Below the pieces are notes generated by a model. It was not told where the DNA came from and searched no databases. It saw only the letters and a list, made by a program, of their open reading frames with translations. Shown in pieces: positions 1 to 64,000 of a DNA stretch of 64,000 bases (within the stretch, counting starts at the first letter, position 1; the number at the start of each line of letters is the position of its first letter). The translations under genes and the position numbers were made by a program. The stretch covers positions 1-64,000 of the IMG/VR virus record IMGVR_UViG_3300008111_000002; one strand, written 5' to 3'.

Positions 1-792
1 ATATTCAAATAGCACGTTAACTACAGGTGTTAATTCTTCAGCATACACTGCATTTGTTAAACCTGGCATTGTGGCTGCTGGAGGTTTTGTAACAGGTCGT
101 AGATATACAATTATTACTGCTGGCACTGTTCTTAATGTAACAGTTGCCCCGACTAGTGGTACTGTTCAAGTTGGTATGTACCTAACAGGTTCTGGAGTTA
201 CAGCTGGTACTAGAATTACTGCATTAGGCAGTGGTACAGGCGGTATTGGGACTTATACTGTAAATACTAGTCAATCAGTACTGGGTGCAGTGGCAATGAA
301 AGGTGTTACAGAAGGTACAACATTTAATGCAACTGGTGTTGGATCAGGAACAGGAACGGCTACTCGCAGTCACGGATTAATTGATAGAGATTTTGTGTCT
401 CTCTCTGGTGTAGTTGGCATGACACAGATTAATGGCGCTAGTTTCTACGTTAAGGCTAGTGGCTATGCTGCTAATCAATTTGCTATCTATACTGATGATA
501 CATTAATTCCTGCAGTAGATTCTACAGTATATAGTACATATCTGTCAGGTGGTACTATAGAGTCCCCAATTAAATTCTATCAAGGAGATAGAATTTTTAT
601 CAGCGATGTTGTAGGAATGACTGAGCTTAACAATAATAGATATTACGTTAAGCCTTTGACTTATAATACGTTTGAATTATATTCAAATAGCACGTTAACT
701 ACAGGTGTTAATTCTTCAGCATACACTGCATTTGTTAAACCTGGCATTGTGGCTGCTGGAGGTTTTGTAACAGGTCGTAGATATACAATTAT
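1..792 (+). repeat. Exact 114-bp direct repeat (1-114 = 679-792), followed by a 12-bp tandem duplication ATATACAATTAT (781-792, 793-804)
   Basis: Base-by-base comparison. The offset is 678 bp (226 codons, in frame). The protein reads [10 protein letters not shown] versus [14 protein letters not shown]. Confidence 0.95.
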
Positions 793-3700
793 ATATACAA
801 TTATCACTGCTGGCACTACGGATTTTTCAGGGTCACATGGTGCAGCAAACAACAACCCAGGCACACAATTTGTTGCAACTGGCGCAGGGACAGGGACGGG
901 AACTGCCTACTACGGTGGTACTGCGTATGAAAGATTTACCTATGCCGTAACTGCGATCACTAAAGCAAGTCCTGCAAAAGTAACATTAGATGCTGCACAT
1001 CATTACAATGACGGGGATCTTGTCAATATTAGTGACATAGCAGGCATGACACAGATCACTGGTTTGTACTATGCTAAGGTGTCAACTGCTGGATTAAGTT
1101 CATCTCAATTAGAATTGTACACTGATCCCACTCTAGTTACTCCTGTAGTTAGTACATCTTATGGTACATTTGCTACTGGCGCAACTATAACAGCTGGCAG
1201 TTTTGTTAGAGGCAAAGTTTATACTATTGTTAGTACAGGCAGCGGATCAACAGACTTTACGCTAATTGGCTCGTCTAGCAATACTGTAGGCACAGTATTC
1301 ACGGCTACCACAGTGGGAACAGGCACTGGTACTGCCACAGTCACCGGTAATATATACGGTGGTCAAGAAGTATTATTAATTGGACTTACGTCTAATGCTA
1401 ACGATAACAGGGAAGCTAACGGTCTTACTTCACAGTTATCGGATCATACTAATCTGATCATTAGAGGTTTACAAAACTTTAGATTTGACAGCGTCGACAA
1501 CGTTAACCCAACTAGACCTAGTACTGCTTTAGAATTCAGTGCAACTAGTCCGGACATCCTACGTGTTATTGCATATGGGTTATCGTTAGCCGACGGTTCG
1601 GTATTACCTGCCAATCAAGCGGTATTATCCATTGATACAAGTTTTGCATATTTAAAACCGGTAAGTGATGCAGACAAGGTATTAACAGTTGATCCCGACA
1701 ATGGGGCCAAGACAATGGGTGGCACTATTGGTGATACTAAGATTGCTGTCATTGATATTAGTGGATCAGAAAACGCGGCAAAACGTGATTTATTAAATTC
1801 AGGAACATTAGCATTTGCTTGGAATGGTAAAATACATAGAATTACAGAGTATGTAGCAGCAGCCGGACTTGTTCCTGCGTATATATCATTTGTTGACTAT
1901 AGCGATAACAATAATTACAGTCAAACAGCTAGTGGCATTAATAAAGTATTTCCAGATGACGAATCAAGGACACTACGTGCAGGTTTGCCGAGCGGATCTA
2001 CTGGGGCTGTCACTATTAAAATTTCAACTTGTCGAGCTACTGGACATGACTTCTTAGATATAGGCACCGGCGGATTTAACACCAGCAACTATCCAACAAC
2101 TATTTTTGGTAACCCAAGTCAAGAACCTAGTCAAGAAAACGAAGTTATTGAAACTAATAAAGGCCGTGTATTCTATGTAACTACAGACCAGGACGGTGTA
2201 TTCCGTGTAGGACCTTATTTTACAGTTGACCAGGGTACTGGTACTGTTACGTTCTCAGCAAGTATTGCACTGAGTAACTTAGACGGTATTGGATTTAAAC
2301 GTGGTGTTACTGTTAGCGAGTTCTCCACAGATAACACAATGACCAACAATGCTGCTGACACTGTTCCAGTGCAGTCGGCTATTCGCGGATATATCGATAA
2401 ACGTCTAGGCTTAGATCATGGTGGTGGCCTGATTCCAACACCAAACTTGATCGGACCGGGGTACTTACCACTAAACGGTCAATTGGCTATGGTCGGTAAT
2501 CTTAGCATGGGCGGCAATAAAATCATTGGCATAGGTGCGCCTAGTTCCTCAACTGATGCTGCTACAAAAGCCTATGTTGACACGCAAGTTGGACTCAATG
2601 ATGAACTATCAGAATTAACTGATGTTAGTATATTAACTGGCGCAACATTAGCAACATGTACTAATACTACAGTTACAACTAATTTAATTACCTGTGATAC
2701 AACCGCATACCTAGTAATAGGACAGCCAATTAGATTTACGGGTACAACATTTGGCGGTATTAGCGGAAGTCTAACATACTATGTTAAGACTAAACCTAGT
2801 GGAACTACATTCACTGTATCATTAACACCAGGCGGTTCGGCAGTGACACTATCAACTGCTTCGGGTAGTATGGTATGTGCAAACAACATTACTGGTGAAG
2901 TAGTTATTGCTACAGGCGGTAACAAGTCAGTCACAACTGCGTCGTTCGGTGGAGACATTACTTCACAGTACACTAGTGTGAATACAACTACTCTAGTAGG
3001 TGGTGTAACTAGTTTCCCAACTATTGACTCAGGGATAGTTGATGTAGGTCAAATTAACGTTAGTAACGGTATTGTTGTTACTGACATAACTGGTTTCCCA
3101 ACAAGCGGTACTATTCAGATAGGTAACGAACTGTTTACCTATACTGGTGTAACACTAGCTTCTAATAGATTTGACAGCGTAACTAGAGGCGTTAAGACTA
3201 CAACTGCAACTACACACGCAGCTGGAGCAACAGTTATAGGTGTAAACAATGCTAGACTTGACATGCAGATTGCACCAGAAGTCATTGTTAACGCTGATGT
3301 TAGTCCAACTGCTGCTATTCAACAGAGCAAACTGTCATTAACTAATGCAACTGCTAATACATCAGGCGCGGCAGTAAAAGGTATTGCAAAATTTGACAGT
3401 GCTAACTTTGAAGACGACGGTGCAGGATTTATCGGTATTAAAGCAGGTGGTGTTGCTGTAACTGAAATTGCCAATATTGGCAATGGCGCAGTACTGGGTA
3501 ACTTCACTGGCAGCGCAACGTATCCTAGAGAACTTACAGCAGAGTCAATTCTTAAGAAGGGAACCTGGAATGAATTTAATGCTTCGGCAACACTAAGTCA
3601 ACCATATGCATATACGTTTACTAAAGGTGCTAGCGAAGTAGCAAGTTCATTTAGTATATCTGCTATCACAACCAACGGTTCTGCAAATTCTCTAGTTAGA

Positions 3701-4447
3701 ACTAAGTCGTCAACTGAAGCTGGATTTATTGACGTACAAGCAATTCAATTGAATAGTAACACTGTATTAGCATACTCAGGTTCAACACTAGTTGTTAAAA
3801 CACCAGGCGGTACTGAACTGATCAGCGGTATAGGTAGTGCAGATAACTCAACTCCTGTGACCTATAAAGGACAGTGGACTCCGGGAACAAATGCAACATT
3901 GGCTGCAACCAGTTCTACAAACGTGGCAATTACTAATGATACAACTTCTGCTACAGCCTATGTAACTTTTGTAACTGCTACTAGTGGTAATCAAGGTGTT
4001 AGAGTTAATTCTAACATGACCTACAATGCCAGTACTAATGTATTAACAACAACAGCAACACAGGCAAGATTTGCTGACTTGGCTGAATATTATACAGCAG
4101 ACAAGGAATACGAACCAGGCACTGTGTTGATATTTGGCGGCACTGCTGAAACTACAACTACAAACGTCTTTGGTGATGCAAGACTAGCAGGTGTTGTTTC
4201 TACTGCTCCAGGCTACTCAATGAATGCTGAACTAGCAGGAACTAGAGCACTAGTAGCACTACAAGGTCGTGTACCATGTAAGGTAGTTGGCCGTGTTAAG
4301 AAAGGTGATATGTTAACCACTGCTGGTATTGTGGGACATGCTGCTAAGGCCATAGATCCAAAAGTTGGAACAATTATTGGTAAAGCACTAGAAGACAAAG
4401 ACTACACCGAAATGGGTGTAATTGAAGTTGCAGTTGGTAGAGTTTAA
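2..4447 (+). CDS. Large tail fibre / receptor-binding protein, 5'-truncated by the window edge
   Basis: The frame is open from base 2, so the GTG at 71 is probably not the start. The protein is Thr/Gly/Ser-rich with repeated FCCH-like modules ([42 protein letters not shown]). The C-terminal [10 protein letters not shown]...[11 protein letters not shown]...IEVAVGR resembles intramolecular-chaperone (peptidase G2-like) tails of phage fibres. Confidence 0.85.
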
Positions 4448-4468
4448 AGATAAGGATCGGAGCGAAAA

Positions 4469-6256
4469 ATGACACAAAAAATAATTAATACCGGCACTGC
4501 TGATACAGGAAACGGCGATCCGATCCGCACAGCGTTCGGTAAGGTCAATGATAATTTTACTGAACTGTACACTGCATTAGGATTAGACAACGGCGGAATA
4601 AATCTAGGTGCGTTTGAATTTACGGGCAGTACGATGAGTACCACTGACAGTTCGGCTATTGTCATCGACCAGGCTGTTACTGTAGCAAGTGAACTGACTA
4701 TGCAAGGTGATATTGTTCCTAATATCGCTAATGAACATAATTTAGGCAGTGCTGCTAGACCTTGGAAGAGTTTATATGTCAGCAACAACACAATCTACAT
4801 CGGTGGCAATAGTCTAGGAGTAGATAATAATGGCAGCCTTACTTGGAATGGCAGCACTGTTGCACATGCTGATGGCGAGTTTATTAGACTGGATGCCCTC
4901 ACTGATGTAAATCTTGGTAGCCCGCAAGCAGGTGATGTGCTTTCGTATCAAGGTGGTTATTGGACTGCCGCTACCGTTGATAAATTAAAGATCACTGATG
5001 GGGTTGAAGTTACCTTGGTCGGTGGTCCAGGTGTTGCCGATCCTTTTGTTACTTTTCCTGCTATAACTGGTGGTGATCAACTTCAAATTCAAGGAGCAGA
5101 AGTCAGCACGATTGCAGGCAATCTCGCTCTTACCTCTGTTACAGATATCAACATAATATCAAACGGTTCTGGCGCAGCACCTGGAGGATCAAAGAATTGG
5201 ACATTTAGTGCAGACGGGTCGGTGACTATACCCGGAGACATCCGCAGCGAAGGCAACATCAACATTGACATCAACTTGAGTGACTCAACTCTGCGCCGTT
5301 GGCAGTTTGGTGAGGATGGCGATCTGGAATTGCCGCAAGATGGTGGCATAGTATTTGATCGTGCCGATACAACAATTCGTGTGGGCATGGGATTCCACAT
5401 TGCCAGCGGTGAAGGTATCAGTCTTGACGCTATTGATCAAACTGCTATACTAACTCTAAGTGGTGCTGGTAATGGTCCAGTAAATCAAACTTATAACAAA
5501 ACTAACAATACACTTTATACAGGTAATGACAACAGTAGTGTCACTGTAGAAAACCTAGGCGGCACTTGGTTTGTATTCATAGATGGTGATGCCAAATACA
5601 CCAGCAATGATCTCATCGGGTGGGCTCTAAGTACTGGACCTGGACCTGTGCCAGTTGGAGTATTGTCAAATGGCTATAAGAGTTGGGGATTTTCTTCAAC
5701 AGGTGAACTGACATTGCCCGAAGGTGCTGTGGTAAAAAATATATCTGGGAACTTGACCATTGAAGGTGAAAGCTATGTAATTATTGATTCTGCAAATAAT
5801 GGACAGATTGAGATAGGACGAAGCAGTGGTGTAGGAGCTGTGATACTAGGTAATAAATCCTTAGGCACCAATTCAATAATTGACAGTGATTTATTTGTTA
5901 ACAACGGAGTCTATGAAAGATTCAGTAGTTTGGCCGATGCCACAGGTATTGTAACACACAACTGCGCCAACGGACACATATTCTATCACACCAGCCCAGA
6001 TGCTCTTTTTACAGTAAACTTTACCAATCTAAATTTACCTATTGACTATGCTACCTCATTGACCTTGATCATAGCACAAGGTGGCACAGGCTTTATTCCT
6101 AACTCTGTTGGAATAAGTGGAGTATTACAGACCATAAACTGGCGGGGCAATGTTATCCCAACACCCAGCACCAACAGAACAGATGTAGTTACTTTTAGCA
6201 TTATCTGCACAGCTCTAAATACCTATACTGTGCTGGGACAACTAACAGGATACTAA
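4469..6256 (+). CDS. Baseplate/tail fibre protein with T4 gp9/gp10-like N-terminus
   Basis: The N-terminus IINTGTADTGNGDPIRTAFGKVNDNFTELY is the gp9/gp10-type motif. Internal W-x-F-x3-G-x-[LV]-x-[LI]-P repeats. Confidence 0.75.
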   Translation: MTQKIINTGTADTGNGDPIRTAFGKVNDNFTELYTALGLDNGGINLGAFEFTGSTMSTTDSSAIVIDQAVTVASELTMQGDIVPNIANEHNLGSAARPWKSLYVSNNTIYIGGNSLGVDNNGSLTWNGSTVAHADGEFIRLDALTDVNLGSPQAGDVLSYQGGYWTAATVDKLKITDGVEVTLVGGPGVADPFVTFPAITGGDQLQIQGAEVSTIAGNLALTSVTDINIISNGSGAAPGGSKNWTFSADGSVTIPGDIRSEGNINIDINLSDSTLRRWQFGEDGDLELPQDGGIVFDRADTTIRVGMGFHIASGEGISLDAIDQTAILTLSGAGNGPVNQTYNKTNNTLYTGNDNSSVTVENLGGTWFVFIDGDAKYTSNDLIGWALSTGPGPVPVGVLSNGYKSWGFSSTGELTLPEGAVVKNISGNLTIEGESYVIIDSANNGQIEIGRSSGVGAVILGNKSLGTNSIIDSDLFVNNGVYERFSSLADATGIVTHNCANGHIFYHTSPDALFTVNFTNLNLPIDYATSLTLIIAQGGTGFIPNSVGISGVLQTINWRGNVIPTPSTNRTDVVTFSIICTALNTYTVLGQLTGY

Positions 6257-6262
6257 CAGAAC

Positions 6263-6270
6263 GGTAAATA
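6263..6270 (+). promoter_or_regulatory. T4-late-like promoter (G/A)TAAATA; also at 10525, 16070, 18986, 24445, 24840, 31004, 31278, 49525
   Basis: The same TAAATA core recurs 6-40 nt before start codons of structural/late-type genes, and resembles the T4 gp55 consensus TATAAATA. Confidence 0.65.
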
Positions 6271-6288
6271 TACTAAAGAGAGCGGAAT

Positions 6289-6846
6289 ATGGCTATACAA
6301 ACAATTAACATAGGAAATGCTGTAAATGATGGTCTAGGAGACGATCTACGCACGGCTTTTCAAAAGGTCAACGCTAATTTTGCAGATTTAAATAGCCAGC
6401 AATCAATTACTGGTCAAAATCTTAATACAGCAACAGGCGTAGGAATTTTTAAACAAAAAGTAGGTACTAACTTACAATTTAAATCACTGGTTAGCGATGG
6501 TAAAATTACCCTAACACCGTCTAATGATTACATCACTGTTGGCACTGTACAAAAAGACGGATTTAGTTCCATAACAACAAACAGTGGTAGCATCACAGCT
6601 AATGTTACAACCGCTTACGATCAAATCACAATCCAAGGTGGTGCTAACATAAATGTAACAGCATCACAAAGAACTATTACTGTAGATACGAAACAAAATA
6701 TTGGATTTATTTTAAACGACGCTGATCTAGGAACTATTGGATCGGGTACTGACAATTTAATTACTTTTTTATTGCAGGTCACCGATATTGATTTTGGAAC
6801 AATAGATCAGCCCGCAGGTATTGAATACGATGCTGGTACAATTTAA
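6289..6846 (+). CDS. Baseplate wedge protein, gp9/gp10-like N-terminus
   Basis: MAIQTINIGNAVNDGLGDDLRTAFQKVNANF motif; follows a late-type promoter. Confidence 0.7.
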   Translation: MAIQTINIGNAVNDGLGDDLRTAFQKVNANFADLNSQQSITGQNLNTATGVGIFKQKVGTNLQFKSLVSDGKITLTPSNDYITVGTVQKDGFSSITTNSGSITANVTTAYDQITIQGGANINVTASQRTITVDTKQNIGFILNDADLGTIGSGTDNLITFLLQVTDIDFGTIDQPAGIEYDAGTI

Positions 6847-6858
6847 CGGAGAAATAAA

Positions 6859-7974
6859 ATGGCATTAAGAATTAGAAGAGGAACTTCTGTACAACGAACA
6901 GGAATCACACCAGTATCTGGAGAGTTGATTTTTGATACAACTCAAAATAAACTATATGTCGGTAACGGATCAACTGCCGGCGGTGTTGAAGTTGTTGCAG
7001 GGTCTATTGGTGGTAATTTAGGTTCTAATATTAACCTAAATAATTTTGATATCACTGGCGCAGGTAATATTAATATTACAGGAACAATTACTGCATCCGG
7101 AACAATTACAGGTAACGGCGATCTTGTTTTAGGAAATGCTGATACTGATAATGTTCAGTTTGGTGCAGATATTAATTCAAATATTGTTCCTAATACAGGT
7201 TCATTAACCGTTGGTACTAGCGCCAAACCTTGGCAAACTGTTTTTACCTCAACCTTAGAAAATACTAGCGGAATTACTAGTAATAGCAATTTAACTCTTA
7301 ACGGTCTAGTTACAGTTGGAAATAACCTAGTACCAAACACTACATTAACAAAAAATATCGGAACTTCTACACTAAGATGGCGTAACGTATGGGCAGAAAC
7401 ATTAGCATTAGAAAATATTCAAATTACGCAGAATAATATTAGAAGTATTGATTCAAATTCAGACATTAATATAGAACCGTCAGGAAACGGAAGAGTTTTG
7501 CTTGGTCCAACTAAAATTAGATCTTATGCAGATTTTGGATATGAAAATAACGTTGTTACTAGAGCAAGCAATACAGGAATTTTTTATAACTGGAATCAAG
7601 CAACTGAATTATTTACCAGTATTAATAGTGCATTTGAAACTTCATATACACAACTAGCAGGAACTACTCAAGAAACATTCACAGTAGCAGCAATAGATAC
7701 TTCAATTTATGCAGGTTTTAGAGCAGAATTTAACGTTAGAAATTCTCAGGGATCAGAAACATTTTCTATTTCTGGTAATTTTTATTCCGGAACTGTGGAA
7801 ATTTCTGCTAAACAAAATTCTCATATACACAGTGGCGGTATTACAATAATTAATTCTATTAGCGTTTCTCCAGGAAGCGGATCCCTTGTCAATATTAGAT
7901 TTACAACTACAACTAATGTAAATGCTGCGGTCATTACTAAAGTGAAAGCCCATGCAACACTGTTTACTGTTTAA
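6859..7974 (+). CDS. Tail fibre protein with Mtd_N/hyaluronidase-like N-terminal anchor
   Basis: LRIRRGT...PVSGELIFDTTQNKLYVGNGSTAGG N-terminal motif; beta-rich body. Confidence 0.7.
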   Translation: MALRIRRGTSVQRTGITPVSGELIFDTTQNKLYVGNGSTAGGVEVVAGSIGGNLGSNINLNNFDITGAGNINITGTITASGTITGNGDLVLGNADTDNVQFGADINSNIVPNTGSLTVGTSAKPWQTVFTSTLENTSGITSNSNLTLNGLVTVGNNLVPNTTLTKNIGTSTLRWRNVWAETLALENIQITQNNIRSIDSNSDINIEPSGNGRVLLGPTKIRSYADFGYENNVVTRASNTGIFYNWNQATELFTSINSAFETSYTQLAGTTQETFTVAAIDTSIYAGFRAEFNVRNSQGSETFSISGNFYSGTVEISAKQNSHIHSGGITIINSISVSPGSGSLVNIRFTTTTNVNAAVITKVKAHATLFTV

Positions 7975-7979
7975 AAATT

Positions 7980-10511
7980 ATGTCATTAAAATGGAATACT
8001 CCTTTAGGTACGTTAGGAACATTTAATGAAAGGACTCAGGTAAATGTTCCTTTGTCAACTACCTCAGTTACTCCAGTTACATATTCTATAATATCCGGAA
8101 AACTTCCTGTTGGTCTACAGTTATTAAACGGAATTATTAAAGGAGTTCCGGTTGAAATAAAAAATACAAGTCAATATAAATTTGTAATAAGAGCTAATAA
8201 TAGTTCATTGATTGTAGATCGAACATTTTCAATTACTATAGAAGGCCCAGATGCACCAGTTTGGCAAACTCCAGAAGGATATTTGCCAGTTGGATTTAAT
8301 GATGCTTATTTTGTTTTAGATGATTCTTATGTTGATTTTCAGTTAGAAGCATATGATACTGACAGGATAGATGGCGATACATTATTTTATTACATACCAA
8401 ATAACAGCGGCGAGCTTCCTCCAGGTTTAACTTTATCATCAACAGGAAGAATTAGCGGTTTTGTGGCGGCGGTTCCAAAGTTAGAATTAAATCAATCTAC
8501 TGGAAATTTTGACACCACAGGATATGATTTTATTCCTTTTGATCTAGGTGAGGTATCAACCACAGGATATGATACTTTTACTTACGATAATACTATATTT
8601 GATTTTCAAGAACCTGTTAAACCACTTAGACAAATTAGTAGATACTATTCATTTACAGTTTCGGTAACAGATGGCGAAACTGAAACTAAAAGAAATTTTA
8701 GAATTTATGTTGTCGATGAACAATTTTTAAGAGCAGATAATGCTATTATTAGATCATCTGATAATGTATTTAAAGCGGATAATAATTATTTAAGAAATCC
8801 ACTTTGGATTACTCCTGCTAATTTAGGTAAACGTAGAGCTAATAATTATACAACAATTTATCTAGAAGTTTATAATCCAATAACACTAGCTCAAAATATT
8901 GTTTACTTCTTAGATGATAAAAACCCGGATGGTACAAATAGTGTTTTGCCACCCGGTCTACAATTAGATAGTGTAAACGGAGAAATTGTAGGAAAAATTC
9001 CTTATCAACCTAGAATTTCTGTCAACTATAAATTTACCATTAGAGCAGTATCTTTTGAACAAACTACCCTAGCTACAAAATATAGCATATCCGGTAATTG
9101 GAATAACGATACTATCTATAAAGTTGGAGATGTTGTTCGTTGGATTGATCCTGCAATTTATAATGACAGCAGTCTTAGAGCAGGTATTGGTGAATCTTTA
9201 TATATTGCCTTAGTCGAACACAAAAATAAATTACCTAGTAACGTTGGAGTTTGGACCGAGGGTGCCACCAGTACTGTAAGAACATTTAATATTGATATTG
9301 TTGGTGATATTGAAAGAGGAATTTCTTGGAAATCAAACTCTTATCTTGGTGCACTTAATCCCAATGAAGTATCAGAATTATTTGTAGAAGCCGAAAGTTT
9401 ATCATATAGCGGGTCTGTTAATTATACATTGATCCACGGAGAATTACCTCCAGGTTTACAATTATTAAGCAACGGATTAATTATAGGAAAAGTAAATCAA
9501 GTTGGAAGTCAAACAATTGAAGGAATAACAAGATTTTACGACGGTGGTCCTAGCTCAAATGCATTTGGTATAACGTTCGATCAAAACCGTACCACATTTG
9601 ATAAAGTTTATAAATTTACCGTTAAAGCAAGAGATCCGGCTAATTTTGCAGAGTTTAATAAATTGTTTTCAATTAAAATAATTGGTGAAACAACTAAACA
9701 ATACACAAATCTTTATCTAAGAGCATTACAACCACTAGAAAAAAGAAACAACTGGTATGATTTTATAACTGATAGTACTATTTTTGATCCTAAAATTCTT
9801 TACAGAGTTGGAGACCCTAATTTTGCTACACAGTCATCAGTGCAAATGTTGTTGTTTGCCGGAATAGAAAAAAGTGATGCTGTAGAATTAATACAGGCCA
9901 TGAGCCGCAATCATTATAAGAAGAGAATAAAATTTGGATCGTTGGCCAAAGCTCAGGGTAAAGATTTAATAACTCAAGAAGTAAAATACGAAGTAGTCTA
10001 TGTAAACATTATTGATGATCTAGAACAAAATAAACAAAGTATCTCAAATATTGTTCGTTTGCCTGATCACATATCAAGTCCCGTTTTGTCTGATCAAAAT
10101 AATATCACTGTCGATGGCGGCGGAACAAATGGTTTGAATTGGAATTACAAAGTTTCAGATCGAGATATACAACAGGTATTTCCAAACTCATTTAACAATA
10201 TGAGGAATCAAATTAAGCAAATTGGAGATAGAAACAGAGACTTTCTTCCCCTCTGGATGAGAAGTATACAACCAGGAGATCCAGTTGAATTAGGATATAC
10301 CAAAGCGTTAGTGCTTTGCTATGTTAAACCGGGATTTGCTGATGAAATAATAATTAAAATTAAATCAAGAAAATTTGATTTTAAATTATTAGATTTTATG
10401 GCCGATCGATATGTTGTTGATTATTTAAATGTTACTATCGGGGATCAATATTTTCTATTTCCCCAAACAGATATTAAAAATAGATTAATTAGCTCAACTG
10501 CTGGATCGTGA
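7980..10511 (+). CDS. Virion structural protein with putative Ig-like (He_PIG-type) repeats
   Basis: Four G-x-LP-[PV]-GL-x-L...G-x-I-x-G repeats (GKLPVGLQL, GELPPGLTL, VLPPGLQL, GELPPGLQL); lies in the structural cluster. Confidence 0.7.
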   Translation: MSLKWNTPLGTLGTFNERTQVNVPLSTTSVTPVTYSIISGKLPVGLQLLNGIIKGVPVEIKNTSQYKFVIRANNSSLIVDRTFSITIEGPDAPVWQTPEGYLPVGFNDAYFVLDDSYVDFQLEAYDTDRIDGDTLFYYIPNNSGELPPGLTLSSTGRISGFVAAVPKLELNQSTGNFDTTGYDFIPFDLGEVSTTGYDTFTYDNTIFDFQEPVKPLRQISRYYSFTVSVTDGETETKRNFRIYVVDEQFLRADNAIIRSSDNVFKADNNYLRNPLWITPANLGKRRANNYTTIYLEVYNPITLAQNIVYFLDDKNPDGTNSVLPPGLQLDSVNGEIVGKIPYQPRISVNYKFTIRAVSFEQTTLATKYSISGNWNNDTIYKVGDVVRWIDPAIYNDSSLRAGIGESLYIALVEHKNKLPSNVGVWTEGATSTVRTFNIDIVGDIERGISWKSNSYLGALNPNEVSELFVEAESLSYSGSVNYTLIHGELPPGLQLLSNGLIIGKVNQVGSQTIEGITRFYDGGPSSNAFGITFDQNRTTFDKVYKFTVKARDPANFAEFNKLFSIKIIGETTKQYTNLYLRALQPLEKRNNWYDFITDSTIFDPKILYRVGDPNFATQSSVQMLLFAGIEKSDAVELIQAMSRNHYKKRIKFGSLAKAQGKDLITQEVKYEVVYVNIIDDLEQNKQSISNIVRLPDHISSPVLSDQNNITVDGGGTNGLNWNYKVSDRDIQQVFPNSFNNMRNQIKQIGDRNRDFLPLWMRSIQPGDPVELGYTKALVLCYVKPGFADEIIIKIKSRKFDFKLLDFMADRYVVDYLNVTIGDQYFLFPQTDIKNRLISSTAGS

Positions 10512-10561
10512 TAAAATACAACACATAAATATAACGATATTTCCGATCGTGGAGAAAATAA

Positions 10562-11164
10562 ATGACAAGTAATATAAATTTTGCCGGTATCAACGAAAAC
10601 TTTCCTGTAGCAGGACAGGATAATGATACGCAGGTATTTAGAGACAATTTTAGTTTAATTAAAGAAAACTTTAGATATTCGTATAACGAAATAACATCGC
10701 TGCAATCAAATACCGCTAAATTAAATGCCGAAAACGATTTTGGTGGTAGCATTATTACAGGTGCAGTTTTTGTTGATAATCGAGATAGGGTGCATTCATA
10801 TAGCACCATTGCAGAATCTCAACCACTGGCTGTGTATGAAGTTGATTACGGACAAGGCAATTATCAAATCTTTCGAGTTAACAAAGACATTAATTTACAA
10901 TTTACCAATTTTCCAATTTCTTCGGGTGTTGGAAAAGTAACATTAGAATTATATGGCGATGATGGAGTATCTCCAAGAACAATTACGCTGATCACAGAAG
11001 GTGGAACCAGTTTTAAAAGAAGTAGAGTAACAGCTACTAACGGTGGTATTGTAAATTTTCCTAATCCATTACAAGTACAGAGCAGCACCAATCCTGTAAT
11101 TATTGAAGTTTGGAGATACAATTCCACTACCATTTATCTAAATTATGTAGGGAACTTTGTCTAA
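10562..11164 (+). CDS. Putative virion structural protein
   Basis: Has a late-type promoter and a GGAGA RBS. The N-terminal INENFPVAGQDNDTQVFRDNF resembles tail/baseplate N-termini. Confidence 0.55.
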   Translation: MTSNINFAGINENFPVAGQDNDTQVFRDNFSLIKENFRYSYNEITSLQSNTAKLNAENDFGGSIITGAVFVDNRDRVHSYSTIAESQPLAVYEVDYGQGNYQIFRVNKDINLQFTNFPISSGVGKVTLELYGDDGVSPRTITLITEGGTSFKRSRVTATNGGIVNFPNPLQVQSSTNPVIIEVWRYNSTTIYLNYVGNFV

Positions 11165-11403
11165 TGTTTCACCCATTTGAAGGCGATTTATCACAACTAA
11201 AAGACAACGAAGTTGAAGATCGTCTTCAAGATCTTACTAAAAAATTTTTTACAGCACAACGTCTAGGCAATAATGAACTATTGACACAACTTTCTACTTT
11301 TGTTACAATTTATAGAGAAGAACTAAGTAATCGCTATAGAGCTAAACTTAAAAGTAATCAAGATAGAGATTTGGATCAATTAATTAATGTTGAAAACCGT
11401 TAA
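11164..11403 (+). CDS. Hypothetical helical protein
   Basis: The ATG overlaps the upstream TAA (TAATG). This start is more likely than the 11110 start in the ORF track. Confidence 0.6.
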   Translation: MFHPFEGDLSQLKDNEVEDRLQDLTKKFFTAQRLGNNELLTQLSTFVTIYREELSNRYRAKLKSNQDRDLDQLINVENR

Positions 11404-11854
11404 CAGCGAAAACGATTTAATCGAAGGTGTTTTAAAATTTGGGCCTGACATTTTAGAACATTGTCTTTGTTCTGACGATTTGATACAATATGTAGATCGA
11501 ATTCGTGAAGAACATTTAAACTATCCAATCCCCCCATCTAGCATTAATCCATTAAATTGGTTTATACCAGAAGAATATCGAACAATGGATATTGAAGAAT
11601 ACCTAATAAATCATTGTCCTGAACAAAATTATGATAGAGTAGTTCAAGAATTGGATCTGTATCGTAAAAATAATTTGATTATACTTCTAAAAACTATGAA
11701 ATATATAGTAGATATTCTTAGAGCCAATAACATAGTTTGGGGAGTAGGACGAGGTAGTAGTGTAGCTAGTTATGTGCTCTATTTGATAGGGGTACACAAG
11801 GTAGACAGTGTTAAATACAACCTGCCAATAGAAGAATTCTTCAAGGAGATATAA
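11387..11854 (+). CDS. Stand-alone fragment of DNA polymerase III alpha (DnaE) palm/NTPase region
   Basis: IVWGVGRGSSVASYVLYLIGVHKVDSVKYNLPIEEF matches the DnaE GPGRGSxAGSLVAYxLxITxxDP motif. The ORF ends before the catalytic PDxDxD. Confidence 0.8.
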   Translation: MLKTVNSENDLIEGVLKFGPDILEHCLCSDDLIQYVDRIREEHLNYPIPPSSINPLNWFIPEEYRTMDIEEYLINHCPEQNYDRVVQELDLYRKNNLIILLKTMKYIVDILRANNIVWGVGRGSSVASYVLYLIGVHKVDSVKYNLPIEEFFKEI

Positions 11855-11855
11855 A

Positions 11856-12083
11856 ATGGGTAAAACATATACAAGTATGCAAGGAAAAGAAGTTGACATG
11901 GAAAAATTGTCAATTCGCAACGAATTAACTCCTGCTGTAGGAAATATGAAGGTTAATGCTCGAGGTGACGAGCTTGGATCAAATGGAGAGATTGTTAGAA
12001 CAAGAGAACAGATTCTACAAGACTATTACAAAGAAAATCCGAGAGCAGTTTCAGAAGAAGTAATGAAGCGTCAGAAAGGTTAA
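11856..12083 (+). CDS. Hypothetical protein
   Basis: ORF with GGAG RBS, tightly packed with neighbours. Confidence 0.65.
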   Translation: MGKTYTSMQGKEVDMEKLSIRNELTPAVGNMKVNARGDELGSNGEIVRTREQILQDYYKENPRAVSEEVMKRQKG

Positions 12084-12084
12084 T

Positions 12085-12477
12085 ATGGGTAAAGTTATAG
12101 GAAAATTACGTCCTCTTAGAGATAAGATTATTGTTCACAATATGCATTTTGGTGAACAACGTAGTTCTGGAGGAATTGTTATTTTAGGTGATGACGGTAA
12201 AGATCGTGGTATCTATCCTCGTTGGGGACAGGTATATGCAGTTGGTCCGGATCACAACGAAGAATTTACAGTCGGAGATTGGGTCTTAGTTGAACATGGT
12301 CGGTGGACCAGAGGTATAGAATATACCGAGGACGTTGAACAAGAACCCAAAACTATTAGAATGGTTGACAATAACTGCATACTTATGTGGGCCAACGAAA
12401 AACCAGAAGCAGTTAATATTGCCAAAGGTGTAGATGTACCACAAGCAGTAGATGCTTATAGATTGGAAAACAAATGA
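12085..12477 (+). CDS. groES: GroES/Cpn10-like co-chaperonin
   Basis: LRPLRDKIIV...SSGGIVI...GQVYAVGP...VGDWVL pattern of Cpn10. Confidence 0.8.
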   Translation: MGKVIGKLRPLRDKIIVHNMHFGEQRSSGGIVILGDDGKDRGIYPRWGQVYAVGPDHNEEFTVGDWVLVEHGRWTRGIEYTEDVEQEPKTIRMVDNNCILMWANEKPEAVNIAKGVDVPQAVDAYRLENK

Positions 12478-12845
12478 CAAACCCTTTTAAAGACCAGCAA
12501 GACTTTATGACCGCCTGCGGACAAACTTCAGTAGGCTTTCATGAAGATCAATTTAGAATGTATCTTAATTTAATTGTTGAAGAAGCTAAAGAGCTTTCAG
12601 AAGCATTAGAAAAAGATGATAAAGTAGAAATGGTAGATGCATTAACTGATATTCTAGTAGTTACTATTGGTGCAATGCACAGTGCTGGATTTGATCCAGA
12701 AGGTGCGTGGAATGAAGTTATGCGTACCAATTTTGCAAAAATAGATCCAGAAACAGGCATGGTTCGTAAGCGTGAAGATGGAAAAATCTTAAAACCAGAA
12801 GGTTGGACGCCCCCGGATTTGACAAAGTTTTTAACAAAAGAATAA
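12474..12845 (+). CDS. MazG-like / PRA-PH all-alpha NTP pyrophosphohydrolase
   Basis: LIVEEAKEL...EMVDALTDILVV...EVMRTNFAK...REDGKILKPEGW motifs. Confidence 0.8.
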   Translation: MTNPFKDQQDFMTACGQTSVGFHEDQFRMYLNLIVEEAKELSEALEKDDKVEMVDALTDILVVTIGAMHSAGFDPEGAWNEVMRTNFAKIDPETGMVRKREDGKILKPEGWTPPDLTKFLTKE

Positions 12846-12868
12846 TGGGCTTGACAGGCCCATTTTTT
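12844..12868 (+). terminator. Intrinsic terminator with TTGACA in its loop
   Basis: AATGGGC-ttgacag-GCCCATT followed by a T-run. Confidence 0.7.
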
Positions 12869-12879
12869 AACTGTAAAAT
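12851..12879 (+). promoter_or_regulatory. Sigma70-type promoter TTGACA-N17-TAAAAT
   Basis: Near-consensus hexamers with a 17-nt spacer, 6 nt upstream of the ORF at 12886. Confidence 0.75.
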
Positions 12880-12885
12880 AAACAC

Positions 12886-13125
12886 ATGTATCTAAAGAAA
12901 AAAGACTGGGATATAAACGAACTAGTGCGTCAAATATCAACCATTACTCGTGAGTGTACCAGTCCCTACAACGAAGGTTTTACTGCATGGGGTCTTAAAC
13001 AAGATCTATACACATTAAAATTTCATTTAGACGAATGTTTAAAAAATTGTCCTGAGTTTGCTGACGAAAAACAATGGCTTGACGAACAAGAAAAGAAAAA
13101 ACTAATAAAGATTTTAAAAGAATGA
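12886..13125 (+). CDS. Hypothetical protein
   Basis: ORF directly after the promoter; overlaps the next gene (ATGA). Confidence 0.6.
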   Translation: MYLKKKDWDINELVRQISTITRECTSPYNEGFTAWGLKQDLYTLKFHLDECLKNCPEFADEKQWLDEQEKKKLIKILKE

Positions 13126-13913
13126 AAGTTGGTATTATTGGTTTTGGATATGTTGGACAGGCAATTGCATGGGCACATCACAACTGTGACGAACTAGTCA
13201 TAAGAGATCCAAAGCTCAACGACTCTGCAGGACTTGATAAATTTGTAGACTGTGACGCAATATTTGTTTGTGTGCCAAGTCCGTCGACAGAAGATGGGCA
13301 TTGTGATACCAGTATATTAGAACAGACTTTAAAAGAATTATTGTTTGTTAATATTGCCAACTCAATTCCTATAATTTGTAAAACAACTGCTCCCCCTAGT
13401 GTTTATAAAAAGTTATTAAAACAATATCCAAACATTGTTCATTGTCCAGAATTTCTAACAGCCGCTAACAATACCATTGATTATATGAACAGTATGTATT
13501 TTGTTCTTGGCGGACACACCGAATGGATATGGCGAGCTAAAGATGTTATTCAGCGAGGAGTAAAACTTACTGACGGAAATTTTATAGGTGTAGATATTGC
13601 TGCTGCGGCCTTATACAAATATATGATGAATTGTTACCTAGCAACTAAAGTAACACTAATGAATGATTTTAAAGCATTAGCAGATGCAGAGGATGTAAAT
13701 TGGGAATCAATTAAACAACTATCTTCACACGATCTAAGATTTGGAACGACACATATGGATGTTCCCGGACCGGATGGTCACTATGGTTGGGGAGGTGGTT
13801 GTTTTCCCAAGGACGTGGCTGCTATAATAATGGAAGCTATAGATAAGAACCTCAACTTTGAATTGATGCAGAGAGTTGAAACGATTAATAAAAAACACAG
13901 AGGACTAGCATGA
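13122..13913 (+). CDS. ugd: UDP-glucose/GDP-mannose 6-dehydrogenase family protein (short form)
   Basis: GIIGFGYVG Rossmann motif, FVCVPSP, KTTAPP, HCPEFL, GWGGGCFPKD catalytic Cys motif. At 263 aa it lacks the usual C-terminal domain. Confidence 0.8.
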   Translation: MKVGIIGFGYVGQAIAWAHHNCDELVIRDPKLNDSAGLDKFVDCDAIFVCVPSPSTEDGHCDTSILEQTLKELLFVNIANSIPIICKTTAPPSVYKKLLKQYPNIVHCPEFLTAANNTIDYMNSMYFVLGGHTEWIWRAKDVIQRGVKLTDGNFIGVDIAAAALYKYMMNCYLATKVTLMNDFKALADAEDVNWESIKQLSSHDLRFGTTHMDVPGPDGHYGWGGGCFPKDVAAIIMEAIDKNLNFELMQRVETINKKHRGLA

Positions 13914-14059
13914 ACAACTATTCAGAACTTGTGGTGTCATTACATGAAATTGCCAGAGCCGTTGAAGCACGTTTTGGATCTTGTCAAATTAGTCAAGACA
14001 TTAGAGATTGTGCAGATAGACTGCACGAGCTCGGAGAACCATTAAAGGTAAAAGAATGA
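13910..14059 (+). CDS. Small hypothetical protein (49 aa, below the ORF-track cut-off)
   Basis: MNNYSELVVSLHEIARAVEARFGSCQISQDIRDCADRLHELGEPLKVKE; ATGA overlaps with both neighbours. Confidence 0.6.
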   Translation: MNNYSELVVSLHEIARAVEARFGSCQISQDIRDCADRLHELGEPLKVKE

Positions 14060-14973
14060 AAGAACTATGGGTAGAAAAATATCGTCCTAATAAGCTAGAC
14101 GAATATGTATGGCGCGATGACAGTCAACGTAAGCAGGTAGAATCTTGGGTTAACGATCGAAGTATTCCTCACTTGTTGTTGAGCGGAGTTCCTGGCATTG
14201 GTAAAACTACAATGGCCAAGATGCTGATTAATGAAATTGGCATTGAAGGTGCAGATGTCATTGAGGTTAACGCCAGCCGCGAAACAGGCATTGATTTTAT
14301 TAGGGATACAATTGTTCCTTTTATCAGTTCTATTCCATGGGGTCCATTTAAGGTTGTATTACTAGACGAAGCGGATCGTCTTAGTCCACAAGGTCAAGAT
14401 TCTCTCAAAGGTATTATTGAAGAATACAGCAACTTTGCTCGTTTTATTTTAACCTGTAACAGTCCTAACAGAGTTGTTCCTGCACTGCACAGTCGTTGTC
14501 AACAGTTTCACTTTACTAAATTAGATCAAACTGAATTTACTGCTCGTGCAGCTACTATTCTATTGTCAGAAAATATTGACTTTGATATTGAAACACTAGA
14601 GGCATATGTATCCACAACATATCCAGACATGCGTAAGTGTATCAATTTACTGCAACAAAATTGTAGAGACAATAAACTAAATGCAGTTACTAAAGAAGAT
14701 GCAGGAAATCTTGAGTGGAAATTTCAAATGGTTGAACTATTCAAGGCTAATAAAATTACAGAAGCTCGTAAATTAGTATGTGGAAAATTACAAGCGGAAG
14801 AAATAGAAGAAGTGTATCGTTGGCTATATGACAATATACATTTGTTTAGCGATGACCTAACTAAACAAGAAACCGCTATCCTAACAATTAAACAAGGATT
14901 AGTTGATCATCCTATGGTTAGTGATCCAGAAATTAATCTAGCAGCAACTATGATTAGACTGTCAAGGATCTAA
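14056..14973 (+). CDS. Clamp loader AAA+ subunit (T4 gp44 / RFC small subunit)
   Basis: LWVEKYRP, Walker A GVPGIGKT, NASRETG, Walker B VVLLDEAD, LHSRC. Confidence 0.92.
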   Translation: MKELWVEKYRPNKLDEYVWRDDSQRKQVESWVNDRSIPHLLLSGVPGIGKTTMAKMLINEIGIEGADVIEVNASRETGIDFIRDTIVPFISSIPWGPFKVVLLDEADRLSPQGQDSLKGIIEEYSNFARFILTCNSPNRVVPALHSRCQQFHFTKLDQTEFTARAATILLSENIDFDIETLEAYVSTTYPDMRKCINLLQQNCRDNKLNAVTKEDAGNLEWKFQMVELFKANKITEARKLVCGKLQAEEIEEVYRWLYDNIHLFSDDLTKQETAILTIKQGLVDHPMVSDPEINLAATMIRLSRI

Positions 14974-14974
14974 T

Positions 14975-15211
14975 ATGAGTGCTAGATATATGATTGTAAC
15001 CTATATCCAAACACCTAAAGGCAAGTGGGACGAGATTACAGAATTTAAAAACAGTTTAAAAACTAAACATTATCAAACCGCAAAGGTAATACTTGACCTT
15101 TACAATAAAAAGGTTGTAATGAATAGCCTGAACAAAGAAGCCGGTTTCGACGATCTTCTTGAAATGTACAAGCGATTATTGGGGGATCAATTGACCCCCC
15201 ACTTACCTTAA
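14975..15211 (+). CDS. Hypothetical protein
   Basis: Its TAA shares a palindromic TTAA (15208-15211) with the convergent phoH stop. Confidence 0.6.
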   Translation: MSARYMIVTYIQTPKGKWDEITEFKNSLKTKHYQTAKVILDLYNKKVVMNSLNKEAGFDDLLEMYKRLLGDQLTPHLP

Positions 15212-15948
15212 GAGTCTCCGTAAATCGCTAGTATCTCCTTAACCGCCTCATGGCGTTCTACATCTTTAGCAGTAAACTGACAGATGTCAACGTATCTGTG
15301 ATTTTCAAAGTTATTATATAACTGTAAGAATTCTAGCAGACCGTTATTTGTTGGTCTATCAGCTTGATTCAAATCTCCAGTGACTATCATCCTAGAGTCT
15401 TGACCCAACCTAGTTAGCAGCATTTTCATTTGACTAGGTGTGGCATTTTGCATTTCGTCCGCAATAATAACTGCGTTTTTGAATGTACGTCCTCTCATGT
15501 ACGCTAGTGGACTAATTTCAATCACCCCCTCTTTAATAAAGTTTTCAATTTCTTTAGCGTAGTAGTATTCTTCAAATACATCCATTAATGGCCTTGTCCA
15601 GGGCTCCATTTTTTGTTGAAGTGTTCCTGGCAAAAAGCCATGCTGCTCATCTACACTAACAGCTGGTCTAGTAACGACAATTTTGTCAATCTGTTGTTCT
15701 TGTAACAGCTTTACCGCCCACTGACACGCAATCATAGTTTTACCCGTACCGGCAGGACCTATAGCAAAAAGTATGTGCTTTTTTGCGTCCTGTAGTTTTA
15801 GTAGGTAGTTTTCTTGATTGAGGTTTTTGGGATAAATTAGAACTCTGTTCTTCTTTTTTGGTAGATACTTGTTAATTTGTATAACGTTATCAACTTCATG
15901 TGCAAAATCCAGCTTTTTGTTAGCTGCTGCTTTTCTTTGTTTTCTCAA
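15208..15948 (-). CDS. phoH: PhoH-like ATPase
   Basis: GPAGTGKT, TRPAV, LGFLPG-like HGFLPG, AYMRGRTF, IADEMQN, GDLNQAD. The probable start is TTG at 15948, after GGAGG. Confidence 0.93.
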   Translation of the reverse strand: MRKQRKAAANKKLDFAHEVDNVIQINKYLPKKKNRVLIYPKNLNQENYLLKLQDAKKHILFAIGPAGTGKTMIACQWAVKLLQEQQIDKIVVTRPAVSVDEQHGFLPGTLQQKMEPWTRPLMDVFEEYYYAKEIENFIKEGVIEISPLAYMRGRTFKNAVIIADEMQNATPSQMKMLLTRLGQDSRMIVTGDLNQADRPTNNGLLEFLQLYNNFENHRYVDICQFTAKDVERHEAVKEILAIYGDS

Positions 15949-16018
15949 AGGATAGCCTCCTATTTTATGCGTTAGGCACGGACCTTTCAACCGTTGTGTC
16001 CGTGTCCGAACACATTTG

Positions 16019-16076
16019 TATTTACGATTTTGGCAAAAAAATAATAAGTTAAGTTAATTTTTTGAAGCGATAAATA
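16019..16076. promoter_or_regulatory. Back-to-back T4-late-like promoters (GTAAATA on minus at 16019-16025; GATAAATA on plus at 16069-16076)
   Basis: Both sit in the divergent intergenic gap and match the TAAATA motif found before many structural genes. Confidence 0.6.
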
Positions 16077-16091
16077 CATTGGGAGATTTCT

Positions 16092-16625
16092 ATGTTAGAT
16101 ATTAAAGACGTTATCCGCAATATTGAAACAATTTACGGCTCAAATAGCAGCCTTAAAATGCTTAAAGATTTCGAGCGGGTAGTTGACGAATTAGATTGTT
16201 ACGTTTACGAAAACTGGATTGACGGAGAACTTGTACAAGGACCTGTAGAATCAAGATATTGGGTAGCATGTAAATTCATGTGGCCCTACAAAAAAATGCC
16301 CAATCCAATTGCTGCTAAACGATTAATTGATTACGGATGTAAAGTTTCTTATAGCGAAGAGCTAATTTCAAAAGTACGAAAAATTAGAACTCCTGACGAT
16401 ATTCGTCCGGGAACTAAAAAAGGTAAAATTGATCATATATCTGTTTGGATAGTAGAAATTGCTATGCCTAAAAAATTAATGCACGATATTGATCAAGGTT
16501 ATAAAGAGTTAGATCATAATAAGGTCGAAGATGTACTTGATCAATCAGCAGGAATTAAATTGCAGAACAATATGGCAGATCAACAAGCACAGGAATTTAC
16601 AAATGCTGAAACAGCAACAGCTTAA
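16092..16625 (+). CDS. Conserved-looking phage hypothetical protein
   Basis: Long clean ORF with GGGAG RBS after a late promoter. Confidence 0.7.
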   Translation: MLDIKDVIRNIETIYGSNSSLKMLKDFERVVDELDCYVYENWIDGELVQGPVESRYWVACKFMWPYKKMPNPIAAKRLIDYGCKVSYSEELISKVRKIRTPDDIRPGTKKGKIDHISVWIVEIAMPKKLMHDIDQGYKELDHNKVEDVLDQSAGIKLQNNMADQQAQEFTNAETATA

Positions 16626-17346
16626 CGAAGGACTACGTCCTGGAGATCTACAAGATCTTATCGAACCAACATTTTATGTAGATAAATTTCGATCTAAAAT
16701 GGGAGAAGATCGCGATGTCTGTGTGGTTAGCTTTTTAGTTAAAGATAGACTACCTGCCAGAGACATGATGGAATTTATTGAAAAAGGATATCAGTTTGTT
16801 TTAGACGCCGATGTTAGTAGTGGAGAAGACAACAATGGCGGATACACTGTGTTTGTAGAATTAGAAAGACAGGCCGATCTTCATAAAAATATTAAAGAAA
16901 TTATAGAAGGATTAAAACGTCTAACAAAAATTAATGAATGGAGTTTTAGATATCATAAAAACTTCGAAACTCACGAACTAGGCGAAAATTTAGAAAAAGT
17001 TATTCCTAATAATGCCAACGAATATGACGGATTAATGACTAGGATTAAAACAGAGAGTATTAAAAAGTTTTTTAATAAAACTTTAATGGATGATCTAAAG
17101 TTAAACAGTGACATTATAACTATCTACAAACCTTTTAATCAAAAATTACAGTTTAAATTAGTTGCTCAAGATAGTATTGAAAACATTCTTGAGGGAGCGA
17201 CTTCACAAATACAAGTAGACGACAAAAGCATGAGTGAGGTATTTTGGCTTACTAAAGTTATTGGAGACTACGGTATCACAAAAATAGGTAATCAGTTCTT
17301 ACTAACAAATAAGAACGAATCATTAATGGTGGAGAGACTAATATGA
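16603..17346 (+). CDS. Hypothetical protein
   Basis: Probable start is ATG 16603 (MLKQQQLNEG...); couples to the endolysin gene by an ATGA overlap. Confidence 0.65.
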   Translation: MLKQQQLNEGLRPGDLQDLIEPTFYVDKFRSKMGEDRDVCVVSFLVKDRLPARDMMEFIEKGYQFVLDADVSSGEDNNGGYTVFVELERQADLHKNIKEIIEGLKRLTKINEWSFRYHKNFETHELGENLEKVIPNNANEYDGLMTRIKTESIKKFFNKTLMDDLKLNSDIITIYKPFNQKLQFKLVAQDSIENILEGATSQIQVDDKSMSEVFWLTKVIGDYGITKIGNQFLLTNKNESLMVERLI

Positions 17347-17972
17347 GTTTTACATTTGAATTTACAAAAGCACAACTAGGACAAATTATTCCTAAAAATC
17401 CGTACTTAAATAATTGGTACGAAGCACTACATGAAATTTTACCGGAATATGAAATTAACACTCCCAAACGTGTAGCGGCGTTTATTGCACAATGCGCACA
17501 CGAGTCTGGAAATTTCTTATTCCTAAAAGAAAATTTAAACTACAAAGCAGAAAGCCTAGTAAAGGTATTTCCAAAATACTTTCCTAGCATGGATATTGCA
17601 CAGCAATATGCTAAAAAACCAGAAAAAATTGCCAACAGAGTTTATGCAAGTCGTATGGGCAACGGTGACGAATCCAGCGGCGACGGTTGGAAGTTTTGTG
17701 GTCGTGGATTAATTCAATTAACTGGTAAAAATAATTACACATTTTTTGCTGCCAGTATTGGAGTGGATCTAAACGAAGCAGCAGAATATCTACAGACATT
17801 TGAAGGTGCTGTTCAGTCAGCATGTTTCTTTTGGGAAAATACAAAATTAAATAAAGAAGCAGATGAAGGTGATATCAAGACCATGACTAAAAAAATCAAT
17901 GGTGGATTTATTGGTCTAGACGATCGTATCAAACACTATGAACATGCCCTGCATGTATTTGGAGCTCACTAA
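17343..17972 (+). CDS. Glycoside hydrolase family 19 endolysin
   Basis: AAFIAQCAHESG, GDGWKFCGRGLIQLTGKNNY, INGGFIGLDDR motifs. Confidence 0.92.
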   Translation: MSFTFEFTKAQLGQIIPKNPYLNNWYEALHEILPEYEINTPKRVAAFIAQCAHESGNFLFLKENLNYKAESLVKVFPKYFPSMDIAQQYAKKPEKIANRVYASRMGNGDESSGDGWKFCGRGLIQLTGKNNYTFFAASIGVDLNEAAEYLQTFEGAVQSACFFWENTKLNKEADEGDIKTMTKKINGGFIGLDDRIKHYEHALHVFGAH

Positions 17973-17974
17973 CA

Positions 17975-18439
17975 ATGTGGCAATTTCAATGGTTTCTTAG
18001 TCTTATTCCAGATGGTATCTTTATTTGGATTACTTATGGGTTAATTGCTGCTGGATTTGGATTATACATAACCAGCAAATTAGTAAGCTGGATACCATTG
18101 ATGAGTCAATATAGGTTACCAGTTGAACTAATTGGCGTTGCCGTGTTAGTAGTGGGTTTTTATTTGTTTGGTGGTTACGGTGTTGAAATGAGTTGGCGAG
18201 ATAAAGTTCGCCAACTTGAAGAACAAATTAAGGCAGCTGAAGAAAAGAGTGCTCAAGTCAATACCGTTATAAAAGAAAAGATTGTATACAAAACTAAAGT
18301 CATTAAAGAAAAAGAAGTTCAATATATTGACAGAATTAAAGAAGTAGAAAAAGTAATCGATGCAAAATGCGAAGTTGATCCTGCTGCCATTGATATACTC
18401 AATCAAGCTGCTGAAGATCCTACCAAGGAGACAAAATGA
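17975..18439 (+). CDS. Putative i-spanin (Rz-like)
   Basis: N-terminal TM helices, then a coiled coil and a C-terminal Cys; follows the endolysin and overlaps a lipoprotein gene. Confidence 0.65.
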   Translation: MWQFQWFLSLIPDGIFIWITYGLIAAGFGLYITSKLVSWIPLMSQYRLPVELIGVAVLVVGFYLFGGYGVEMSWRDKVRQLEEQIKAAEEKSAQVNTVIKEKIVYKTKVIKEKEVQYIDRIKEVEKVIDAKCEVDPAAIDILNQAAEDPTKETK

Positions 18440-18699
18440 AATATTTGTTAATTCCGTTGGTATTGCTTGCAGGTTGTTCTACTACAGTTCCAGTAAAAAT
18501 GAAATTTCCCGATATTCCTCCAGAACTTGCAGAAACATGTCCTGCGTTAGAAAAAACTCCAGAAGGAACAACTCAATTAAGCAAAACTTTAGAAGTTGTG
18601 GTAAAAAATTATAGCAAGTACCATCAATGCAAGACTAAGGTTGATGCCTGGAATGAATGGTATCAAGAAAATAAAAAGATTTACGATAGTATTAAATAA
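18436..18699 (+). CDS. Putative o-spanin (Rz1-like lipoprotein)
   Basis: Lipobox LLAGC, Pro-rich segment (FPDIPPEL..CP), further Cys. Confidence 0.75.
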   Translation: MKYLLIPLVLLAGCSTTVPVKMKFPDIPPELAETCPALEKTPEGTTQLSKTLEVVVKNYSKYHQCKTKVDAWNEWYQENKKIYDSIK

Positions 18700-18710
18700 T
18701 AGGAAAATTT

Positions 18711-18944
18711 ATGAACTGGGTTAATAGTATGCTGTCTGATAGTATTAATAAAAGCATAAGCAGCAAACGTGTTGTTACATTCCTAGCATTTTTGATGTGT
18801 TCGGCAGCATTTATTGGGGATCTGTTTTATAACTTAGATGTAAAAGATAGCACATACGAGGGAATGATGTACATCGTAATTGCTGGACTAGGTTTTACAG
18901 CATCTGAAAAATTTTCCAAACAAAAAGACAATAATAGTGAGTAA
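18711..18944 (+). CDS. Small 2-TM protein, holin-like
   Basis: SSKRVVTFLAF...; two hydrophobic helices and a charged C-terminus, within the lysis cassette. Confidence 0.5.
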   Translation: MNWVNSMLSDSINKSISSKRVVTFLAFLMCSAAFIGDLFYNLDVKDSTYEGMMYIVIAGLGFTASEKFSKQKDNNSE

Positions 18945-19025
18945 TAGCAGCAGTTAATTCAAGGTTTAATTTTTTAAATTTTTAGTTAAATAACAGTGTA
19001 GTTAATACAACACGGAAGGAGCGAT

Positions 19026-19310
19026 ATGAATAGTGATCTTAAACTATTTAAATGGGTGGTAATTCTTTTAGCACTGCCTTTGAGTTTAGCCATATTCGGT
19101 GGTGATAGTTTCCGCTATCCCTGTCAAGATCCCAAAAACTGGGACAAAGAAATGTGTAAGTTACCCACTTGCGATGTGACCCGTACTTGCCCAGAGCACA
19201 TTTTTAAAGGTCAACGAGATCCTAGACTAGGACCTCCTAAAGATGGAGAATCAGCCCCAACAGCAAAATCAGCAGTTTCAATAGCTCAAGACAATAAAGG
19301 ATGCAGATAA
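19026..19310 (+). CDS. Membrane-anchored Cys-rich periplasmic protein
   Basis: N-terminal hydrophobic helix, then RYPCQDPKNWDKEMCKLPTCDVTRTCP. Confidence 0.6.
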   Translation: MNSDLKLFKWVVILLALPLSLAIFGGDSFRYPCQDPKNWDKEMCKLPTCDVTRTCPEHIFKGQRDPRLGPPKDGESAPTAKSAVSIAQDNKGCR

Positions 19311-19849
19311 TGGAAATTTTACAAAGATTCAAAAAAGAAGATAAAGAAACTGGAGAACACTTTATCTATACAGAAGAGCAATTAATGGCTCGTCTAAAGT
19401 TTTTTATTGGTATTTGTTTAGCACTTACGCTAACAGGTATTGTATTTGTTGTGTTATACAGCATTATTTTTGTAACACAACCATTAAACGCAATTAGCCC
19501 AATCGACCAAAAGTTTTTTGAGTTAATTATTCCTATTGCCACATTCTTAACAGGTACCCTAAGCGGTATCATGTTAGCAGGCAATGACAAGGATCTGAGA
19601 GCTAAGGCTCTTGACGCAGCTAACAAAGCACCCACAGTTAGCCCAGCACCAAGCAGTCCACTTCCGCCCGGCGGAGGTTTTAGTGCAAGTGCAAGCTTTG
19701 GCGGAGCTAGTATGAGTTTAAATAAAGCGGCAGTTCCTGCATTTGGTGCAGCTACAGAAACTTCTGCATTTGGTGCAGCATCAGCAGCACCAGTAATGAG
19801 CAGCACAGGAAAACCTATGCCTGTTCAACCAGAACAACCAGAACTATAA
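19301..19849 (+). CDS. 2-TM membrane protein with Pro/Ala-rich tail
   Basis: Two long hydrophobic segments and a low-complexity C-terminus. Confidence 0.65.
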   Translation: MQIMEILQRFKKEDKETGEHFIYTEEQLMARLKFFIGICLALTLTGIVFVVLYSIIFVTQPLNAISPIDQKFFELIIPIATFLTGTLSGIMLAGNDKDLRAKALDAANKAPTVSPAPSSPLPPGGGFSASASFGGASMSLNKAAVPAFGAATETSAFGAASAAPVMSSTGKPMPVQPEQPEL

Positions 19850-19858
19850 GGAGATAGT

Positions 19859-20080
19859 ATGAAACACTTTTTATTAGCAATTAGTTTAGCATTAGGATTT
19901 TCAACTGCGGTATTAGCAGCAGATGCAGCAAAACCAGAAACTGTAAAAGTTTGCGTTGACGTACAAGGCAAGGATGGTAAACCAGTTATTGATCCAAAAA
20001 CTAAAAAACCAAAACAAGATTGTAAAGAAATTAAAAAGCATAAAAAGCATGAAGGCACAAAAGTTCCAGAAAAAAAATAA
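19859..20080 (+). CDS. Small secreted Lys-rich protein
   Basis: Signal peptide MKHFLLAISLALGFSTAVLA, two Cys, GGAG RBS. Confidence 0.65.
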   Translation: MKHFLLAISLALGFSTAVLAADAAKPETVKVCVDVQGKDGKPVIDPKTKKPKQDCKEIKKHKKHEGTKVPEKK

Positions 20081-20105
20081 TTTCATCTTAGTAGTTTAAT
20101 TAAAT

Positions 20106-20131
20106 AAAAGGACTGTTGACGCAGTCCTTTT
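20106..20131 (+). terminator. Intrinsic terminator with TTGACG as its loop
   Basis: AAAAGGACTG-ttgacg-CAGTCCTTTT, a perfect 10-bp inverted repeat. Confidence 0.75.
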
Positions 20132-20145
20132 ATCTTTTGTATAAT
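20116..20145 (+). promoter_or_regulatory. Sigma70-type promoter TTGACG-N18-TATAAT
   Basis: Directly upstream of dnaJ (ATG at 20155). Confidence 0.7.
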
Positions 20146-20154
20146 ATTAAAACT

Positions 20155-20997
20155 ATGGATTACTATTCAACCCTTGGATTACAGAGAGGTGCTTCTCAAG
20201 AAGAAATTAAAAAAGCTTACAGAAGCATGGCAATGAAACATCACCCAGATCGTGGTGGTAACGAAAAAACATTTAAAGAAATCAGTCAAGCATACGATGT
20301 ACTAACCGATCCACAGAAAAAACAAATGGTTGACATGGGAATGGATCCTCTTAATCCGCACCAACAACATCATCACGGCGGACAACAATTTCATTTTAAT
20401 ACAGGAAACTTTGAGGATATATTTTCTCAATTTGGATTTAATCCCTTTGGCAGTTTTCAGCAACAACAACGTAGAAAAAATTCTAGTATACAAGTAGCTG
20501 TAGAAATTACTCTTTTAGATGTACTAAATGGTAAATCTATGGAAGCTGAAATTGGAATGCCTAACGGACAACGTAAATTAGTAACAATTAATATTCCAGC
20601 CGGAGTTCATCATGGACAACAAATAAAATATGGAGGCATGGGAGATAGTTCTATTCCACACATTCCACCCGGCGATTTACTAGTCAATATAAAAATAAAA
20701 TCAGACGATATCTTTCAACGCGATGGAAATAATTTAATTTGTGAATGGAAGATGCCTGTTTGGGATGCAATTCTAGGAAACAGTATTAATATCAAAACTA
20801 TAGATGATAGAACTATTAATATTAATATTCCTCCAGGAACACAGCCAGACACTATGTTTAGTTGTTCAGGAGAAGGACTACCAGATGTACATACAAAAAT
20901 CAAAGGTAAACTGTTAGTCAAAATTAAAATTGGAATTCCTAAAAATCTAACCCAAGAACAACGAGATCTAATACTAAAAATAAAACATGGAATTTAA
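20155..20997 (+). CDS. dnaJ: DnaJ/CbpA-type chaperone (J-domain plus C-terminal domain, no Zn finger)
   Basis: DYYSTLG...EIKKAYRSMAMKHHPDRGG (HPD motif), G/F-rich linker, PGDLLV. Confidence 0.93.
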   Translation: MDYYSTLGLQRGASQEEIKKAYRSMAMKHHPDRGGNEKTFKEISQAYDVLTDPQKKQMVDMGMDPLNPHQQHHHGGQQFHFNTGNFEDIFSQFGFNPFGSFQQQQRRKNSSIQVAVEITLLDVLNGKSMEAEIGMPNGQRKLVTINIPAGVHHGQQIKYGGMGDSSIPHIPPGDLLVNIKIKSDDIFQRDGNNLICEWKMPVWDAILGNSINIKTIDDRTININIPPGTQPDTMFSCSGEGLPDVHTKIKGKLLVKIKIGIPKNLTQEQRDLILKIKHGI

Positions 20998-21484
20998 ACT
21001 AGGAGCTCACGAAAGTCTCATAACTACCAGCTCAAATTGGGACTTTGACAAAGACGGTAATGCTGAAGAATTTGAAAAATCAATGATTGAATTTATGGTT
21101 GCTAATCACGGAATAGGACTAGCGGCTAATCAAATTGGTATTACTAAGCGAGTATTTGTAATTGGTAGCATTAACATTCCTGGATTTCCAGAACCATTTG
21201 CTGTGTTTAATCCTGTAATTACAGAATACAGCAAAGATCAAAATGTAGATAAAGAAGGTTGCTTAAGTTATCCTAATCTGTGGTTAACTGTTAAACGACC
21301 AGAATGGATTGTTACACAATATCAAGATTCTAAAGGAAACTATCATGAAGTAAAAATAGATGGTTATCTTGCTAGATGTTTTCAACACGAATACGATCAT
21401 CTTAATGGTGTGTGCTTTGTAGACAAAGTATCCCAGATGAAGTTACAATTAGCTATGAAGAAACTAAGGAAACAAAAACAATGA
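20987..21484 (+). CDS. def: Peptide deformylase
   Basis: GIGLAANQIG, EGCLS and QHEYDHLNG motifs are all present. Confidence 0.95.
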   Translation: MEFKLGAHESLITTSSNWDFDKDGNAEEFEKSMIEFMVANHGIGLAANQIGITKRVFVIGSINIPGFPEPFAVFNPVITEYSKDQNVDKEGCLSYPNLWLTVKRPEWIVTQYQDSKGNYHEVKIDGYLARCFQHEYDHLNGVCFVDKVSQMKLQLAMKKLRKQKQ

Positions 21485-23781
21485 TCCAACCTAGTGAATC
21501 ACTACAAGCAATCTTTGAAAGATCTATTAAGATTGCTAAAGATAATAGTCACGAGTATATTACCATTGAACATATACTGTACAGTATTATGCTTGATGAA
21601 CCATCCTATAAAGTTATTGAGAACTTTGGAGCAGATGCAGAGTTTATTAAAACAAACTTAGATGCATTTGTTAAAAACAATCTTGATGATTTAAAAAGCA
21701 CTATTGTTGATCGTCCAAAGAAAACTAATAGTGTAGAGCGTGTTTTAAATAGATGTTTTACACAGGTATTGTTTAGCGGACGTCAACATATTGAACCCAT
21801 CGATGTTCTTATAAGTATTTTAAGTGAAAAGAATTCTTTTGCATTTTACTTCTTAACTAAATCTGGCGTCGTTAAAGATAAATTTGTCAAGTATTTCCAC
21901 GAAAACTTTAACGAAGAAGAAAACGAAATTGAAACACAACTAACGAATCCTAATCAAGTGGAAAAAATAATCAATACATTCTGCACTAATCTTTCATTGC
22001 AGGCCAAACAAAAGAAAATTGATCCTGTAATTGGCAGAGATGAAGAATTAGAAAAAGTACAATTAGTACTGGCAAGACGTAATAAGTGCAATGTTCTCAT
22101 GGTAGGCGATCCCGGTGTAGGTAAGACTGCCATTGCAGAGGGACTGGCACGTAAGATTCACGAAAAGAAAGTTCCTAAGTTTATTCAAGACCATACTGTT
22201 TATACTCTTGATATCAGTGCATTGTTAGCTGGTAGTAAGTATAGAGGTGACTTTGAAGAGCGTGTTAAAGCAGTTCTTTCTGCACTTGAGAAGAAAGGTA
22301 AAATTATTCTGTTTATTGATGAAGCACACATGATGCAGGGCGCAGGTGCTGCTAATCAATCAAGCAATGATATGGCCAATATGCTTAAGCCTATTCTTAC
22401 CAAAGGTGTTATTAAACTAGTGGCGTCAACTACATGGGAAGAATATCGCAAACACTTTGAAAAAGATCGTGCATTGATGCGCAGATTTCAAAGAATTACT
22501 ATTGACGAACCTTCCGCTGAAGTATCCGTTAAAATTCTCAAAGGTGTTAAGAAGTATTATGAAAAACATCATAATGTTAAAATTACCGAAGGTGCTATTG
22601 AACAGGCAGTTAAGTTGTCAGTAAAGTATATGACTGATAAGAAACTGCCAGACAAAGCAATTGATATCCTAGACTGTGCCAGTGCTCGTTATAAATTAAA
22701 AGACGAAGACGACGGTGATGTTATCAACATTGTTGATGTAGAGCAGATTCTGTTTGAAGTCAGTAAGATGCTTAATATGCCATTAGAAAATATTGCACAG
22801 AAAGAAAGTAAAAATCTTAGCAATCTAGAAAAAAATCTCAAGACCGTAATTTTTGGTCAAGATACAGCCGTTGATAATTTGCTGGACAAAATTTTTGTTG
22901 CTCAAGCAGGAATGAAATCTCCTAATAAACCAATTGGTAGTTTCTTGTTCTTAGGACCAACTGGTTGTGGTAAAACTGAAACTGCTAAACAATTAGCAGA
23001 TAAAATGTCTATGCCGTTGATCCGTTTTGATATGAGTGAATATCAAGAAAAGCATTCAGTGGCTAAACTGATCGGTGCTCCTCCGGGTTACGTTGGATTT
23101 GAAGACAATGCTGGTCAATTAATTACCAAACTACAGGAAAATCCCAACAGTGTATTACTGTTAGATGAAATTGAAAAAGCTCATCCAGATGTCAGTAATG
23201 TGTTGTTACAGTTAATGGATAACGGTTTTGTAACTGGTTCCAATGGTAAAGTTGCAGATGCTCGAAATGTTATTTTAATTATGACCAGTAATTTAGGTGC
23301 AGCCGACAATGAGAAGAATACCATTGGTTTTGGAACACTAGAAAAAACTGGTGAAGACGATAAGGCTGTTAAGAAATTCTTTAAACCAGAATTCCGTAAT
23401 CGTTTAGATGCTGTAATCAAGTTCAGCAGTCTTAAACCAGAAGTTGTACACAGTATTGTTGAGAAGTTTATCAAAGATCTGTCAACACAAATCAAAGATA
23501 AAGGTATTGAGATCGTTGCCAACACTGATGCTATCAAATATCTAGCAGAAAAAGGTTATGACAGTAAAATGGGTGCAAGACCGTTGGCTAGAATTATCGA
23601 TAACGAAATTAAGAGTCCGCTAAGTCGTAAAATTCTGTTTGGCGAACTTCAAGCAGGTGGCAAAATTACAGTTACCGTTAATAATGGTAAGTTGGATTTT
23701 GATATTGTTGATTCAAAGAAAAAGCTTGCCAAGTCAGATGACATTATTGAATCAATTACATTTAACAATATTGTACCGTGA
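21481..23781 (+). CDS. clpA: ClpA/ClpB-family AAA+ unfoldase
   Basis: Clp N-domain, GDPGVGKT, LFIDEAH, second Walker A GPTGCGKT, FDMSEYQEKH, LIGAPPGYVG, GARPL. The short middle region suggests ClpA. Confidence 0.9.
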   Translation: MIQPSESLQAIFERSIKIAKDNSHEYITIEHILYSIMLDEPSYKVIENFGADAEFIKTNLDAFVKNNLDDLKSTIVDRPKKTNSVERVLNRCFTQVLFSGRQHIEPIDVLISILSEKNSFAFYFLTKSGVVKDKFVKYFHENFNEEENEIETQLTNPNQVEKIINTFCTNLSLQAKQKKIDPVIGRDEELEKVQLVLARRNKCNVLMVGDPGVGKTAIAEGLARKIHEKKVPKFIQDHTVYTLDISALLAGSKYRGDFEERVKAVLSALEKKGKIILFIDEAHMMQGAGAANQSSNDMANMLKPILTKGVIKLVASTTWEEYRKHFEKDRALMRRFQRITIDEPSAEVSVKILKGVKKYYEKHHNVKITEGAIEQAVKLSVKYMTDKKLPDKAIDILDCASARYKLKDEDDGDVINIVDVEQILFEVSKMLNMPLENIAQKESKNLSNLEKNLKTVIFGQDTAVDNLLDKIFVAQAGMKSPNKPIGSFLFLGPTGCGKTETAKQLADKMSMPLIRFDMSEYQEKHSVAKLIGAPPGYVGFEDNAGQLITKLQENPNSVLLLDEIEKAHPDVSNVLLQLMDNGFVTGSNGKVADARNVILIMTSNLGAADNEKNTIGFGTLEKTGEDDKAVKKFFKPEFRNRLDAVIKFSSLKPEVVHSIVEKFIKDLSTQIKDKGIEIVANTDAIKYLAEKGYDSKMGARPLARIIDNEIKSPLSRKILFGELQAGGKITVTVNNGKLDFDIVDSKKKLAKSDDIIESITFNNIVP

Positions 23782-24452
23782 TTACAGCCAAATACATAAG
23801 AAAAAAATTCTACAACAAGTGGTCTTATAAACTCAGCCTCCGAATTAAGGGGGCTGGGATTTTTAGATACAACAGCTATGCTGACATTAAAGCATTAATG
23901 ATTAGTCCTAAGTCGCCCCATTTTAAATTGTATAAACTTGAAGAAAAGGCATTAGACAATAAAGAGTATGTATATGCCATTGCAGACTTTTTATCCAAAC
24001 ATCCTAAAGAAATTGCAGCGTTGAGAATAGAGGGCAGCACTCTTGATATCTATGCTAACGATAAAGATTTTTTTAATGAAGCTAGCGATGCTTTTAAACT
24101 GTTTACATGGAAACGTTTTATTCCGGATCCTACTACGGAACATCTGTTAGATAATGGTAGAAAAATAATTGGAAAACGCCTAGCTCATAACAAATATCAG
24201 TATAAAGTTTATCTAACTCCGCACAAATTGCCCGTTGGCAATGCTGTAAGAACTAGTTTTATTGAATTTGTAGATCAAAATTCAGAAAAAGTTCTAATGT
24301 CTCTTTCTGTTAAAGATTGGTTTCTACGAACACAATGGAACTGGGACCGTAGATACATTTATGTAGATAACGAACAAACATTGTTAATGCTAAAGCTCAA
24401 ATGTGGCGATGCTTTGGGCAGCGTATACGAATATCTAATTATTGATAAATAA
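23778..24452 (+). CDS. Hypothetical protein
   Basis: GTGA overlap with the clpA stop; clean 224-aa ORF. Confidence 0.65.
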   Translation: MITAKYIRKKFYNKWSYKLSLRIKGAGIFRYNSYADIKALMISPKSPHFKLYKLEEKALDNKEYVYAIADFLSKHPKEIAALRIEGSTLDIYANDKDFFNEASDAFKLFTWKRFIPDPTTEHLLDNGRKIIGKRLAHNKYQYKVYLTPHKLPVGNAVRTSFIEFVDQNSEKVLMSLSVKDWFLRTQWNWDRRYIYVDNEQTLLMLKLKCGDALGSVYEYLIIDK

Positions 24453-24457
24453 TTACT

Positions 24458-24826
24458 ATGCCAGCACAAAGTATAGTTTTAGTAAATCAAACCACAACGG
24501 TTTCTAACAATCTTTCGCAATATACCTATTCCGCCAAACAAAAAGGCGACGGGTATGACAACGTTGGGGATGGGAAACATACCGTTGTATTCCTATTTGA
24601 CAACTTTAAGGGCGCAGTAAAAATGCAAGCAACCCTTGCTATAGATCCCACTGAAGCAGATTGGTTTGATGTTACATACGATTTAAATCCATCTGATTTA
24701 ACCGCACTTGATAGTACACCTTTAGTAACCGCAGAATATCGTAATTTTACTGGCAATTTTACATGGATCAGAGCTGGTTACATACTGCAACAAGGTACTA
24801 TCCGCGAAATTCGTTATAATCACTAA
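24458..24826 (+). CDS. Hypothetical late protein (beta-rich, possibly structural)
   Basis: Preceded by GATAAATA (24444-24451). Confidence 0.6.
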   Translation: MPAQSIVLVNQTTTVSNNLSQYTYSAKQKGDGYDNVGDGKHTVVFLFDNFKGAVKMQATLAIDPTEADWFDVTYDLNPSDLTALDSTPLVTAEYRNFTGNFTWIRAGYILQQGTIREIRYNH

Positions 24827-24870
24827 CTTCAAACAGTAGATAAATATAGTATCATCTTACGGAAGATACT

Positions 24871-26490
24871 ATGAGAGACCTATTATCTAAATTAGACGCT
24901 ATTATTAGCGAAACACAATTAAATCCAAATGATCCCAAAGGCGATTATGAGGCTAAGAAAAAATCTTTACAGGATTTAGAAAATGATCCTGTGGCTGCAG
25001 AAGATCCAGAAATTGCCGCTGCAATTGATCAGCGTAAAACAGATCTAGAAAAAGAAGCTAAACAAAAAGGCGTTGTTGAAAATTTTGAAATTGGAGACGA
25101 GTTTGGTATTAGCTTTGCAGAAGATCTAGAAATTGGCACAACAATTACAGAGATCCTAGAAGACGGCATTGTCATTGATCTAGACGACGATGCAGTTTCA
25201 TTCCTAGAAAGTCAAGGAATTAAATTCTTTGAAGGTGAACTTGTAGAAGGTGTAGCTGGTCCTAAGAGCTGCTGGAAGGGCTACAGAAAAGTTGGTACTA
25301 AGCCAGGCACTGGTCGTAACGCAGGCAAACGTGTAAATGACTGCGAGAAAATTGGTGAAAATCTAGACGAATATTTCTTTTTTGATGATCCAAAGAAAAA
25401 AGATCGTGGGCCTAGAGATTCTGGGCATGACGAATTAGATCGACGTGCAAAATCCAAAGTAGACTTGGGCGGTAGAGATGCTAGAGATTATAAAGATGCT
25501 AAGAAAAAAGGACAGTATAAAATTTCTGGGCCTAAAGGTAAACTTCCAGAAGACCATGGTCCTGAAAATCCAGACGCAAGTTATAACGTAGGTGAGTACG
25601 ATCGCGAAGGCGATATGGCCAAAGACGATTTAAGAACTATCAATGATGCTGCTAAAGAATTATACAGCATTATCAAAGCAGACGAAAATCTACCAGAATG
25701 GGTACAGGCCAAAATTGTTAAAGCAATGGATTATTTAGACACTGCTCGCGACTACATGAAGGCTAACAAATATGCTGAAGATACAGAAGTAGACGAAGCT
25801 AGAAAACCAGCAATAAACTTTGATGGTGACGATATTCAAAAATTAATTACTATAGACGATCTGCCTACATTAAAAGCACAGGCATTTGATTTAATTTCTA
25901 AACCAAGCCAACGTCCAATGAAACCAGAAAAAGTAGAATGGTTTAAAAATGCCCTCGAAAGAATAATGGATAAGAAAGGGGTCATTAAATTAATGTATGA
26001 CCTAATGTTATCAGGTGAGGGGCATGGTGTAATTGGTACTAGATCGTCAATGGGGCAAAGTAATTACAGAAAGAGATTTGCCGATGACATAAACGAAGGT
26101 GATGTAAGCACAGGTAATCTTCAAAAGATGATGCAATACACTAATTTAATAGGAAACTATGTCGATGATCCAGAAGCCAAGAAATATGTAAATGAACTAA
26201 AATCTATGTTAAACTGGTATTTAGGTCAAGATAAAGAATCAAATGTTGATGAAGCTAAGTATCAAGGTCGTGAAGTGCCGTTAGGCAAGAAGATGGCTGG
26301 CGATGTTAAAAAATCAAAAGTATATGTACGTAAGCCAAATGGTAATATTGTCAAAGTAAACTTTGGCGATAAAAAGATGCGTATTAAAAAATCTAATCCT
26401 GCACGTAGAAAATCATTCCGTGCTAGACATAACTGCAAAAATCCAGGTCCACGTTGGAAAGCACGTTATTGGTCATGCAGGAGCTGGTAA
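24871..26490 (+). CDS. Modular late protein / putative head-internal polyprotein
   Basis: Late promoter at 24839-24846. Modules are separated by [ILV]xE sites (VVE, LVE, LDE, LPE, VDE, INE, VDE). The basic C-terminal module is KSFRARHNC...ARYWSC. Confidence 0.6.
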   Translation: MRDLLSKLDAIISETQLNPNDPKGDYEAKKKSLQDLENDPVAAEDPEIAAAIDQRKTDLEKEAKQKGVVENFEIGDEFGISFAEDLEIGTTITEILEDGIVIDLDDDAVSFLESQGIKFFEGELVEGVAGPKSCWKGYRKVGTKPGTGRNAGKRVNDCEKIGENLDEYFFFDDPKKKDRGPRDSGHDELDRRAKSKVDLGGRDARDYKDAKKKGQYKISGPKGKLPEDHGPENPDASYNVGEYDREGDMAKDDLRTINDAAKELYSIIKADENLPEWVQAKIVKAMDYLDTARDYMKANKYAEDTEVDEARKPAINFDGDDIQKLITIDDLPTLKAQAFDLISKPSQRPMKPEKVEWFKNALERIMDKKGVIKLMYDLMLSGEGHGVIGTRSSMGQSNYRKRFADDINEGDVSTGNLQKMMQYTNLIGNYVDDPEAKKYVNELKSMLNWYLGQDKESNVDEAKYQGREVPLGKKMAGDVKKSKVYVRKPNGNIVKVNFGDKKMRIKKSNPARRKSFRARHNCKNPGPRWKARYWSCRSW

Positions 26491-26843
26491 TGTTATTAAA
26501 CGAATTGTTTTCTAAATCAATAGAAGAACCTAAAAAATACGATCCAGAAGTAGATTATCTTGATGATTTAAAATTCTGGATCAGTAATAATGATGAAGCA
26601 TTATCAAAAATGATAATGCCGGCCATAACTCAACAAAAATCGCAACCAAACGAAGAATCTAACTACCAACTCTACATTAAACCGTTGGCAAAGTGCGCAG
26701 AAGATTATTGTGTGAAGTTTGATTTACTACATAGTAAAGACGAGATTTTTACTCCAGAAGCTATTGTAACTTTAGCAAAAAAAATTGCAGAAGAGCAAAG
26801 TAACTTTATTAAAAAAGGCGACTACAATAATGAGACTGTTTGA
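26490..26843 (+). CDS. Hypothetical late protein (MLLNELF start)
   Basis: TAATG coupling; N-terminus resembles neighbouring genes. Confidence 0.6.
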   Translation: MLLNELFSKSIEEPKKYDPEVDYLDDLKFWISNNDEALSKMIMPAITQQKSQPNEESNYQLYIKPLAKCAEDYCVKFDLLHSKDEIFTPEAIVTLAKKIAEEQSNFIKKGDYNNETV

Positions 26844-27468
26844 ATTCTTAGATAAAATGAACGAACAGGATGATGATAATTACCCACGTCCTGTTGATGA
26901 ATTAAAAAAACTTATCGCTATTACAGAACAACAAAAAGATGTTGTTGAAAGTCTTGCCCGAGAAGCACAAAAGATTACTACAGAAATCAAGTACGATCAA
27001 ACAGTACAAGACATTGTGAGTAGAATTAGACAATTAGCAGAAAAAATTACCTTTGAAGATAAAGGATACAAAAGCGAAATTGAGTCAGCAATCGATGATG
27101 CATTAAACGCAATGAATGAACTTGAGTCGGCTGTGTATCAAATTGACGAACCATTTAAAGATCTATTAAGAGCATTAGATAATGAAGTGCTTGAATTAGA
27201 ATATGAAATGGATGAACACAAATGGAAAAGAGAATCTGCTGATCCAAAATTAACAATGCCTAAACAAAGAGATCCTAATTGGAAAACTATGCAGGCCAAA
27301 GGTTCTAGTGGTGCTGCTGGCGCACATAGAGATAAAAAGAAAGAACAAAAACAGGGTTACGAAAAACATAGAGCGAAAAGCATGGCCGAAGGGCATGGAC
27401 GATACTGGTGTTCTACAGATAAGAAATGGAAAACACGCAAAGGCCCTAAACAAACTCGTAGTTCATGA
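26830..27468 (+). CDS. Hypothetical late protein (MRLFEFLD start; acidic coiled coil plus basic tail)
   Basis: Probable start is ATG 26830. Confidence 0.6.
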   Translation: MRLFEFLDKMNEQDDDNYPRPVDELKKLIAITEQQKDVVESLAREAQKITTEIKYDQTVQDIVSRIRQLAEKITFEDKGYKSEIESAIDDALNAMNELESAVYQIDEPFKDLLRALDNEVLELEYEMDEHKWKRESADPKLTMPKQRDPNWKTMQAKGSSGAAGAHRDKKKEQKQGYEKHRAKSMAEGHGRYWCSTDKKWKTRKGPKQTRSS

Positions 27469-27770
27469 AACAATATAGAATTACTTCAGAAAATTCCAAA
27501 AATTTAGATAGCACTGATGATTGCTATCTGGATCCTAGCGATCCTATACACGAAATAAAAAGAATGCAATACCTTGGCGGACTTGGTGCACAGGCAAGAC
27601 TACAAGAATATAAGATAGAGCAACAAGGTAGCAATATTTCTGTAACAGGGATGGAAAAACAACAGTTAGAAAAGAAACACAAGATTAAACCAGGAACACC
27701 GGAATGGTTTCAATTATGGTTTAGTCTACCTTACATGACTGGAGAAAAACCTGTAGGAGATAAAAAATGA
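27465..27770 (+). CDS. Hypothetical protein
   Basis: ATGA overlaps on both sides. Confidence 0.6.
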
Positions 27771-28093
27771 TTGAAGTATCTGAATCAGCTAAAGCAAAAG
27801 TTATTGATCTATTAAATGAAGAAAATAATCCCGATCTTATGTTGAGAACATTTGTTCAAGGTGGCGGATGCAGTGGTTTTCAATACGGTTTTACATTTGA
27901 CGAAATTAAATCAGACGACGATTTTGAAATAAATTTAGATACAAAATGGAAATTAGTTATAGATTCTATGAGTATGCAATATCTCACTGGTGCAATAATT
28001 GACTATACAGAAGATTTAAATGGCAGTCAGTTTACAATTAAAAATCCCAATGCACAAACAACCTGCGGCTGTGGATCTAGTTTTTCAGTTTAA
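27767..28093 (+). CDS. erpA: A-type Fe-S cluster carrier (IscA/ErpA/HesB family)
   Basis: GGGCSGFQY and [14 protein letters not shown] motifs. Confidence 0.92.
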
Positions 28094-28095
28094 TT

Positions 28096-28254
28096 ATGGA
28101 CAAAACTCTCAAAGACTACATTGATAGAACTAACAAGCGTTTAGCGGAGGAACGTAAAGTTCCCTCAACACCCAACCCTAATCAATATCCCGTTCAACCA
28201 GAACAAAAAAATCCAGATTCTGACGAAAAAATTAATCCATACGGACAACATTAA
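28096..28254 (+). CDS. Small hypothetical protein (52 aa)
   Basis: MDKTLKDYIDRTNKRLAEERKV...; TAATG-coupled to the next gene. Confidence 0.5.
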   Translation: MDKTLKDYIDRTNKRLAEERKVPSTPNPNQYPVQPEQKNPDSDEKINPYGQH

Positions 28255-29582
28255 TGAGAGCCAAAGAATTCATTACTGAAAACTTTGCTGACGGTAAAGT
28301 CAAAGGCAAAAGTCGCCCAGGCCGTGTAAAACGTGCAGGTGCCAGTTGTTCTGGTTCAGTAACTGATCTTCGCAAACGTGCTAAAAATGCATCTGGCGAA
28401 CGAGCCAAAATGTATCACTGGTGCGCCAACATGAAAAGCGGACGTAATGAATCCGTTGAAGAAGGTTGGAAAGAAGCCGAAGACATCAAATTATCATTTG
28501 AAGAAGGATACTTCGCTATAGAAAATACTCCAGAAGGAATATTGGTCTACGGAGAAGATGTTAGGTTCACTGATGATAAAGCATGGGTGGATTTTGTTTA
28601 TAATTTGTCTAAGGATGAAATTGTAAATTATAAAGTAAGTCACGGGTACAATGGTAGTTACGACTATGATTTTGACTACATAAAAACAACCATTGACGAG
28701 ATCGCAGATGAAATTAAACGAAGTTATGGAACTACGTGGGACGAAATCAGCGACGAGTTACATGGCGGATTAAGTGTAGATGAAGGTTGGAAAGATTGGG
28801 TAGCAGGAGCTGCATTAGGAGCTGCTGCATTAACTTCGCAGGCTAAACCAATTATTGTTCAGCAGCACGTAGAACCAGGCGATACGGTCTATTCTATAGC
28901 TAGACAAAATAATGTTGATCCTAAAGAAATTATGAAATTAAATAATTTCAATAAAGATACAAAATTAAAAAAAGGTCAAATGGTTAAGGTACCTGACTAT
29001 TCTAAACCAGTAGATACTAAACCAGAAGTTAAAAAAATAACAAAACCAGAAAAAATAGATAAAAAATTAGATATTTCAAATACTGTCACCGGCACCAAAC
29101 ATGAAGCAATATTAAGACACTATGCTAATAAAGCTAATATCAAAGGAAACGAATTAGTTGCATTTTTAGCACAAGTAGCACACGAGACCATGGATTTTAA
29201 ACACATGGCAGAGATTGGTGGCAGTTTAGATTTTAAAAAGTATGATATTAGATTTGCTCCAGGCAAGGCAAAGCAATTAGGTAATACTGAACCAGGTGAT
29301 GGCGCTAAGTTTAAAGGTAGGGGATACATTCAACTAACTGGCAGATACAATTATGCCAAAGCAGGAGAAGCATTAGGTCTACCACTAGAGAAAAAACCAG
29401 AGCTAGTTGAGAAGCCAGAAATAGCTGCCAAGGTAGCAATATGGTATTGGAAGAACAGAGTTAAACCTAATGTAGATGATTTTAAAGATGTTAAGGGTGT
29501 AACCAAACCAATCAATCCAGGGTTAAAAGGATTAGAAGATAGGAAAGAAAAATATCAAGCGTATAAGGTAGCCGTCAAATGA
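28254..29582 (+). CDS. Modular LysM + GH19 peptidoglycan hydrolase, probably virion-associated
   Basis: LysM (HVEPGDTVYSIARQNNVDPKEIMKLNNF...LKKGQMVKVP) and GH19 (AFLAQVAHET, GDGAKFKGRGYIQLTGRYNY, INPGLKGLEDR). N-terminus is MRAKEFITE. Confidence 0.85.
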   Translation: MRAKEFITENFADGKVKGKSRPGRVKRAGASCSGSVTDLRKRAKNASGERAKMYHWCANMKSGRNESVEEGWKEAEDIKLSFEEGYFAIENTPEGILVYGEDVRFTDDKAWVDFVYNLSKDEIVNYKVSHGYNGSYDYDFDYIKTTIDEIADEIKRSYGTTWDEISDELHGGLSVDEGWKDWVAGAALGAAALTSQAKPIIVQQHVEPGDTVYSIARQNNVDPKEIMKLNNFNKDTKLKKGQMVKVPDYSKPVDTKPEVKKITKPEKIDKKLDISNTVTGTKHEAILRHYANKANIKGNELVAFLAQVAHETMDFKHMAEIGGSLDFKKYDIRFAPGKAKQLGNTEPGDGAKFKGRGYIQLTGRYNYAKAGEALGLPLEKKPELVEKPEIAAKVAIWYWKNRVKPNVDDFKDVKGVTKPINPGLKGLEDRKEKYQAYKVAVK

Positions 29583-30226
29583 GAGCTCGAGAAATATTAC
29601 CAGAAAAGTGGAGTACAAAATATAAACGCTCTATAAATTGTTCTAATCCTAAAGGATTTAGTCAAAAGGCGCACTGTGCTGGCCGTAAGAAAAATGAAAG
29701 CAGCAGCGAAGAAGAAGTTTATAGCAAAGAAAATAACTGGGGATTATCTTCAGAAGATGCCGAGCATTTGCTTCATCAACTAGATGATCCTGAATACAAT
29801 ATAACTAGAGAGTTCGATGATTATCCCGGATTTGAATATATGTATGAATATTACACTCAGCATTTTTCCGGAGGACAATATTTTTACGATATTCTCAAAG
29901 ATGCATTAGAAGATATTAAAGACGGATATCTTGAAATAGACAAAGATGTTGACGAGGGTTGGAAAAGCAAAATGGCCGGTGCTGCGTTAGCTGCTGCCAA
30001 TTTATTAGGAAGTCCTGCCCAGGCTACAGAAGAACCAGTCAAACCTATCACTATTGCCTACGTGATGATTGACGGTGAAATGAGAAAATATAATCTTGGT
30101 GATAGATTTTCTGATGCTAGAGAAGCAGAAAAATTTATCAGCGGAGTCTTGGACAAGCAAGGTTTACAAGGATATCAATTAGAAATTAAACATGGATATC
30201 CTAAAAAGAAAGATGGTGAAAAATGA
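29579..30226 (+). CDS. Modular late protein (basic N-module, acidic middle, EGWK-AGAAL module)
   Basis: MRAREILPE start; CSNPKGFSQKAHCAGRKK; shares EGWK..AGAAL with the previous gene. Confidence 0.6.
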   Translation: MRAREILPEKWSTKYKRSINCSNPKGFSQKAHCAGRKKNESSSEEEVYSKENNWGLSSEDAEHLLHQLDDPEYNITREFDDYPGFEYMYEYYTQHFSGGQYFYDILKDALEDIKDGYLEIDKDVDEGWKSKMAGAALAAANLLGSPAQATEEPVKPITIAYVMIDGEMRKYNLGDRFSDAREAEKFISGVLDKQGLQGYQLEIKHGYPKKKDGEK

Positions 30227-31011
30227 GAGCCAAAGAGTTTGTTACGGAAAGAATGAAAACTACATGGGTTCGACCGTGGATATCTTCTGCTGTGACAAAA
30301 ATTGGTAATTATAAAAATGATTTAGAATGGTACAATAAGTTTTTTAAAAATTTAAATGCCAGCCAAGAACTTAAACAATGGGCTGAACAGGCTCTAAATC
30401 GTCCGTTAACAATCAAGCCAAAGTTATTAGATCAACCTAATAATCCATTGGCTGCTATAGAAGCAGATCACGAAATTAGCGGCGATCCAATTAAGCATAC
30501 AATTACCATAGAAGTTAATGTAGCACATGCGCCTACAGATGAAAAAACTGCTGTTAATTTCATAGACAGACTTAGTTCTTTATTAATACACGAATTAAAT
30601 CATGCTAGCCAGCGTAGTGGACAAATTAAAAAATCCAAAGACGATGACAGTGTTTATGATATTGAAACAGATGTTTGGAAAAAGACTCCTCCAAAAGCAT
30701 TAACTAAACGAGACGAGTATTATCTGTATATGTTAAACAATATGGAGCGAGATGCTTGGATCAGTCAAATTGCCAACGATATATACAACAAACTTGGAAA
30801 AGATAGTTTAGGCAATTTAAACAACATACTAAAACAGTCACAGCGTGAAGATTATGCAGTAATTGGTAGCAAAATAGTACAAGTTCCAAATTTAAAAGCG
30901 TTATGGGATGCTATTAACTATTATGGTAGATTTTTAAAATACAGCAAAGAAGATACGTGGAATAAGGTTAAAAAAGAACTATATAGCTATCTATCCAAAT
31001 ACGGTAAATAA
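30223..31011 (+). CDS. Late protein with HExxH (zincin-like) motif
   Basis: MRAKEFVTE start; LIHELNHAS, with a downstream MERDAW. Confidence 0.55.
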   Translation: MRAKEFVTERMKTTWVRPWISSAVTKIGNYKNDLEWYNKFFKNLNASQELKQWAEQALNRPLTIKPKLLDQPNNPLAAIEADHEISGDPIKHTITIEVNVAHAPTDEKTAVNFIDRLSSLLIHELNHASQRSGQIKKSKDDDSVYDIETDVWKKTPPKALTKRDEYYLYMLNNMERDAWISQIANDIYNKLGKDSLGNLNNILKQSQREDYAVIGSKIVQVPNLKALWDAINYYGRFLKYSKEDTWNKVKKELYSYLSKYGK

Positions 31012-31017
31012 TATATT

Positions 31018-31281
31018 ATGAAAATTAAAGAGATACTCGAGTCTGCTACGGCTGGTGCAACTTCCGCAGGAAGTATTGCTACTGTACCAAACCCGCATAT
31101 TAGCCCTGGTAAAGCTAGGGGTAAAAAAAGTTATTTGGGTAATCCCTGGGGCGGAATCAGTGGTACTAAAGCACCCCCTCAACCCAAAGTAAAACAGTTA
31201 AAAAATAAAGACGGAACAGCCAAAAATGCACTAGATCAAAGCACTAGTTTATTTGGTGAAGGCAATTACGTCAAAAGATAA
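31018..31281 (+). CDS. Small late protein (MKIKEILE start)
   Basis: Preceded by GGTAAATA (31003-31010). Confidence 0.6.
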   Translation: MKIKEILESATAGATSAGSIATVPNPHISPGKARGKKSYLGNPWGGISGTKAPPQPKVKQLKNKDGTAKNALDQSTSLFGEGNYVKR

Positions 31282-31319
31282 ATACACTATACGCCTTTAA
31301 ACGAACAACGGAGATTTAA

Positions 31320-32456
31320 ATGGATTTTTACAAAATTTTACAAAAGTTCAACGACATTGACCCTGTAAAAACAGAGAGCAAGTCTGTTGCAACTGAACCA
31401 ACAGTAGCTAAAAAAGTTGCATTAGCAGAAGATGCTCAACTAAGAGTATTAGCTGGTGTTAGCACAATCCTTGAAGAAGGACGCAGAATTAGCGATAGAC
31501 AAGATGTTGCCGAAGCTAAGAAAAAGAATGAATACGCAATTGGTATGGCTGCTGCTAAAAAAGAAGCAGGAATGGGTGATAAACCAGCAACTGGTTTACC
31601 TAAGAAAGTAGTTAAAAAAGGTCACGAAATTGCCAAAGCAATCAAGCGTGACGAAAGCGTTGAAGTTGAAGGCGAGCAACTAGACGAAATGTTTAATGAT
31701 GAAGATCCAGTAGGCACTAAGAAAAAAACATCTTCTGGTACTGCTACCAAGACTGACAAAGGTCTTAAGCACGAAAGAAAGTATGGTAAAGATACCGATG
31801 AAGAAGAAGAAGATGACGATAAACCAGCTAAAAAGAAAACTAAAGAATCTTTCCGTTCTAAATTTGAAGCAATGGTAGAAGCCAAAAAAGACGATGCTGA
31901 TATGAAAGTTGGTGATAAGAAAAAATCATCGACTGGTGGCACTATTGAAAAAACCAAGACTGGTGTTAAGCACACAGCTGGTAAAAACTACAGTGGTAAG
32001 GCTGCAGAAAAAGAAGTCAAGGAAGGTGCTAAGCCAGACGCTAACAAAGACGGCATTCCGGATTACGCACAAGACGGAAAAGGTCCTAAGGACCTAGGAA
32101 AAGGTAAAACACCTGCTGCCAAAGACGGCGGTGACAAGAAAGATGGCAAGAAAGGTATGTCGGCCAAACAAGAGAAATACTTTGGCAAAAAGAATGAGTC
32201 TACACAAGTTACTAAAAAAGTAGTTGCTGAAAGTGTACAACAAAAATACACATTCAAGCAGTGCTTACAATTAGTTAAAGAAAGTGGCGGCCAACAACAA
32301 ATTGATCCAGTTGACACAGCATTGTGGAAATGGGCTCAAAGAGTTGCTGTATCTAAAGTGCAAGAAGGTGCAGCACGTGAAGCGATGGCAGCATTTGTAT
32401 ATGAAAGAATGGGCGGTGAGTTTACACTCTACGACGTTCTATCAGAAACAAAATAA
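31320..32456 (+). CDS. Highly charged late protein, possible prohead core/scaffold
   Basis: Lys/Glu-rich and low complexity, with several xxE sites (LAE, LEE, VAE, LDE, MVE). Late promoter at 31277-31284. Confidence 0.5.
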   Translation: MDFYKILQKFNDIDPVKTESKSVATEPTVAKKVALAEDAQLRVLAGVSTILEEGRRISDRQDVAEAKKKNEYAIGMAAAKKEAGMGDKPATGLPKKVVKKGHEIAKAIKRDESVEVEGEQLDEMFNDEDPVGTKKKTSSGTATKTDKGLKHERKYGKDTDEEEEDDDKPAKKKTKESFRSKFEAMVEAKKDDADMKVGDKKKSSTGGTIEKTKTGVKHTAGKNYSGKAAEKEVKEGAKPDANKDGIPDYAQDGKGPKDLGKGKTPAAKDGGDKKDGKKGMSAKQEKYFGKKNESTQVTKKVVAESVQQKYTFKQCLQLVKESGGQQQIDPVDTALWKWAQRVAVSKVQEGAAREAMAAFVYERMGGEFTLYDVLSETK

Positions 32457-32472
32457 TCATTTATTTGATAAT

Positions 32473-32504
32473 AAAAAGCCAGTCCTGAGTTGACTGGCTT
32501 TTTT
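32473..32504 (+). terminator. Intrinsic terminator overlapping a -35 box
   Basis: AAAAAGCCAGTC-ctgagtt-GACTGGCTTTTT(T), a 12-bp inverted repeat. Confidence 0.8.
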
Positions 32505-32518
32505 ATTGACTATATAAT
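32490..32518 (+). promoter_or_regulatory. Sigma70-type promoter TTGACT-N17-TATAAT
   Basis: Consensus-like hexamers upstream of an AAGGAG RBS and the ORF at 32541. Confidence 0.8.
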
Positions 32519-32540
32519 TGTCCTATAAGGAGAATATTAT

Positions 32541-32807
32541 ATGGCAAAAATGTATGGTCCTGAAGAACGGGCTAAACTAGAACGTCTCATTAACGAAGGT
32601 TCAAATGTTCTACGCGAAGTAGAAGATCTTCAAGAAGGCTTAAAAGAAACTGTCAAAGCAGTTGCAGAAGAACTACAAGTCAAGCCAAGCATTATTAACA
32701 AAGCAATCAAAATAGCACATAAAGACAATTGGAAATCTCATGAAGAAGAATGGGATGAAATTGAAATGATTCTCGGTGTTACTAAAAACTTACCCGAGAA
32801 AGACTAA
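32541..32807 (+). CDS. Small dsDNA-binding protein (T4 DsbA/GapR-like)
   Basis: Helical pattern LREVEDLQEGLKETVKAVAEELQVKPSIINKAIKIAHK; recognised by eye only. Confidence 0.55.
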   Translation: MAKMYGPEERAKLERLINEGSNVLREVEDLQEGLKETVKAVAEELQVKPSIINKAIKIAHKDNWKSHEEEWDEIEMILGVTKNLPEKD

Positions 32808-33100
32808 TGATTAATGATTTATTTAGACCCACTTTAGAATGGATTAAGGATGATTGGCAATCCAACCCTGCTCGTTTTATTGTGGAGTTTTTTGCTTGGG
32901 GTATTAGCATTGGCTGCTCGATTACCATGGCTCTCACAGTACCCAATCCGCCGTTACTTATACTTTACCCTATTTGGATCACTGGTTGTGCTATGTATGC
33001 TTGGGCTGCTTATACTCGGAAATCTTTTGGGATGCTTGCTAACTACATGCTCCTTGTAACTATTGATGCATTTGGATTGATTAGAATGCTAATTCAATAA
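32807..33100 (+). CDS. Small multi-pass membrane protein
   Basis: About three hydrophobic helices. Confidence 0.6.
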   Translation: MINDLFRPTLEWIKDDWQSNPARFIVEFFAWGISIGCSITMALTVPNPPLLILYPIWITGCAMYAWAAYTRKSFGMLANYMLLVTIDAFGLIRMLIQ

Positions 33101-33231
33101 TGTTATCTGTATTTTTAGAAATAATTTTTAATTGGATAATCATGGGTATGGTCCTAGCTACAGTCATGGCTGGGTGTTTATATTTTGCAATTTTATGCGA
33201 AAAAATTGTTGACTATTTGTTTAGTCACTAA
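33100..33231 (+). CDS. Small hydrophobic ORF (43 aa)
   Basis: MLSVFLEIIFNWIIMGMVLATVMAGCLYFAILCEKIVDYLFSH; TAATG-coupled. Confidence 0.45.
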   Translation: MLSVFLEIIFNWIIMGMVLATVMAGCLYFAILCEKIVDYLFSH

Positions 33232-33248
33232 ATATCCAGTACAGGGTT

Positions 33249-33296
33249 TAATCAGCCATAAATGATTACGTTGGTGTTTGCAAGCCAAAAATTGCA
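33249..33296 (+). promoter_or_regulatory. Twin RNA hairpins with GCCAWAAA loops in the DNA polymerase leader (candidate translational operator)
   Basis: TAATCA-gccataaa-TGATTA (33249-33268) and TGCAA-gccaaaaa-TTGCA (33279-33296), ending one base before the AGGAGA RBS. Confidence 0.6.
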
Positions 33297-33308
33297 TAGG
33301 AGAAAAAT

Positions 33309-35975
33309 TTGAGTTACGTTGACGCATTCTACGACCGCGATAATGATATTATCAACGTTGTTGAACGTGACGATAAGGGTAATCGTCACTATAAAGAACA
33401 TCCCGCAAAACATATTTTCTATTATCAAGACGCTCGTGGAAAATATAAATCAATTTACGGCGAACCTCTAACCAGAGTTAATTGCCGCAACATTAAAGAC
33501 TTACATAAAGAATTAAAAATATACGGTAGTAAAAAACTGTATGAATCGGATATTAATCCAATATTTAGATGTCTTGAAGAAAATTATCTTAATGTAGATT
33601 CTCCAAAACTTAATGTTTGTTTCTTTGACATTGAAGTAGACTTTGACCCAGAACGTGGTTATGCTGCGCCAGATGACGCATTTATGCCAATTACTGCAAT
33701 CACACTACATCTACAATGGTTAGATAGTCTTATTACTCTAGCTATTCCCCCCAAAAGTATTTCAATGGTGCAGGCTAAAGAAAGTGTTAAGGACTTTCCT
33801 AATACGTTTTTGTTTGACAATGAAGCTGATCTTTTAGATACATTTTTAAATCTCATAGACGATGCTGATGTTTTAAGTGGATGGAATAGTGAAGGGTTTG
33901 ATATTCCATATACCGTTAATCGTGTTACTAAAGTATTGAGTAAAGATGACACAAGACGCTTTTGTCTGTGGAATCAATATCCTAAAAAACGAGAATATGA
34001 AAAGTTTGGTAAGACCGCAGTAACTTACGACTTTTATGGACGGGTACACCTTGACAGTCTTGAATTATATCGCAAGTACACATACGAAGAACGACATACG
34101 TATAGACTAGATGCCATTGCTGAGACAGAAATTGACGAGCGTAAGACTGTATACGAAGGCACATTAGATCAATTATACAACGAAGACTTTCGCAAGTTTG
34201 TTGAATATAATAGACAAGATACTGCACTATTAGATAAACTCGATAAAAAATTAAAATTTCTTGATCTTGCAAATAAAATTGCACATGAAAATACTGTTTT
34301 GTTACAAACAACTATGGGTGCCGTAGCTGTTACAGAGCAGGCTATTATTAACGAAGCACATCGCAGAGGCATGCAGGTTCCTAATCGCATTAGACGTGAA
34401 CCAGGTAGTGATCCTGCGGCAGGTGCATATGTTGCTTATCCTAAGAAAGGTATTCATGAGTGGATTGGTTCTCTTGATATTAACAGTCTTTATCCTAGTG
34501 CTATTCGCGCCTTAAACATGGGACCAGAAACCATTGTTGGACAATTACGTCCAGATGGTACTAAAGCATACATAGATGCAGAGATGGACAAGGGCAAATC
34601 CTTTGCCAGTGCATGGGAAGGTATATTTGGTTCATTGGAGTATACTGCTGTAATGAATCAAGAAGTTGGTCGTGAAATAACTATTGATTGGGCCAACGGA
34701 AGTAGTGATGCATTAAGTGCAGCACAAATTTACGAATTGATCTTTAACAGTCATCAACCGTGGGTGATATCAGCTAACGGCACTATTTTTAGTTATGAAC
34801 ACGAAGGTATTATACCAGGACTACTTGCACGTTGGTATAAAGAACGTAAAGAAATGCAGGCAAAATTAAAAGAATGTATACAGGCGGGAAATAAAATTGA
34901 AGAAGAATATTGGGATAAACGTCAACTGGTTAAGAAAATTAACCTTAATAGCTTATATGGTGCTATTCTTAATCCTGGTTGTAGGTTTTTTGATCCTCGT
35001 ATCGGCCAATCCACAACTCTTACTGGACGGCAAATTGCCAAGCACATGGCTAGTAAGGTAAATGAAATAGTCACCGGCGAATACAATCACGTAGGTAAAG
35101 CAATTATCTATGGCGATACTGACTCGTGTTATTTTTCAGCATACAATACTTTGAAAAAAGAAATAGAAAAAGGTGCTATACCGTGGACTAAAGAAACTGT
35201 AGTACAGCTTTATGATCAAATTGGTGATGAAGTTAACGATACGTTTATTAAATTTATGCAAGATGCTTTTCATTGCCCAAAAACTAGAGGTGATGTAATT
35301 AAAGCAGGCAGAGAAATTGTTGCCAGTAAAGGATTGTTCATTACCAAAAAACGCTATGCCGTATTATATTATGACAAAGAAGGCAAACGTTCAGACATAA
35401 ATGGTAAGCCGGGTAAAATCAAAGCCATGGGATTGGATCTTAAACGTTCGGACACTCCTGTAGTAATCCAAGACTTTTTAACAGAAGTGTTAACTAAAGT
35501 TCTTAATGGTATTCCTAAAGAAGAAATTCTAGAATATATTACATCGTTTAGAACTGAATTTAAAACTAGACCCGGATGGGAGAAAGGATCACCAAAACGT
35601 GCAAACAACATTACAGAATATGCCAATAAAGAGAAGAAGCTTGGCAAGGCAAATCTTCCTGGTCATGTTAGAGCAAGCCTTAATTGGAACACGCTCAAAA
35701 GAATGTTCGACGACAAATACTCAATGAACATTGTAGACGGGTCTAAAGTCATTGTGTGTAAAGTCAAAGACAATCCCATGGGATATACATCAGTAGCATA
35801 TCCTGTAGATGAACTTAGACTTCCTCAATGGTTTAAAGACTTACCTTTCAACGATGCTGAAATGGAAAATTCAGTTATCGACGAAAAATTAGAAAACCTT
35901 ATTGGTGTTTTGGAATGGGACATCAGTTCAACAAGGTCGGATAATACATTCAACAAATTGTTTGATTTTGAATGA
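33309..35975 (+). CDS. polB: Family B DNA polymerase (T4 gp43-like)
   Basis: Exo I FFDIEV, Exo II GWNSEGFD, Exo III YNRQD, region II SLDINSLYPS, KKINLNSLYG, YGDTDS, KKRYA. TTG start; C-terminal NKLFDFE resembles a clamp-binding tail. Confidence 0.97.
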   Translation: MSYVDAFYDRDNDIINVVERDDKGNRHYKEHPAKHIFYYQDARGKYKSIYGEPLTRVNCRNIKDLHKELKIYGSKKLYESDINPIFRCLEENYLNVDSPKLNVCFFDIEVDFDPERGYAAPDDAFMPITAITLHLQWLDSLITLAIPPKSISMVQAKESVKDFPNTFLFDNEADLLDTFLNLIDDADVLSGWNSEGFDIPYTVNRVTKVLSKDDTRRFCLWNQYPKKREYEKFGKTAVTYDFYGRVHLDSLELYRKYTYEERHTYRLDAIAETEIDERKTVYEGTLDQLYNEDFRKFVEYNRQDTALLDKLDKKLKFLDLANKIAHENTVLLQTTMGAVAVTEQAIINEAHRRGMQVPNRIRREPGSDPAAGAYVAYPKKGIHEWIGSLDINSLYPSAIRALNMGPETIVGQLRPDGTKAYIDAEMDKGKSFASAWEGIFGSLEYTAVMNQEVGREITIDWANGSSDALSAAQIYELIFNSHQPWVISANGTIFSYEHEGIIPGLLARWYKERKEMQAKLKECIQAGNKIEEEYWDKRQLVKKINLNSLYGAILNPGCRFFDPRIGQSTTLTGRQIAKHMASKVNEIVTGEYNHVGKAIIYGDTDSCYFSAYNTLKKEIEKGAIPWTKETVVQLYDQIGDEVNDTFIKFMQDAFHCPKTRGDVIKAGREIVASKGLFITKKRYAVLYYDKEGKRSDINGKPGKIKAMGLDLKRSDTPVVIQDFLTEVLTKVLNGIPKEEILEYITSFRTEFKTRPGWEKGSPKRANNITEYANKEKKLGKANLPGHVRASLNWNTLKRMFDDKYSMNIVDGSKVIVCKVKDNPMGYTSVAYPVDELRLPQWFKDLPFNDAEMENSVIDEKLENLIGVLEWDISSTRSDNTFNKLFDFE

Positions 35976-35983
35976 TTTCTAGG

Positions 35984-36012
35984 TTGATTTTCATTCTTGA
36001 TCTAAATATAAT
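35984..36012 (+). promoter_or_regulatory. Sigma70-type promoter TTGATT-N17-TATAAT
   Basis: Intergenic, upstream of a GGAG RBS and the ORF at 36038. Confidence 0.7.
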
Positions 36013-36037
36013 CTTAATATACATGGAGACTCTCTAA

Positions 36038-36775
36038 ATGAAAGACATTTTACAAGACATTGTAAGCCACACACAGAACCTTGGCTTTTTAACCACAGTC
36101 AAAGTTACAGGTGCAGAAGATAAAACTGAAATCTTCTCAATGGCTGATGACAAATCAGTTATTATGACAGCCGAAACTGCTAATCCATATCCAGACATGA
36201 TTGGTACATTTGGCATGCCGCAACTTAACAAACTCAAATATTTGTTAGACGGTAGCGAATATAAGGACGATGCTAAGATCAGTATTACTACAGCAGAACG
36301 CAACGGCGAAACTATTCCGGTTGGTATTCACTTTGAAAACAAAGACAGTGATTTTAAAAACGATTATCGTTTTATGAATCAAGAAATCATCAATGAAAAG
36401 ATGAAGACTGTCAAGTTCCGCGGAGTTAAGTGGGATGTTGAGATTGAGCCTAGCGTAGCAGGTATTCAAAGATTTAACTTTCAAGCTGGTGCTAATCCAG
36501 AACATCCAACATTCTTAGCAAAAACAGATGGCGGCAATCTAAAGTTTATTTTTGGCGATTCTGCAACACACGGCGGTGAGTTTGTATTTGCACAGAATGT
36601 TGCAGGTAAATTAGATCGCGGTTGGACATGGCCAGTTGGTCCTATTCTAAGTATTCTTAAAATTGCCGACAGCAATAACACCCAGATGAGTTTAAGTAAT
36701 GAAGGTGCTATTCAAATTACACTTGATAGCGGTCTTGCATCTTACAAATATATCATTCCTGCAAAGGCAGTTTAA
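36038..36775 (+). CDS. Probable sliding clamp (gp45-like)
   Basis: 245 aa with two similar alpha/beta halves, directly after polB. A clamp loader is present in the window. No diagnostic motif seen. Confidence 0.45.
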   Translation: MKDILQDIVSHTQNLGFLTTVKVTGAEDKTEIFSMADDKSVIMTAETANPYPDMIGTFGMPQLNKLKYLLDGSEYKDDAKISITTAERNGETIPVGIHFENKDSDFKNDYRFMNQEIINEKMKTVKFRGVKWDVEIEPSVAGIQRFNFQAGANPEHPTFLAKTDGGNLKFIFGDSATHGGEFVFAQNVAGKLDRGWTWPVGPILSILKIADSNNTQMSLSNEGAIQITLDSGLASYKYIIPAKAV

Positions 36776-37146
36776 TGATTAAAAACATACACGCTTCTGG
36801 GCGGTATATACAGGTTACTGGCGGAGACGCCAGTACCTATGTTAACAACTACTCTGGTTCACAGGGTGTTGGTAATCTGCGATATAATATTTCTAATCAA
36901 CAAATGGAAGTCTACGACGGAAACAACTGGATGATGTTGAATATGAGTCATGCCAGTGTTGGACTAAACAGCGAGGCTGAATCTTTACTTGACTGGGCTC
37001 GTCAGAAACGTGATGAAGAATTGGCTTGGGAATCATTGGCAGAATCTAATAAAGCTGTTAAAATAGCATTAGAAAATTTAGAAACAGCACGTCAACAATT
37101 AAACATCACTGCCAAGCTAGCGAGAGAATATGAAGAATTGGCGTGA
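36775..37146 (+). CDS. Hypothetical protein
   Basis: TAATG-coupled ORF. Confidence 0.6.
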   Translation: MIKNIHASGRYIQVTGGDASTYVNNYSGSQGVGNLRYNISNQQMEVYDGNNWMMLNMSHASVGLNSEAESLLDWARQKRDEELAWESLAESNKAVKIALENLETARQQLNITAKLAREYEELA

Positions 37147-37369
37147 TGCTGATCACAAAGTATCCTATTATTATGAAAATGATACAGGAAGAATTATTGG
37201 ACAGGTTTATAATCTGGCCCATACTAACATCTACGGAGCAAAAGTAGTCAGCGAATTTAACGAAGAAAAATATTTAGGCCAGTATATTAACGAAACATTT
37301 GCTAAACAGGCTATAGAATATTTCTGGAATTTACAAGAGAGAACACTAACACATGAAACAACCAGTTGA
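37130..37369 (+). CDS. Hypothetical protein
   Basis: Overlaps both neighbours. Confidence 0.55.
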   Translation: MKNWRDADHKVSYYYENDTGRIIGQVYNLAHTNIYGAKVVSEFNEEKYLGQYINETFAKQAIEYFWNLQERTLTHETTS

Positions 37370-39017
37370 TTTAACCCCATTACAAAAAGACTATGCAGTA
37401 TATTTGCCTGCCATTAGTTCTTTTTACTCTACATATATAGATAAGCAAAGAAAAGAAGAATTTGTTTCTAAAGAACGTATTCCTGTAGGATTTGATCGCG
37501 GTATTGAAGGCATGAACTTTCTAAATCCCGAACAAGGTTATTTTTATTACAAGTACGGTCTGTATTCAGCAGGTCATGCACAATTAGACATTGAAAAGAG
37601 TCTAAATCAAGAACTAATGATACAACAAAGAGATCGTAGCAAAACTATGATTTTAGGAGATTCGGGCGGTTATCAGATTGGTAAAGGCGTTATTAAATTT
37701 GACTGGTCAGATTTTGAAGGTGAAAAAGCCAACAAAGTTCGTGAAAAAATCCTAACTTGGTTAGACGTTACTGCTGATTGGGCCATGATGTTAGACGTTC
37801 CGACCTGGGCCTGTGATCACATTCATCAACCCAAAACTGGTCTTAAAGATTTTCAAGACTGCCTTGATAAAACACGTTTTAACAACGAATATTTTATTAA
37901 AAAACGTCTTGGTGTTAAAGACGGCGGAACAAAATTATTAAACGTTTTACAAGGTTCAAACTGGGAAAACGCAGAAGCGTGGTACCAGGGTGTAAAAGAG
38001 TTTTCCGATACTAGCAAATACGGAGACAAAGCAGCAGAAGGATGGGCTATGGGCGGTGCCAATATGTGCAAGATGCCCGTAACTCTTAAACGTCTTATTA
38101 CCATGAAGTTTGACGGTATGTTAGAAGGCAAAGATTGGATGCACTTCTTAGGTACTGCTCAATTAGATTGGAGTTGTTATCTTACCTCTATTCAAAGGCA
38201 AATTAGAAAACATGTTAACGAAAACTTTACCATTTCTTTTGACTGCGCATCACCCTTCATTGCAACAGCGCACGGACTTGTCTATACCAATGCCCAACAC
38301 ACTCCCAAGCGATGGTCGGTCATTATGGACAAAGCGCCAGATACCAAGACTCTTTCAGAATCCAATTTCCCGTTCCCGTTTGAGTCAGAAGTTGGACGAC
38401 GTCTAACAATGGGAGATATTTGTTATTATGATTCAGGTGTACTTAAATCTGAAGATGAATTAGGCTTAGATCCAAAAACTGGAAAACCTATAACATTAGA
38501 TACTACAAATCCAAATCACTATCATATAGTTCCTAACCGCCTAAATAAGCTTGGAAAAATTCCAAGAAAAACTAGTTGGGATTCATTTGCGTATGCTCTT
38601 ATGATGAGTCACAATGTGTATTGTCATATTGCCGCTGTTCAACGTGCAAATCAATTAATGGATATTGAATTATACAATAAACCAAGAATGCCTTGGAGAA
38701 CTTATAAAGCTAAAATGAAAGACAATGATTTTAGCGATGAGATTAGCGATTGGGTTCCAAGAAACATTCTGTATTTTGACAGTTTTGTTGAAGAGCTTTT
38801 TGCCTGCAAAGATAAGGATACAGCATTTGAAATGATTGAGACTGCTACTACTCTAGGTTTCTTAAACGGTGTAGAAGGTGCTCGACTACGTGGCGGAGTA
38901 ACTAGTATTGCTGATAATTTATTTTATGAAGAAGGCGAAGAAAATAAATCTGCTTATCAAGATGAACGAAACGATGGAGAATTAGATAAGCTTGAATCTT
39001 TATTTAGAGAGGACTAA
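37353..39017 (+). CDS. dpdA: TGT-fold transglycosylase, DpdA-like (7-deazaguanine insertion into DNA)
   Basis: Ordered TGT motifs: GDSGGYQ, MMLDVP, NVLQG, GWAMGG, HFLG, SFDCASP (catalytic Asp), SHNV. No CxCxxC zinc triad. Clustered with folE and queE. Confidence 0.8.
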   Translation: MKQPVDLTPLQKDYAVYLPAISSFYSTYIDKQRKEEFVSKERIPVGFDRGIEGMNFLNPEQGYFYYKYGLYSAGHAQLDIEKSLNQELMIQQRDRSKTMILGDSGGYQIGKGVIKFDWSDFEGEKANKVREKILTWLDVTADWAMMLDVPTWACDHIHQPKTGLKDFQDCLDKTRFNNEYFIKKRLGVKDGGTKLLNVLQGSNWENAEAWYQGVKEFSDTSKYGDKAAEGWAMGGANMCKMPVTLKRLITMKFDGMLEGKDWMHFLGTAQLDWSCYLTSIQRQIRKHVNENFTISFDCASPFIATAHGLVYTNAQHTPKRWSVIMDKAPDTKTLSESNFPFPFESEVGRRLTMGDICYYDSGVLKSEDELGLDPKTGKPITLDTTNPNHYHIVPNRLNKLGKIPRKTSWDSFAYALMMSHNVYCHIAAVQRANQLMDIELYNKPRMPWRTYKAKMKDNDFSDEISDWVPRNILYFDSFVEELFACKDKDTAFEMIETATTLGFLNGVEGARLRGGVTSIADNLFYEEGEENKSAYQDERNDGELDKLESLFRED

Positions 39018-39020
39018 TTT

Positions 39021-39230
39021 ATGTATAAAAACAGAATTTTACATCTAACAGAGTCTCACAGATTATTAGATAATCAAATTAACGAAATAGAAAAGACTGG
39101 AAATTTTAAAGACGAAATTCTTTCTGAAATGAAAAAGAAAAAACTAGCCCTTAAAGATGAAATTTCAAGATTAACCAAACTTCAATGGGAACACGATCAC
39201 GAAAGTGTTGACTTTGATGATGATCGATAG
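39021..39230 (+). CDS. DUF465/YdcH-like small coiled-coil protein
   Basis: ESHRLLDNQINEIEK...MKKKKLALKDEISRL pattern. Confidence 0.65.
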   Translation: MYKNRILHLTESHRLLDNQINEIEKTGNFKDEILSEMKKKKLALKDEISRLTKLQWEHDHESVDFDDDR

Positions 39231-39236
39231 TATAAT
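39208..39236 (+). promoter_or_regulatory. Sigma70-type promoter TTGACT-N17-TATAAT
   Basis: Consensus-like, 6 nt before ATG 39243. Confidence 0.75.
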
Positions 39237-39242
39237 TGATTC

Positions 39243-39668
39243 ATGACTGAAAACGATTACGAACTTTTTGCTAATCAAATGGAAGAAAAATATCCAAAGA
39301 TATTTTCAGGCCGTTACGGTGGATTTGCTGTAGGCGCTGGATGGTGGCCTATTGTAGAAGCATTATGTAATCAAATACAACATCATATCGATTGGCGAGC
39401 TAAACAGAATGTTATTGTACCGCAGGTAGTTGTAGAACAGATTAAAGAAAAATTCGGCGGGCTTCGTTTTTACTATCAAGGCGGTGACGACTACATTCAC
39501 GGACTAGTGTCTATGGCAGAGTCTTGGGCTGGATACAGTTGTGAAGAATGTGGTAAGCCTGGAACTAAACGTAGTGGAGGATGGATCAAAACTTTGTGTG
39601 ACGAGCACGAAGCAGAGAGACAGAAGAGATACGAAAGTTATGCTAAACAAAATGGACTAGAACTATGA
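39243..39668 (+). CDS. Phage hypothetical protein with Zn-ribbon
   Basis: GWWPIV, QIKEKFGGLRFYY, CEECGKPG...WIKTLC. Confidence 0.7.
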   Translation: MTENDYELFANQMEEKYPKIFSGRYGGFAVGAGWWPIVEALCNQIQHHIDWRAKQNVIVPQVVVEQIKEKFGGLRFYYQGGDDYIHGLVSMAESWAGYSCEECGKPGTKRSGGWIKTLCDEHEAERQKRYESYAKQNGLEL

Positions 39669-39826
39669 AATGTAATGCATGTGGACTTAGCATTAAAGAA
39701 AGCGGGGTTGGATGCGATTGGAATCAAGGTCGTTGCCCGCATAGAACTCCTATGTTAACCGATTATCATTTTAGATATCTAAATCTTTTTAATTCAATCA
39801 AAAACTTTTTTAAAAGAGGCAAATAA
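39665..39826 (+). CDS. Small Cys-rich protein (53 aa)
   Basis: MKCNACG...CDWNQGRCPH; overlaps both neighbours. Confidence 0.55.
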   Translation: MKCNACGLSIKESGVGCDWNQGRCPHRTPMLTDYHFRYLNLFNSIKNFFKRGK

Positions 39827-40323
39827 TGGCAAACTGGAAAGTATCTCCTTATTATAAAAAATCTTGTGAAGAACACGAACAGTATTTTAAAGACGGTCAG
39901 ATAATTGTTCGCAAAACTGGATTTAGGGGTGCCAGTTTTTTTGTTGAAACTAACGATGACAACCCTCCAGAATTTGAATTTGATTTTGTTCCTGGCGGCG
40001 ATGGCCGCAAAGACAGTATCGATATGTATAACTGCGTAGGTAACAATATTGAAAATGTTGAATTAGATTCAATGTGGGACGGCTGCTGGGAAGATATTGA
40101 TTTTCCCGAGGACTTTGATGAAGATGAAAAAGAACGTCTAATGGAACAGATTGATGAAGAAGGTATCTACGAAGTTCTTGAAGGTAATGAAGGCTGGAGT
40201 CAAAACGAGTGCCAAGCATGGATTTGGGGACCAATCTTGATTGAGGATGAAAATGGCAATCAAGTTCGTATCATTGCAGCAGACGAAAATGGTAATGTTG
40301 TAGATTTTAAGGAAGAAGAATGA
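39826..40323 (+). CDS. Very acidic hypothetical protein
   Basis: Asp/Glu-rich 165-aa ORF. Confidence 0.65.
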   Translation: MANWKVSPYYKKSCEEHEQYFKDGQIIVRKTGFRGASFFVETNDDNPPEFEFDFVPGGDGRKDSIDMYNCVGNNIENVELDSMWDGCWEDIDFPEDFDEDEKERLMEQIDEEGIYEVLEGNEGWSQNECQAWIWGPILIEDENGNQVRIIAADENGNVVDFKEEE

Positions 40324-40853
40324 AACGTGATTACAACTCAGGTGTTGCAGACAGCATCACGTTCTTCACAGGCGTAGAAATTGAACGTACTCCTGCGTAT
40401 GGAATGAAGACTCTATTTGTAGTTAGTGTCCACGATCCATATATTATTATGGAACTTGCTCGCAATAATAATTGCAAACACATTTACTTTGGTGCTAATC
40501 AAAGTTTTAAAACTAAAGGCGTTAATGATGCAGAAACATGGCGCCCTTGGGAAGATATGATCTATGTCTGTCTAGATGCAGAAGATGGTTTTTGGTGTAC
40601 ACTAGACTTTGATGTATCCGAAACTGAAGGTCTTTTGGAGAGTGGACTTACAGAAAAACGTAGATTTATTCCGCAGATTAGTGTAAAATTACCTTATATT
40701 AATCAACTAGGCTATAATGCTACGTTAAAGATTGATGATAAAGATTTTAGTGCAACCAATCCTGGGGTATGGTGCCATAACCTACAGGACCTTCTGAGAA
40801 GAGATCGCTTTACAGATTGGGACCAATATGGCAAGGATGAGATACTCAAATAA
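40320..40853 (+). CDS. Uncharacterised protein in the deazaguanine locus
   Basis: FTGVEIERTPAYGMKTLFV, HIYFGANQSF, NPGVWCH; alpha/beta pattern; function not recognised. Confidence 0.6.
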   Translation: MKRDYNSGVADSITFFTGVEIERTPAYGMKTLFVVSVHDPYIIMELARNNNCKHIYFGANQSFKTKGVNDAETWRPWEDMIYVCLDAEDGFWCTLDFDVSETEGLLESGLTEKRRFIPQISVKLPYINQLGYNATLKIDDKDFSATNPGVWCHNLQDLLRRDRFTDWDQYGKDEILK

Positions 40854-41206
40854 TGGCAACTGGAAAGATTGTAGGGTATGCTAGTCAGGCAAAAATGTCT
40901 GCAATTAGACCTGCCCGCAAAATAAGGAAACAAAAAGTGAAACTTACATTTAGACAACGTATTCGTAATTGGTTGAATAATGACGATTACGAACAAGACA
41001 TTCCTCAAACAGTAGAAGCAGACAGATTTTCTACTGAGGGTATGCGATTACAAATTTATAAAGCCAGCGGTGGGTACGTTATAGAAACTCGCAGTTACGA
41101 TAGTCATAAAGATCGCAATTTTACAACTATGCACGTAATTACCGAAGATCAGGATCTAGGTGACTCACTAGGTAAAATTGTTATGATGGAGGCACTGAAG
41201 CGATGA
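40853..41206 (+). CDS. Hypothetical protein
   Basis: TAATG-coupled ORF. Confidence 0.6.
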   Translation: MATGKIVGYASQAKMSAIRPARKIRKQKVKLTFRQRIRNWLNNDDYEQDIPQTVEADRFSTEGMRLQIYKASGGYVIETRSYDSHKDRNFTTMHVITEDQDLGDSLGKIVMMEALKR

Positions 41207-41412
41207 ACATTAAAGAATTTACAGTTAAACAAAGTACAGGATTTGCACTTAAAGTCAAGAGTTGGAAATGTCTTAGTCCAGCAGATCTAAATAGCATTGA
41301 GTTTATTAACGAGTCCTATAACGATGATGGCGAAATAACTCATTTATCTACATACAATTTTTTCATGACTGATGATGAAATTAAAACTTTGTGCGAAGGA
41401 ATGCTTAAGTGA
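41203..41412 (+). CDS. Hypothetical protein
   Basis: ATGA/GTGA overlaps with neighbours. Confidence 0.55.
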   Translation: MNIKEFTVKQSTGFALKVKSWKCLSPADLNSIEFINESYNDDGEITHLSTYNFFMTDDEIKTLCEGMLK

Positions 41413-41804
41413 TTGTTAAACAAGACATTAGACCTAACAAAATGATTTGGGTGACTTTCCGTAAGGAAGGTATTCATAAATATCCTGCGGCTCTTACAGA
41501 TCCCAATCTAGCTACAGGAGATGAATATGACGTATCGTTTTTGGGTCACCCTCATCGCCACATCTTTCATTTCAGGGTGTGGATCAATGTGCTCCATAAT
41601 GACAGGGACATCGAGTTCATCCAATTCAAACGATGGCTCGAGTCGTTGTATAATGGTCAAGGTGCCGTTCTAAGCCTTGACTATAAAAGTTGTGAAATGA
41701 TGTCAGATGATTTACATGACATTATCAGCAAGAAGTATCCAGGCCGCGAGGTTTGGATTGAGGTCTCCGAGGATGGAGAAAATGGTTCATTCATCAAATA
41801 CTAA
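41409..41804 (+). CDS. QueD-like T-fold protein, DpdL type (putative 7-carboxy-7-deazaguanine decarboxylase)
   Basis: GIH...FLGHPHRHIFHF (LxxxHRHxF), RDIEF, SCEMM, VSEDGENG. Size and motifs fit the T-fold QueD paralogs found in deazaguanine-modifying phages. Confidence 0.7.
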   Translation: MIVKQDIRPNKMIWVTFRKEGIHKYPAALTDPNLATGDEYDVSFLGHPHRHIFHFRVWINVLHNDRDIEFIQFKRWLESLYNGQGAVLSLDYKSCEMMSDDLHDIISKKYPGREVWIEVSEDGENGSFIKY

Positions 41805-41819
41805 CTAAAGGAAATACCG

Positions 41820-42050
41820 ATGAAAACTGAAGTTGAGAAGATTTTTAATGATCTCGACGCCCTGTTGGACTTCTGCAGATTTGAACTTCTGCCGTACAAT
41901 CCAGCAGATTTGTATAATCGCCAAAGTAAAGTTTGGCAAGCTTACGAGGCATCTAAACGCCCTCGTCGACATTTCGATCGCAATGATCGCAATGGAGATC
42001 GAAAGGAGTGGAAGCCACGAGGCACTCAAAATTATCGGTCTAGACACTGA
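41820..42050 (+). CDS. Hypothetical protein with Arg-rich tail
   Basis: AAGGA RBS; TGATG coupling to the glycosyltransferase gene. Confidence 0.55.
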   Translation: MKTEVEKIFNDLDALLDFCRFELLPYNPADLYNRQSKVWQAYEASKRPRRHFDRNDRNGDRKEWKPRGTQNYRSRH

Positions 42051-43144
42051 TGACAATATTCCTAGTTGATTTAGAAGCAGTCGAAACTAGGTACACAGGC
42101 GAGTGGAAAAAACACTTGCCTGTGTTGCTACGAAAGGCAGGACACAATGTCAACATTATATCAGGTCCTACGGACATTCCTAGTGCTACCACTCCTGGAG
42201 CATTTCTCAACTTTGGCGGCACTAATATATATAAAGCTAGTCAAGTGGAGCAGATGGGCCGTTTATTTTGTAGCGGATCCGTTCATCCCGGCGACCACTT
42301 TATTTTTACTGATGCTTGGCATCCAGGCATCATAAACTTAAAATACATGAGCGAGTTACTGAGTATTCCAGTGACTACACACGGCTTATGGCATGCTGGT
42401 AGTTATGATCCCCAAGACTTTTTAGGGCGATTAGTTGGTAACAAACCTTGGGTTAGAAATGCTGAGAAGAGTTTCTATCACGCATTTGACCACAACTATT
42501 TTGCCACAGAGTTTCATGTACATCTGTTTATGAAACAATTACTTAATGACGGATACACTAGTGAAAATCCGTGGTGGAAACAAGACTGGGACGAACGCTA
42601 CGACAGTGGCAAAATTGTTCGTTCAGGTTGGCCAATGGAGTATATGGAAGATACTTTGAGTATGTATAAAGGTATGGAAAAGAAAGATGTTATTCTTTTT
42701 CCGCACAGATTGGCTCCAGAAAAACAATTAGATATCTTTTTAGACTTAAAAGATCAATTACCTCAGTATGAATTTATTGTTTGTCAAGAAAGACAACTGA
42801 CAAAAAACGAATATCATAATTTGTTAGGAGAAAGTAAATTAGTATTCTCAGCTAATTTACAAGAAACTTTAGGTATCAGTTGGTACGAGGGTGCTGTTGT
42901 TAATTCTATTCCAATGGTGCCCGGACGTCTAAGTTACAAAGAAATGGCACTAGAAGAGTTTACATATCCTTCAGAGTGGACAGAATCTTTTGAAAAATAT
43001 AAAATGCACAGAAAAGAAGTTGTAGATAGGATTGTTTACTACATGGAAAATTATCAATCTTTTCTACCACGCCTAAATAAACAGGTAGATTACTTAACTA
43101 AAAATTATTTTAGTTGTAATAAACTATTGGAGATGTTAAAATAA
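42050..43144 (+). CDS. GT-B (GT4-like) glycosyltransferase
   Basis: ILFPHRLAPEKQ and QETLGISWYEGA (Ex7E donor-binding motif); 364 aa, two-domain. Confidence 0.8.
   Translation: MTIFLVDLEAVETRYTGEWKKHLPVLLRKAGHNVNIISGPTDIPSATTPGAFLNFGGTNIYKASQVEQMGRLFCSGSVHPGDHFIFTDAWHPGIINLKYMSELLSIPVTTHGLWHAGSYDPQDFLGRLVGNKPWVRNAEKSFYHAFDHNYFATEFHVHLFMKQLLNDGYTSENPWWKQDWDERYDSGKIVRSGWPMEYMEDTLSMYKGMEKKDVILFPHRLAPEKQLDIFLDLKDQLPQYEFIVCQERQLTKNEYHNLLGESKLVFSANLQETLGISWYEGAVVNSIPMVPGRLSYKEMALEEFTYPSEWTESFEKYKMHRKEVVDRIVYYMENYQSFLPRLNKQVDYLTKNYFSCNKLLEMLK
43114..43142 (+). promoter_or_regulatory. Sigma70-type promoter TTGTAA-N17-(TGT)TAAAAT upstream of folE
   Basis: 17-nt spacer and an extended -10 TG. Confidence 0.5.
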
Positions 43145-43180
43145 TAATGTCATCCACGACTATAACTCGGAGAATAAAAA

Positions 43181-43921
43181 ATGGTTTATGAAAATATGTA
43201 CAAAAGCAATGATGAAGATTTAGATATCATTGTCCCAAGAGAAAAAAATATCAGCGAAGTAATTCGTTCACGAATTAAAGCAGCAAATGCTCGTTTCCAT
43301 GCAAATGATAATATTGCGGACTTTATTGAAAATGAAGATGAAGTAGATCAATTAGTTGACGAAGTAGCAGGTCAATTTCAAGGCGTTTTAAATTCATTAA
43401 TTATAGATACAGAAAATGATCATAATACTCAAGACACAGCTAGACGAGTGGCAAAGATGTTCGTCAGAGAAACTTTTGGAGGACGTTACAAAAATGTTCC
43501 AAAGGTTACGGCTTTCCCTAACATGGGCTATAAGAGTCTTTACACTACTGGTCCTATTAGTATCCGTTCAACTTGCGCTCACCACTTCCAAAATATCGTC
43601 GGTAGATGTTGGGTTGGCATCATACCTGAGGGGGAAGTTATCGGACTCAGTAAGTTCAACAGATTGGTACATCACATTTGCGAACGACCCCAGATTCAAG
43701 AAGAAATGACTACGCAAATTGCAGACGCACTAAAAAAATATGCCAAGACTGAAAATATTGCAGTAGTAGTTAAAGCAGAACATCATTGTATGACTATGCG
43801 AGGTGTTCGTGAGCATGAAAGCGATATGACTACTGCAATTATGTTAGGTGCATTTGGAACTGATCCGGCACTTAAACAAGAGTTTTATGATATCTGCCTA
43901 AGCATGAAAGGACATTCATGA
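43181..43921 (+). CDS. folE: GTP cyclohydrolase I
   Basis: DTARRVAKM, STCAHH, IGLSKFNR, QIQEEMT, AEHHCMTMRG. Confidence 0.95.
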   Translation: MVYENMYKSNDEDLDIIVPREKNISEVIRSRIKAANARFHANDNIADFIENEDEVDQLVDEVAGQFQGVLNSLIIDTENDHNTQDTARRVAKMFVRETFGGRYKNVPKVTAFPNMGYKSLYTTGPISIRSTCAHHFQNIVGRCWVGIIPEGEVIGLSKFNRLVHHICERPQIQEEMTTQIADALKKYAKTENIAVVVKAEHHCMTMRGVREHESDMTTAIMLGAFGTDPALKQEFYDICLSMKGHS

Positions 43922-44139
43922 ATTCCGTTGAAGTAGCAAATAACTTAATTAATCGTGTAAAAAATTTACAAACGTTTGAAGTTAAGCGTATGTTAGACGG
44001 TCCCATAGAATTTAGAGGTGGCCGCATTCCATTTGATATTAAAGCAAATCAGGAATGTGCATGGTTTAAAGTTGTAGCGTTATCTCAACAAGAAGCAGAA
44101 CAAATGGTTGACCGCTGGTTACAAGGAGAGGATGATTGA
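43918..44139 (+). CDS. Hypothetical protein
   Basis: ATGA overlaps with neighbours. Confidence 0.55.
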   Translation: MNSVEVANNLINRVKNLQTFEVKRMLDGPIEFRGGRIPFDIKANQECAWFKVVALSQQEAEQMVDRWLQGEDD

Positions 44140-44579
44140 TAGTTCTCAAACTTTTGGAAAAATTAGGCCGTAAAAGAATTATTATGGATCGTATGAGTAA
44201 CGAACCGTATTTAGAAAGATACTATCTTTTTCTTAAAGAAAGAAATAAATTTCCTTTTAATATTTTTTTACATAAATTTTTAAAAGGTGATCCGGATGAT
44301 CTTCACGATCATCCTTGGCCATATGCTACATTAATTCTTAAAGGCGGCTACTGGGAAACTACTCCAAGGGGAAAATTTTGGAGAGGAGCCGGCCATTTTA
44401 GAACTTGTAGTGCAGAAAGTTACCATCGAATTGAATTGGAACCGGGTGTAGATTGCTGGACACTGTTTATGCCAGGACCCCATAAAAGAGAATGGGGGTT
44501 TGATGTTAACGGTAGGTGGATACAACATGAACAATATTTAAAAGAACGTTATGAACAAGCTCATACTAGATCAATATAA
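44136..44579 (+). CDS. Cupin-fold protein
   Basis: DLHDHPW...ILKGGYWE...YHRIEL cupin metal motifs. Confidence 0.75.
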   Translation: MIVLKLLEKLGRKRIIMDRMSNEPYLERYYLFLKERNKFPFNIFLHKFLKGDPDDLHDHPWPYATLILKGGYWETTPRGKFWRGAGHFRTCSAESYHRIELEPGVDCWTLFMPGPHKREWGFDVNGRWIQHEQYLKERYEQAHTRSI

Positions 44580-45048
44580 AATGTCTAATCTAGTTTCTAA
44601 AATTGCTAGAGATATTACTGTTAGCGATTGGAAACCAGATTATGTTGTAGGTTTAACTAGAGGCGGACTAATTCCTGCTGTAATGTTAAGTCACTATTTT
44701 TCAATACCCATGCATACCCTGGGTGTAAGCCTAAGAGATCAGTTAGGCGGAGAAAGTAATCTATGGATGGCTGAAGATGCACTAGATTATAAAAATATTT
44801 TAGTTGTTGACGATATTAACGATACAGGAGCAACATTTAACTGGATCGTTAATGATTGGAAATCTAGTTGTTTTCCTGACAATCCTAATTGGAATAATGT
44901 ATGGAATCAAAATGTTAAATTTGCAGTATTAGTTGATAATCTATCTAGTGATTTTCAATATAGAATGGATTATGTAGGAATGGAAATTAATAAAGCAGAA
45001 AACAATGTTTGGGTTGATTTTCCGTGGGAGGAATGGTGGGCAAAATGA
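44551..45048 (+). CDS. Type I phosphoribosyltransferase (Gpt/Hpt-like)
   Basis: VVGLTRGGLIPA, PRPP-binding loop ILVVDDINDTGAT, WVDFPWE. Confidence 0.88.
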   Translation: MNKLILDQYKMSNLVSKIARDITVSDWKPDYVVGLTRGGLIPAVMLSHYFSIPMHTLGVSLRDQLGGESNLWMAEDALDYKNILVVDDINDTGATFNWIVNDWKSSCFPDNPNWNNVWNQNVKFAVLVDNLSSDFQYRMDYVGMEINKAENNVWVDFPWEEWWAK

Positions 45049-45431
45049 AACAATCTATAATGGAGGATCAACCTCCTTTTATTGAAGATAGTAAGGCACC
45101 ATGGGATAACTTACTAGAAGAAGACTTTCATGTAAAAGTTTTCTACGACAAGTATCCTGTTACAGAAGGGCATCTTTTATTTGTGCCTAAATATAATACT
45201 GTCGCAGTCTTAATGGATGCATTTGAAAGTGCTGTTCGTGATGGTATGCGTATGGTAGACGAAGGTACATGTGACGGGTTTAACGTTGGTTTTAATTACG
45301 GCAATGCAGCTGGGCAAACAGTAGGTTGGCCACACGTTCATTTAATTCCAAGACGCAAGGGCGATATGGAAGACCCAACAGGCGGAGTTCGTCACGTTAT
45401 ACCAGAGAAAGGAAATTATAAAAAATGGTAA
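45045..45431 (+). CDS. HIT-family nucleotide hydrolase
   Basis: PVTEGHLLFVPK, GFNVGFNYGNAAGQTVGWPHVHLIPR. Confidence 0.9.
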   Translation: MKQSIMEDQPPFIEDSKAPWDNLLEEDFHVKVFYDKYPVTEGHLLFVPKYNTVAVLMDAFESAVRDGMRMVDEGTCDGFNVGFNYGNAAGQTVGWPHVHLIPRRKGDMEDPTGGVRHVIPEKGNYKKW

Positions 45432-45610
45432 AACAAGGATCTAAATGGGGAACAGGAAATGGTAAAATATTTCAGGTAATAAATGTTATTGAAGTTGATG
45501 AACATACCTGGGTTTACTATCGAGATATTAAAGTAATTAACGAAGAAATTAAAGAATATAGTTGTTACATTGAAAGCTTTTTACAAAGATTTACTCCCCT
45601 ACCAGAATGA
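45425..45610 (+). CDS. Hypothetical protein
   Basis: Overlapping small ORF in the operon. Confidence 0.5.
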   Translation: MVKQGSKWGTGNGKIFQVINVIEVDEHTWVYYRDIKVINEEIKEYSCYIESFLQRFTPLPE

Positions 45611-45804
45611 ATATTATACAAATACCGTGGACCGGTTATCAAAGTAATATTTGGTGGAATAATGTTTGCGCTGACGTAGTAGAACACTTTGGTCTACCGG
45701 GAAACAAATACACTACAGAAGTGAGCGAAAATGCAATGAAATTTTGTTTCCGTGACGAAAAAGATGCGTTAATGTGCAGACTATTGGTAAGCGAATATGT
45801 ATGA
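45607..45804 (+). CDS. Hypothetical protein
   Basis: Overlapping small ORF in the operon. Confidence 0.5.
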   Translation: MNIIQIPWTGYQSNIWWNNVCADVVEHFGLPGNKYTTEVSENAMKFCFRDEKDALMCRLLVSEYV

Positions 45805-46337
45805 AAGAAAAATTTAAAAAAACATATATGGAAACTGCAAAAATTTTTGCAGAACTTAGTTATGCACGTAGATTACATGTTGGTGCTATTGTAGTTAAGA
45901 ATGATAGAATTATTTCAATTGGTTATAACGGTATGCCCGCCGGGTGGGATAACGATTGCGAAACAAAACAATACATGGATCAAGATGCCGGGGGCTGGCT
46001 AAATCCAGACGAAATAGAAGAACGGTGGCCGTATACAGAAGAAACGTTGGAACAATTCAGCGACGATACTGTATATAAAAAAACATCAAGATATAATTAT
46101 AAAACTCGTCCAGAAGTTCTTCATGCAGAATCAAATGCTATTGCTAAATTAGCAAAATCAAATGACAGCGGAGATGGAGCAGACATATTCATTACTCACA
46201 GTCCATGCATCGAATGTGCTAAATTAATCTATCAATCTGGAATACGCAGAGTATTTTATGGGCAAGGATACAGAGACGATTCGGGTATTGAATTTTTAAA
46301 AAAATCAGGAGTTGAAATTGAAAAGCTGGACACTTGA
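45801..46337 (+). CDS. dCMP deaminase
   Basis: VGAIVV, SIGYNG, HAESNAI and PCIECAK zinc motifs. Probable start is ATG 45801. Confidence 0.92.
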   Translation: MKEKFKKTYMETAKIFAELSYARRLHVGAIVVKNDRIISIGYNGMPAGWDNDCETKQYMDQDAGGWLNPDEIEERWPYTEETLEQFSDDTVYKKTSRYNYKTRPEVLHAESNAIAKLAKSNDSGDGADIFITHSPCIECAKLIYQSGIRRVFYGQGYRDDSGIEFLKKSGVEIEKLDT

Positions 46338-46482
46338 AGTAGAAGAGGATCCCAAAACTGGAGATTGCATGTTGACCTTTCCTCCGGATCTGCTAGAACA
46401 AGCAGGATGGAAAGAAGGTGATACATTAGAATGGATTGATCAAGGTGATGGTACTTGGCAATTGTTAAAAAAGAATGTATAA
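46318..46482 (+). CDS. AbrB/MazE/SpoVT-like small DNA-binding protein (54 aa)
   Basis: TTG-started ORF absent from the track: MKSWTLEVEEDPKTGDCMLTFPPDLLEQAGWKEGDTLEWIDQGDGTWQLLKKNV. Confidence 0.65.
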   Translation: MKSWTLEVEEDPKTGDCMLTFPPDLLEQAGWKEGDTLEWIDQGDGTWQLLKKNV

Positions 46483-46483
46483 T
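46455..46483 (+). promoter_or_regulatory. Sigma70-type promoter TTGGCA-N17-TATAAT upstream of queE
   Basis: 17-nt spacer, 5 nt before ATG 46489. Confidence 0.6.
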
Positions 46484-46488
46484 AAATT

Positions 46489-47349
46489 ATGAGTAAAATT
46501 AAAATTGCAGAGCTGTTTTACAGCATACAAGGTGAAGGACGCTATATGGGTGTGCCTTCTGTTTTCTTACGTACATTTGGATGCAACTTTAAATGTGCAG
46601 GCTTTGGTATGCCACACGGTAAGATTAGCATTGAAGCAGATGACATTGCATACACTCATGCAAATATTGAATCGTTTCAAAAATACGAAGAACTTCCTCT
46701 AGTGTCTACAGGATGTGATAGTTATGCTAGCTGGCATCCTGCTTTTAAAGATCTTAGTCCAATGCTTACTAGTGAAGCTATTGTAGATCGCATTATGGAA
46801 ATTATTCCGTTTAATGAATGGCGTGATGAGCATCTAGTCATTACAGGCGGTGAGCCGTTACTAGGGTGGCAACGTGCTTATCCTGAGTTGCTAGAACATC
46901 CTAAAATGAAATCTTTGAAAGAAATTACTTTTGAAACAAATGGTACTCAAAAACTTGATCCTAAATTTAAAGATTATTTGATTAAATGGGGTTTAAAAGA
47001 AAGAGGATACAATAAACTTACGTTTTCAGTTAGTGCCAAACTAAGTTGTTCTGGGGAGGAACGGCATGAAGCAATTCGTCCAGATGTTATACGCGAATAT
47101 GAGGAGGTAGGCTACACATATCTTAAATTTGTAGTAGCGACAGAAGAAGATGCAGAAGAAGCAATTGAAACAATCGACATTTACAGAGCCGAAGGGTTTG
47201 CGGGACCCGTATATCTTATGCCAGTTGGCGGGGTGGAGTCTGTTTATAGTCTTAATAATCGTAGGGTCGCTGAATTAGCAATGAAGAACGGATTACGTTA
47301 TTCAGATCGTTTACAGGTACCATTATTTAAAAATGAGTGGGGAACTTAA
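46489..47349 (+). CDS. queE: 7-carboxy-7-deazaguanine synthase (radical SAM)
   Basis: ELFYSIQGEG, FLRTFGCNFKC...GCDS, VITGGEP, FETNG, SAK, LKFVV, YLMP, RLQV. Confidence 0.9.
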   Translation: MSKIKIAELFYSIQGEGRYMGVPSVFLRTFGCNFKCAGFGMPHGKISIEADDIAYTHANIESFQKYEELPLVSTGCDSYASWHPAFKDLSPMLTSEAIVDRIMEIIPFNEWRDEHLVITGGEPLLGWQRAYPELLEHPKMKSLKEITFETNGTQKLDPKFKDYLIKWGLKERGYNKLTFSVSAKLSCSGEERHEAIRPDVIREYEEVGYTYLKFVVATEEDAEEAIETIDIYRAEGFAGPVYLMPVGGVESVYSLNNRRVAELAMKNGLRYSDRLQVPLFKNEWGT

Positions 47350-47801
47350 TGAAAAAATATATTAAAAAAATATTTGGTATTGATAAAATTGAAGAAACCA
47401 AAGCAAAATTAGAAACTGAGAAAGAAGCATTACAAGCTGCAAGAGATAAAGCAGTTGCAGAAACTGTAAAAGCACAAGAAGAAGAAGAACTTGCTAAAAT
47501 AACTCCAAAAGAACGTGCTACTAGAAAAAAAGAACCTTGGGTTGCAGTTTTACAAACACATGTTAATAAAGAAAATTTAAGAAACGGTTTTTTTGAACTT
47601 GACTGGAATGAATACTTTGTTGTACAATTAAAACAACAAGGCTATGGTCTTGACGGTGACCCAGACGAAGAAATTGTAGATCGCTGGTTCCGTGCATTAT
47701 GTAATGATATTGCGGGAGATGAAGGTATTAATATGGATCGTCGCGGTGCAGGTTATATTAATGTTCAACAAATTGGTTCAGGAAAATCTGAGGTTTCATG
47801 A
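47349..47801 (+). CDS. Hypothetical protein
   Basis: Coiled-coil N-terminus, FELDWNEYF motif. Confidence 0.65.
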   Translation: MKKYIKKIFGIDKIEETKAKLETEKEALQAARDKAVAETVKAQEEEELAKITPKERATRKKEPWVAVLQTHVNKENLRNGFFELDWNEYFVVQLKQQGYGLDGDPDEEIVDRWFRALCNDIAGDEGINMDRRGAGYINVQQIGSGKSEVS

Positions 47802-48808
47802 CATATATTCTAGTCGATACGGCTAATACATTTTTTCGTGCTCGTCATGTAATTAATGGCGATACTGATATGAAGCTCGGTATGGCTTTTCATATTACTT
47901 TAAATTCTATTAAAAAAGCATGGAAAGATTTTAATGGATCTCATGTAGTATTTTGTCTCGAAGGACGCAGTTGGCGTAAGGATCACTACGCTCCTTACAA
48001 ACGCAATCGTGCAGAAACTAGGGCTGCTCTTACCCCCTCTCAACAGGAAGAAGATAAACTATTTTGGGAAGCATTTGATACATTTAAAGAGTTTATTACA
48101 GATAAAACTAACTGTACTGTGATGCAACATCCGCAATTGGAAGCTGACGATTTAATTGCTGGTTGGATTCAGAGTCATCCTAATGACGATCATGTTATTA
48201 TTTCAACCGATACTGATTTTGTACAATTAATTGCTTCCAATGTTAAACAATATAACGGAATAACTGAAACAACTATTACACACGAAGGTTATTTTGACGA
48301 CAAGGGAAAATCAGTTATTGATAAAAAAACCAAAGAAGCAAAAGCTGCTCCTGACCCCGAATGGTTATTATTTGAAAAATGTATGCGAGGAGACACTAGT
48401 GATAATATCTTTAGTGCATATCCGGGTGTTCGTGTGAAAGGTACAAAAAATAAAGTTGGTCTTACAGAAGCATTTGCTGATAGAAATAGTAAAGGGTTTA
48501 GTTGGAACAATTTAATGTTGCAACGATGGATTGATCATGAAGGCCAAGAACATCGTGTACTTGATGATTATCAAAGAAATTGTCTGTTAATCGATTTAAG
48601 AAAGCAACCAATTGAGATTAGAGAAATAATTAAAAATACAATTAACGAATCCATATCAGCAAACAAAGATGTTGGACAAGTTGGTATTAAATTATTAAAG
48701 TTTTGCAATCTGTATGACCTAAAAAAGATTTCTGAACAGGCGCAGACTTATGCAGAACCGTTAAATGCAAGATATAAAGCAACAGAACTAATGACAAGGG
48801 AAGTATGA
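47798..48808 (+). CDS. rnh: 5'-3' exonuclease / T4 RNase H-like (FEN family)
   Basis: ILVD, YKRNR, LEADDLIA, ISTDTDFVQL, GDTSDNI. Confidence 0.9.
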   Translation: MTYILVDTANTFFRARHVINGDTDMKLGMAFHITLNSIKKAWKDFNGSHVVFCLEGRSWRKDHYAPYKRNRAETRAALTPSQQEEDKLFWEAFDTFKEFITDKTNCTVMQHPQLEADDLIAGWIQSHPNDDHVIISTDTDFVQLIASNVKQYNGITETTITHEGYFDDKGKSVIDKKTKEAKAAPDPEWLLFEKCMRGDTSDNIFSAYPGVRVKGTKNKVGLTEAFADRNSKGFSWNNLMLQRWIDHEGQEHRVLDDYQRNCLLIDLRKQPIEIREIIKNTINESISANKDVGQVGIKLLKFCNLYDLKKISEQAQTYAEPLNARYKATELMTREV

Positions 48809-49284
48809 TGACAGAGTTACATGCAAAACCAATCATTGAAAATAAATTTTGGGTGATAGAAAAAGATGGCAATCGATATGCAACACTTCGAAAAGATGAA
48901 GAAGATCGATTCGTGATGAGTAATTCCACAGGAATTAAAATTTTTAAAAATAAAGAAAGTTTAACAAAACAATTTGGCAACGATTTTTTTATTGCTAAAA
49001 TTATTAAAGAAAGTCACAATGCTCAAGAATTAGAAGTACATGGTTATGCTACGAGTGTTGTTCCGCATAATCCCTTATATGATATTAAAAGAAAACTGCC
49101 TCTGTTTACAAAAAGTGAGGACAGCAAAAGTCTTTATTGCGCAGGACACTATATAATTAAATTTGAAAAAGGTTGGGTAAAAAGTTTTTGTCCAAAGTTG
49201 ATTACTTTGCAAAGATATGATTACCGAGGACCTTATAAAAGTGAGTGTGATTTAAAACAGGCCATAAACAATGTCAGTAGATAA
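48805..49284 (+). CDS. Hypothetical protein
   Basis: Clean coupled ORF. Confidence 0.6.
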   Translation: MMTELHAKPIIENKFWVIEKDGNRYATLRKDEEDRFVMSNSTGIKIFKNKESLTKQFGNDFFIAKIIKESHNAQELEVHGYATSVVPHNPLYDIKRKLPLFTKSEDSKSLYCAGHYIIKFEKGWVKSFCPKLITLQRYDYRGPYKSECDLKQAINNVSR

Positions 49285-49519
49285 TTTACCAAATCGTTTA
49301 ACCAGCGTAGAAAAATTGGTTCAAAGACTTAAAAGTGCAGAATTAAGCAATCAAAAAGAAATACGTATTACTACTCAAGAAGCCAGAGAGATTATAACTG
49401 ATTTATCCATCTTAACCTCTAAAATGGCTAATCATATTCAAGAAATCAACGAAAGACTTAAAAAATTAGAAACTAACCAGGGTGTAGTCGAAGTTAAGAT
49501 GGATGGCGGGTCTTTCTAA
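49271..49519 (+). CDS. Hypothetical coiled-coil protein
   Basis: Clean coupled ORF. Confidence 0.55.
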   Translation: MSVDNLPNRLTSVEKLVQRLKSAELSNQKEIRITTQEAREIITDLSILTSKMANHIQEINERLKKLETNQGVVEVKMDGGSF

Positions 49520-49558
49520 AAAAGATAAATATATGCGTATATAATTTGGATACGCATT

Positions 49559-49846
49559 ATGAGTAGACCTAAACCAAAAGTTCTTTTAGAATACGGAAGT
49601 AAGGACAATTATAAATTAGAACAGATTTTAGAAGCGGAAGCAATTTGGGCCGTATTCTATAAGGGCCAGCCCTTTAATCTAAAAAGCGGAAGTATGGTTG
49701 CAAGCTATCCTGGACCAAAATATAAAAAAGTTTCATTTAGTAATCCAGGCCATGCGCACAACCTTGCTAAAAAATTAAATAAAATGTTTAAGACTTCTGA
49801 CTTCTCAGTTTATAAGTTGACTACCGGTGAAGAAATCAAAAATTAA
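49559..49846 (+). CDS. Hypothetical basic protein
   Basis: Late promoter GATAAATA at 49524-49531 and an RBS-covering hairpin upstream. Confidence 0.65.
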   Translation: MSRPKPKVLLEYGSKDNYKLEQILEAEAIWAVFYKGQPFNLKSGSMVASYPGPKYKKVSFSNPGHAHNLAKKLNKMFKTSDFSVYKLTTGEEIKN

Positions 49847-50246
49847 AATTGAACAAAAAGATCAATTTACAACTGTTTTTTTAAAAGCAGCAAGTATTGA
49901 AATAACTGATACAAAATTTAAAGATTATAAAAATGCTTGGTGGCTAAACTTTAGACATAAAGACGACGGCGGACTACGATTATCAGATCAAGGAATTGAG
50001 TTCGTTCAAAAATATGCAGACATAAAAACATATTTTATAGAATTTCCAGAAGATTTAAAAATTACACCTCAAATTTTAGTCTGGCTCGACAACTTTATTA
50101 AATCCCCATATCATATAGGAAAAAAAGGAATAACTGTGCTGTCCGAAATAGCTGCATTTGAGTTATACTTATTTTCCGGAGATGTTCAAAAACTTGGCTC
50201 AAACAAAGCTATGGCCAAGAGATTTGCTCAAGATTTAAACAATTAA
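49827..50246 (+). CDS. Hypothetical protein
   Basis: GTG start, overlapping the previous ORF. Confidence 0.55.
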   Translation: MKKSKIKIEQKDQFTTVFLKAASIEITDTKFKDYKNAWWLNFRHKDDGGLRLSDQGIEFVQKYADIKTYFIEFPEDLKITPQILVWLDNFIKSPYHIGKKGITVLSEIAAFELYLFSGDVQKLGSNKAMAKRFAQDLNN

Positions 50247-50270
50247 ATCCTGTCTGATTTAAATATTATC

Positions 50271-50543
50271 ATGAAACTTAACCCATTGAGTATTTGTAAG
50301 AAAAGAAAAGTAAATTTTTTACCAGTACATTTTTCTAAAATAGCCGTCAATGACGAGAGCTTATTTTTTGATAACGGTTTGGTAGATTGGATTGAAAACA
50401 AACTCAACGGAAGATATGCTATTGTAACATTACCTTATGTAATAGAAAATAGCAAAACAACTACTAAAACTTTTGTAGCCTTTGAGGATTCAAAAGAATT
50501 AACATATTTTATGTTAGCTTACCCAAATTTAAGGAGAAACTGA
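50271..50543 (+). CDS. Hypothetical protein
   Basis: TAAATA at 50260-50265 upstream. Confidence 0.55.
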   Translation: MKLNPLSICKKRKVNFLPVHFSKIAVNDESLFFDNGLVDWIENKLNGRYAIVTLPYVIENSKTTTKTFVAFEDSKELTYFMLAYPNLRRN

Positions 50544-50773
50544 TGAACGAAGAACAAATGACACAGACTGCACCAGAAGCAGCAGCAGCACCTACACAAG
50601 CTGCACCAGAAAAAGAAGGAACAGAATTAAATATTGGCGACCTTCAATCATTAAAAGCAATTATTGATATTGCAAGTCAACGCGGAGCATTTAAAGCAAC
50701 TGAACTAGAAGCTGTTGGAAAAACGTATAATCGTTTAAACAAGTTTTTAGAAGAAGTAGCTAAAGGACAATAA
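50543..50773 (+). CDS. Hypothetical protein
   Basis: AAGGAG RBS; RGAFKATELEAVG motif. Confidence 0.6.
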   Translation: MNEEQMTQTAPEAAAAPTQAAPEKEGTELNIGDLQSLKAIIDIASQRGAFKATELEAVGKTYNRLNKFLEEVAKGQ

Positions 50774-50775
50774 TT

Positions 50776-51438
50776 ATGGCAATTAAGCACGTAGGCAAAA
50801 TGAAAAACAACGGAGCAAAAGTTCTTGTTGCTTTTCGTACATTGCCCGGAGATCCGTATTTTGCATTAGTAGTTGGTACAGCTAGTTTAAGTGATTCATA
50901 CCACAATGCAATCATTACACTAGTTGAAAGCCAACAAGCACAAGATGCTAATGAACTAGGAGAAATCCTTGGAATTAGACATTTTCCAGATGGAAGATTA
51001 ATGTTAGAAGCCATGCACGTAGATGGAAAATTAGTTAAAGTTCCAACATCAGATGTATTAATGACACCTGATACTAGTAATATGGTCCCGTTATCAGAAT
51101 TAAATGCTCTAATAGCCGAACAACGGGGTGTAGCTATTGATGAGTTAGTGAATTTTATTGGTCACACTGCCGGATCCTCAATTGAAGAAGTTGCAAGAGT
51201 GAATGAAATTCCTTCAGAAACAGCAACTTTGCCAACGGGCAATGACACATCAAAAACTACTTCTGCTAGTGTGAATCAAACAGATAATGCACTGTTAACT
51301 GATAAAGATTTGGCTCGCTCCTATCGTAGCCAAGCAGATTCTATGTATAAAGAAGCTGCTAAGTTGCGTAAACAGGCAGACGAATTAGATCCACCACAGA
51401 AAAAAACTACAAAGGCTAAAGAAACATCTGATGCCTAA
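50776..51438 (+). CDS. Hypothetical protein
   Basis: Clean 220-aa ORF. Confidence 0.65.
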   Translation: MAIKHVGKMKNNGAKVLVAFRTLPGDPYFALVVGTASLSDSYHNAIITLVESQQAQDANELGEILGIRHFPDGRLMLEAMHVDGKLVKVPTSDVLMTPDTSNMVPLSELNALIAEQRGVAIDELVNFIGHTAGSSIEEVARVNEIPSETATLPTGNDTSKTTSASVNQTDNALLTDKDLARSYRSQADSMYKEAAKLRKQADELDPPQKKTTKAKETSDA

Positions 51439-51736
51439 AAAATTTTTTCGACCGCCAGAAAAAGTTGTTAATGAATGGCCGGAAATTTTTGAGGACATGT
51501 ATATGAGCACCATGCCTCTCTATTATACAAAATCTATGCAGATTAAATTTGATAATGGGAGGATATGGCAGCTCAATATACAAGAGTTAGTAGTTGAACA
51601 TGGTAGTGATGAATTATCTACTAAACTATTAGAAACATTTAAAGAATATCAACAAGACATCACCGGTGTAGATTTTGAAATTGATATCGATAAATTAAAA
51701 AAAGATATTAAAAAATCAATTAAGAAAATTCTTTAA
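51431..51736 (+). CDS. Hypothetical protein
   Basis: Last plus-strand gene; convergent overlap with the island gene. Confidence 0.6.
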   Translation: MPKKFFRPPEKVVNEWPEIFEDMYMSTMPLYYTKSMQIKFDNGRIWQLNIQELVVEHGSDELSTKLLETFKEYQQDITGVDFEIDIDKLKKDIKKSIKKIL

Positions 51737-52925
51737 AATACTTTTTAGTACTAGATACAATTTCATCAAGGTATTGTTTTCTAAAGTCTAATTGTTTATA
51801 AATGTATAAATTATGTTCAACGATTGACAACCATTTGTTATAATATTTTTCTTTATCATCATTTATCCAAGATAAAAAAGATTCGTGAAATTTAGCGAAT
51901 CTTTTTTTATGATCCGCAATATCGTCATAACTTGTATCTATGAAATCAGTTCTAAATCCATAATTTTGTAATTTTTTTAATATTCCAACTTGTCCAAGTA
52001 TAATAAATGGATGTCCCATAGCAATTGGGCGAAATGTTTTTTCTGTTATAAACATTCCCGGATCCTCAAAAAAAGTTTCTGTTGAAACGGTTAAGAATGT
52101 ATTTTCAAAAATACATAAATTACTTTTTCCAGCAAGATGTGCTGTTCTTAATTCTTCTGTCGAAACATCAGCTTCTATTGGATATTGTGTTTTTAAAGTT
52201 TTACTATAAGTTTCCGATGATTCATCTAAAAATGTAGGATTTAATGATTCTAAATTAGTATCAAAAAAAGATCCACCAGAAACGATTCCTCGAGATAGTA
52301 AATTATTTTTTGCTAAAAAATATAAATGATCTGTTCTATGACTTCTGTGCGCCCTGTTTAAGCTATTAAAAAGTTTAGCACGATTCTTTATTGATTTATA
52401 AAAAATAGGATCATATTGTTTTTTCCAAGCCTCTCCAACCCATTCTATACCTTCAATAAATTCTAAAGTTGGTTTTAGATTATTTTGCCGACACCACTTA
52501 TTGTATTGTTCTTTTGCTTTTAAATTTCCAGATACGATTAGTACACTCTTAGAAGGTAATTCTAATTTATCAAAAGATTCTGTCAGGTATCTATAACAAT
52601 CATATTTTGATGTAAAACTATCTCCTTCAACTACAGAAATTATTACGATTCTTAATTTTTTTTGTTTTGTAGCCTCTATCACATGAATCGGAATATTATC
52701 TAAAATTTTAAAACTATCTTGATGTTCGTCTGTACACCAATCATAAGAATGTCTACTAACTTCAATAAAATATATTCCGGGATAATCATAATTTTTACTA
52801 CAAACAAATTCTAATTCAGGATGTGTATTTCTTTTAACAAAATATTCATAAGGTCTGACATTTTTTACCTGATCTATATGAGAAAGATTTATTTCATTCT
52901 GATTATCAAAATAACACTGTATCAT
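51720..52925 (-). CDS. GT10/fucosyltransferase-like GT-B protein, paralog 1
   Basis: FNSLNRAHRSHR, TETFF..FITEKTFRPIAMGHPFIILG, GFRTDFIDTSYD. Confidence 0.55.
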   Translation of the reverse strand: MIQCYFDNQNEINLSHIDQVKNVRPYEYFVKRNTHPELEFVCSKNYDYPGIYFIEVSRHSYDWCTDEHQDSFKILDNIPIHVIEATKQKKLRIVIISVVEGDSFTSKYDCYRYLTESFDKLELPSKSVLIVSGNLKAKEQYNKWCRQNNLKPTLEFIEGIEWVGEAWKKQYDPIFYKSIKNRAKLFNSLNRAHRSHRTDHLYFLAKNNLLSRGIVSGGSFFDTNLESLNPTFLDESSETYSKTLKTQYPIEADVSTEELRTAHLAGKSNLCIFENTFLTVSTETFFEDPGMFITEKTFRPIAMGHPFIILGQVGILKKLQNYGFRTDFIDTSYDDIADHKKRFAKFHESFLSWINDDKEKYYNKWLSIVEHNLYIYKQLDFRKQYLDEIVSSTKKYFKEFS

Positions 52926-53514
52926 ATCCCCTCGCTAGTATCACACCATTATTTTGAGAATAAACAATTCTGTAATTACGACTGACCAGGAACGGCACAA
53001 CAGCAGAGCATTTTCCTATATAAATTCCGCTATGTTCTTGCAACGGTGTATCATCGCAAATAATAATAGACTTATCAGACATATAAGGATAACAATTTAT
53101 CATTTGATTTAAATGTTCTGCTACACAATTAAGATTAGTCCATTCTAAATTAAATTTTTCTCGATATAAATTTTTTAATCCAGTTTCATCTGGTTTCATT
53201 GGACGATGATTCCAATCATAATTATCTAGATATAAAATTTTTATTTTTTTGTTAAGAGTTGGTAAAACTTCCTTGGTCCATTTTGATCCGTCGCTGACCA
53301 CAAAGGTAGTATTTGTTAAATGAGATAAATTATTTCTAGCAGATTCTGATATATCAACACTATAAAAAGGAACGTTAAATTTCTTCGAATGCAAATTAAA
53401 AAATTCAGTAGAACCTTCTCCCCTCTCGCTACCGATTTCTAATATAATGTCTTTATGCTGATCGTATTCAGCATATAGAATGAAGGGAATCGAGTTTTTA
53501 TGAAAGTTTGCCAT
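52906..53514 (-). CDS. Class I SAM-dependent methyltransferase
   Basis: ILEIGSERGEGST, YSVD, ILYLDN, IICDDT. Confidence 0.7.
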   Translation of the reverse strand: MANFHKNSIPFILYAEYDQHKDIILEIGSERGEGSTEFFNLHSKKFNVPFYSVDISESARNNLSHLTNTTFVVSDGSKWTKEVLPTLNKKIKILYLDNYDWNHRPMKPDETGLKNLYREKFNLEWTNLNCVAEHLNQMINCYPYMSDKSIIICDDTPLQEHSGIYIGKCSAVVPFLVSRNYRIVYSQNNGVILARGYDTVLF

Positions 53515-54600
53515 TTAGTAAATCCTTGCTGGGGTCCATTTCATATCTTTTAAAAAAAAGAAAAAATAATCGTCGGTCATTCCGTATAATTTAAAAGGTC
53601 TATCTTCTAACATAAATTTTAATGCCTCTGGAACTATTCTTTGTTTATCATACATAATTTCTATAATTTTAGATTTATTATGAATCAATTTAGGAAGAAG
53701 TTTAAAATACAAATTCTGTAATTCTGGCTCTGATAAATTTATAATCGATCTAATATTTTCAATGATTCCGGAAATTCTATCTTCTAATAAATCGCAATCG
53801 TCAAAACTATAATCAAATATTTCATCATATAATTTCAAATTAAATTTTTTACAAAAATAATCTTTATAAAAATGTTTGCAGCTAAGAACTAAAAAAGGTT
53901 TAAACCAAGCAATACTTCTTAATGTCTTTTCAGTTAAATGAAATCTACCTTCTTCAAACCAAGTTTCGTTAATAATATCAACAAAACAGTTTTCTATACT
54001 TTTGGGTTTTCTAAAATGTTCTGTAGAATCTTTTGAATATAGATCTTCATCCATTCGTATTCTACCATCATAATATCTCCATCTACAATGATGATCTCTT
54101 AATACTTCGTTCGCTCTGGTAAAAGTTACCATACCCTTGTCAATCCATCCCTCTTTAGCTAATGCATCAACCATTTTAATTCTATGTTCTGCAACACGCA
54201 CATTATAACAACTATAATAATATCTAAAATTTCTAGGACCTCGCATATAAGGAACAATCGCTACTCCCTGATCGTATTTTTCAGGAAAAGACATGTTGTT
54301 AATAAATGATGGAAATGCAGTAATAATATTACCATAAGATGTTTCACATTTTACATGAGGGTGCAACCATTTATCTAAATGTGGTGTTACAACATTTATA
54401 ATTTTATTATTTTTGATACACCAATCTTTCAAATGTATAAAAGCATTTCCATATAATTCCTCTATCGCCACTTCTGTTACGCTATGAACAATAATTTTAT
54501 CGGGGTTTATTTCTTCAATTGATTTAGATAAAAATAACCATTCGTCATCTGTACTAGGAAATAATGAATGACAATTTTGAATAATATATGCTTTTATCAT
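53515..54600 (-). CDS. GT10-like GT-B protein, paralog 2
   Basis: YSCYNVRVAEHR, INETWF..HLTEKTLRSIAWFKPFLVL, FDYSFD. Confidence 0.55.
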   Translation of the reverse strand: MIKAYIIQNCHSLFPSTDDEWLFLSKSIEEINPDKIIVHSVTEVAIEELYGNAFIHLKDWCIKNNKIINVVTPHLDKWLHPHVKCETSYGNIITAFPSFINNMSFPEKYDQGVAIVPYMRGPRNFRYYYSCYNVRVAEHRIKMVDALAKEGWIDKGMVTFTRANEVLRDHHCRWRYYDGRIRMDEDLYSKDSTEHFRKPKSIENCFVDIINETWFEEGRFHLTEKTLRSIAWFKPFLVLSCKHFYKDYFCKKFNLKLYDEIFDYSFDDCDLLEDRISGIIENIRSIINLSEPELQNLYFKLLPKLIHNKSKIIEIMYDKQRIVPEALKFMLEDRPFKLYGMTDDYFFFFLKDMKWTPARIY

Positions 54601-55727
54601 GTTATATTAAATACTGGTTCGATTAAATTGTTAATAAATTTTAAATTATTATATTTTGACAAATATAATTTTATATCAGGAGTGAGGTATACAGTGTCTT
54701 TGACATAAACTGTATAATTTTCTTTTAAAAATTTTTCGCACAATTTTAATTGATGACTTTCTTCAAAAATATCAATTCCCTTTTTATATGAAACATATTC
54801 AAAATAAAAAGGAAGACGTTTTATATTTTGTTCTATATAATACTGCTTTAAGAATTCTAAATGATCAAGATTAAAATCGTCTATCATTTTTCCAAAATTA
54901 AAACTATTTCCAGAATCCATTAACGCATTTCCAAATGCTCTATTATCTCTAGGTAAACATGGACCTCCGAATCCAAATCCGTAATTTAAAAAATCATTTC
55001 CTATGCGTCGATCAGTGCCAATTGTTGATAACACGATATCTATTTCAGAGAATAATTTGTTTTTTATTAAATATTGACCAACCAAATTAGCAAAACTTAT
55101 TTTTAAAGTTAAAAACGAATTAATAGCAATCTTTGTAATTTCTGCTGATCTGAAAGACATTGTTTTTACTTCAGAATTAACTTCTTGAAAAGATTTATAT
55201 ACCTTTATTAATTTATTAATCGAATCAATATCTTCTCCGCCGATTAATACTAAATCAGCTTTTTTTAAATCTTGTATGATCGACCCTTGGGCAATAAATT
55301 CTGGATTGTATAACAATGATGCTCCAGTATCTTTTAAAATATTATTAAAAATTTCGCAATCACCCGGATTAACCGTCGATGTAATAACAATAATCTTATT
55401 GAATAAATTTACTTTTTTAAATTCAGAAAATATATTAAAAATAGATGTTACGTCGTATTTTCCGTTATCTAAAGAAGGTGTCGAAACAATAATAAAGATT
55501 ATATCTGATTTATCAATTAATTCTTTGTTATCTGATGTTGCTGATAATTTTTTTGATTCGATGAGGTATTGATTTACAAATGGTTCATTTGAATAAAATT
55601 TTTTATCGTTTAGACTATCGACATAGGACTGATTTATGTCAGAAACAATAACATTAAAACCAGCTCTTTCGATAACGAGAGCCATTGATAATCCTAATTT
55701 TCCTGCACCGATGATACCAACATTCAT
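54597..55727 (-). CDS. ugd: UDP-glucose/GDP-mannose 6-dehydrogenase
   Basis: GIIGAGKLG, FIIVSTP, STVNPG, YNPEFIAQG, AEITKIAINSF, GFGFGGPCLPRD. Confidence 0.85.
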   Translation of the reverse strand: MNVGIIGAGKLGLSMALVIERAGFNVIVSDINQSYVDSLNDKKFYSNEPFVNQYLIESKKLSATSDNKELIDKSDIIFIIVSTPSLDNGKYDVTSIFNIFSEFKKVNLFNKIIVITSTVNPGDCEIFNNILKDTGASLLYNPEFIAQGSIIQDLKKADLVLIGGEDIDSINKLIKVYKSFQEVNSEVKTMSFRSAEITKIAINSFLTLKISFANLVGQYLIKNKLFSEIDIVLSTIGTDRRIGNDFLNYGFGFGGPCLPRDNRAFGNALMDSGNSFNFGKMIDDFNLDHLEFLKQYYIEQNIKRLPFYFEYVSYKKGIDIFEESHQLKLCEKFLKENYTVYVKDTVYLTPDIKLYLSKYNNLKFINNLIEPVFNIT

Positions 55728-55734
55728 AAAAGTT

Positions 55735-56436
55735 TTAATAAAATACTGATTTGTGGGGAGACTCTAAAGGTGTTGAATTGCTCAGATAATAGATCGACAT
55801 TAAATTTTGTCTTTCGATATCCTCGGGGCAAAGTATCGGCTCTGTAAAACCATGAAAAAACTCTTGCTCATATTCCCAAAAAATTAATCTATTGGGTGTT
55901 GGCTCAACTGTTAATAATTTTTCAGTTTTAGAACGATTCCAAAATTCTAACTGTCCGTTCCATTCAGATTTCCATTCTGGATTTGAATAAATTATTAAAT
56001 TGAACGCTCGATTTAATTTTAATGAATTATTCCAATTAAAATCAATATGCAACCCCAATTGAGAATTGCGAGGAGTTGATGTTATGCCTGCTCCTAAATA
56101 ATGAGGATCGGGTATTATTCCTTCAACTCCTGTAATTTTTGTCATCCATGAAATAAAATTATGTCCTGTTAAATTTAACATTATATTCTGCAATATATCT
56201 GAACCGGTAAAATCTCGAGTTTCTTTTCTCGGACCGGAAGTATTGCCAAGATTCTTATGAATCCATTTATCAGCAGGATAGTTTCTTATATCATTACATA
56301 GATTTTTGTATATTTCTTCGGGAAAAAAATTATCAACAATTATATGTTTGATAGGTGAGGACACCTTATACTGATTTGATAAAGATTCAGTAGCATAATA
56401 TTTTTCTAAATTGTTAAAAAAACTGTTAATTTCCAT
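55735..56436 (-). CDS. 2OG-Fe(II) oxygenase
   Basis: IIVDNF, LHIDFN (HxD), GQLEFW, FFHGF, RQNL. Confidence 0.85.
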   Translation of the reverse strand: MEINSFFNNLEKYYATESLSNQYKVSSPIKHIIVDNFFPEEIYKNLCNDIRNYPADKWIHKNLGNTSGPRKETRDFTGSDILQNIMLNLTGHNFISWMTKITGVEGIIPDPHYLGAGITSTPRNSQLGLHIDFNWNNSLKLNRAFNLIIYSNPEWKSEWNGQLEFWNRSKTEKLLTVEPTPNRLIFWEYEQEFFHGFTEPILCPEDIERQNLMSIYYLSNSTPLESPHKSVFY

Positions 56437-57581
56437 TAGAGATATTCATATATAAAATCAAAAGATGCATTAGTAAAAGAAGTTGCTTTTTGTTGCTCTA
56501 ATCTTTGATAATTTCTTTCACATATTTCTTTAATACTATTTAATAGATTATAATATTCAGATGTTGGAAGATGTACTATTCTTTCTACTTCATCAACGAT
56601 CATTTTTAATCTTGTTTGATTATCTTCTTCTTTATCATAATCTTCATTAATAAACTTACCAAAAGTTTCATAGCCCATGGATCTCAGATCTTCTAAAATG
56701 TACGGAGTTCCAAATATAATAAAAGGTTTTTTACATGCTATCGGTTTATAAATTTTTTCAGTTATAAAACTAGGAGCAGCGCCTTTTATATATTTTCCAT
56801 TCATATGGCTCAAAAAAGGATCAAAAAATGTTTCTATTGCAATGTGAAAATCAGAAGAAGCAACTGTAGAATAGGTAATATCTGCCCATTTATTATAAAC
56901 GTTATCGGTAGAATCAATTCTATGGGGTACTTTAAATAACCATTCTAAAATTTTATCAGTAATAGGAATTTTTAATTTTTTTAAATCTTCCATCATATCA
57001 GAAATAGTAAAAACTGTCTTTTCATAAGGATGTATATTATAAAAAGAATATGTAAAATCTTTTATTAAATCCCGTTCTATTAATTCACAATATAACCAAA
57101 GACGCCAATTTCTATAATTTCTACTAAGAACACTAAATTTTGATTTTGATTCAAGATTTAAGGTATCAAGATTTACCTTACTCAGTAAAAAATTAAATGT
57201 TGTAAAATTGATCCCAGATATATTTTGTTCAATTAATTTTTTTTCTAAAAATTGTTTATGAACATCATCTGCTAGCGCAATATAAATTTGTGTTGGATTA
57301 ATATTTCTTGTTTTAATTAATTCGATTACTTCGTTTAAAAAATTATAATTAAACGTTTCTCCGCAATTTTCATGAAATAATTTTGCAGACGGTGTCGTTC
57401 TTAAATGTTCCCAATGTATTTCATCAATGCAATCTTTAAATTTCACACCATGTTGTTGATCATCATAAAAGTGATGATAAAATACATCATCTGATGAAGG
57501 AACCCATGTTTTTAAATTATTAAATTTTTTATGATCAAATTTAATATGATGAAATTTTTCAGTTTTACTGTATATTGGCAT
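56436..57581 (-). CDS. GT10-like GT-B protein, paralog 3
   Basis: FSVLSRNYRNWR, IETFF..FITEKIYKPIACKKPFIIFG, GYETF..INEDYD. Confidence 0.55.
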   Translation of the reverse strand: MPIYSKTEKFHHIKFDHKKFNNLKTWVPSSDDVFYHHFYDDQQHGVKFKDCIDEIHWEHLRTTPSAKLFHENCGETFNYNFLNEVIELIKTRNINPTQIYIALADDVHKQFLEKKLIEQNISGINFTTFNFLLSKVNLDTLNLESKSKFSVLSRNYRNWRLWLYCELIERDLIKDFTYSFYNIHPYEKTVFTISDMMEDLKKLKIPITDKILEWLFKVPHRIDSTDNVYNKWADITYSTVASSDFHIAIETFFDPFLSHMNGKYIKGAAPSFITEKIYKPIACKKPFIIFGTPYILEDLRSMGYETFGKFINEDYDKEEDNQTRLKMIVDEVERIVHLPTSEYYNLLNSIKEICERNYQRLEQQKATSFTNASFDFIYEYL

Positions 57582-58530
57582 TTACTTGTTCCTCAATCCA
57601 TTTATATGTATGGATCAACCCATATTCGAGATCCTCGCTCGGTCTCCATTCTAAAAATTTTTCAATTAAATCGTTATGGCTTGATCGTCCCATAACACCT
57701 ATTGGACCTTCAATATTGTTAATTACAATTTCTTTTTTAGCAATCTTGGCAATTAATAGTGCAAGATCATTAATAGAAATCATTCTTTCGCTTCCTAAAT
57801 TAATTGGAATATTAATATTGCTTTCCATTATTTTCAATAATCCCGTAATGCATTCGTCAATATATAAAAATGTCCTTGTTTGATTTCCAGGACCCCAAAT
57901 ATCAACTATGCCGTTGGTTGACATTGCAACTTTACGAGACAATGCTGCAGGGGCTTTTTCTCTTCCATCATTCCACGCACCGTATGGTCCATAAACATTA
58001 TGTAACCTAACTACTTTTGCATCAATGTTGTAATTTTTTCTATGTGCCAAATAAAGTCTTTCACTGAACAGTTTTTCCCAACCATATTCTGTATCTGGTT
58101 GGGCCGGATATGCAGTATGCTCTTCACATATAGGATTATCGGGATCCTCTTGATTAAATTCTGGATAAACACATGCACTACTTGTATAAAGTATTTTTTT
58201 GATACCTTTTTTAGAAGCTTCATGAATAATATTAAGATTAATCATTGCAGAGTTGTGCATTATATCAGAGTCGTGCTCACCAATTGCAATATAGCCTGTT
58301 CCTCCCATATCTGCAGCCAGTTGATAAATTTCATCGAGATTTTCAGTAATTAAATTTTCTACATTTCTTGTATCTCGCAAATCTCTAATATAAAACTCAT
58401 CTGCTTCTGTTTCTCTAAATTGATGATATTTTAAATCTACACCAATTACATAATGGCCTTGTTTTTTAAGAGCAGATACTAAATGGCCGCCAATAAATCC
58501 CCCGGCGCCGCAAACTAAAATTCTTTTCAT
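57565..58530 (-). CDS. gme: GDP-mannose 3,5-epimerase-like SDR
   Basis: GAGGFIGGHL, QLAADMGG, YTSSACVYP, YGWEKLFSE (YxxxK), GREKAPAALSRK. Confidence 0.85.
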   Translation of the reverse strand: MKRILVCGAGGFIGGHLVSALKKQGHYVIGVDLKYHQFRETEADEFYIRDLRDTRNVENLITENLDEIYQLAADMGGTGYIAIGEHDSDIMHNSAMINLNIIHEASKKGIKKILYTSSACVYPEFNQEDPDNPICEEHTAYPAQPDTEYGWEKLFSERLYLAHRKNYNIDAKVVRLHNVYGPYGAWNDGREKAPAALSRKVAMSTNGIVDIWGPGNQTRTFLYIDECITGLLKIMESNINIPINLGSERMISINDLALLIAKIAKKEIVINNIEGPIGVMGRSSHNDLIEKFLEWRPSEDLEYGLIHTYKWIEEQVNANIQ

Positions 58531-58540
58531 TTTAAGTCCT

Positions 58541-59851
58541 CTAAATTCCGTATGTATTTAAAAGATACTCTACTTCAGGATTTCCCATTGTTAATAAATG
58601 ATTTCGATTAAATTCAAGAGTATCTTTTAATTTATATGTTAAATCAATTAATTTTGATTCTGGCCATTTTGATATGTTTTCTATTAGATTCATAATAAAT
58701 GAAAATCTTTTTTCGTGATCAAGAATATCATCATATGACTCATCCCAAAATTCCGAAAATGTTTTAAATCCCGATTCTTTTAAATGACCCAATGTTCCCG
58801 GAGCAGCAAAAATAATAAACGGTTGCATAAATGCAATTGGTTTATAAGTTTTTTCAGTTATATGTCTTATATTATTAAAAAAATAAGTTTCGGTAACAAT
58901 ATTGATATAACTATTTTTGTAAAAATCATTCACTTCGGATATTTTCTTCTCCATGGGATATTTAGAAAAATCCGGAGTATCTAATGTTAAAGGCAGAAGC
59001 ACCGAAGAATCATAGACAGTATCCATTCCTAAGCCTAGATTCTTATGTAAATTAATAACATGGGAAGCGTTTTCTATAAAAGGGCGGCCCGATTCTGGTT
59101 GATCTTTCGCCATACTCATATAGGTAACTTCTAGCAAATTTCTTTTAAAAAAATCTAGATATACCAACAATCTATGTTCATTATATCTACGATTAAAGCA
59201 TAAAAATTTTTTCTTTCTTGGGCCAGGAACATATGGATCTGTAGATGCTAGTGCATCTCCAACGTCACACCGATCAAATCTAAAAGTCGGAAAATATTCA
59301 ATCTTAATTTCTTCGGGTATGTTATATTGTTTACAAAAATCTTTATAAATTTCTTTTCCGTTTTGACAATTGCTTACATATACAATTTGAGATAATGGAG
59401 CTCCCTTACCTTTAAAATAATCTGTCATTGCTTTTAAAAATTCGTCATACATATATCCTTCATGTAATAATGTTATAAGAATATAACCTTCTTTTTTTAG
59501 AATTTTTTGAGCCACGGTATCACTGATTCTATTATTATCAAGTAATCCGTTTGAATGATGAAAAGCTCCTAAGATGTCTCGATAGTGATAATTAGTAAAA
59601 TTTAATTCATAAAAAAATGGTTCATCTGGAATATTTGATGGAGAACAAATTCTTAAATTTTTTCCAAATTTATTATAGAAATGAGGCCGCTGTCTTAAAT
59701 CTTCTTTATAACCGTACATAGCATAATCAACATTAATAAATGATGATGTCATGAAATCCATCAATGTTGGAACTCTATTATTTGTAAGGGGTCCGTCCGG
59801 ACCAATCCATTCGTACACAAAATTAATTTTTCTATTATTGCTTGCATTCAT
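58541..59851 (-). CDS. GT10-like GT-B protein, paralog 4
   Basis: FLCFNRRYNEHR, INIVTETYF..HITEKTYKPIAFMQPFII, GFKTF..WDESYD. Confidence 0.55.
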   Translation of the reverse strand: MNASNNRKINFVYEWIGPDGPLTNNRVPTLMDFMTSSFINVDYAMYGYKEDLRQRPHFYNKFGKNLRICSPSNIPDEPFFYELNFTNYHYRDILGAFHHSNGLLDNNRISDTVAQKILKKEGYILITLLHEGYMYDEFLKAMTDYFKGKGAPLSQIVYVSNCQNGKEIYKDFCKQYNIPEEIKIEYFPTFRFDRCDVGDALASTDPYVPGPRKKKFLCFNRRYNEHRLLVYLDFFKRNLLEVTYMSMAKDQPESGRPFIENASHVINLHKNLGLGMDTVYDSSVLLPLTLDTPDFSKYPMEKKISEVNDFYKNSYINIVTETYFFNNIRHITEKTYKPIAFMQPFIIFAAPGTLGHLKESGFKTFSEFWDESYDDILDHEKRFSFIMNLIENISKWPESKLIDLTYKLKDTLEFNRNHLLTMGNPEVEYLLNTYGI

Positions 59852-61196
59852 TATAAAACTCTTCTAATAAAGGAAAGGTAGCTATCAAATCTGTTCCTCT
59901 ACGTTTATCATATTCATTAAACCAGTTAAAAAAATCTTTTCTTCCTTCTTTAATTCTGTCTTCAGTATAATTTGTTGTTTCCATATAGTGAACAACACGC
60001 TTAAACTTTTCAAACTCCAATTCTGAAAATTTAGTTCGATCTTTGTCATCCAAATTATTTTTTATAAAATTTAAATGGTTATGCATAAATGGCATGAATT
60101 GATCCTTTGGTAATATATTCATATCATATTGCAAAGGTTCTTTCAAGAACGGGGTATCAAAACGAATACGCTGCCATTTATTTTGTTGGTATCCATTATA
60201 TTTTGTACGCCATTCTAAAATCTTTTTTAACAAACTTTGAAAATTAGTTACTGTTAAGATATTAAATGTTATCATAAACGTAACAGGCAAACTTGTTTTA
60301 GTTAGATATGTGTCTAAGTTACGCTCCCAAATAGACAGATCTAGACCGGTGCGAATGTATTCTGCCTGCGGACCCCAGGTGTCGACACTGGTAAAAATCT
60401 TAAAGTCTTTAATTTTACCGTTGCTGACTAGGTTATTAACCTTTTCAACTAATCTATCAATTAAAATAGGTTTAACACCAAAGTTGCTATTAATGTTTAA
60501 CTCTAAATTAGGCAGTGGATTTTGTTCTAAATCTTCTAATAATTTCCATGTGCTCTGTTGTAGTAATGGTTCGCCGCCAGTTATCCGAAGTATTGTTAAT
60601 GTCTTACGCACCTCCGGCCACCATTCCCACCAAGCAGCAACATAAGGATTAGTTTCTTCTTCGTGTATTCTAAACCAATCGATATCATTGCGATGATTCT
60701 TTACAGTAGTATAAGGACCGTAGTCCTTAATTTCTTTATAATAACTGCTGCTATGTTTAGGATGGCAGTATCCGCATTTAAAATTGCATTCATTTCCAAA
60801 TGAAATTTCTATATATTGCGGATTAACTGGTTTTAAAGGATTAGATTTGATTGCCGCAAATCTTTCATCTGTATAGATGCTGGCATTACGTTCTTTTCTA
60901 TCACTTATATAATCTTCGCCCAATGTTTCGATATTCCAACAATAATTACAGCCACTGGGTTTTTCACCATCTATCATGGCAGCACGTTCTGATAATTTTT
61001 GTTGAGTGTTATGTAATGCGTTTGGATTTAACGCTATTTCTTTTAAAGGTATTGTATGTGGTGGAGGATGATAACAACTGTGTGTTTCACCTGTTTGTAG
61101 ATATATTGTAGTATGATGCCATTTTGCAAGACAAAAAGTAGGACTGATTTCATTCATTATAGGAATGAATTTTTTAATCCTTGTTATATCTTGCAT
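59835..61196 (-). CDS. Radical SAM protein with N-terminal SPASM/twitch-like domain
   Basis: FCLAKWHH..HSCYH..GCNYCW N-domain; ECNFKCGYC (CX3CX2C); ITGGEPLL; INSN. Confidence 0.85.
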   Translation of the reverse strand: MQDITRIKKFIPIMNEISPTFCLAKWHHTTIYLQTGETHSCYHPPPHTIPLKEIALNPNALHNTQQKLSERAAMIDGEKPSGCNYCWNIETLGEDYISDRKERNASIYTDERFAAIKSNPLKPVNPQYIEISFGNECNFKCGYCHPKHSSSYYKEIKDYGPYTTVKNHRNDIDWFRIHEEETNPYVAAWWEWWPEVRKTLTILRITGGEPLLQQSTWKLLEDLEQNPLPNLELNINSNFGVKPILIDRLVEKVNNLVSNGKIKDFKIFTSVDTWGPQAEYIRTGLDLSIWERNLDTYLTKTSLPVTFMITFNILTVTNFQSLLKKILEWRTKYNGYQQNKWQRIRFDTPFLKEPLQYDMNILPKDQFMPFMHNHLNFIKNNLDDKDRTKFSELEFEKFKRVVHYMETTNYTEDRIKEGRKDFFNWFNEYDKRRGTDLIATFPLLEEFYNECKQ

Positions 61197-62253
61197 TAAA
61201 ATGTTCCTTTAACCAATCATAGTCGTTTATCTTTGCTAACTCGCTGGGTGCATTTTGCCATTTTAAACCAAACCATTTTCCAATAGTTGCACCATCTAAG
61301 GCATATTCTCCAAAAGGTTTATCCTCGCCTTTAGTACACCATATGTCTAAACGTTCTTCTGATTCTTTACTTATCTGTCCATGAAGCTTTTTACTGGCCA
61401 ACTTGACACATTCTCTAAATGCTGAACGCCATGTGCTATATGAATCTGTGTTAAAGGCGGTAATGTTACTGACCTGATCCATAGCTTTAAACTTCTTGCT
61501 AATACTAGTTGTCATATCTGGACTGTTAACATCAACTTCTAAGGTTAATTTGGTAGGTAATAATTTAACACCACCATACCCGTACTCTAAATTGTTAATT
61601 GGATTACGACTACGCCATACATGTACAACATCTCTATCATGCTTAGGAACATAGTAGTTTAGTTTAAAATCTTCAATTAACTCTGCATCTGCATCGACTA
61701 CCCAAAACATAGGAGTTGTAGATATCTTTGCTGCTGCTATGTGTGCTTGGTGTATACCTTTAATTCCGTGTATTCTTTTAGCATTAGGGTATAATTGTAA
61801 AAGACTATTATAATTTTTGTCTGCAAATGATTCGTTGTAACTTATAAACACAACATCAGACGGAATCGAATATGTTAGATTAATGTCAATGTCTTTAATT
61901 TTTCCTGTAAAAAATTGATATTGCCATTCCCTATTGGTTATTTGAGTCCCTCTAGGAATGAGATAAACACCTAGATATGTTTTGTTATCTTGTAAAAATC
62001 TGTGTATGTATTCTTTATCCCACTCTGGAACTACATAACTGAAATCGTAATCAATGACACAATCGTCATCAACTATCCATGCAAATTTTGTAAAGGTATG
62101 TGATAATGCTTCTTGTACAGTTGCACGTTTTTGTGCGTGGGGAAATTTATTTTTTAATTGCTGCCATCTTTGATCAGAGGAGGGAGTTCTTTGATCTATA
62201 AAAAATAAATCATACATTTTTAGTTGGGAAATAGTAAGTAGCACAGAGATCAA
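61174..62253 (-). CDS. GT-A-like glycosyltransferase with internal duplication
   Basis: Two related halves (FFID..WIVDDD and FISYNE..WVVDAD) carrying DxD motifs; WRSAFREC. Confidence 0.6.
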   Translation of the reverse strand: MISVLLTISQLKMYDLFFIDQRTPSSDQRWQQLKNKFPHAQKRATVQEALSHTFTKFAWIVDDDCVIDYDFSYVVPEWDKEYIHRFLQDNKTYLGVYLIPRGTQITNREWQYQFFTGKIKDIDINLTYSIPSDVVFISYNESFADKNYNSLLQLYPNAKRIHGIKGIHQAHIAAAKISTTPMFWVVDADAELIEDFKLNYYVPKHDRDVVHVWRSRNPINNLEYGYGGVKLLPTKLTLEVDVNSPDMTTSISKKFKAMDQVSNITAFNTDSYSTWRSAFRECVKLASKKLHGQISKESEERLDIWCTKGEDKPFGEYALDGATIGKWFGLKWQNAPSELAKINDYDWLKEHFNARYNKD

Positions 62254-63103
62254 AAGTTTCTCTGTAAAGATCAGCAGTAAATTTACTTTGTTTTTCGTTT
62301 AACCAAGGCCATTCAAAACCCAACTCTCTATGTATTTTTGTTCCAAGATCTTGAGCATCTTGTTCTACACTATCATGATTAACATTTTCTTCATAGATAT
62401 TTTTTAAGATTTCAAAATCTCTTACATCAACATAGTTCCAGTTTGTACAATTAGTCATCCAGGTTCCCATACGAGCACCCAGAATAGCATACTTTCCGTT
62501 TTCAATATGAGTTCCGACTGTACTCCATATCTTAAGACGGTGTATATTATGCCACCATATTTGTTGTTTGATTTCGGTAGGTTTAACCTTAACACCATCT
62601 TTAAGAGTCATTTTAACTCCTTCGCGGAATCCTGCTCTCCATGCCTGAAATGGGGTGCAATTAATAACACTTTGACTAAAAGAACGAGGATGATTTTTAT
62701 ATCCATCCTCCCAACAAAAATCTACCTGTGCTTGTGGTGTGTCCGCAGCTTCGTGAGTTTTCATATTAAGAATAAAATCTTTGTGCCAGATTTTAAGACC
62801 ACCGTTACCATACCGTAGTCCGTTAACAGAATTTACACCACACCAACCATAGACTCTTATTTTTTCATTCGACATATCTAAATCCATGTCAAAAAAAGTT
62901 GAATCTACTATATTATCTGCGTCGACTGTGATTAACCAGTCTGTTTCTGATTGATCTGCAGCAACTTTATGCGCAGCATCGCTGCCTTTAACTCCGTGTA
63001 CACGTTTAGCCCAAGGTACTTTTGTTAATAAATCTGCATAATTTTTTTCAGCATTTGGTTCATCATAACTGATAAAAACGGTATCAAACTCAATTACTTT
63101 CAT
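62210..63103 (-). CDS. GT-A-like glycosyltransferase, paralog of the adjacent gene
   Basis: FISYDEPNA, RVHGVKG, ITVDAD, WRAGFREG. Confidence 0.6.
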   Translation of the reverse strand: MKVIEFDTVFISYDEPNAEKNYADLLTKVPWAKRVHGVKGSDAAHKVAADQSETDWLITVDADNIVDSTFFDMDLDMSNEKIRVYGWCGVNSVNGLRYGNGGLKIWHKDFILNMKTHEAADTPQAQVDFCWEDGYKNHPRSFSQSVINCTPFQAWRAGFREGVKMTLKDGVKVKPTEIKQQIWWHNIHRLKIWSTVGTHIENGKYAILGARMGTWMTNCTNWNYVDVRDFEILKNIYEENVNHDSVEQDAQDLGTKIHRELGFEWPWLNEKQSKFTADLYRETFDLCATYYFPTKNV

Positions 63104-63119
63104 TTTACCCCAATCTTAA

Positions 63120-63638
63120 TTAGAGTAAAGGAATCCAAAGAAGGAATCCTTGAGTTGCTAAAAGTGTAGCAAACCCCCCTAAAGATATTCCAATCCAATA
63201 CATACGTATACTAAATGTTAGCATAGAAGCTGCTAAAATAACAATAGCAATTTGATAGAATGCGTTAGCATATGTATACCAGGGGCTTCTTTTTTCTGCC
63301 ACTGCTCTTTCTGCTTCAATGGCTCTTGCTTTAGTCATTAATTCTTTTTTACCTTCCCCCGTTTTAGGATCAGATTCATATCTTTCAATTTTTTCTTTTA
63401 ATTTTTCTGCTTTTTTAGTTTCTTTTCTAAACACAGCATCATCATATGCAATTTCAGCTAACGATTGTTTTACAGATTTTGCTTGATAAAAAGACCAAAT
63501 GTTATTTGATTCGATTGTATTATTTAAAATTTGAGAAGAATTATCACCGTCTAATAAAGATGTTATAGCTAATAGTGCTGCTAATACTGTTATTATCCAA
63601 CCAGTGCGCTCTTTGATTTGTTCTTTATTGTCACTCAT
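63120..63638 (-). CDS. DUF4337-like membrane protein
   Basis: N-terminal TM, NNIWSFYQAKSVK motif, coiled coil, two C-terminal TMs. Confidence 0.7.
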   Translation of the reverse strand: MSDNKEQIKERTGWIITVLAALLAITSLLDGDNSSQILNNTIESNNIWSFYQAKSVKQSLAEIAYDDAVFRKETKKAEKLKEKIERYESDPKTGEGKKELMTKARAIEAERAVAEKRSPWYTYANAFYQIAIVILAASMLTFSIRMYWIGISLGGFATLLATQGFLLWIPLL

Positions 63639-63648
63639 AATTAAATCC

Positions 63649-63999
63649 TTATTTTACTTCAAAGTTTACTTTATCAAAAATTTTAATATAATAAATGCTA
63701 ATATCTTCTGGTAAAGTTGAACCATCAAATTCTACTTCAACCTCATTGTTATTAACTAACGTATTGGCCGAAACTACTATTGGACTTATTAATTCATTAG
63801 GATTATTATATTTTGTAATGTAAAAACGAATTCGAACTTCATCATCTGGATTAGAAATTAATGATTTAACATAATTTTTAGCACCATCAGTAATTAATGC
63901 AACTTTGAAAACTTTTTTCTCTAATAAAATAGATATTCTTGCATCTAAGAATGATTCATTTATATCGTTATCAAATTCTATTCTTACAAAATCTCCAAA
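63649..63999 (-). CDS. Hypothetical protein, 5'-truncated by the window edge
   Basis: Open frame from 63999 (FGDFVRIEFDNDINESFLDARIS...) to TAA at 63651-63649. Confidence 0.6.
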   Translation of the reverse strand, partial: FGDFVRIEFDNDINESFLDARISILLEKKVFKVALITDGAKNYVKSLISNPDDEVRIRFYITKYNNPNELISPIVVSANTLVNNNEVEVEFDGSTLPEDISIYYIKIFDKVNFEVK

Positions 64000-64000
64000 C

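What the first reader, a model, noticed from the sequence alone, without database searches (positions are those of the whole stretch)
56436..59851. GDP-mannose 3,5-epimerase flanked by fucosyltransferase-like genes: possible L-galactose transfer
Seen: a GME-type SDR directly between two ITEK-motif proteins. Established: GME makes GDP-L-galactose and GDP-L-gulose; GT10 enzymes have a (Y)ITEK motif and use GDP-L-fucose (6-deoxy-L-galactose), tolerating C6 variants. Inference: the paralogs transfer L-galactose, or a uronic/methylated derivative made by the neighbouring dehydrogenase and methyltransferase, which is a rare sugar for a phage.
Basis: partly seen in the sequence, partly recalled or inferred. 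Interest (0 to 1): 0.6.

Follow-up and report, generated by a model that had tools for sequence, protein, structure and literature searches.

The report
Phage L-galactose epimerase with new glycosyltransferases
An uncultivated freshwater jumbo phage carries an operon in which a genuine GDP-mannose 3,5-epimerase sits between two members of a very large, unannotated, virus-dominated glycosyltransferase family that other phages fuse to the same epimerase, so the phage probably builds an L-galactose-containing glycan, but with enzymes that are not family-10 fucosyltransferases.

Summary
On the minus strand, 58541-59851 (436 aa, HITEK), 57565-58530 (321 aa SDR) and 56436-57581 (381 aa, FITEK) are adjacent, overlapping genes.

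The SDR is a GDP-mannose 3,5-epimerase: 300 bits to Arabidopsis GME against 89 for the next family, with all four catalytic residues kept.

Both ITEK proteins fold as GT-B glycosyltransferases (pLDDT 86 and 92) and are paralogs (E 8e-19).

The family has at least 13,247 50%-identity clusters, no Pfam, NCBIfam or annotated PHROG model, and no tblastn hit from either paralog in 50,697 isolated-phage records.

The link to GME is strong: 28 of 30 viral loci with an ortholog carry GME, and fusions exist in both orientations. The other two paralogs abut a nucleotide-sugar dehydrogenase and a methyltransferase, pairs that are also fused elsewhere.

Donor use is inferred and the acceptor is unknown. 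No operon protein through 63103 has a membrane segment.

The parts
58541..59851 (-). P0003: ITEK-family GT-B glycosyltransferase (436 aa), upstream neighbour of GME
58850..58861 (-). ITEK motif of P0003 (residues 331-334), start of a helix in the C-terminal domain
   Evidence: T332, E333 and K334 are nearly invariant in 100 diverse members. In the model, strand 314-320 is followed by helix 333-340 and strand 345-348.
57565..58530 (-). P0002: GDP-mannose 3,5-epimerase (321 aa)
   Evidence: PDB 2c59 E 1.8e-88, 300 bits; 8sg0 E 3.5e-84; next family 89 bits. C120, Y149, K153 and K192 align with AtGME C145, Y174, K178 and K217. Pfam Epimerase E 6e-44.
56436..57581 (-). P0001: ITEK-family GT-B glycosyltransferase (381 aa), downstream neighbour of GME
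   Evidence: AF2 pLDDT 92.3, pTM 0.89. GT-B matches. TM 0.86 and rmsd 2.8 A over 365 residues to a 90-member cluster of 705-aa phage proteins that carry the Epimerase domain. 45% identical over its full length to the C-terminal half of the L012 GME fusion.
56754..56765 (-). ITEK motif of P0001 (residues 273-276)
   Evidence: nearly invariant columns T274, E275, K276.
55735..56436 (-). 2OG-Fe(II) oxygenase of the prolyl-hydroxylase type (233 aa)
   Evidence: PF13640 E 2.3e-12. Its nearest solved relatives are prolyl hydroxylases, weakly: OGFOD1 E 9e-4 and HIF-PHD E 0.31. It is kept in the closer relatives' clusters.
54597..55727 (-). Nucleotide-sugar 6-dehydrogenase (376 aa), directly upstream of the third paralog
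   Evidence: TIGR03026 213.7 bits, above its cut-off. It is closer to UDP-glucose dehydrogenases (119 bits) than to GDP-mannose dehydrogenase (78 bits). It is absent from relatives L005-L007. In viral loci, 23 of 31 homologous dehydrogenase genes abut an ITEK gene.
53515..54600 (-). P0163: third ITEK paralog (361 aa, HLTEK at 221-225)
   Evidence: The match is mainly to the C-terminal domain (E 2.7e-15 to the family profile).
52906..53514 (-). Methyltransferase-like protein (202 aa), directly upstream of the fourth paralog
   Evidence: Weak PF13578 match, E 0.003. Orthologs are kept in relatives. Methyltransferase::ITEK fusions exist: P0256, P0264, P0278 and an Atlas cluster.
51720..52925 (-). 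P0162: fourth ITEK paralog (401 aa, FITEK at 292-296), last gene of the operon
   Evidence: 33% identity to P0003, E 1.6e-18. E 3e-34 to the family profile.
59835..61196 (-). Twitch-domain radical SAM protein (453 aa), directly upstream of P0003
   Evidence: NF033640 320 bits, cut-off 170. A homolog of at least 270 bits lies within 8 kb of an ITEK gene in 53 of 80 viral loci. No solved relative.
61174..62253 (-). P0164: GT-A-like protein with a D-A-D motif (359 aa)
   Evidence: Weak PF00535 match, E 1e-4. Paralog of P0165, 34% identity, E 5e-29. It co-occurs with the radical SAM gene in viral loci.
62210..63103 (-). P0165: GT-A-like paralog (297 aa)
   Evidence: No Pfam hit.

Best explanation
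The region is the core of a tightly packed minus-strand phage operon, at least 51720-63103. Its products through 63103 have no predicted membrane segment, so it looks like a soluble glycan-building machine.

Shown:
- P0002 is a GDP-mannose 3,5-epimerase.
- P0003, P0001, P0163 and P0162 are four paralogs of a very large, virus-dominated GT-B family that no profile library names.
- The family's conserved residues all lie in the C-terminal, donor-binding domain. In P0003 numbering they are R221/R227, E321, T332-E333-K334, K337, P344-F345, E371-x-Y373-D374, R382 and N415.

Inferred:
- P0003 and P0001 take that product as donor, possibly by direct hand-over, since other phages make each of them as one polypeptide with GME.
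- The dehydrogenase + P0163 pair and the methyltransferase + P0162 pair are further 'sugar modifier + transferase' modules that add a uronic acid and a methylated residue.
- The two GT-A-like proteins, the radical SAM enzyme and the prolyl-hydroxylase-like oxygenase complete or prepare the glycan or its acceptor.
- By analogy with GT10, the R...E...TEK...P series would hold the diphosphate and the sugar of the donor. This is resemblance in working, not family membership.

The acceptor is unknown. The operon has no flippase, polymerase or polyprenyl-phosphate transferase. My best guess is therefore a protein made during infection, perhaps a virion fibre, possibly through a hydroxylated residue.
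For: **GME**
- 300 bits against 89 for the next family, with the catalytic C/Y/K/K kept.

**GT-B fold**
-.

**Paralogy and copy number**
- exactly four copies in the 210-kb record, all in this operon.

**Coupling to GME**
- A GME of at least 260 bits lies next to the P0003 ortholog in 28 of 30 viral loci. The two exceptions are cut by contig ends.
- GME::ITEK fusions of 710-714 aa occur in L012, L014 and L017.
- ITEK::GME fusions occur in L028 and P0282. The GME part of P0282 is 53% identical to P0002 and matches PDB 8sg0 at E 4e-93.
- An Atlas cluster of 90 phage fusion proteins matches the P0001 model at TM 0.86.

**Modularity**
- Dehydrogenase::ITEK fusions: L033, and the top BFVD hit A0A6J5TB28.
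- 23 of 31 viral dehydrogenase genes abut an ITEK gene.
- Methyltransferase::ITEK fusions.
- A Bacteroidota homolog sits beside a dehydrogenase in a polysaccharide locus.

**General precedent that GME pairs with fucosyltransferase-type enzymes**
- A CPR genome has GT10, then GME, then GT11.
- Cyanophage S-SCSM1 (PMC9602691).

**Substrate supply and location**
- No membrane segments in the operon proteins through 63103.
- No sugar nucleotidyltransferase in the record, so GDP-mannose must come from the host.

**Persistence in nature**
- The locus is kept intact, with mostly transition differences, in several independent freshwater and lagoon metagenomes.
Against: - No activity has been measured. 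The donor is inferred only from gene neighbourhood and fusions.
- GME is tied to only one branch of the family: 1 of 50 more distant ITEK loci has it. The fold and motif therefore do not themselves specify GDP-L-galactose.
- No conserved acidic residue stands out in the N-terminal domain as a catalytic base, so the stereochemistry is open.
- Profile comparison with GT10 is negative. The mechanistic analogy rests on fold, residue order and my recollection of the H. pylori FucT active site.
- Nothing in the data identifies an acceptor.
- The genome record is only about 60% complete, so the absences I report are provisional.
Confidence: 0.6

Rival explanations
1. The ITEK proteins are divergent GT10 alpha-1,3/4-fucosyltransferases whose natural donor is GDP-L-fucose, and L-galactose is only tolerated.
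For: - A (Y/I)TEK word at the start of a C-domain helix, preceded by an E-(N/T) strand end. The order R...E...TEK...P matches the GT10 invariants R145, E189-N190, T198-E199-K200 and P211 of alignment A4.
- The nearest Pfam-bearing Atlas clusters are GT10, but at a score of 0.79, which the tool calls a lead only.
- With a single GT10 sequence, hhalign lays TEK on TEK, at E 0.12.
Against: - No PF00852 or PF18025 hit for any of 44 members, nor in the genome at E<=10.
- hhalign of the family against a 25-sequence GT10 profile gives 0.19% probability, and the TEK words are not even aligned.
- GT10 is tied with GT4, GT63, GT47, GT90 and other GT-B families in the structure searches, and is absent from the top Foldseek rows.
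- The E-to-T spacing is 11 residues here against 9 in GT10.
- The 210-kb record has no GDP-mannose 4,6-dehydratase or GDP-fucose synthase.
Confidence: 0.07
2. The transferases act on phage DNA. They would be a DNA-hypermodification system like the T4 glucosyltransferases, attaching sugars to modified bases to evade restriction.
For: - All operon proteins through 63103 lack predicted membrane segments.
- The operon lies beside replication genes: an exonuclease at 47798-48808, and dCMP deaminase in relatives.
- A radical SAM enzyme and an oxygenase could prepare a base.
Against: - No thymidylate-synthase-family hydroxymethylase (ThyA or ThyX type) is found in the 210-kb record, which is incomplete.
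- To my knowledge, known DNA glycosyltransferases use UDP-sugars, not GDP-L-sugars.
- Up to six transferases plus methylation and oxidation suggest an oligosaccharide.
- The one bacterial homolog examined lies in a polysaccharide locus.
Confidence: 0.07
3. The operon remodels the host cell surface (lipopolysaccharide, capsule or S-layer glycan) during infection, as proposed for the 'LPS genes' of cyanophages. It would use host lipid-linked intermediates as acceptors rather than phage proteins. The donor chemistry is the same as in the best explanation.
For: - Cyanophage precedent and the usual interpretation (PMC9602691).
- A Bacteroidota homolog sits in a chromosomal polysaccharide locus with an ABC transporter, a GT4 and a carbamoyltransferase.
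- Bacterial GME loci are surface-glycan loci.
Against: - The operon has no priming transferase, flippase, polymerase or any membrane protein through 63103.
- The family is almost confined to viruses: 1 of 401 Bacteroidota genomes searched, and Atlas clusters are 96-100% viral.
- The operon continues a same-strand block that begins with tail-fibre-like genes.
Confidence: 0.2
4. The fusion reflects co-regulation only. GME supplies a different enzyme, for example the GT-A-like P0164/P0165, while the ITEK proteins use common UDP-sugars.
For: - Most ITEK loci lack GME.
- The nearest Foldseek structures are UDP-sugar-using GT4 and GT20 enzymes.
- P0164 and P0165 are also conserved nearby.
Against: - Fusions in both orientations, involving exactly the two flanking subfamilies.
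- A 90-member fusion cluster.
- GME follows the P0003 subfamily rather than P0164/P0165, which occur widely without it.
Confidence: 0.12

Closest known systems
GDP-mannose 3,5-epimerase (plant GME, PDB 2c59; bacterial GM35E; the annotated GME ORF123 of cyanophage S-SCSM1)
   Same: - Full-length similarity, E 1.8e-88.
- An NAD-binding glycine motif at residues 8-14.
- Catalytic Cys, Tyr, Lys and Lys all conserved.
- A phage-borne copy next to fucosyltransferase-type genes has already been described (PMC9602691).
   Different: - About 55 residues shorter than the plant enzyme: 321 aa here against a 379-residue PDB chain.
- Here, and in relatives, it is flanked by or fused to an unclassified transferase family rather than GT10, GT11 or GT23.
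CAZy family GT10 alpha-1,3/4-fucosyltransferases (H. pylori FucT 5zoi, human FUT9 8d0o)
   Same: - A TEK word opening a C-domain helix after an E-containing strand end.
- The same order of conserved Arg, Glu, Thr-Glu-Lys and Pro.
- A likely GDP-beta-L-hexose donor.
   Different: - No Pfam GT10 or FucT_N match.
- Profile-profile probability 0.19%.
- Different motif spacing.
- A long insertion between the Arg and Glu positions.
- An extra conserved E-x-Y-D...R...N block in the C-terminal helices.
- GT10 is not distinguishable from other GT-B families by structure score.
Virus-encoded autonomous glycosylation machinery of chloroviruses and mimiviruses (for example PBCV-1 A064R and A111/114R, multidomain transferase + methyltransferase proteins; PMC9614988, PMC7826918)
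   Same: - Soluble, virus-encoded transferases.
- Fusions of transferase domains with methyltransferase domains.
- Rare and methylated sugars.
- No use of a host membrane pathway.
- Relatives of the ITEK fold occur in a Mimivirus-like genome.
   Different: - This is a tailed phage of bacteria.
- The acceptor has not been shown to be a capsid protein.
Mycobacteriophage virion glycosylation (Freeman et al. 2023, cited in PMC12619734)
   Same: Phage-encoded glycosyltransferases that decorate the phage's own structural proteins. This is the acceptor class I favour.
   Different: - Those enzymes belong to annotated GT families.
- No GME or L-galactose is known there.
- No homolog of the ITEK proteins was found in any of 50,697 isolated-phage records.

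Membership tests
GDP-mannose 3,5-epimerase (extended SDR) | Full-length sequence similarity to biochemically characterised GMEs, clearly above other SDR sugar enzymes | tested here: met
   2c59 scores 300 bits (E 1.8e-88) and 8sg0 scores 286 bits. The next family, UDP-glucuronate decarboxylase, scores 89.6 bits.
GDP-mannose 3,5-epimerase (extended SDR) | Catalytic Tyr-x3-Lys plus the Cys/Lys acid-base pair (AtGME C145, Y174, K178, K217) | tested here: met
   C120, Y149, K153 and K192 align to them and were verified in the translation. The chain numbering of 2c59 is offset by +2.
GDP-mannose 3,5-epimerase (extended SDR) | [quoted passage not shown] | not testable with these tools
   This needs an enzyme assay.
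GT-B fold glycosyltransferases | Two Rossmann-like domains, with conserved donor-binding residues in the C-terminal domain | tested here: met
   [not shown]
CAZy GT10 (alpha-1,3/4-fucosyltransferase) | Match to Pfam PF00852 (Glyco_transf_10) and/or PF18025 (FucT_N) | tested here: not met
   No hit for the two proteins, for 44 family members at E<=1, or in the whole 210-kb record at E<=10. A real GT10, L091:6809-7861, scores 59 and 99 bits.
CAZy GT10 (alpha-1,3/4-fucosyltransferase) | Profile-profile homology to GT10 sequences | tested here: not met
   hhalign of A1 against A4 (25 GT10 sequences) gives probability 0.19% and E 0.31. A1 against A3 gives 0.09%.
CAZy GT10 (alpha-1,3/4-fucosyltransferase) | The alpha-1,3-FucT motif F-x-x-x-F-E-N-S-x4-Y-x-T-E-K | tested here: inconclusive
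   The family has E-T-x-F ... (I/L)-T-E-K with 11 residues from E to T. The GT10s fetched here have 9. The Asn-Ser and Tyr positions are not kept.
CAZy GT10 (alpha-1,3/4-fucosyltransferase) | Structure closer to GT10 than to other GT-B families | tested here: not met
   [not shown]
CAZy GT4 (retaining GT-B, E-x7-E) | Pfam Glycos_transf_1 match and a second Glu eight residues after the first | tested here: not met
   No PF00534 hit. Residues 333-341 of P0003 contain no second Glu.
Phage DNA glucosyltransferases (GT63 / T4 AGT type) | Phage makes a hydroxymethylated pyrimidine as acceptor | tested here: inconclusive
   No ThyA- or ThyX-family gene in the record, but the record is about 60% complete.

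The most novel reading that the evidence does not exclude
The ITEK proteins represent a new, essentially virus-specific glycosyltransferase superfamily. It is repeatedly welded to the enzyme that makes or tailors its sugar: GME, a nucleotide-sugar dehydrogenase or a methyltransferase. In this jumbo phage, four of them, with a prolyl-hydroxylase-like oxygenase and a radical SAM enzyme, would assemble in the cytoplasm an L-galactose-, uronate- and methyl-sugar-containing glycan on a hydroxylated residue of a virion fibre. That would be a bacterial-virus counterpart of the autonomous glycosylation of giant viruses.
Probability: 0.2. Interest if true: 0.75.

Novelty: new variant of a known kind. 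Interest (0 to 1): 0.55.

Why it matters
- **A large unannotated family.** If the inference holds, a family of more than ten thousand sequence clusters, now labelled 'hypothetical' in aquatic viromes, becomes readable as glycosyltransferases.
- **Donors predictable from context.** Their donors could be guessed from the fused or adjacent enzyme.
- **Enzymes for a scarce sugar.** The family would supply natural single-chain 'make-and-transfer' enzymes for L-galactose. Few transferases for this sugar are known, and its activated donor is hard to obtain.
- **Phage biology.** It would show that large freshwater phages invest about 12 kb in building a complex glycan of their own. That bears on host recognition, defence evasion and virion stability.
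- **The ordinary part.** The GME itself is ordinary and has already been seen in cyanophages.

Tried and rejected
- **GT10 membership** was tested and rejected. I tried the Pfam scan, then hhalign with one GT10 sequence, six and twenty-five.
- **GT11 and GT4** from the same CPR locus used as hhalign targets gave nothing.
- **PDB sequence searches** with single proteins and with the family profile gave only chance-level hits.
- **tblastn of both proteins** against 50,697 phage records found no match. The tool may leave out the window's own genome.
No complex prediction exists, and I claim no binding beyond what the fusions imply.
- **ITEK homologs next to bacterial GMEs:** none in 9 loci.
- **The 'moraphage' paper** (PMC12619734) mentions four core glycosyltransferase orthogroups. 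I could not link that lineage to this genome and make no such claim.
- **RNA evidence:** one 166-nt contig from a freshwater metatranscriptome lies in P0003 (59226-59391). It is too little to call transcription.

Full report
**1. The observation**

The stretch 56436-59851 holds three adjacent minus-strand genes:
- P0003, 58541-59851, 436 aa
- P0002, 57565-58530, 321 aa
- P0001, 56436-57581, 381 aa

They belong to a run of genes from 51720 to beyond 63103 whose neighbours overlap or are at most 16 nt apart. G+C in this run falls to 28-30%, against 33-43% in the rest of the window. P0003 carries HITEK at residues 330-334 and P0001 carries FITEK at 272-276. The two proteins are paralogs: 26% identity over about 300 residues, E 8e-19.

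**2. The epimerase**

P0002 matches Arabidopsis GDP-mannose 3,5-epimerase over its whole length (2c59, E 1.8e-88, 300 bits) and a second solved GME (8sg0, 286 bits). The next family reaches only 89 bits. In the printed alignment the four catalytic residues of the plant enzyme are matched by C120, Y149, K153 and K192, which I verified in the translation. From my knowledge of Major et al. 2005, these are C145, Y174, K178 and K217; the K178R mutant chain 2c54 confirms the register. NCBIfam's nearest model, GDP-fucose synthase, scores far below its cut-off. This is a GME.

The 210-kb genome record has no sugar nucleotidyltransferase and no GDP-mannose dehydratase. The substrate must therefore come from the host, and GDP-fucose is not made by the held part of the genome.

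**3. The ITEK proteins**

*No named family.* Pfam, NCBIfam and PHROGs give no meaningful hit. Sequence searches of the PDB give nothing either.

*Many uncharacterised relatives.* Word-based homology searches found more than 1000 relatives of P0003 and 39 of P0001, none with a Pfam domain.

There are exactly four copies in 210 kb, all in this operon.

**4. Are they GT10 fucosyltransferases?**

I tested this in four ways.

(a) The Pfam GT10 models hit none of 44 family members, and nothing in the genome at E<=10.

One came from a CPR bacterium (L091:6809-7861, FucT_N 99 bits plus Glyco_transf_10 59 bits). Five came from Bacteroidota, and there were many close CPR homologs. hhalign of the ITEK family against a 25-sequence GT10 profile gave 0.19% probability and did not align the TEK words. 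With a single GT10 sequence the TEK words were aligned, but at E 0.12.

(d) The motif is only similar. The family has E-T-x-F, then 11 residues on, (I/L)-T-E-K. GT10 has E-N-S, then 9 residues on, T-E-K.

Membership in GT10 is therefore not supported.

What remains is a resemblance in layout. In 100 diverse members the invariant or nearly invariant positions are R221, R227, E321, T332, E333, K334, K337, P344, F345, E371, Y373, D374, R382 and N415, all in the C-terminal domain. The order Arg...Glu...Thr-Glu-Lys...Pro is also the order of the GT10 invariants in my alignment. In H. pylori FucT the corresponding Arg and Lys hold the diphosphate and the Glu contacts the fucose. That point is from memory and was not tested here.

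**5. Size and range of the family**

A profile search of 1.84 billion representatives found 13,247 clusters at E<=1e-3 and 3,235 at E<=1e-30. Several lines show the family is mainly viral:
- Atlas clusters are 96-100% viral.
- BFVD hits are 'uncultured Caudovirales phage' proteins plus one Mimivirus-like protein.
- Only 1 of 401 Bacteroidota genomes searched has a homolog.
- tblastn of both proteins against 50,697 isolated-phage records found nothing.

This is a large, virus-dominated and unannotated family.

**6. The link to GME**

Among 80 viral loci, the 30 that carry a P0003 ortholog have a GME-grade neighbour (at least 260 bits) in 28 cases. The other two are cut off by contig ends. One of the 28 is the window's own phage and two are duplicates of each other.

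Relatives at 52-65% identity keep this order: radical SAM, GT, (methyltransferase), GME, GT, oxygenase, methyltransferase-like protein, GT.

Natural fusions occur in both orientations:
- GME at the N-terminus of a P0001-type transferase: L012, L014 and L017 at 710-714 aa, and L013, which is truncated.
- A P0003-type transferase in front of GME: L028, and P0282 at 755 aa.

The GME half of P0282 is 53% identical to P0002 and matches solved GMEs at E 4e-93. The P0001 model superposes at TM 0.86 (rmsd 2.8 A, 365 residues) on a 90-member Atlas cluster of 705-aa phage proteins carrying the Epimerase domain. This is classic fusion evidence that both flanking transferases work with GME.

The tie belongs to this branch only. 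Of 50 more distant ITEK loci, one has GME.

**7. A modular operon**

The other two paralogs each follow a different enzyme. The nucleotide-sugar dehydrogenase (54597-55727) overlaps the start of P0163 by 4 nt. The methyltransferase-like gene (52906-53514) overlaps P0162 by 20 nt.

Both pairings recur elsewhere:
- In viral loci, 23 of 31 homologous dehydrogenase genes abut an ITEK gene on the same strand, and one locus (L033) has them fused.
- The best BFVD match of the P0001 model is a 788-aa dehydrogenase-containing phage protein.
- Methyltransferase::ITEK fusions exist: P0256, P0264 and P0278 and an Atlas cluster.
- The single Bacteroidota homolog sits directly beside a dehydrogenase in a polysaccharide locus.

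The dehydrogenase is nearer to UDP-glucose dehydrogenases than to GDP-mannose dehydrogenase. Together with P0163 it is missing from relatives L005-L007. I therefore read the operon as three 'modifier + transferase' modules, rather than as one pathway that oxidises and methylates L-galactose.

**8. Other members and the acceptor**

Upstream in the same operon lie:
- a twitch-domain radical SAM protein (NF033640, 320 bits), which accompanies ITEK genes in 53 of 80 viral loci;
- two GT-A-like paralogs with a D-A-D motif.

Between P0001 and the dehydrogenase lies a 2OG-Fe(II) oxygenase of the PF13640 type. Its nearest solved relatives, weakly, are prolyl hydroxylases.

No operon protein through 63103 has a hydrophobic segment typical of a membrane span. 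There is also no flippase, polymerase or priming transferase. This argues against a self-contained O-antigen-type pathway and fits cytoplasmic glycosylation of a protein.

The same-strand block continues upstream, outside the window, to fibre-like proteins. That is only a lead.

DNA as acceptor cannot be excluded. It is disfavoured by the absence of a hydroxymethylase gene in the held record and by the number and variety of the enzymes.

**9. Context**

- The DNA polymerase (33309-35975) is closest to those of jumbo phages Phosso, Atu_ph07 and the large E. coli myoviruses, at 43-50% identity.
- The record is 210 kb and estimated to be 60% complete.
- Near-identical copies of the locus occur in lake, freshwater and lagoon metagenomes from many studies.
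- Two independent contigs span it with mainly transition differences and no frame break in the GME or transferase genes.
- GME next to fucosyltransferase-type genes is not new in itself. It is annotated in cyanophage S-SCSM1 (PMC9602691), and I found GT10, then GME, then GT11 in a CPR genome.

**10. Verdict**

L-galactose (or L-gulose) transfer by the flanking enzymes is the best-supported reading, at about 0.6. The enzymes are a new GT-B family, not GT10. The dehydrogenase and methyltransferase probably serve their own paralogs.

Noticed in passing
window 59835-61196 (-) and viral loci L009-L088: A twitch-domain radical SAM protein (NF033640, 320 bits) lies directly upstream of P0003. A homolog of at least 270 bits accompanies ITEK transferases in 53 of 80 viral loci, far more widely than GME does. 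Its substrate is unknown and it has no solved relative.
   Followed up: partly
window 61174-62253 (-) and 62210-63103 (-): Two paralogous proteins (34% identity, E 5e-29) have a D-A-D motif and only a weak GT2 match. They travel with the radical SAM gene in many viral loci and are probably GT-A transferases of another unannotated family.
   Followed up: partly
window 52000-60000: G+C falls to 28-30% across the sugar operon, against 33-43% elsewhere in the window. The strand skews also reverse. This is consistent with the opposite gene orientation and possibly with foreign origin.
   Followed up: no
G000:C1:167234-169035 (outside the window; L111:296-2097): The same phage has a second sugar cluster: a PseB/FnlA-like UDP-GlcNAc 4,6-dehydratase (328 bits) followed by an RmlD-like reductase. 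This suggests a 2-acetamido-2,6-dideoxy-L-hexose pathway.
   Followed up: partly
window 71-4447 (+) and G000:C1:68332-70191 (-) (L104:5332-7191): The 1458-aa tail-fibre-like protein in the window has a C-terminal domain matching phrog_22593 and phrog_19602. The ortholog, in relative L005, of the 619-aa protein that heads the same-strand block upstream of the sugar operon matches the same two families. These are candidate glycan acceptors.
   Followed up: partly
window 63120-63638 (-): A 172-aa DUF4337 protein (E 8e-31) lies just upstream of the sugar genes. It has the only strongly hydrophobic segment in the block (residues about 126-144).
   Followed up: no
L091:6809-11824 (Candidatus Magasanikbacteria MAG): A bacterial GME is fused to an Acyl_transf_3 domain (715 aa). 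A true GT10 and a GT4-like gene lie upstream and a GT11 lies downstream. This is a bacterial locus where L-galactose or L-gulose transfer by fucosyltransferase families could be tested.
   Followed up: partly
L114:8258-11176 (Bacteroidota genome G084): This is the only ITEK homolog among 401 Bacteroidota genomes searched (577 aa). It sits beside a nucleotide-sugar dehydrogenase in a locus with a GT4, a carbamoyltransferase, an ABC transporter, GDSL esterases and a PhyH dioxygenase.
   Followed up: partly
window 21412-23781 (+), 33309-35975 (+): A 789-aa ATP-dependent protease homolog (phrog_4871, E 2e-252) and a family-B DNA polymerase are present. The polymerase is nearest to those of jumbo phages Phosso and Atu_ph07 (46-50% identity). 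The record is judged 60% complete at 210 kb, so this is probably a jumbo phage.
   Followed up: partly
window 59226-59391: A 166-nt contig from a freshwater metatranscriptome library matches P0003 without any difference. It may be transcript or carried-over DNA.
   Followed up: partly
The search of protein representatives list, e.g. P0168, P0169, P0234, P0276: Many family members are 740-1018 aa long, have two ITEK-domain matches and no Pfam domain. They are tandem double transferases.
   Followed up: partly
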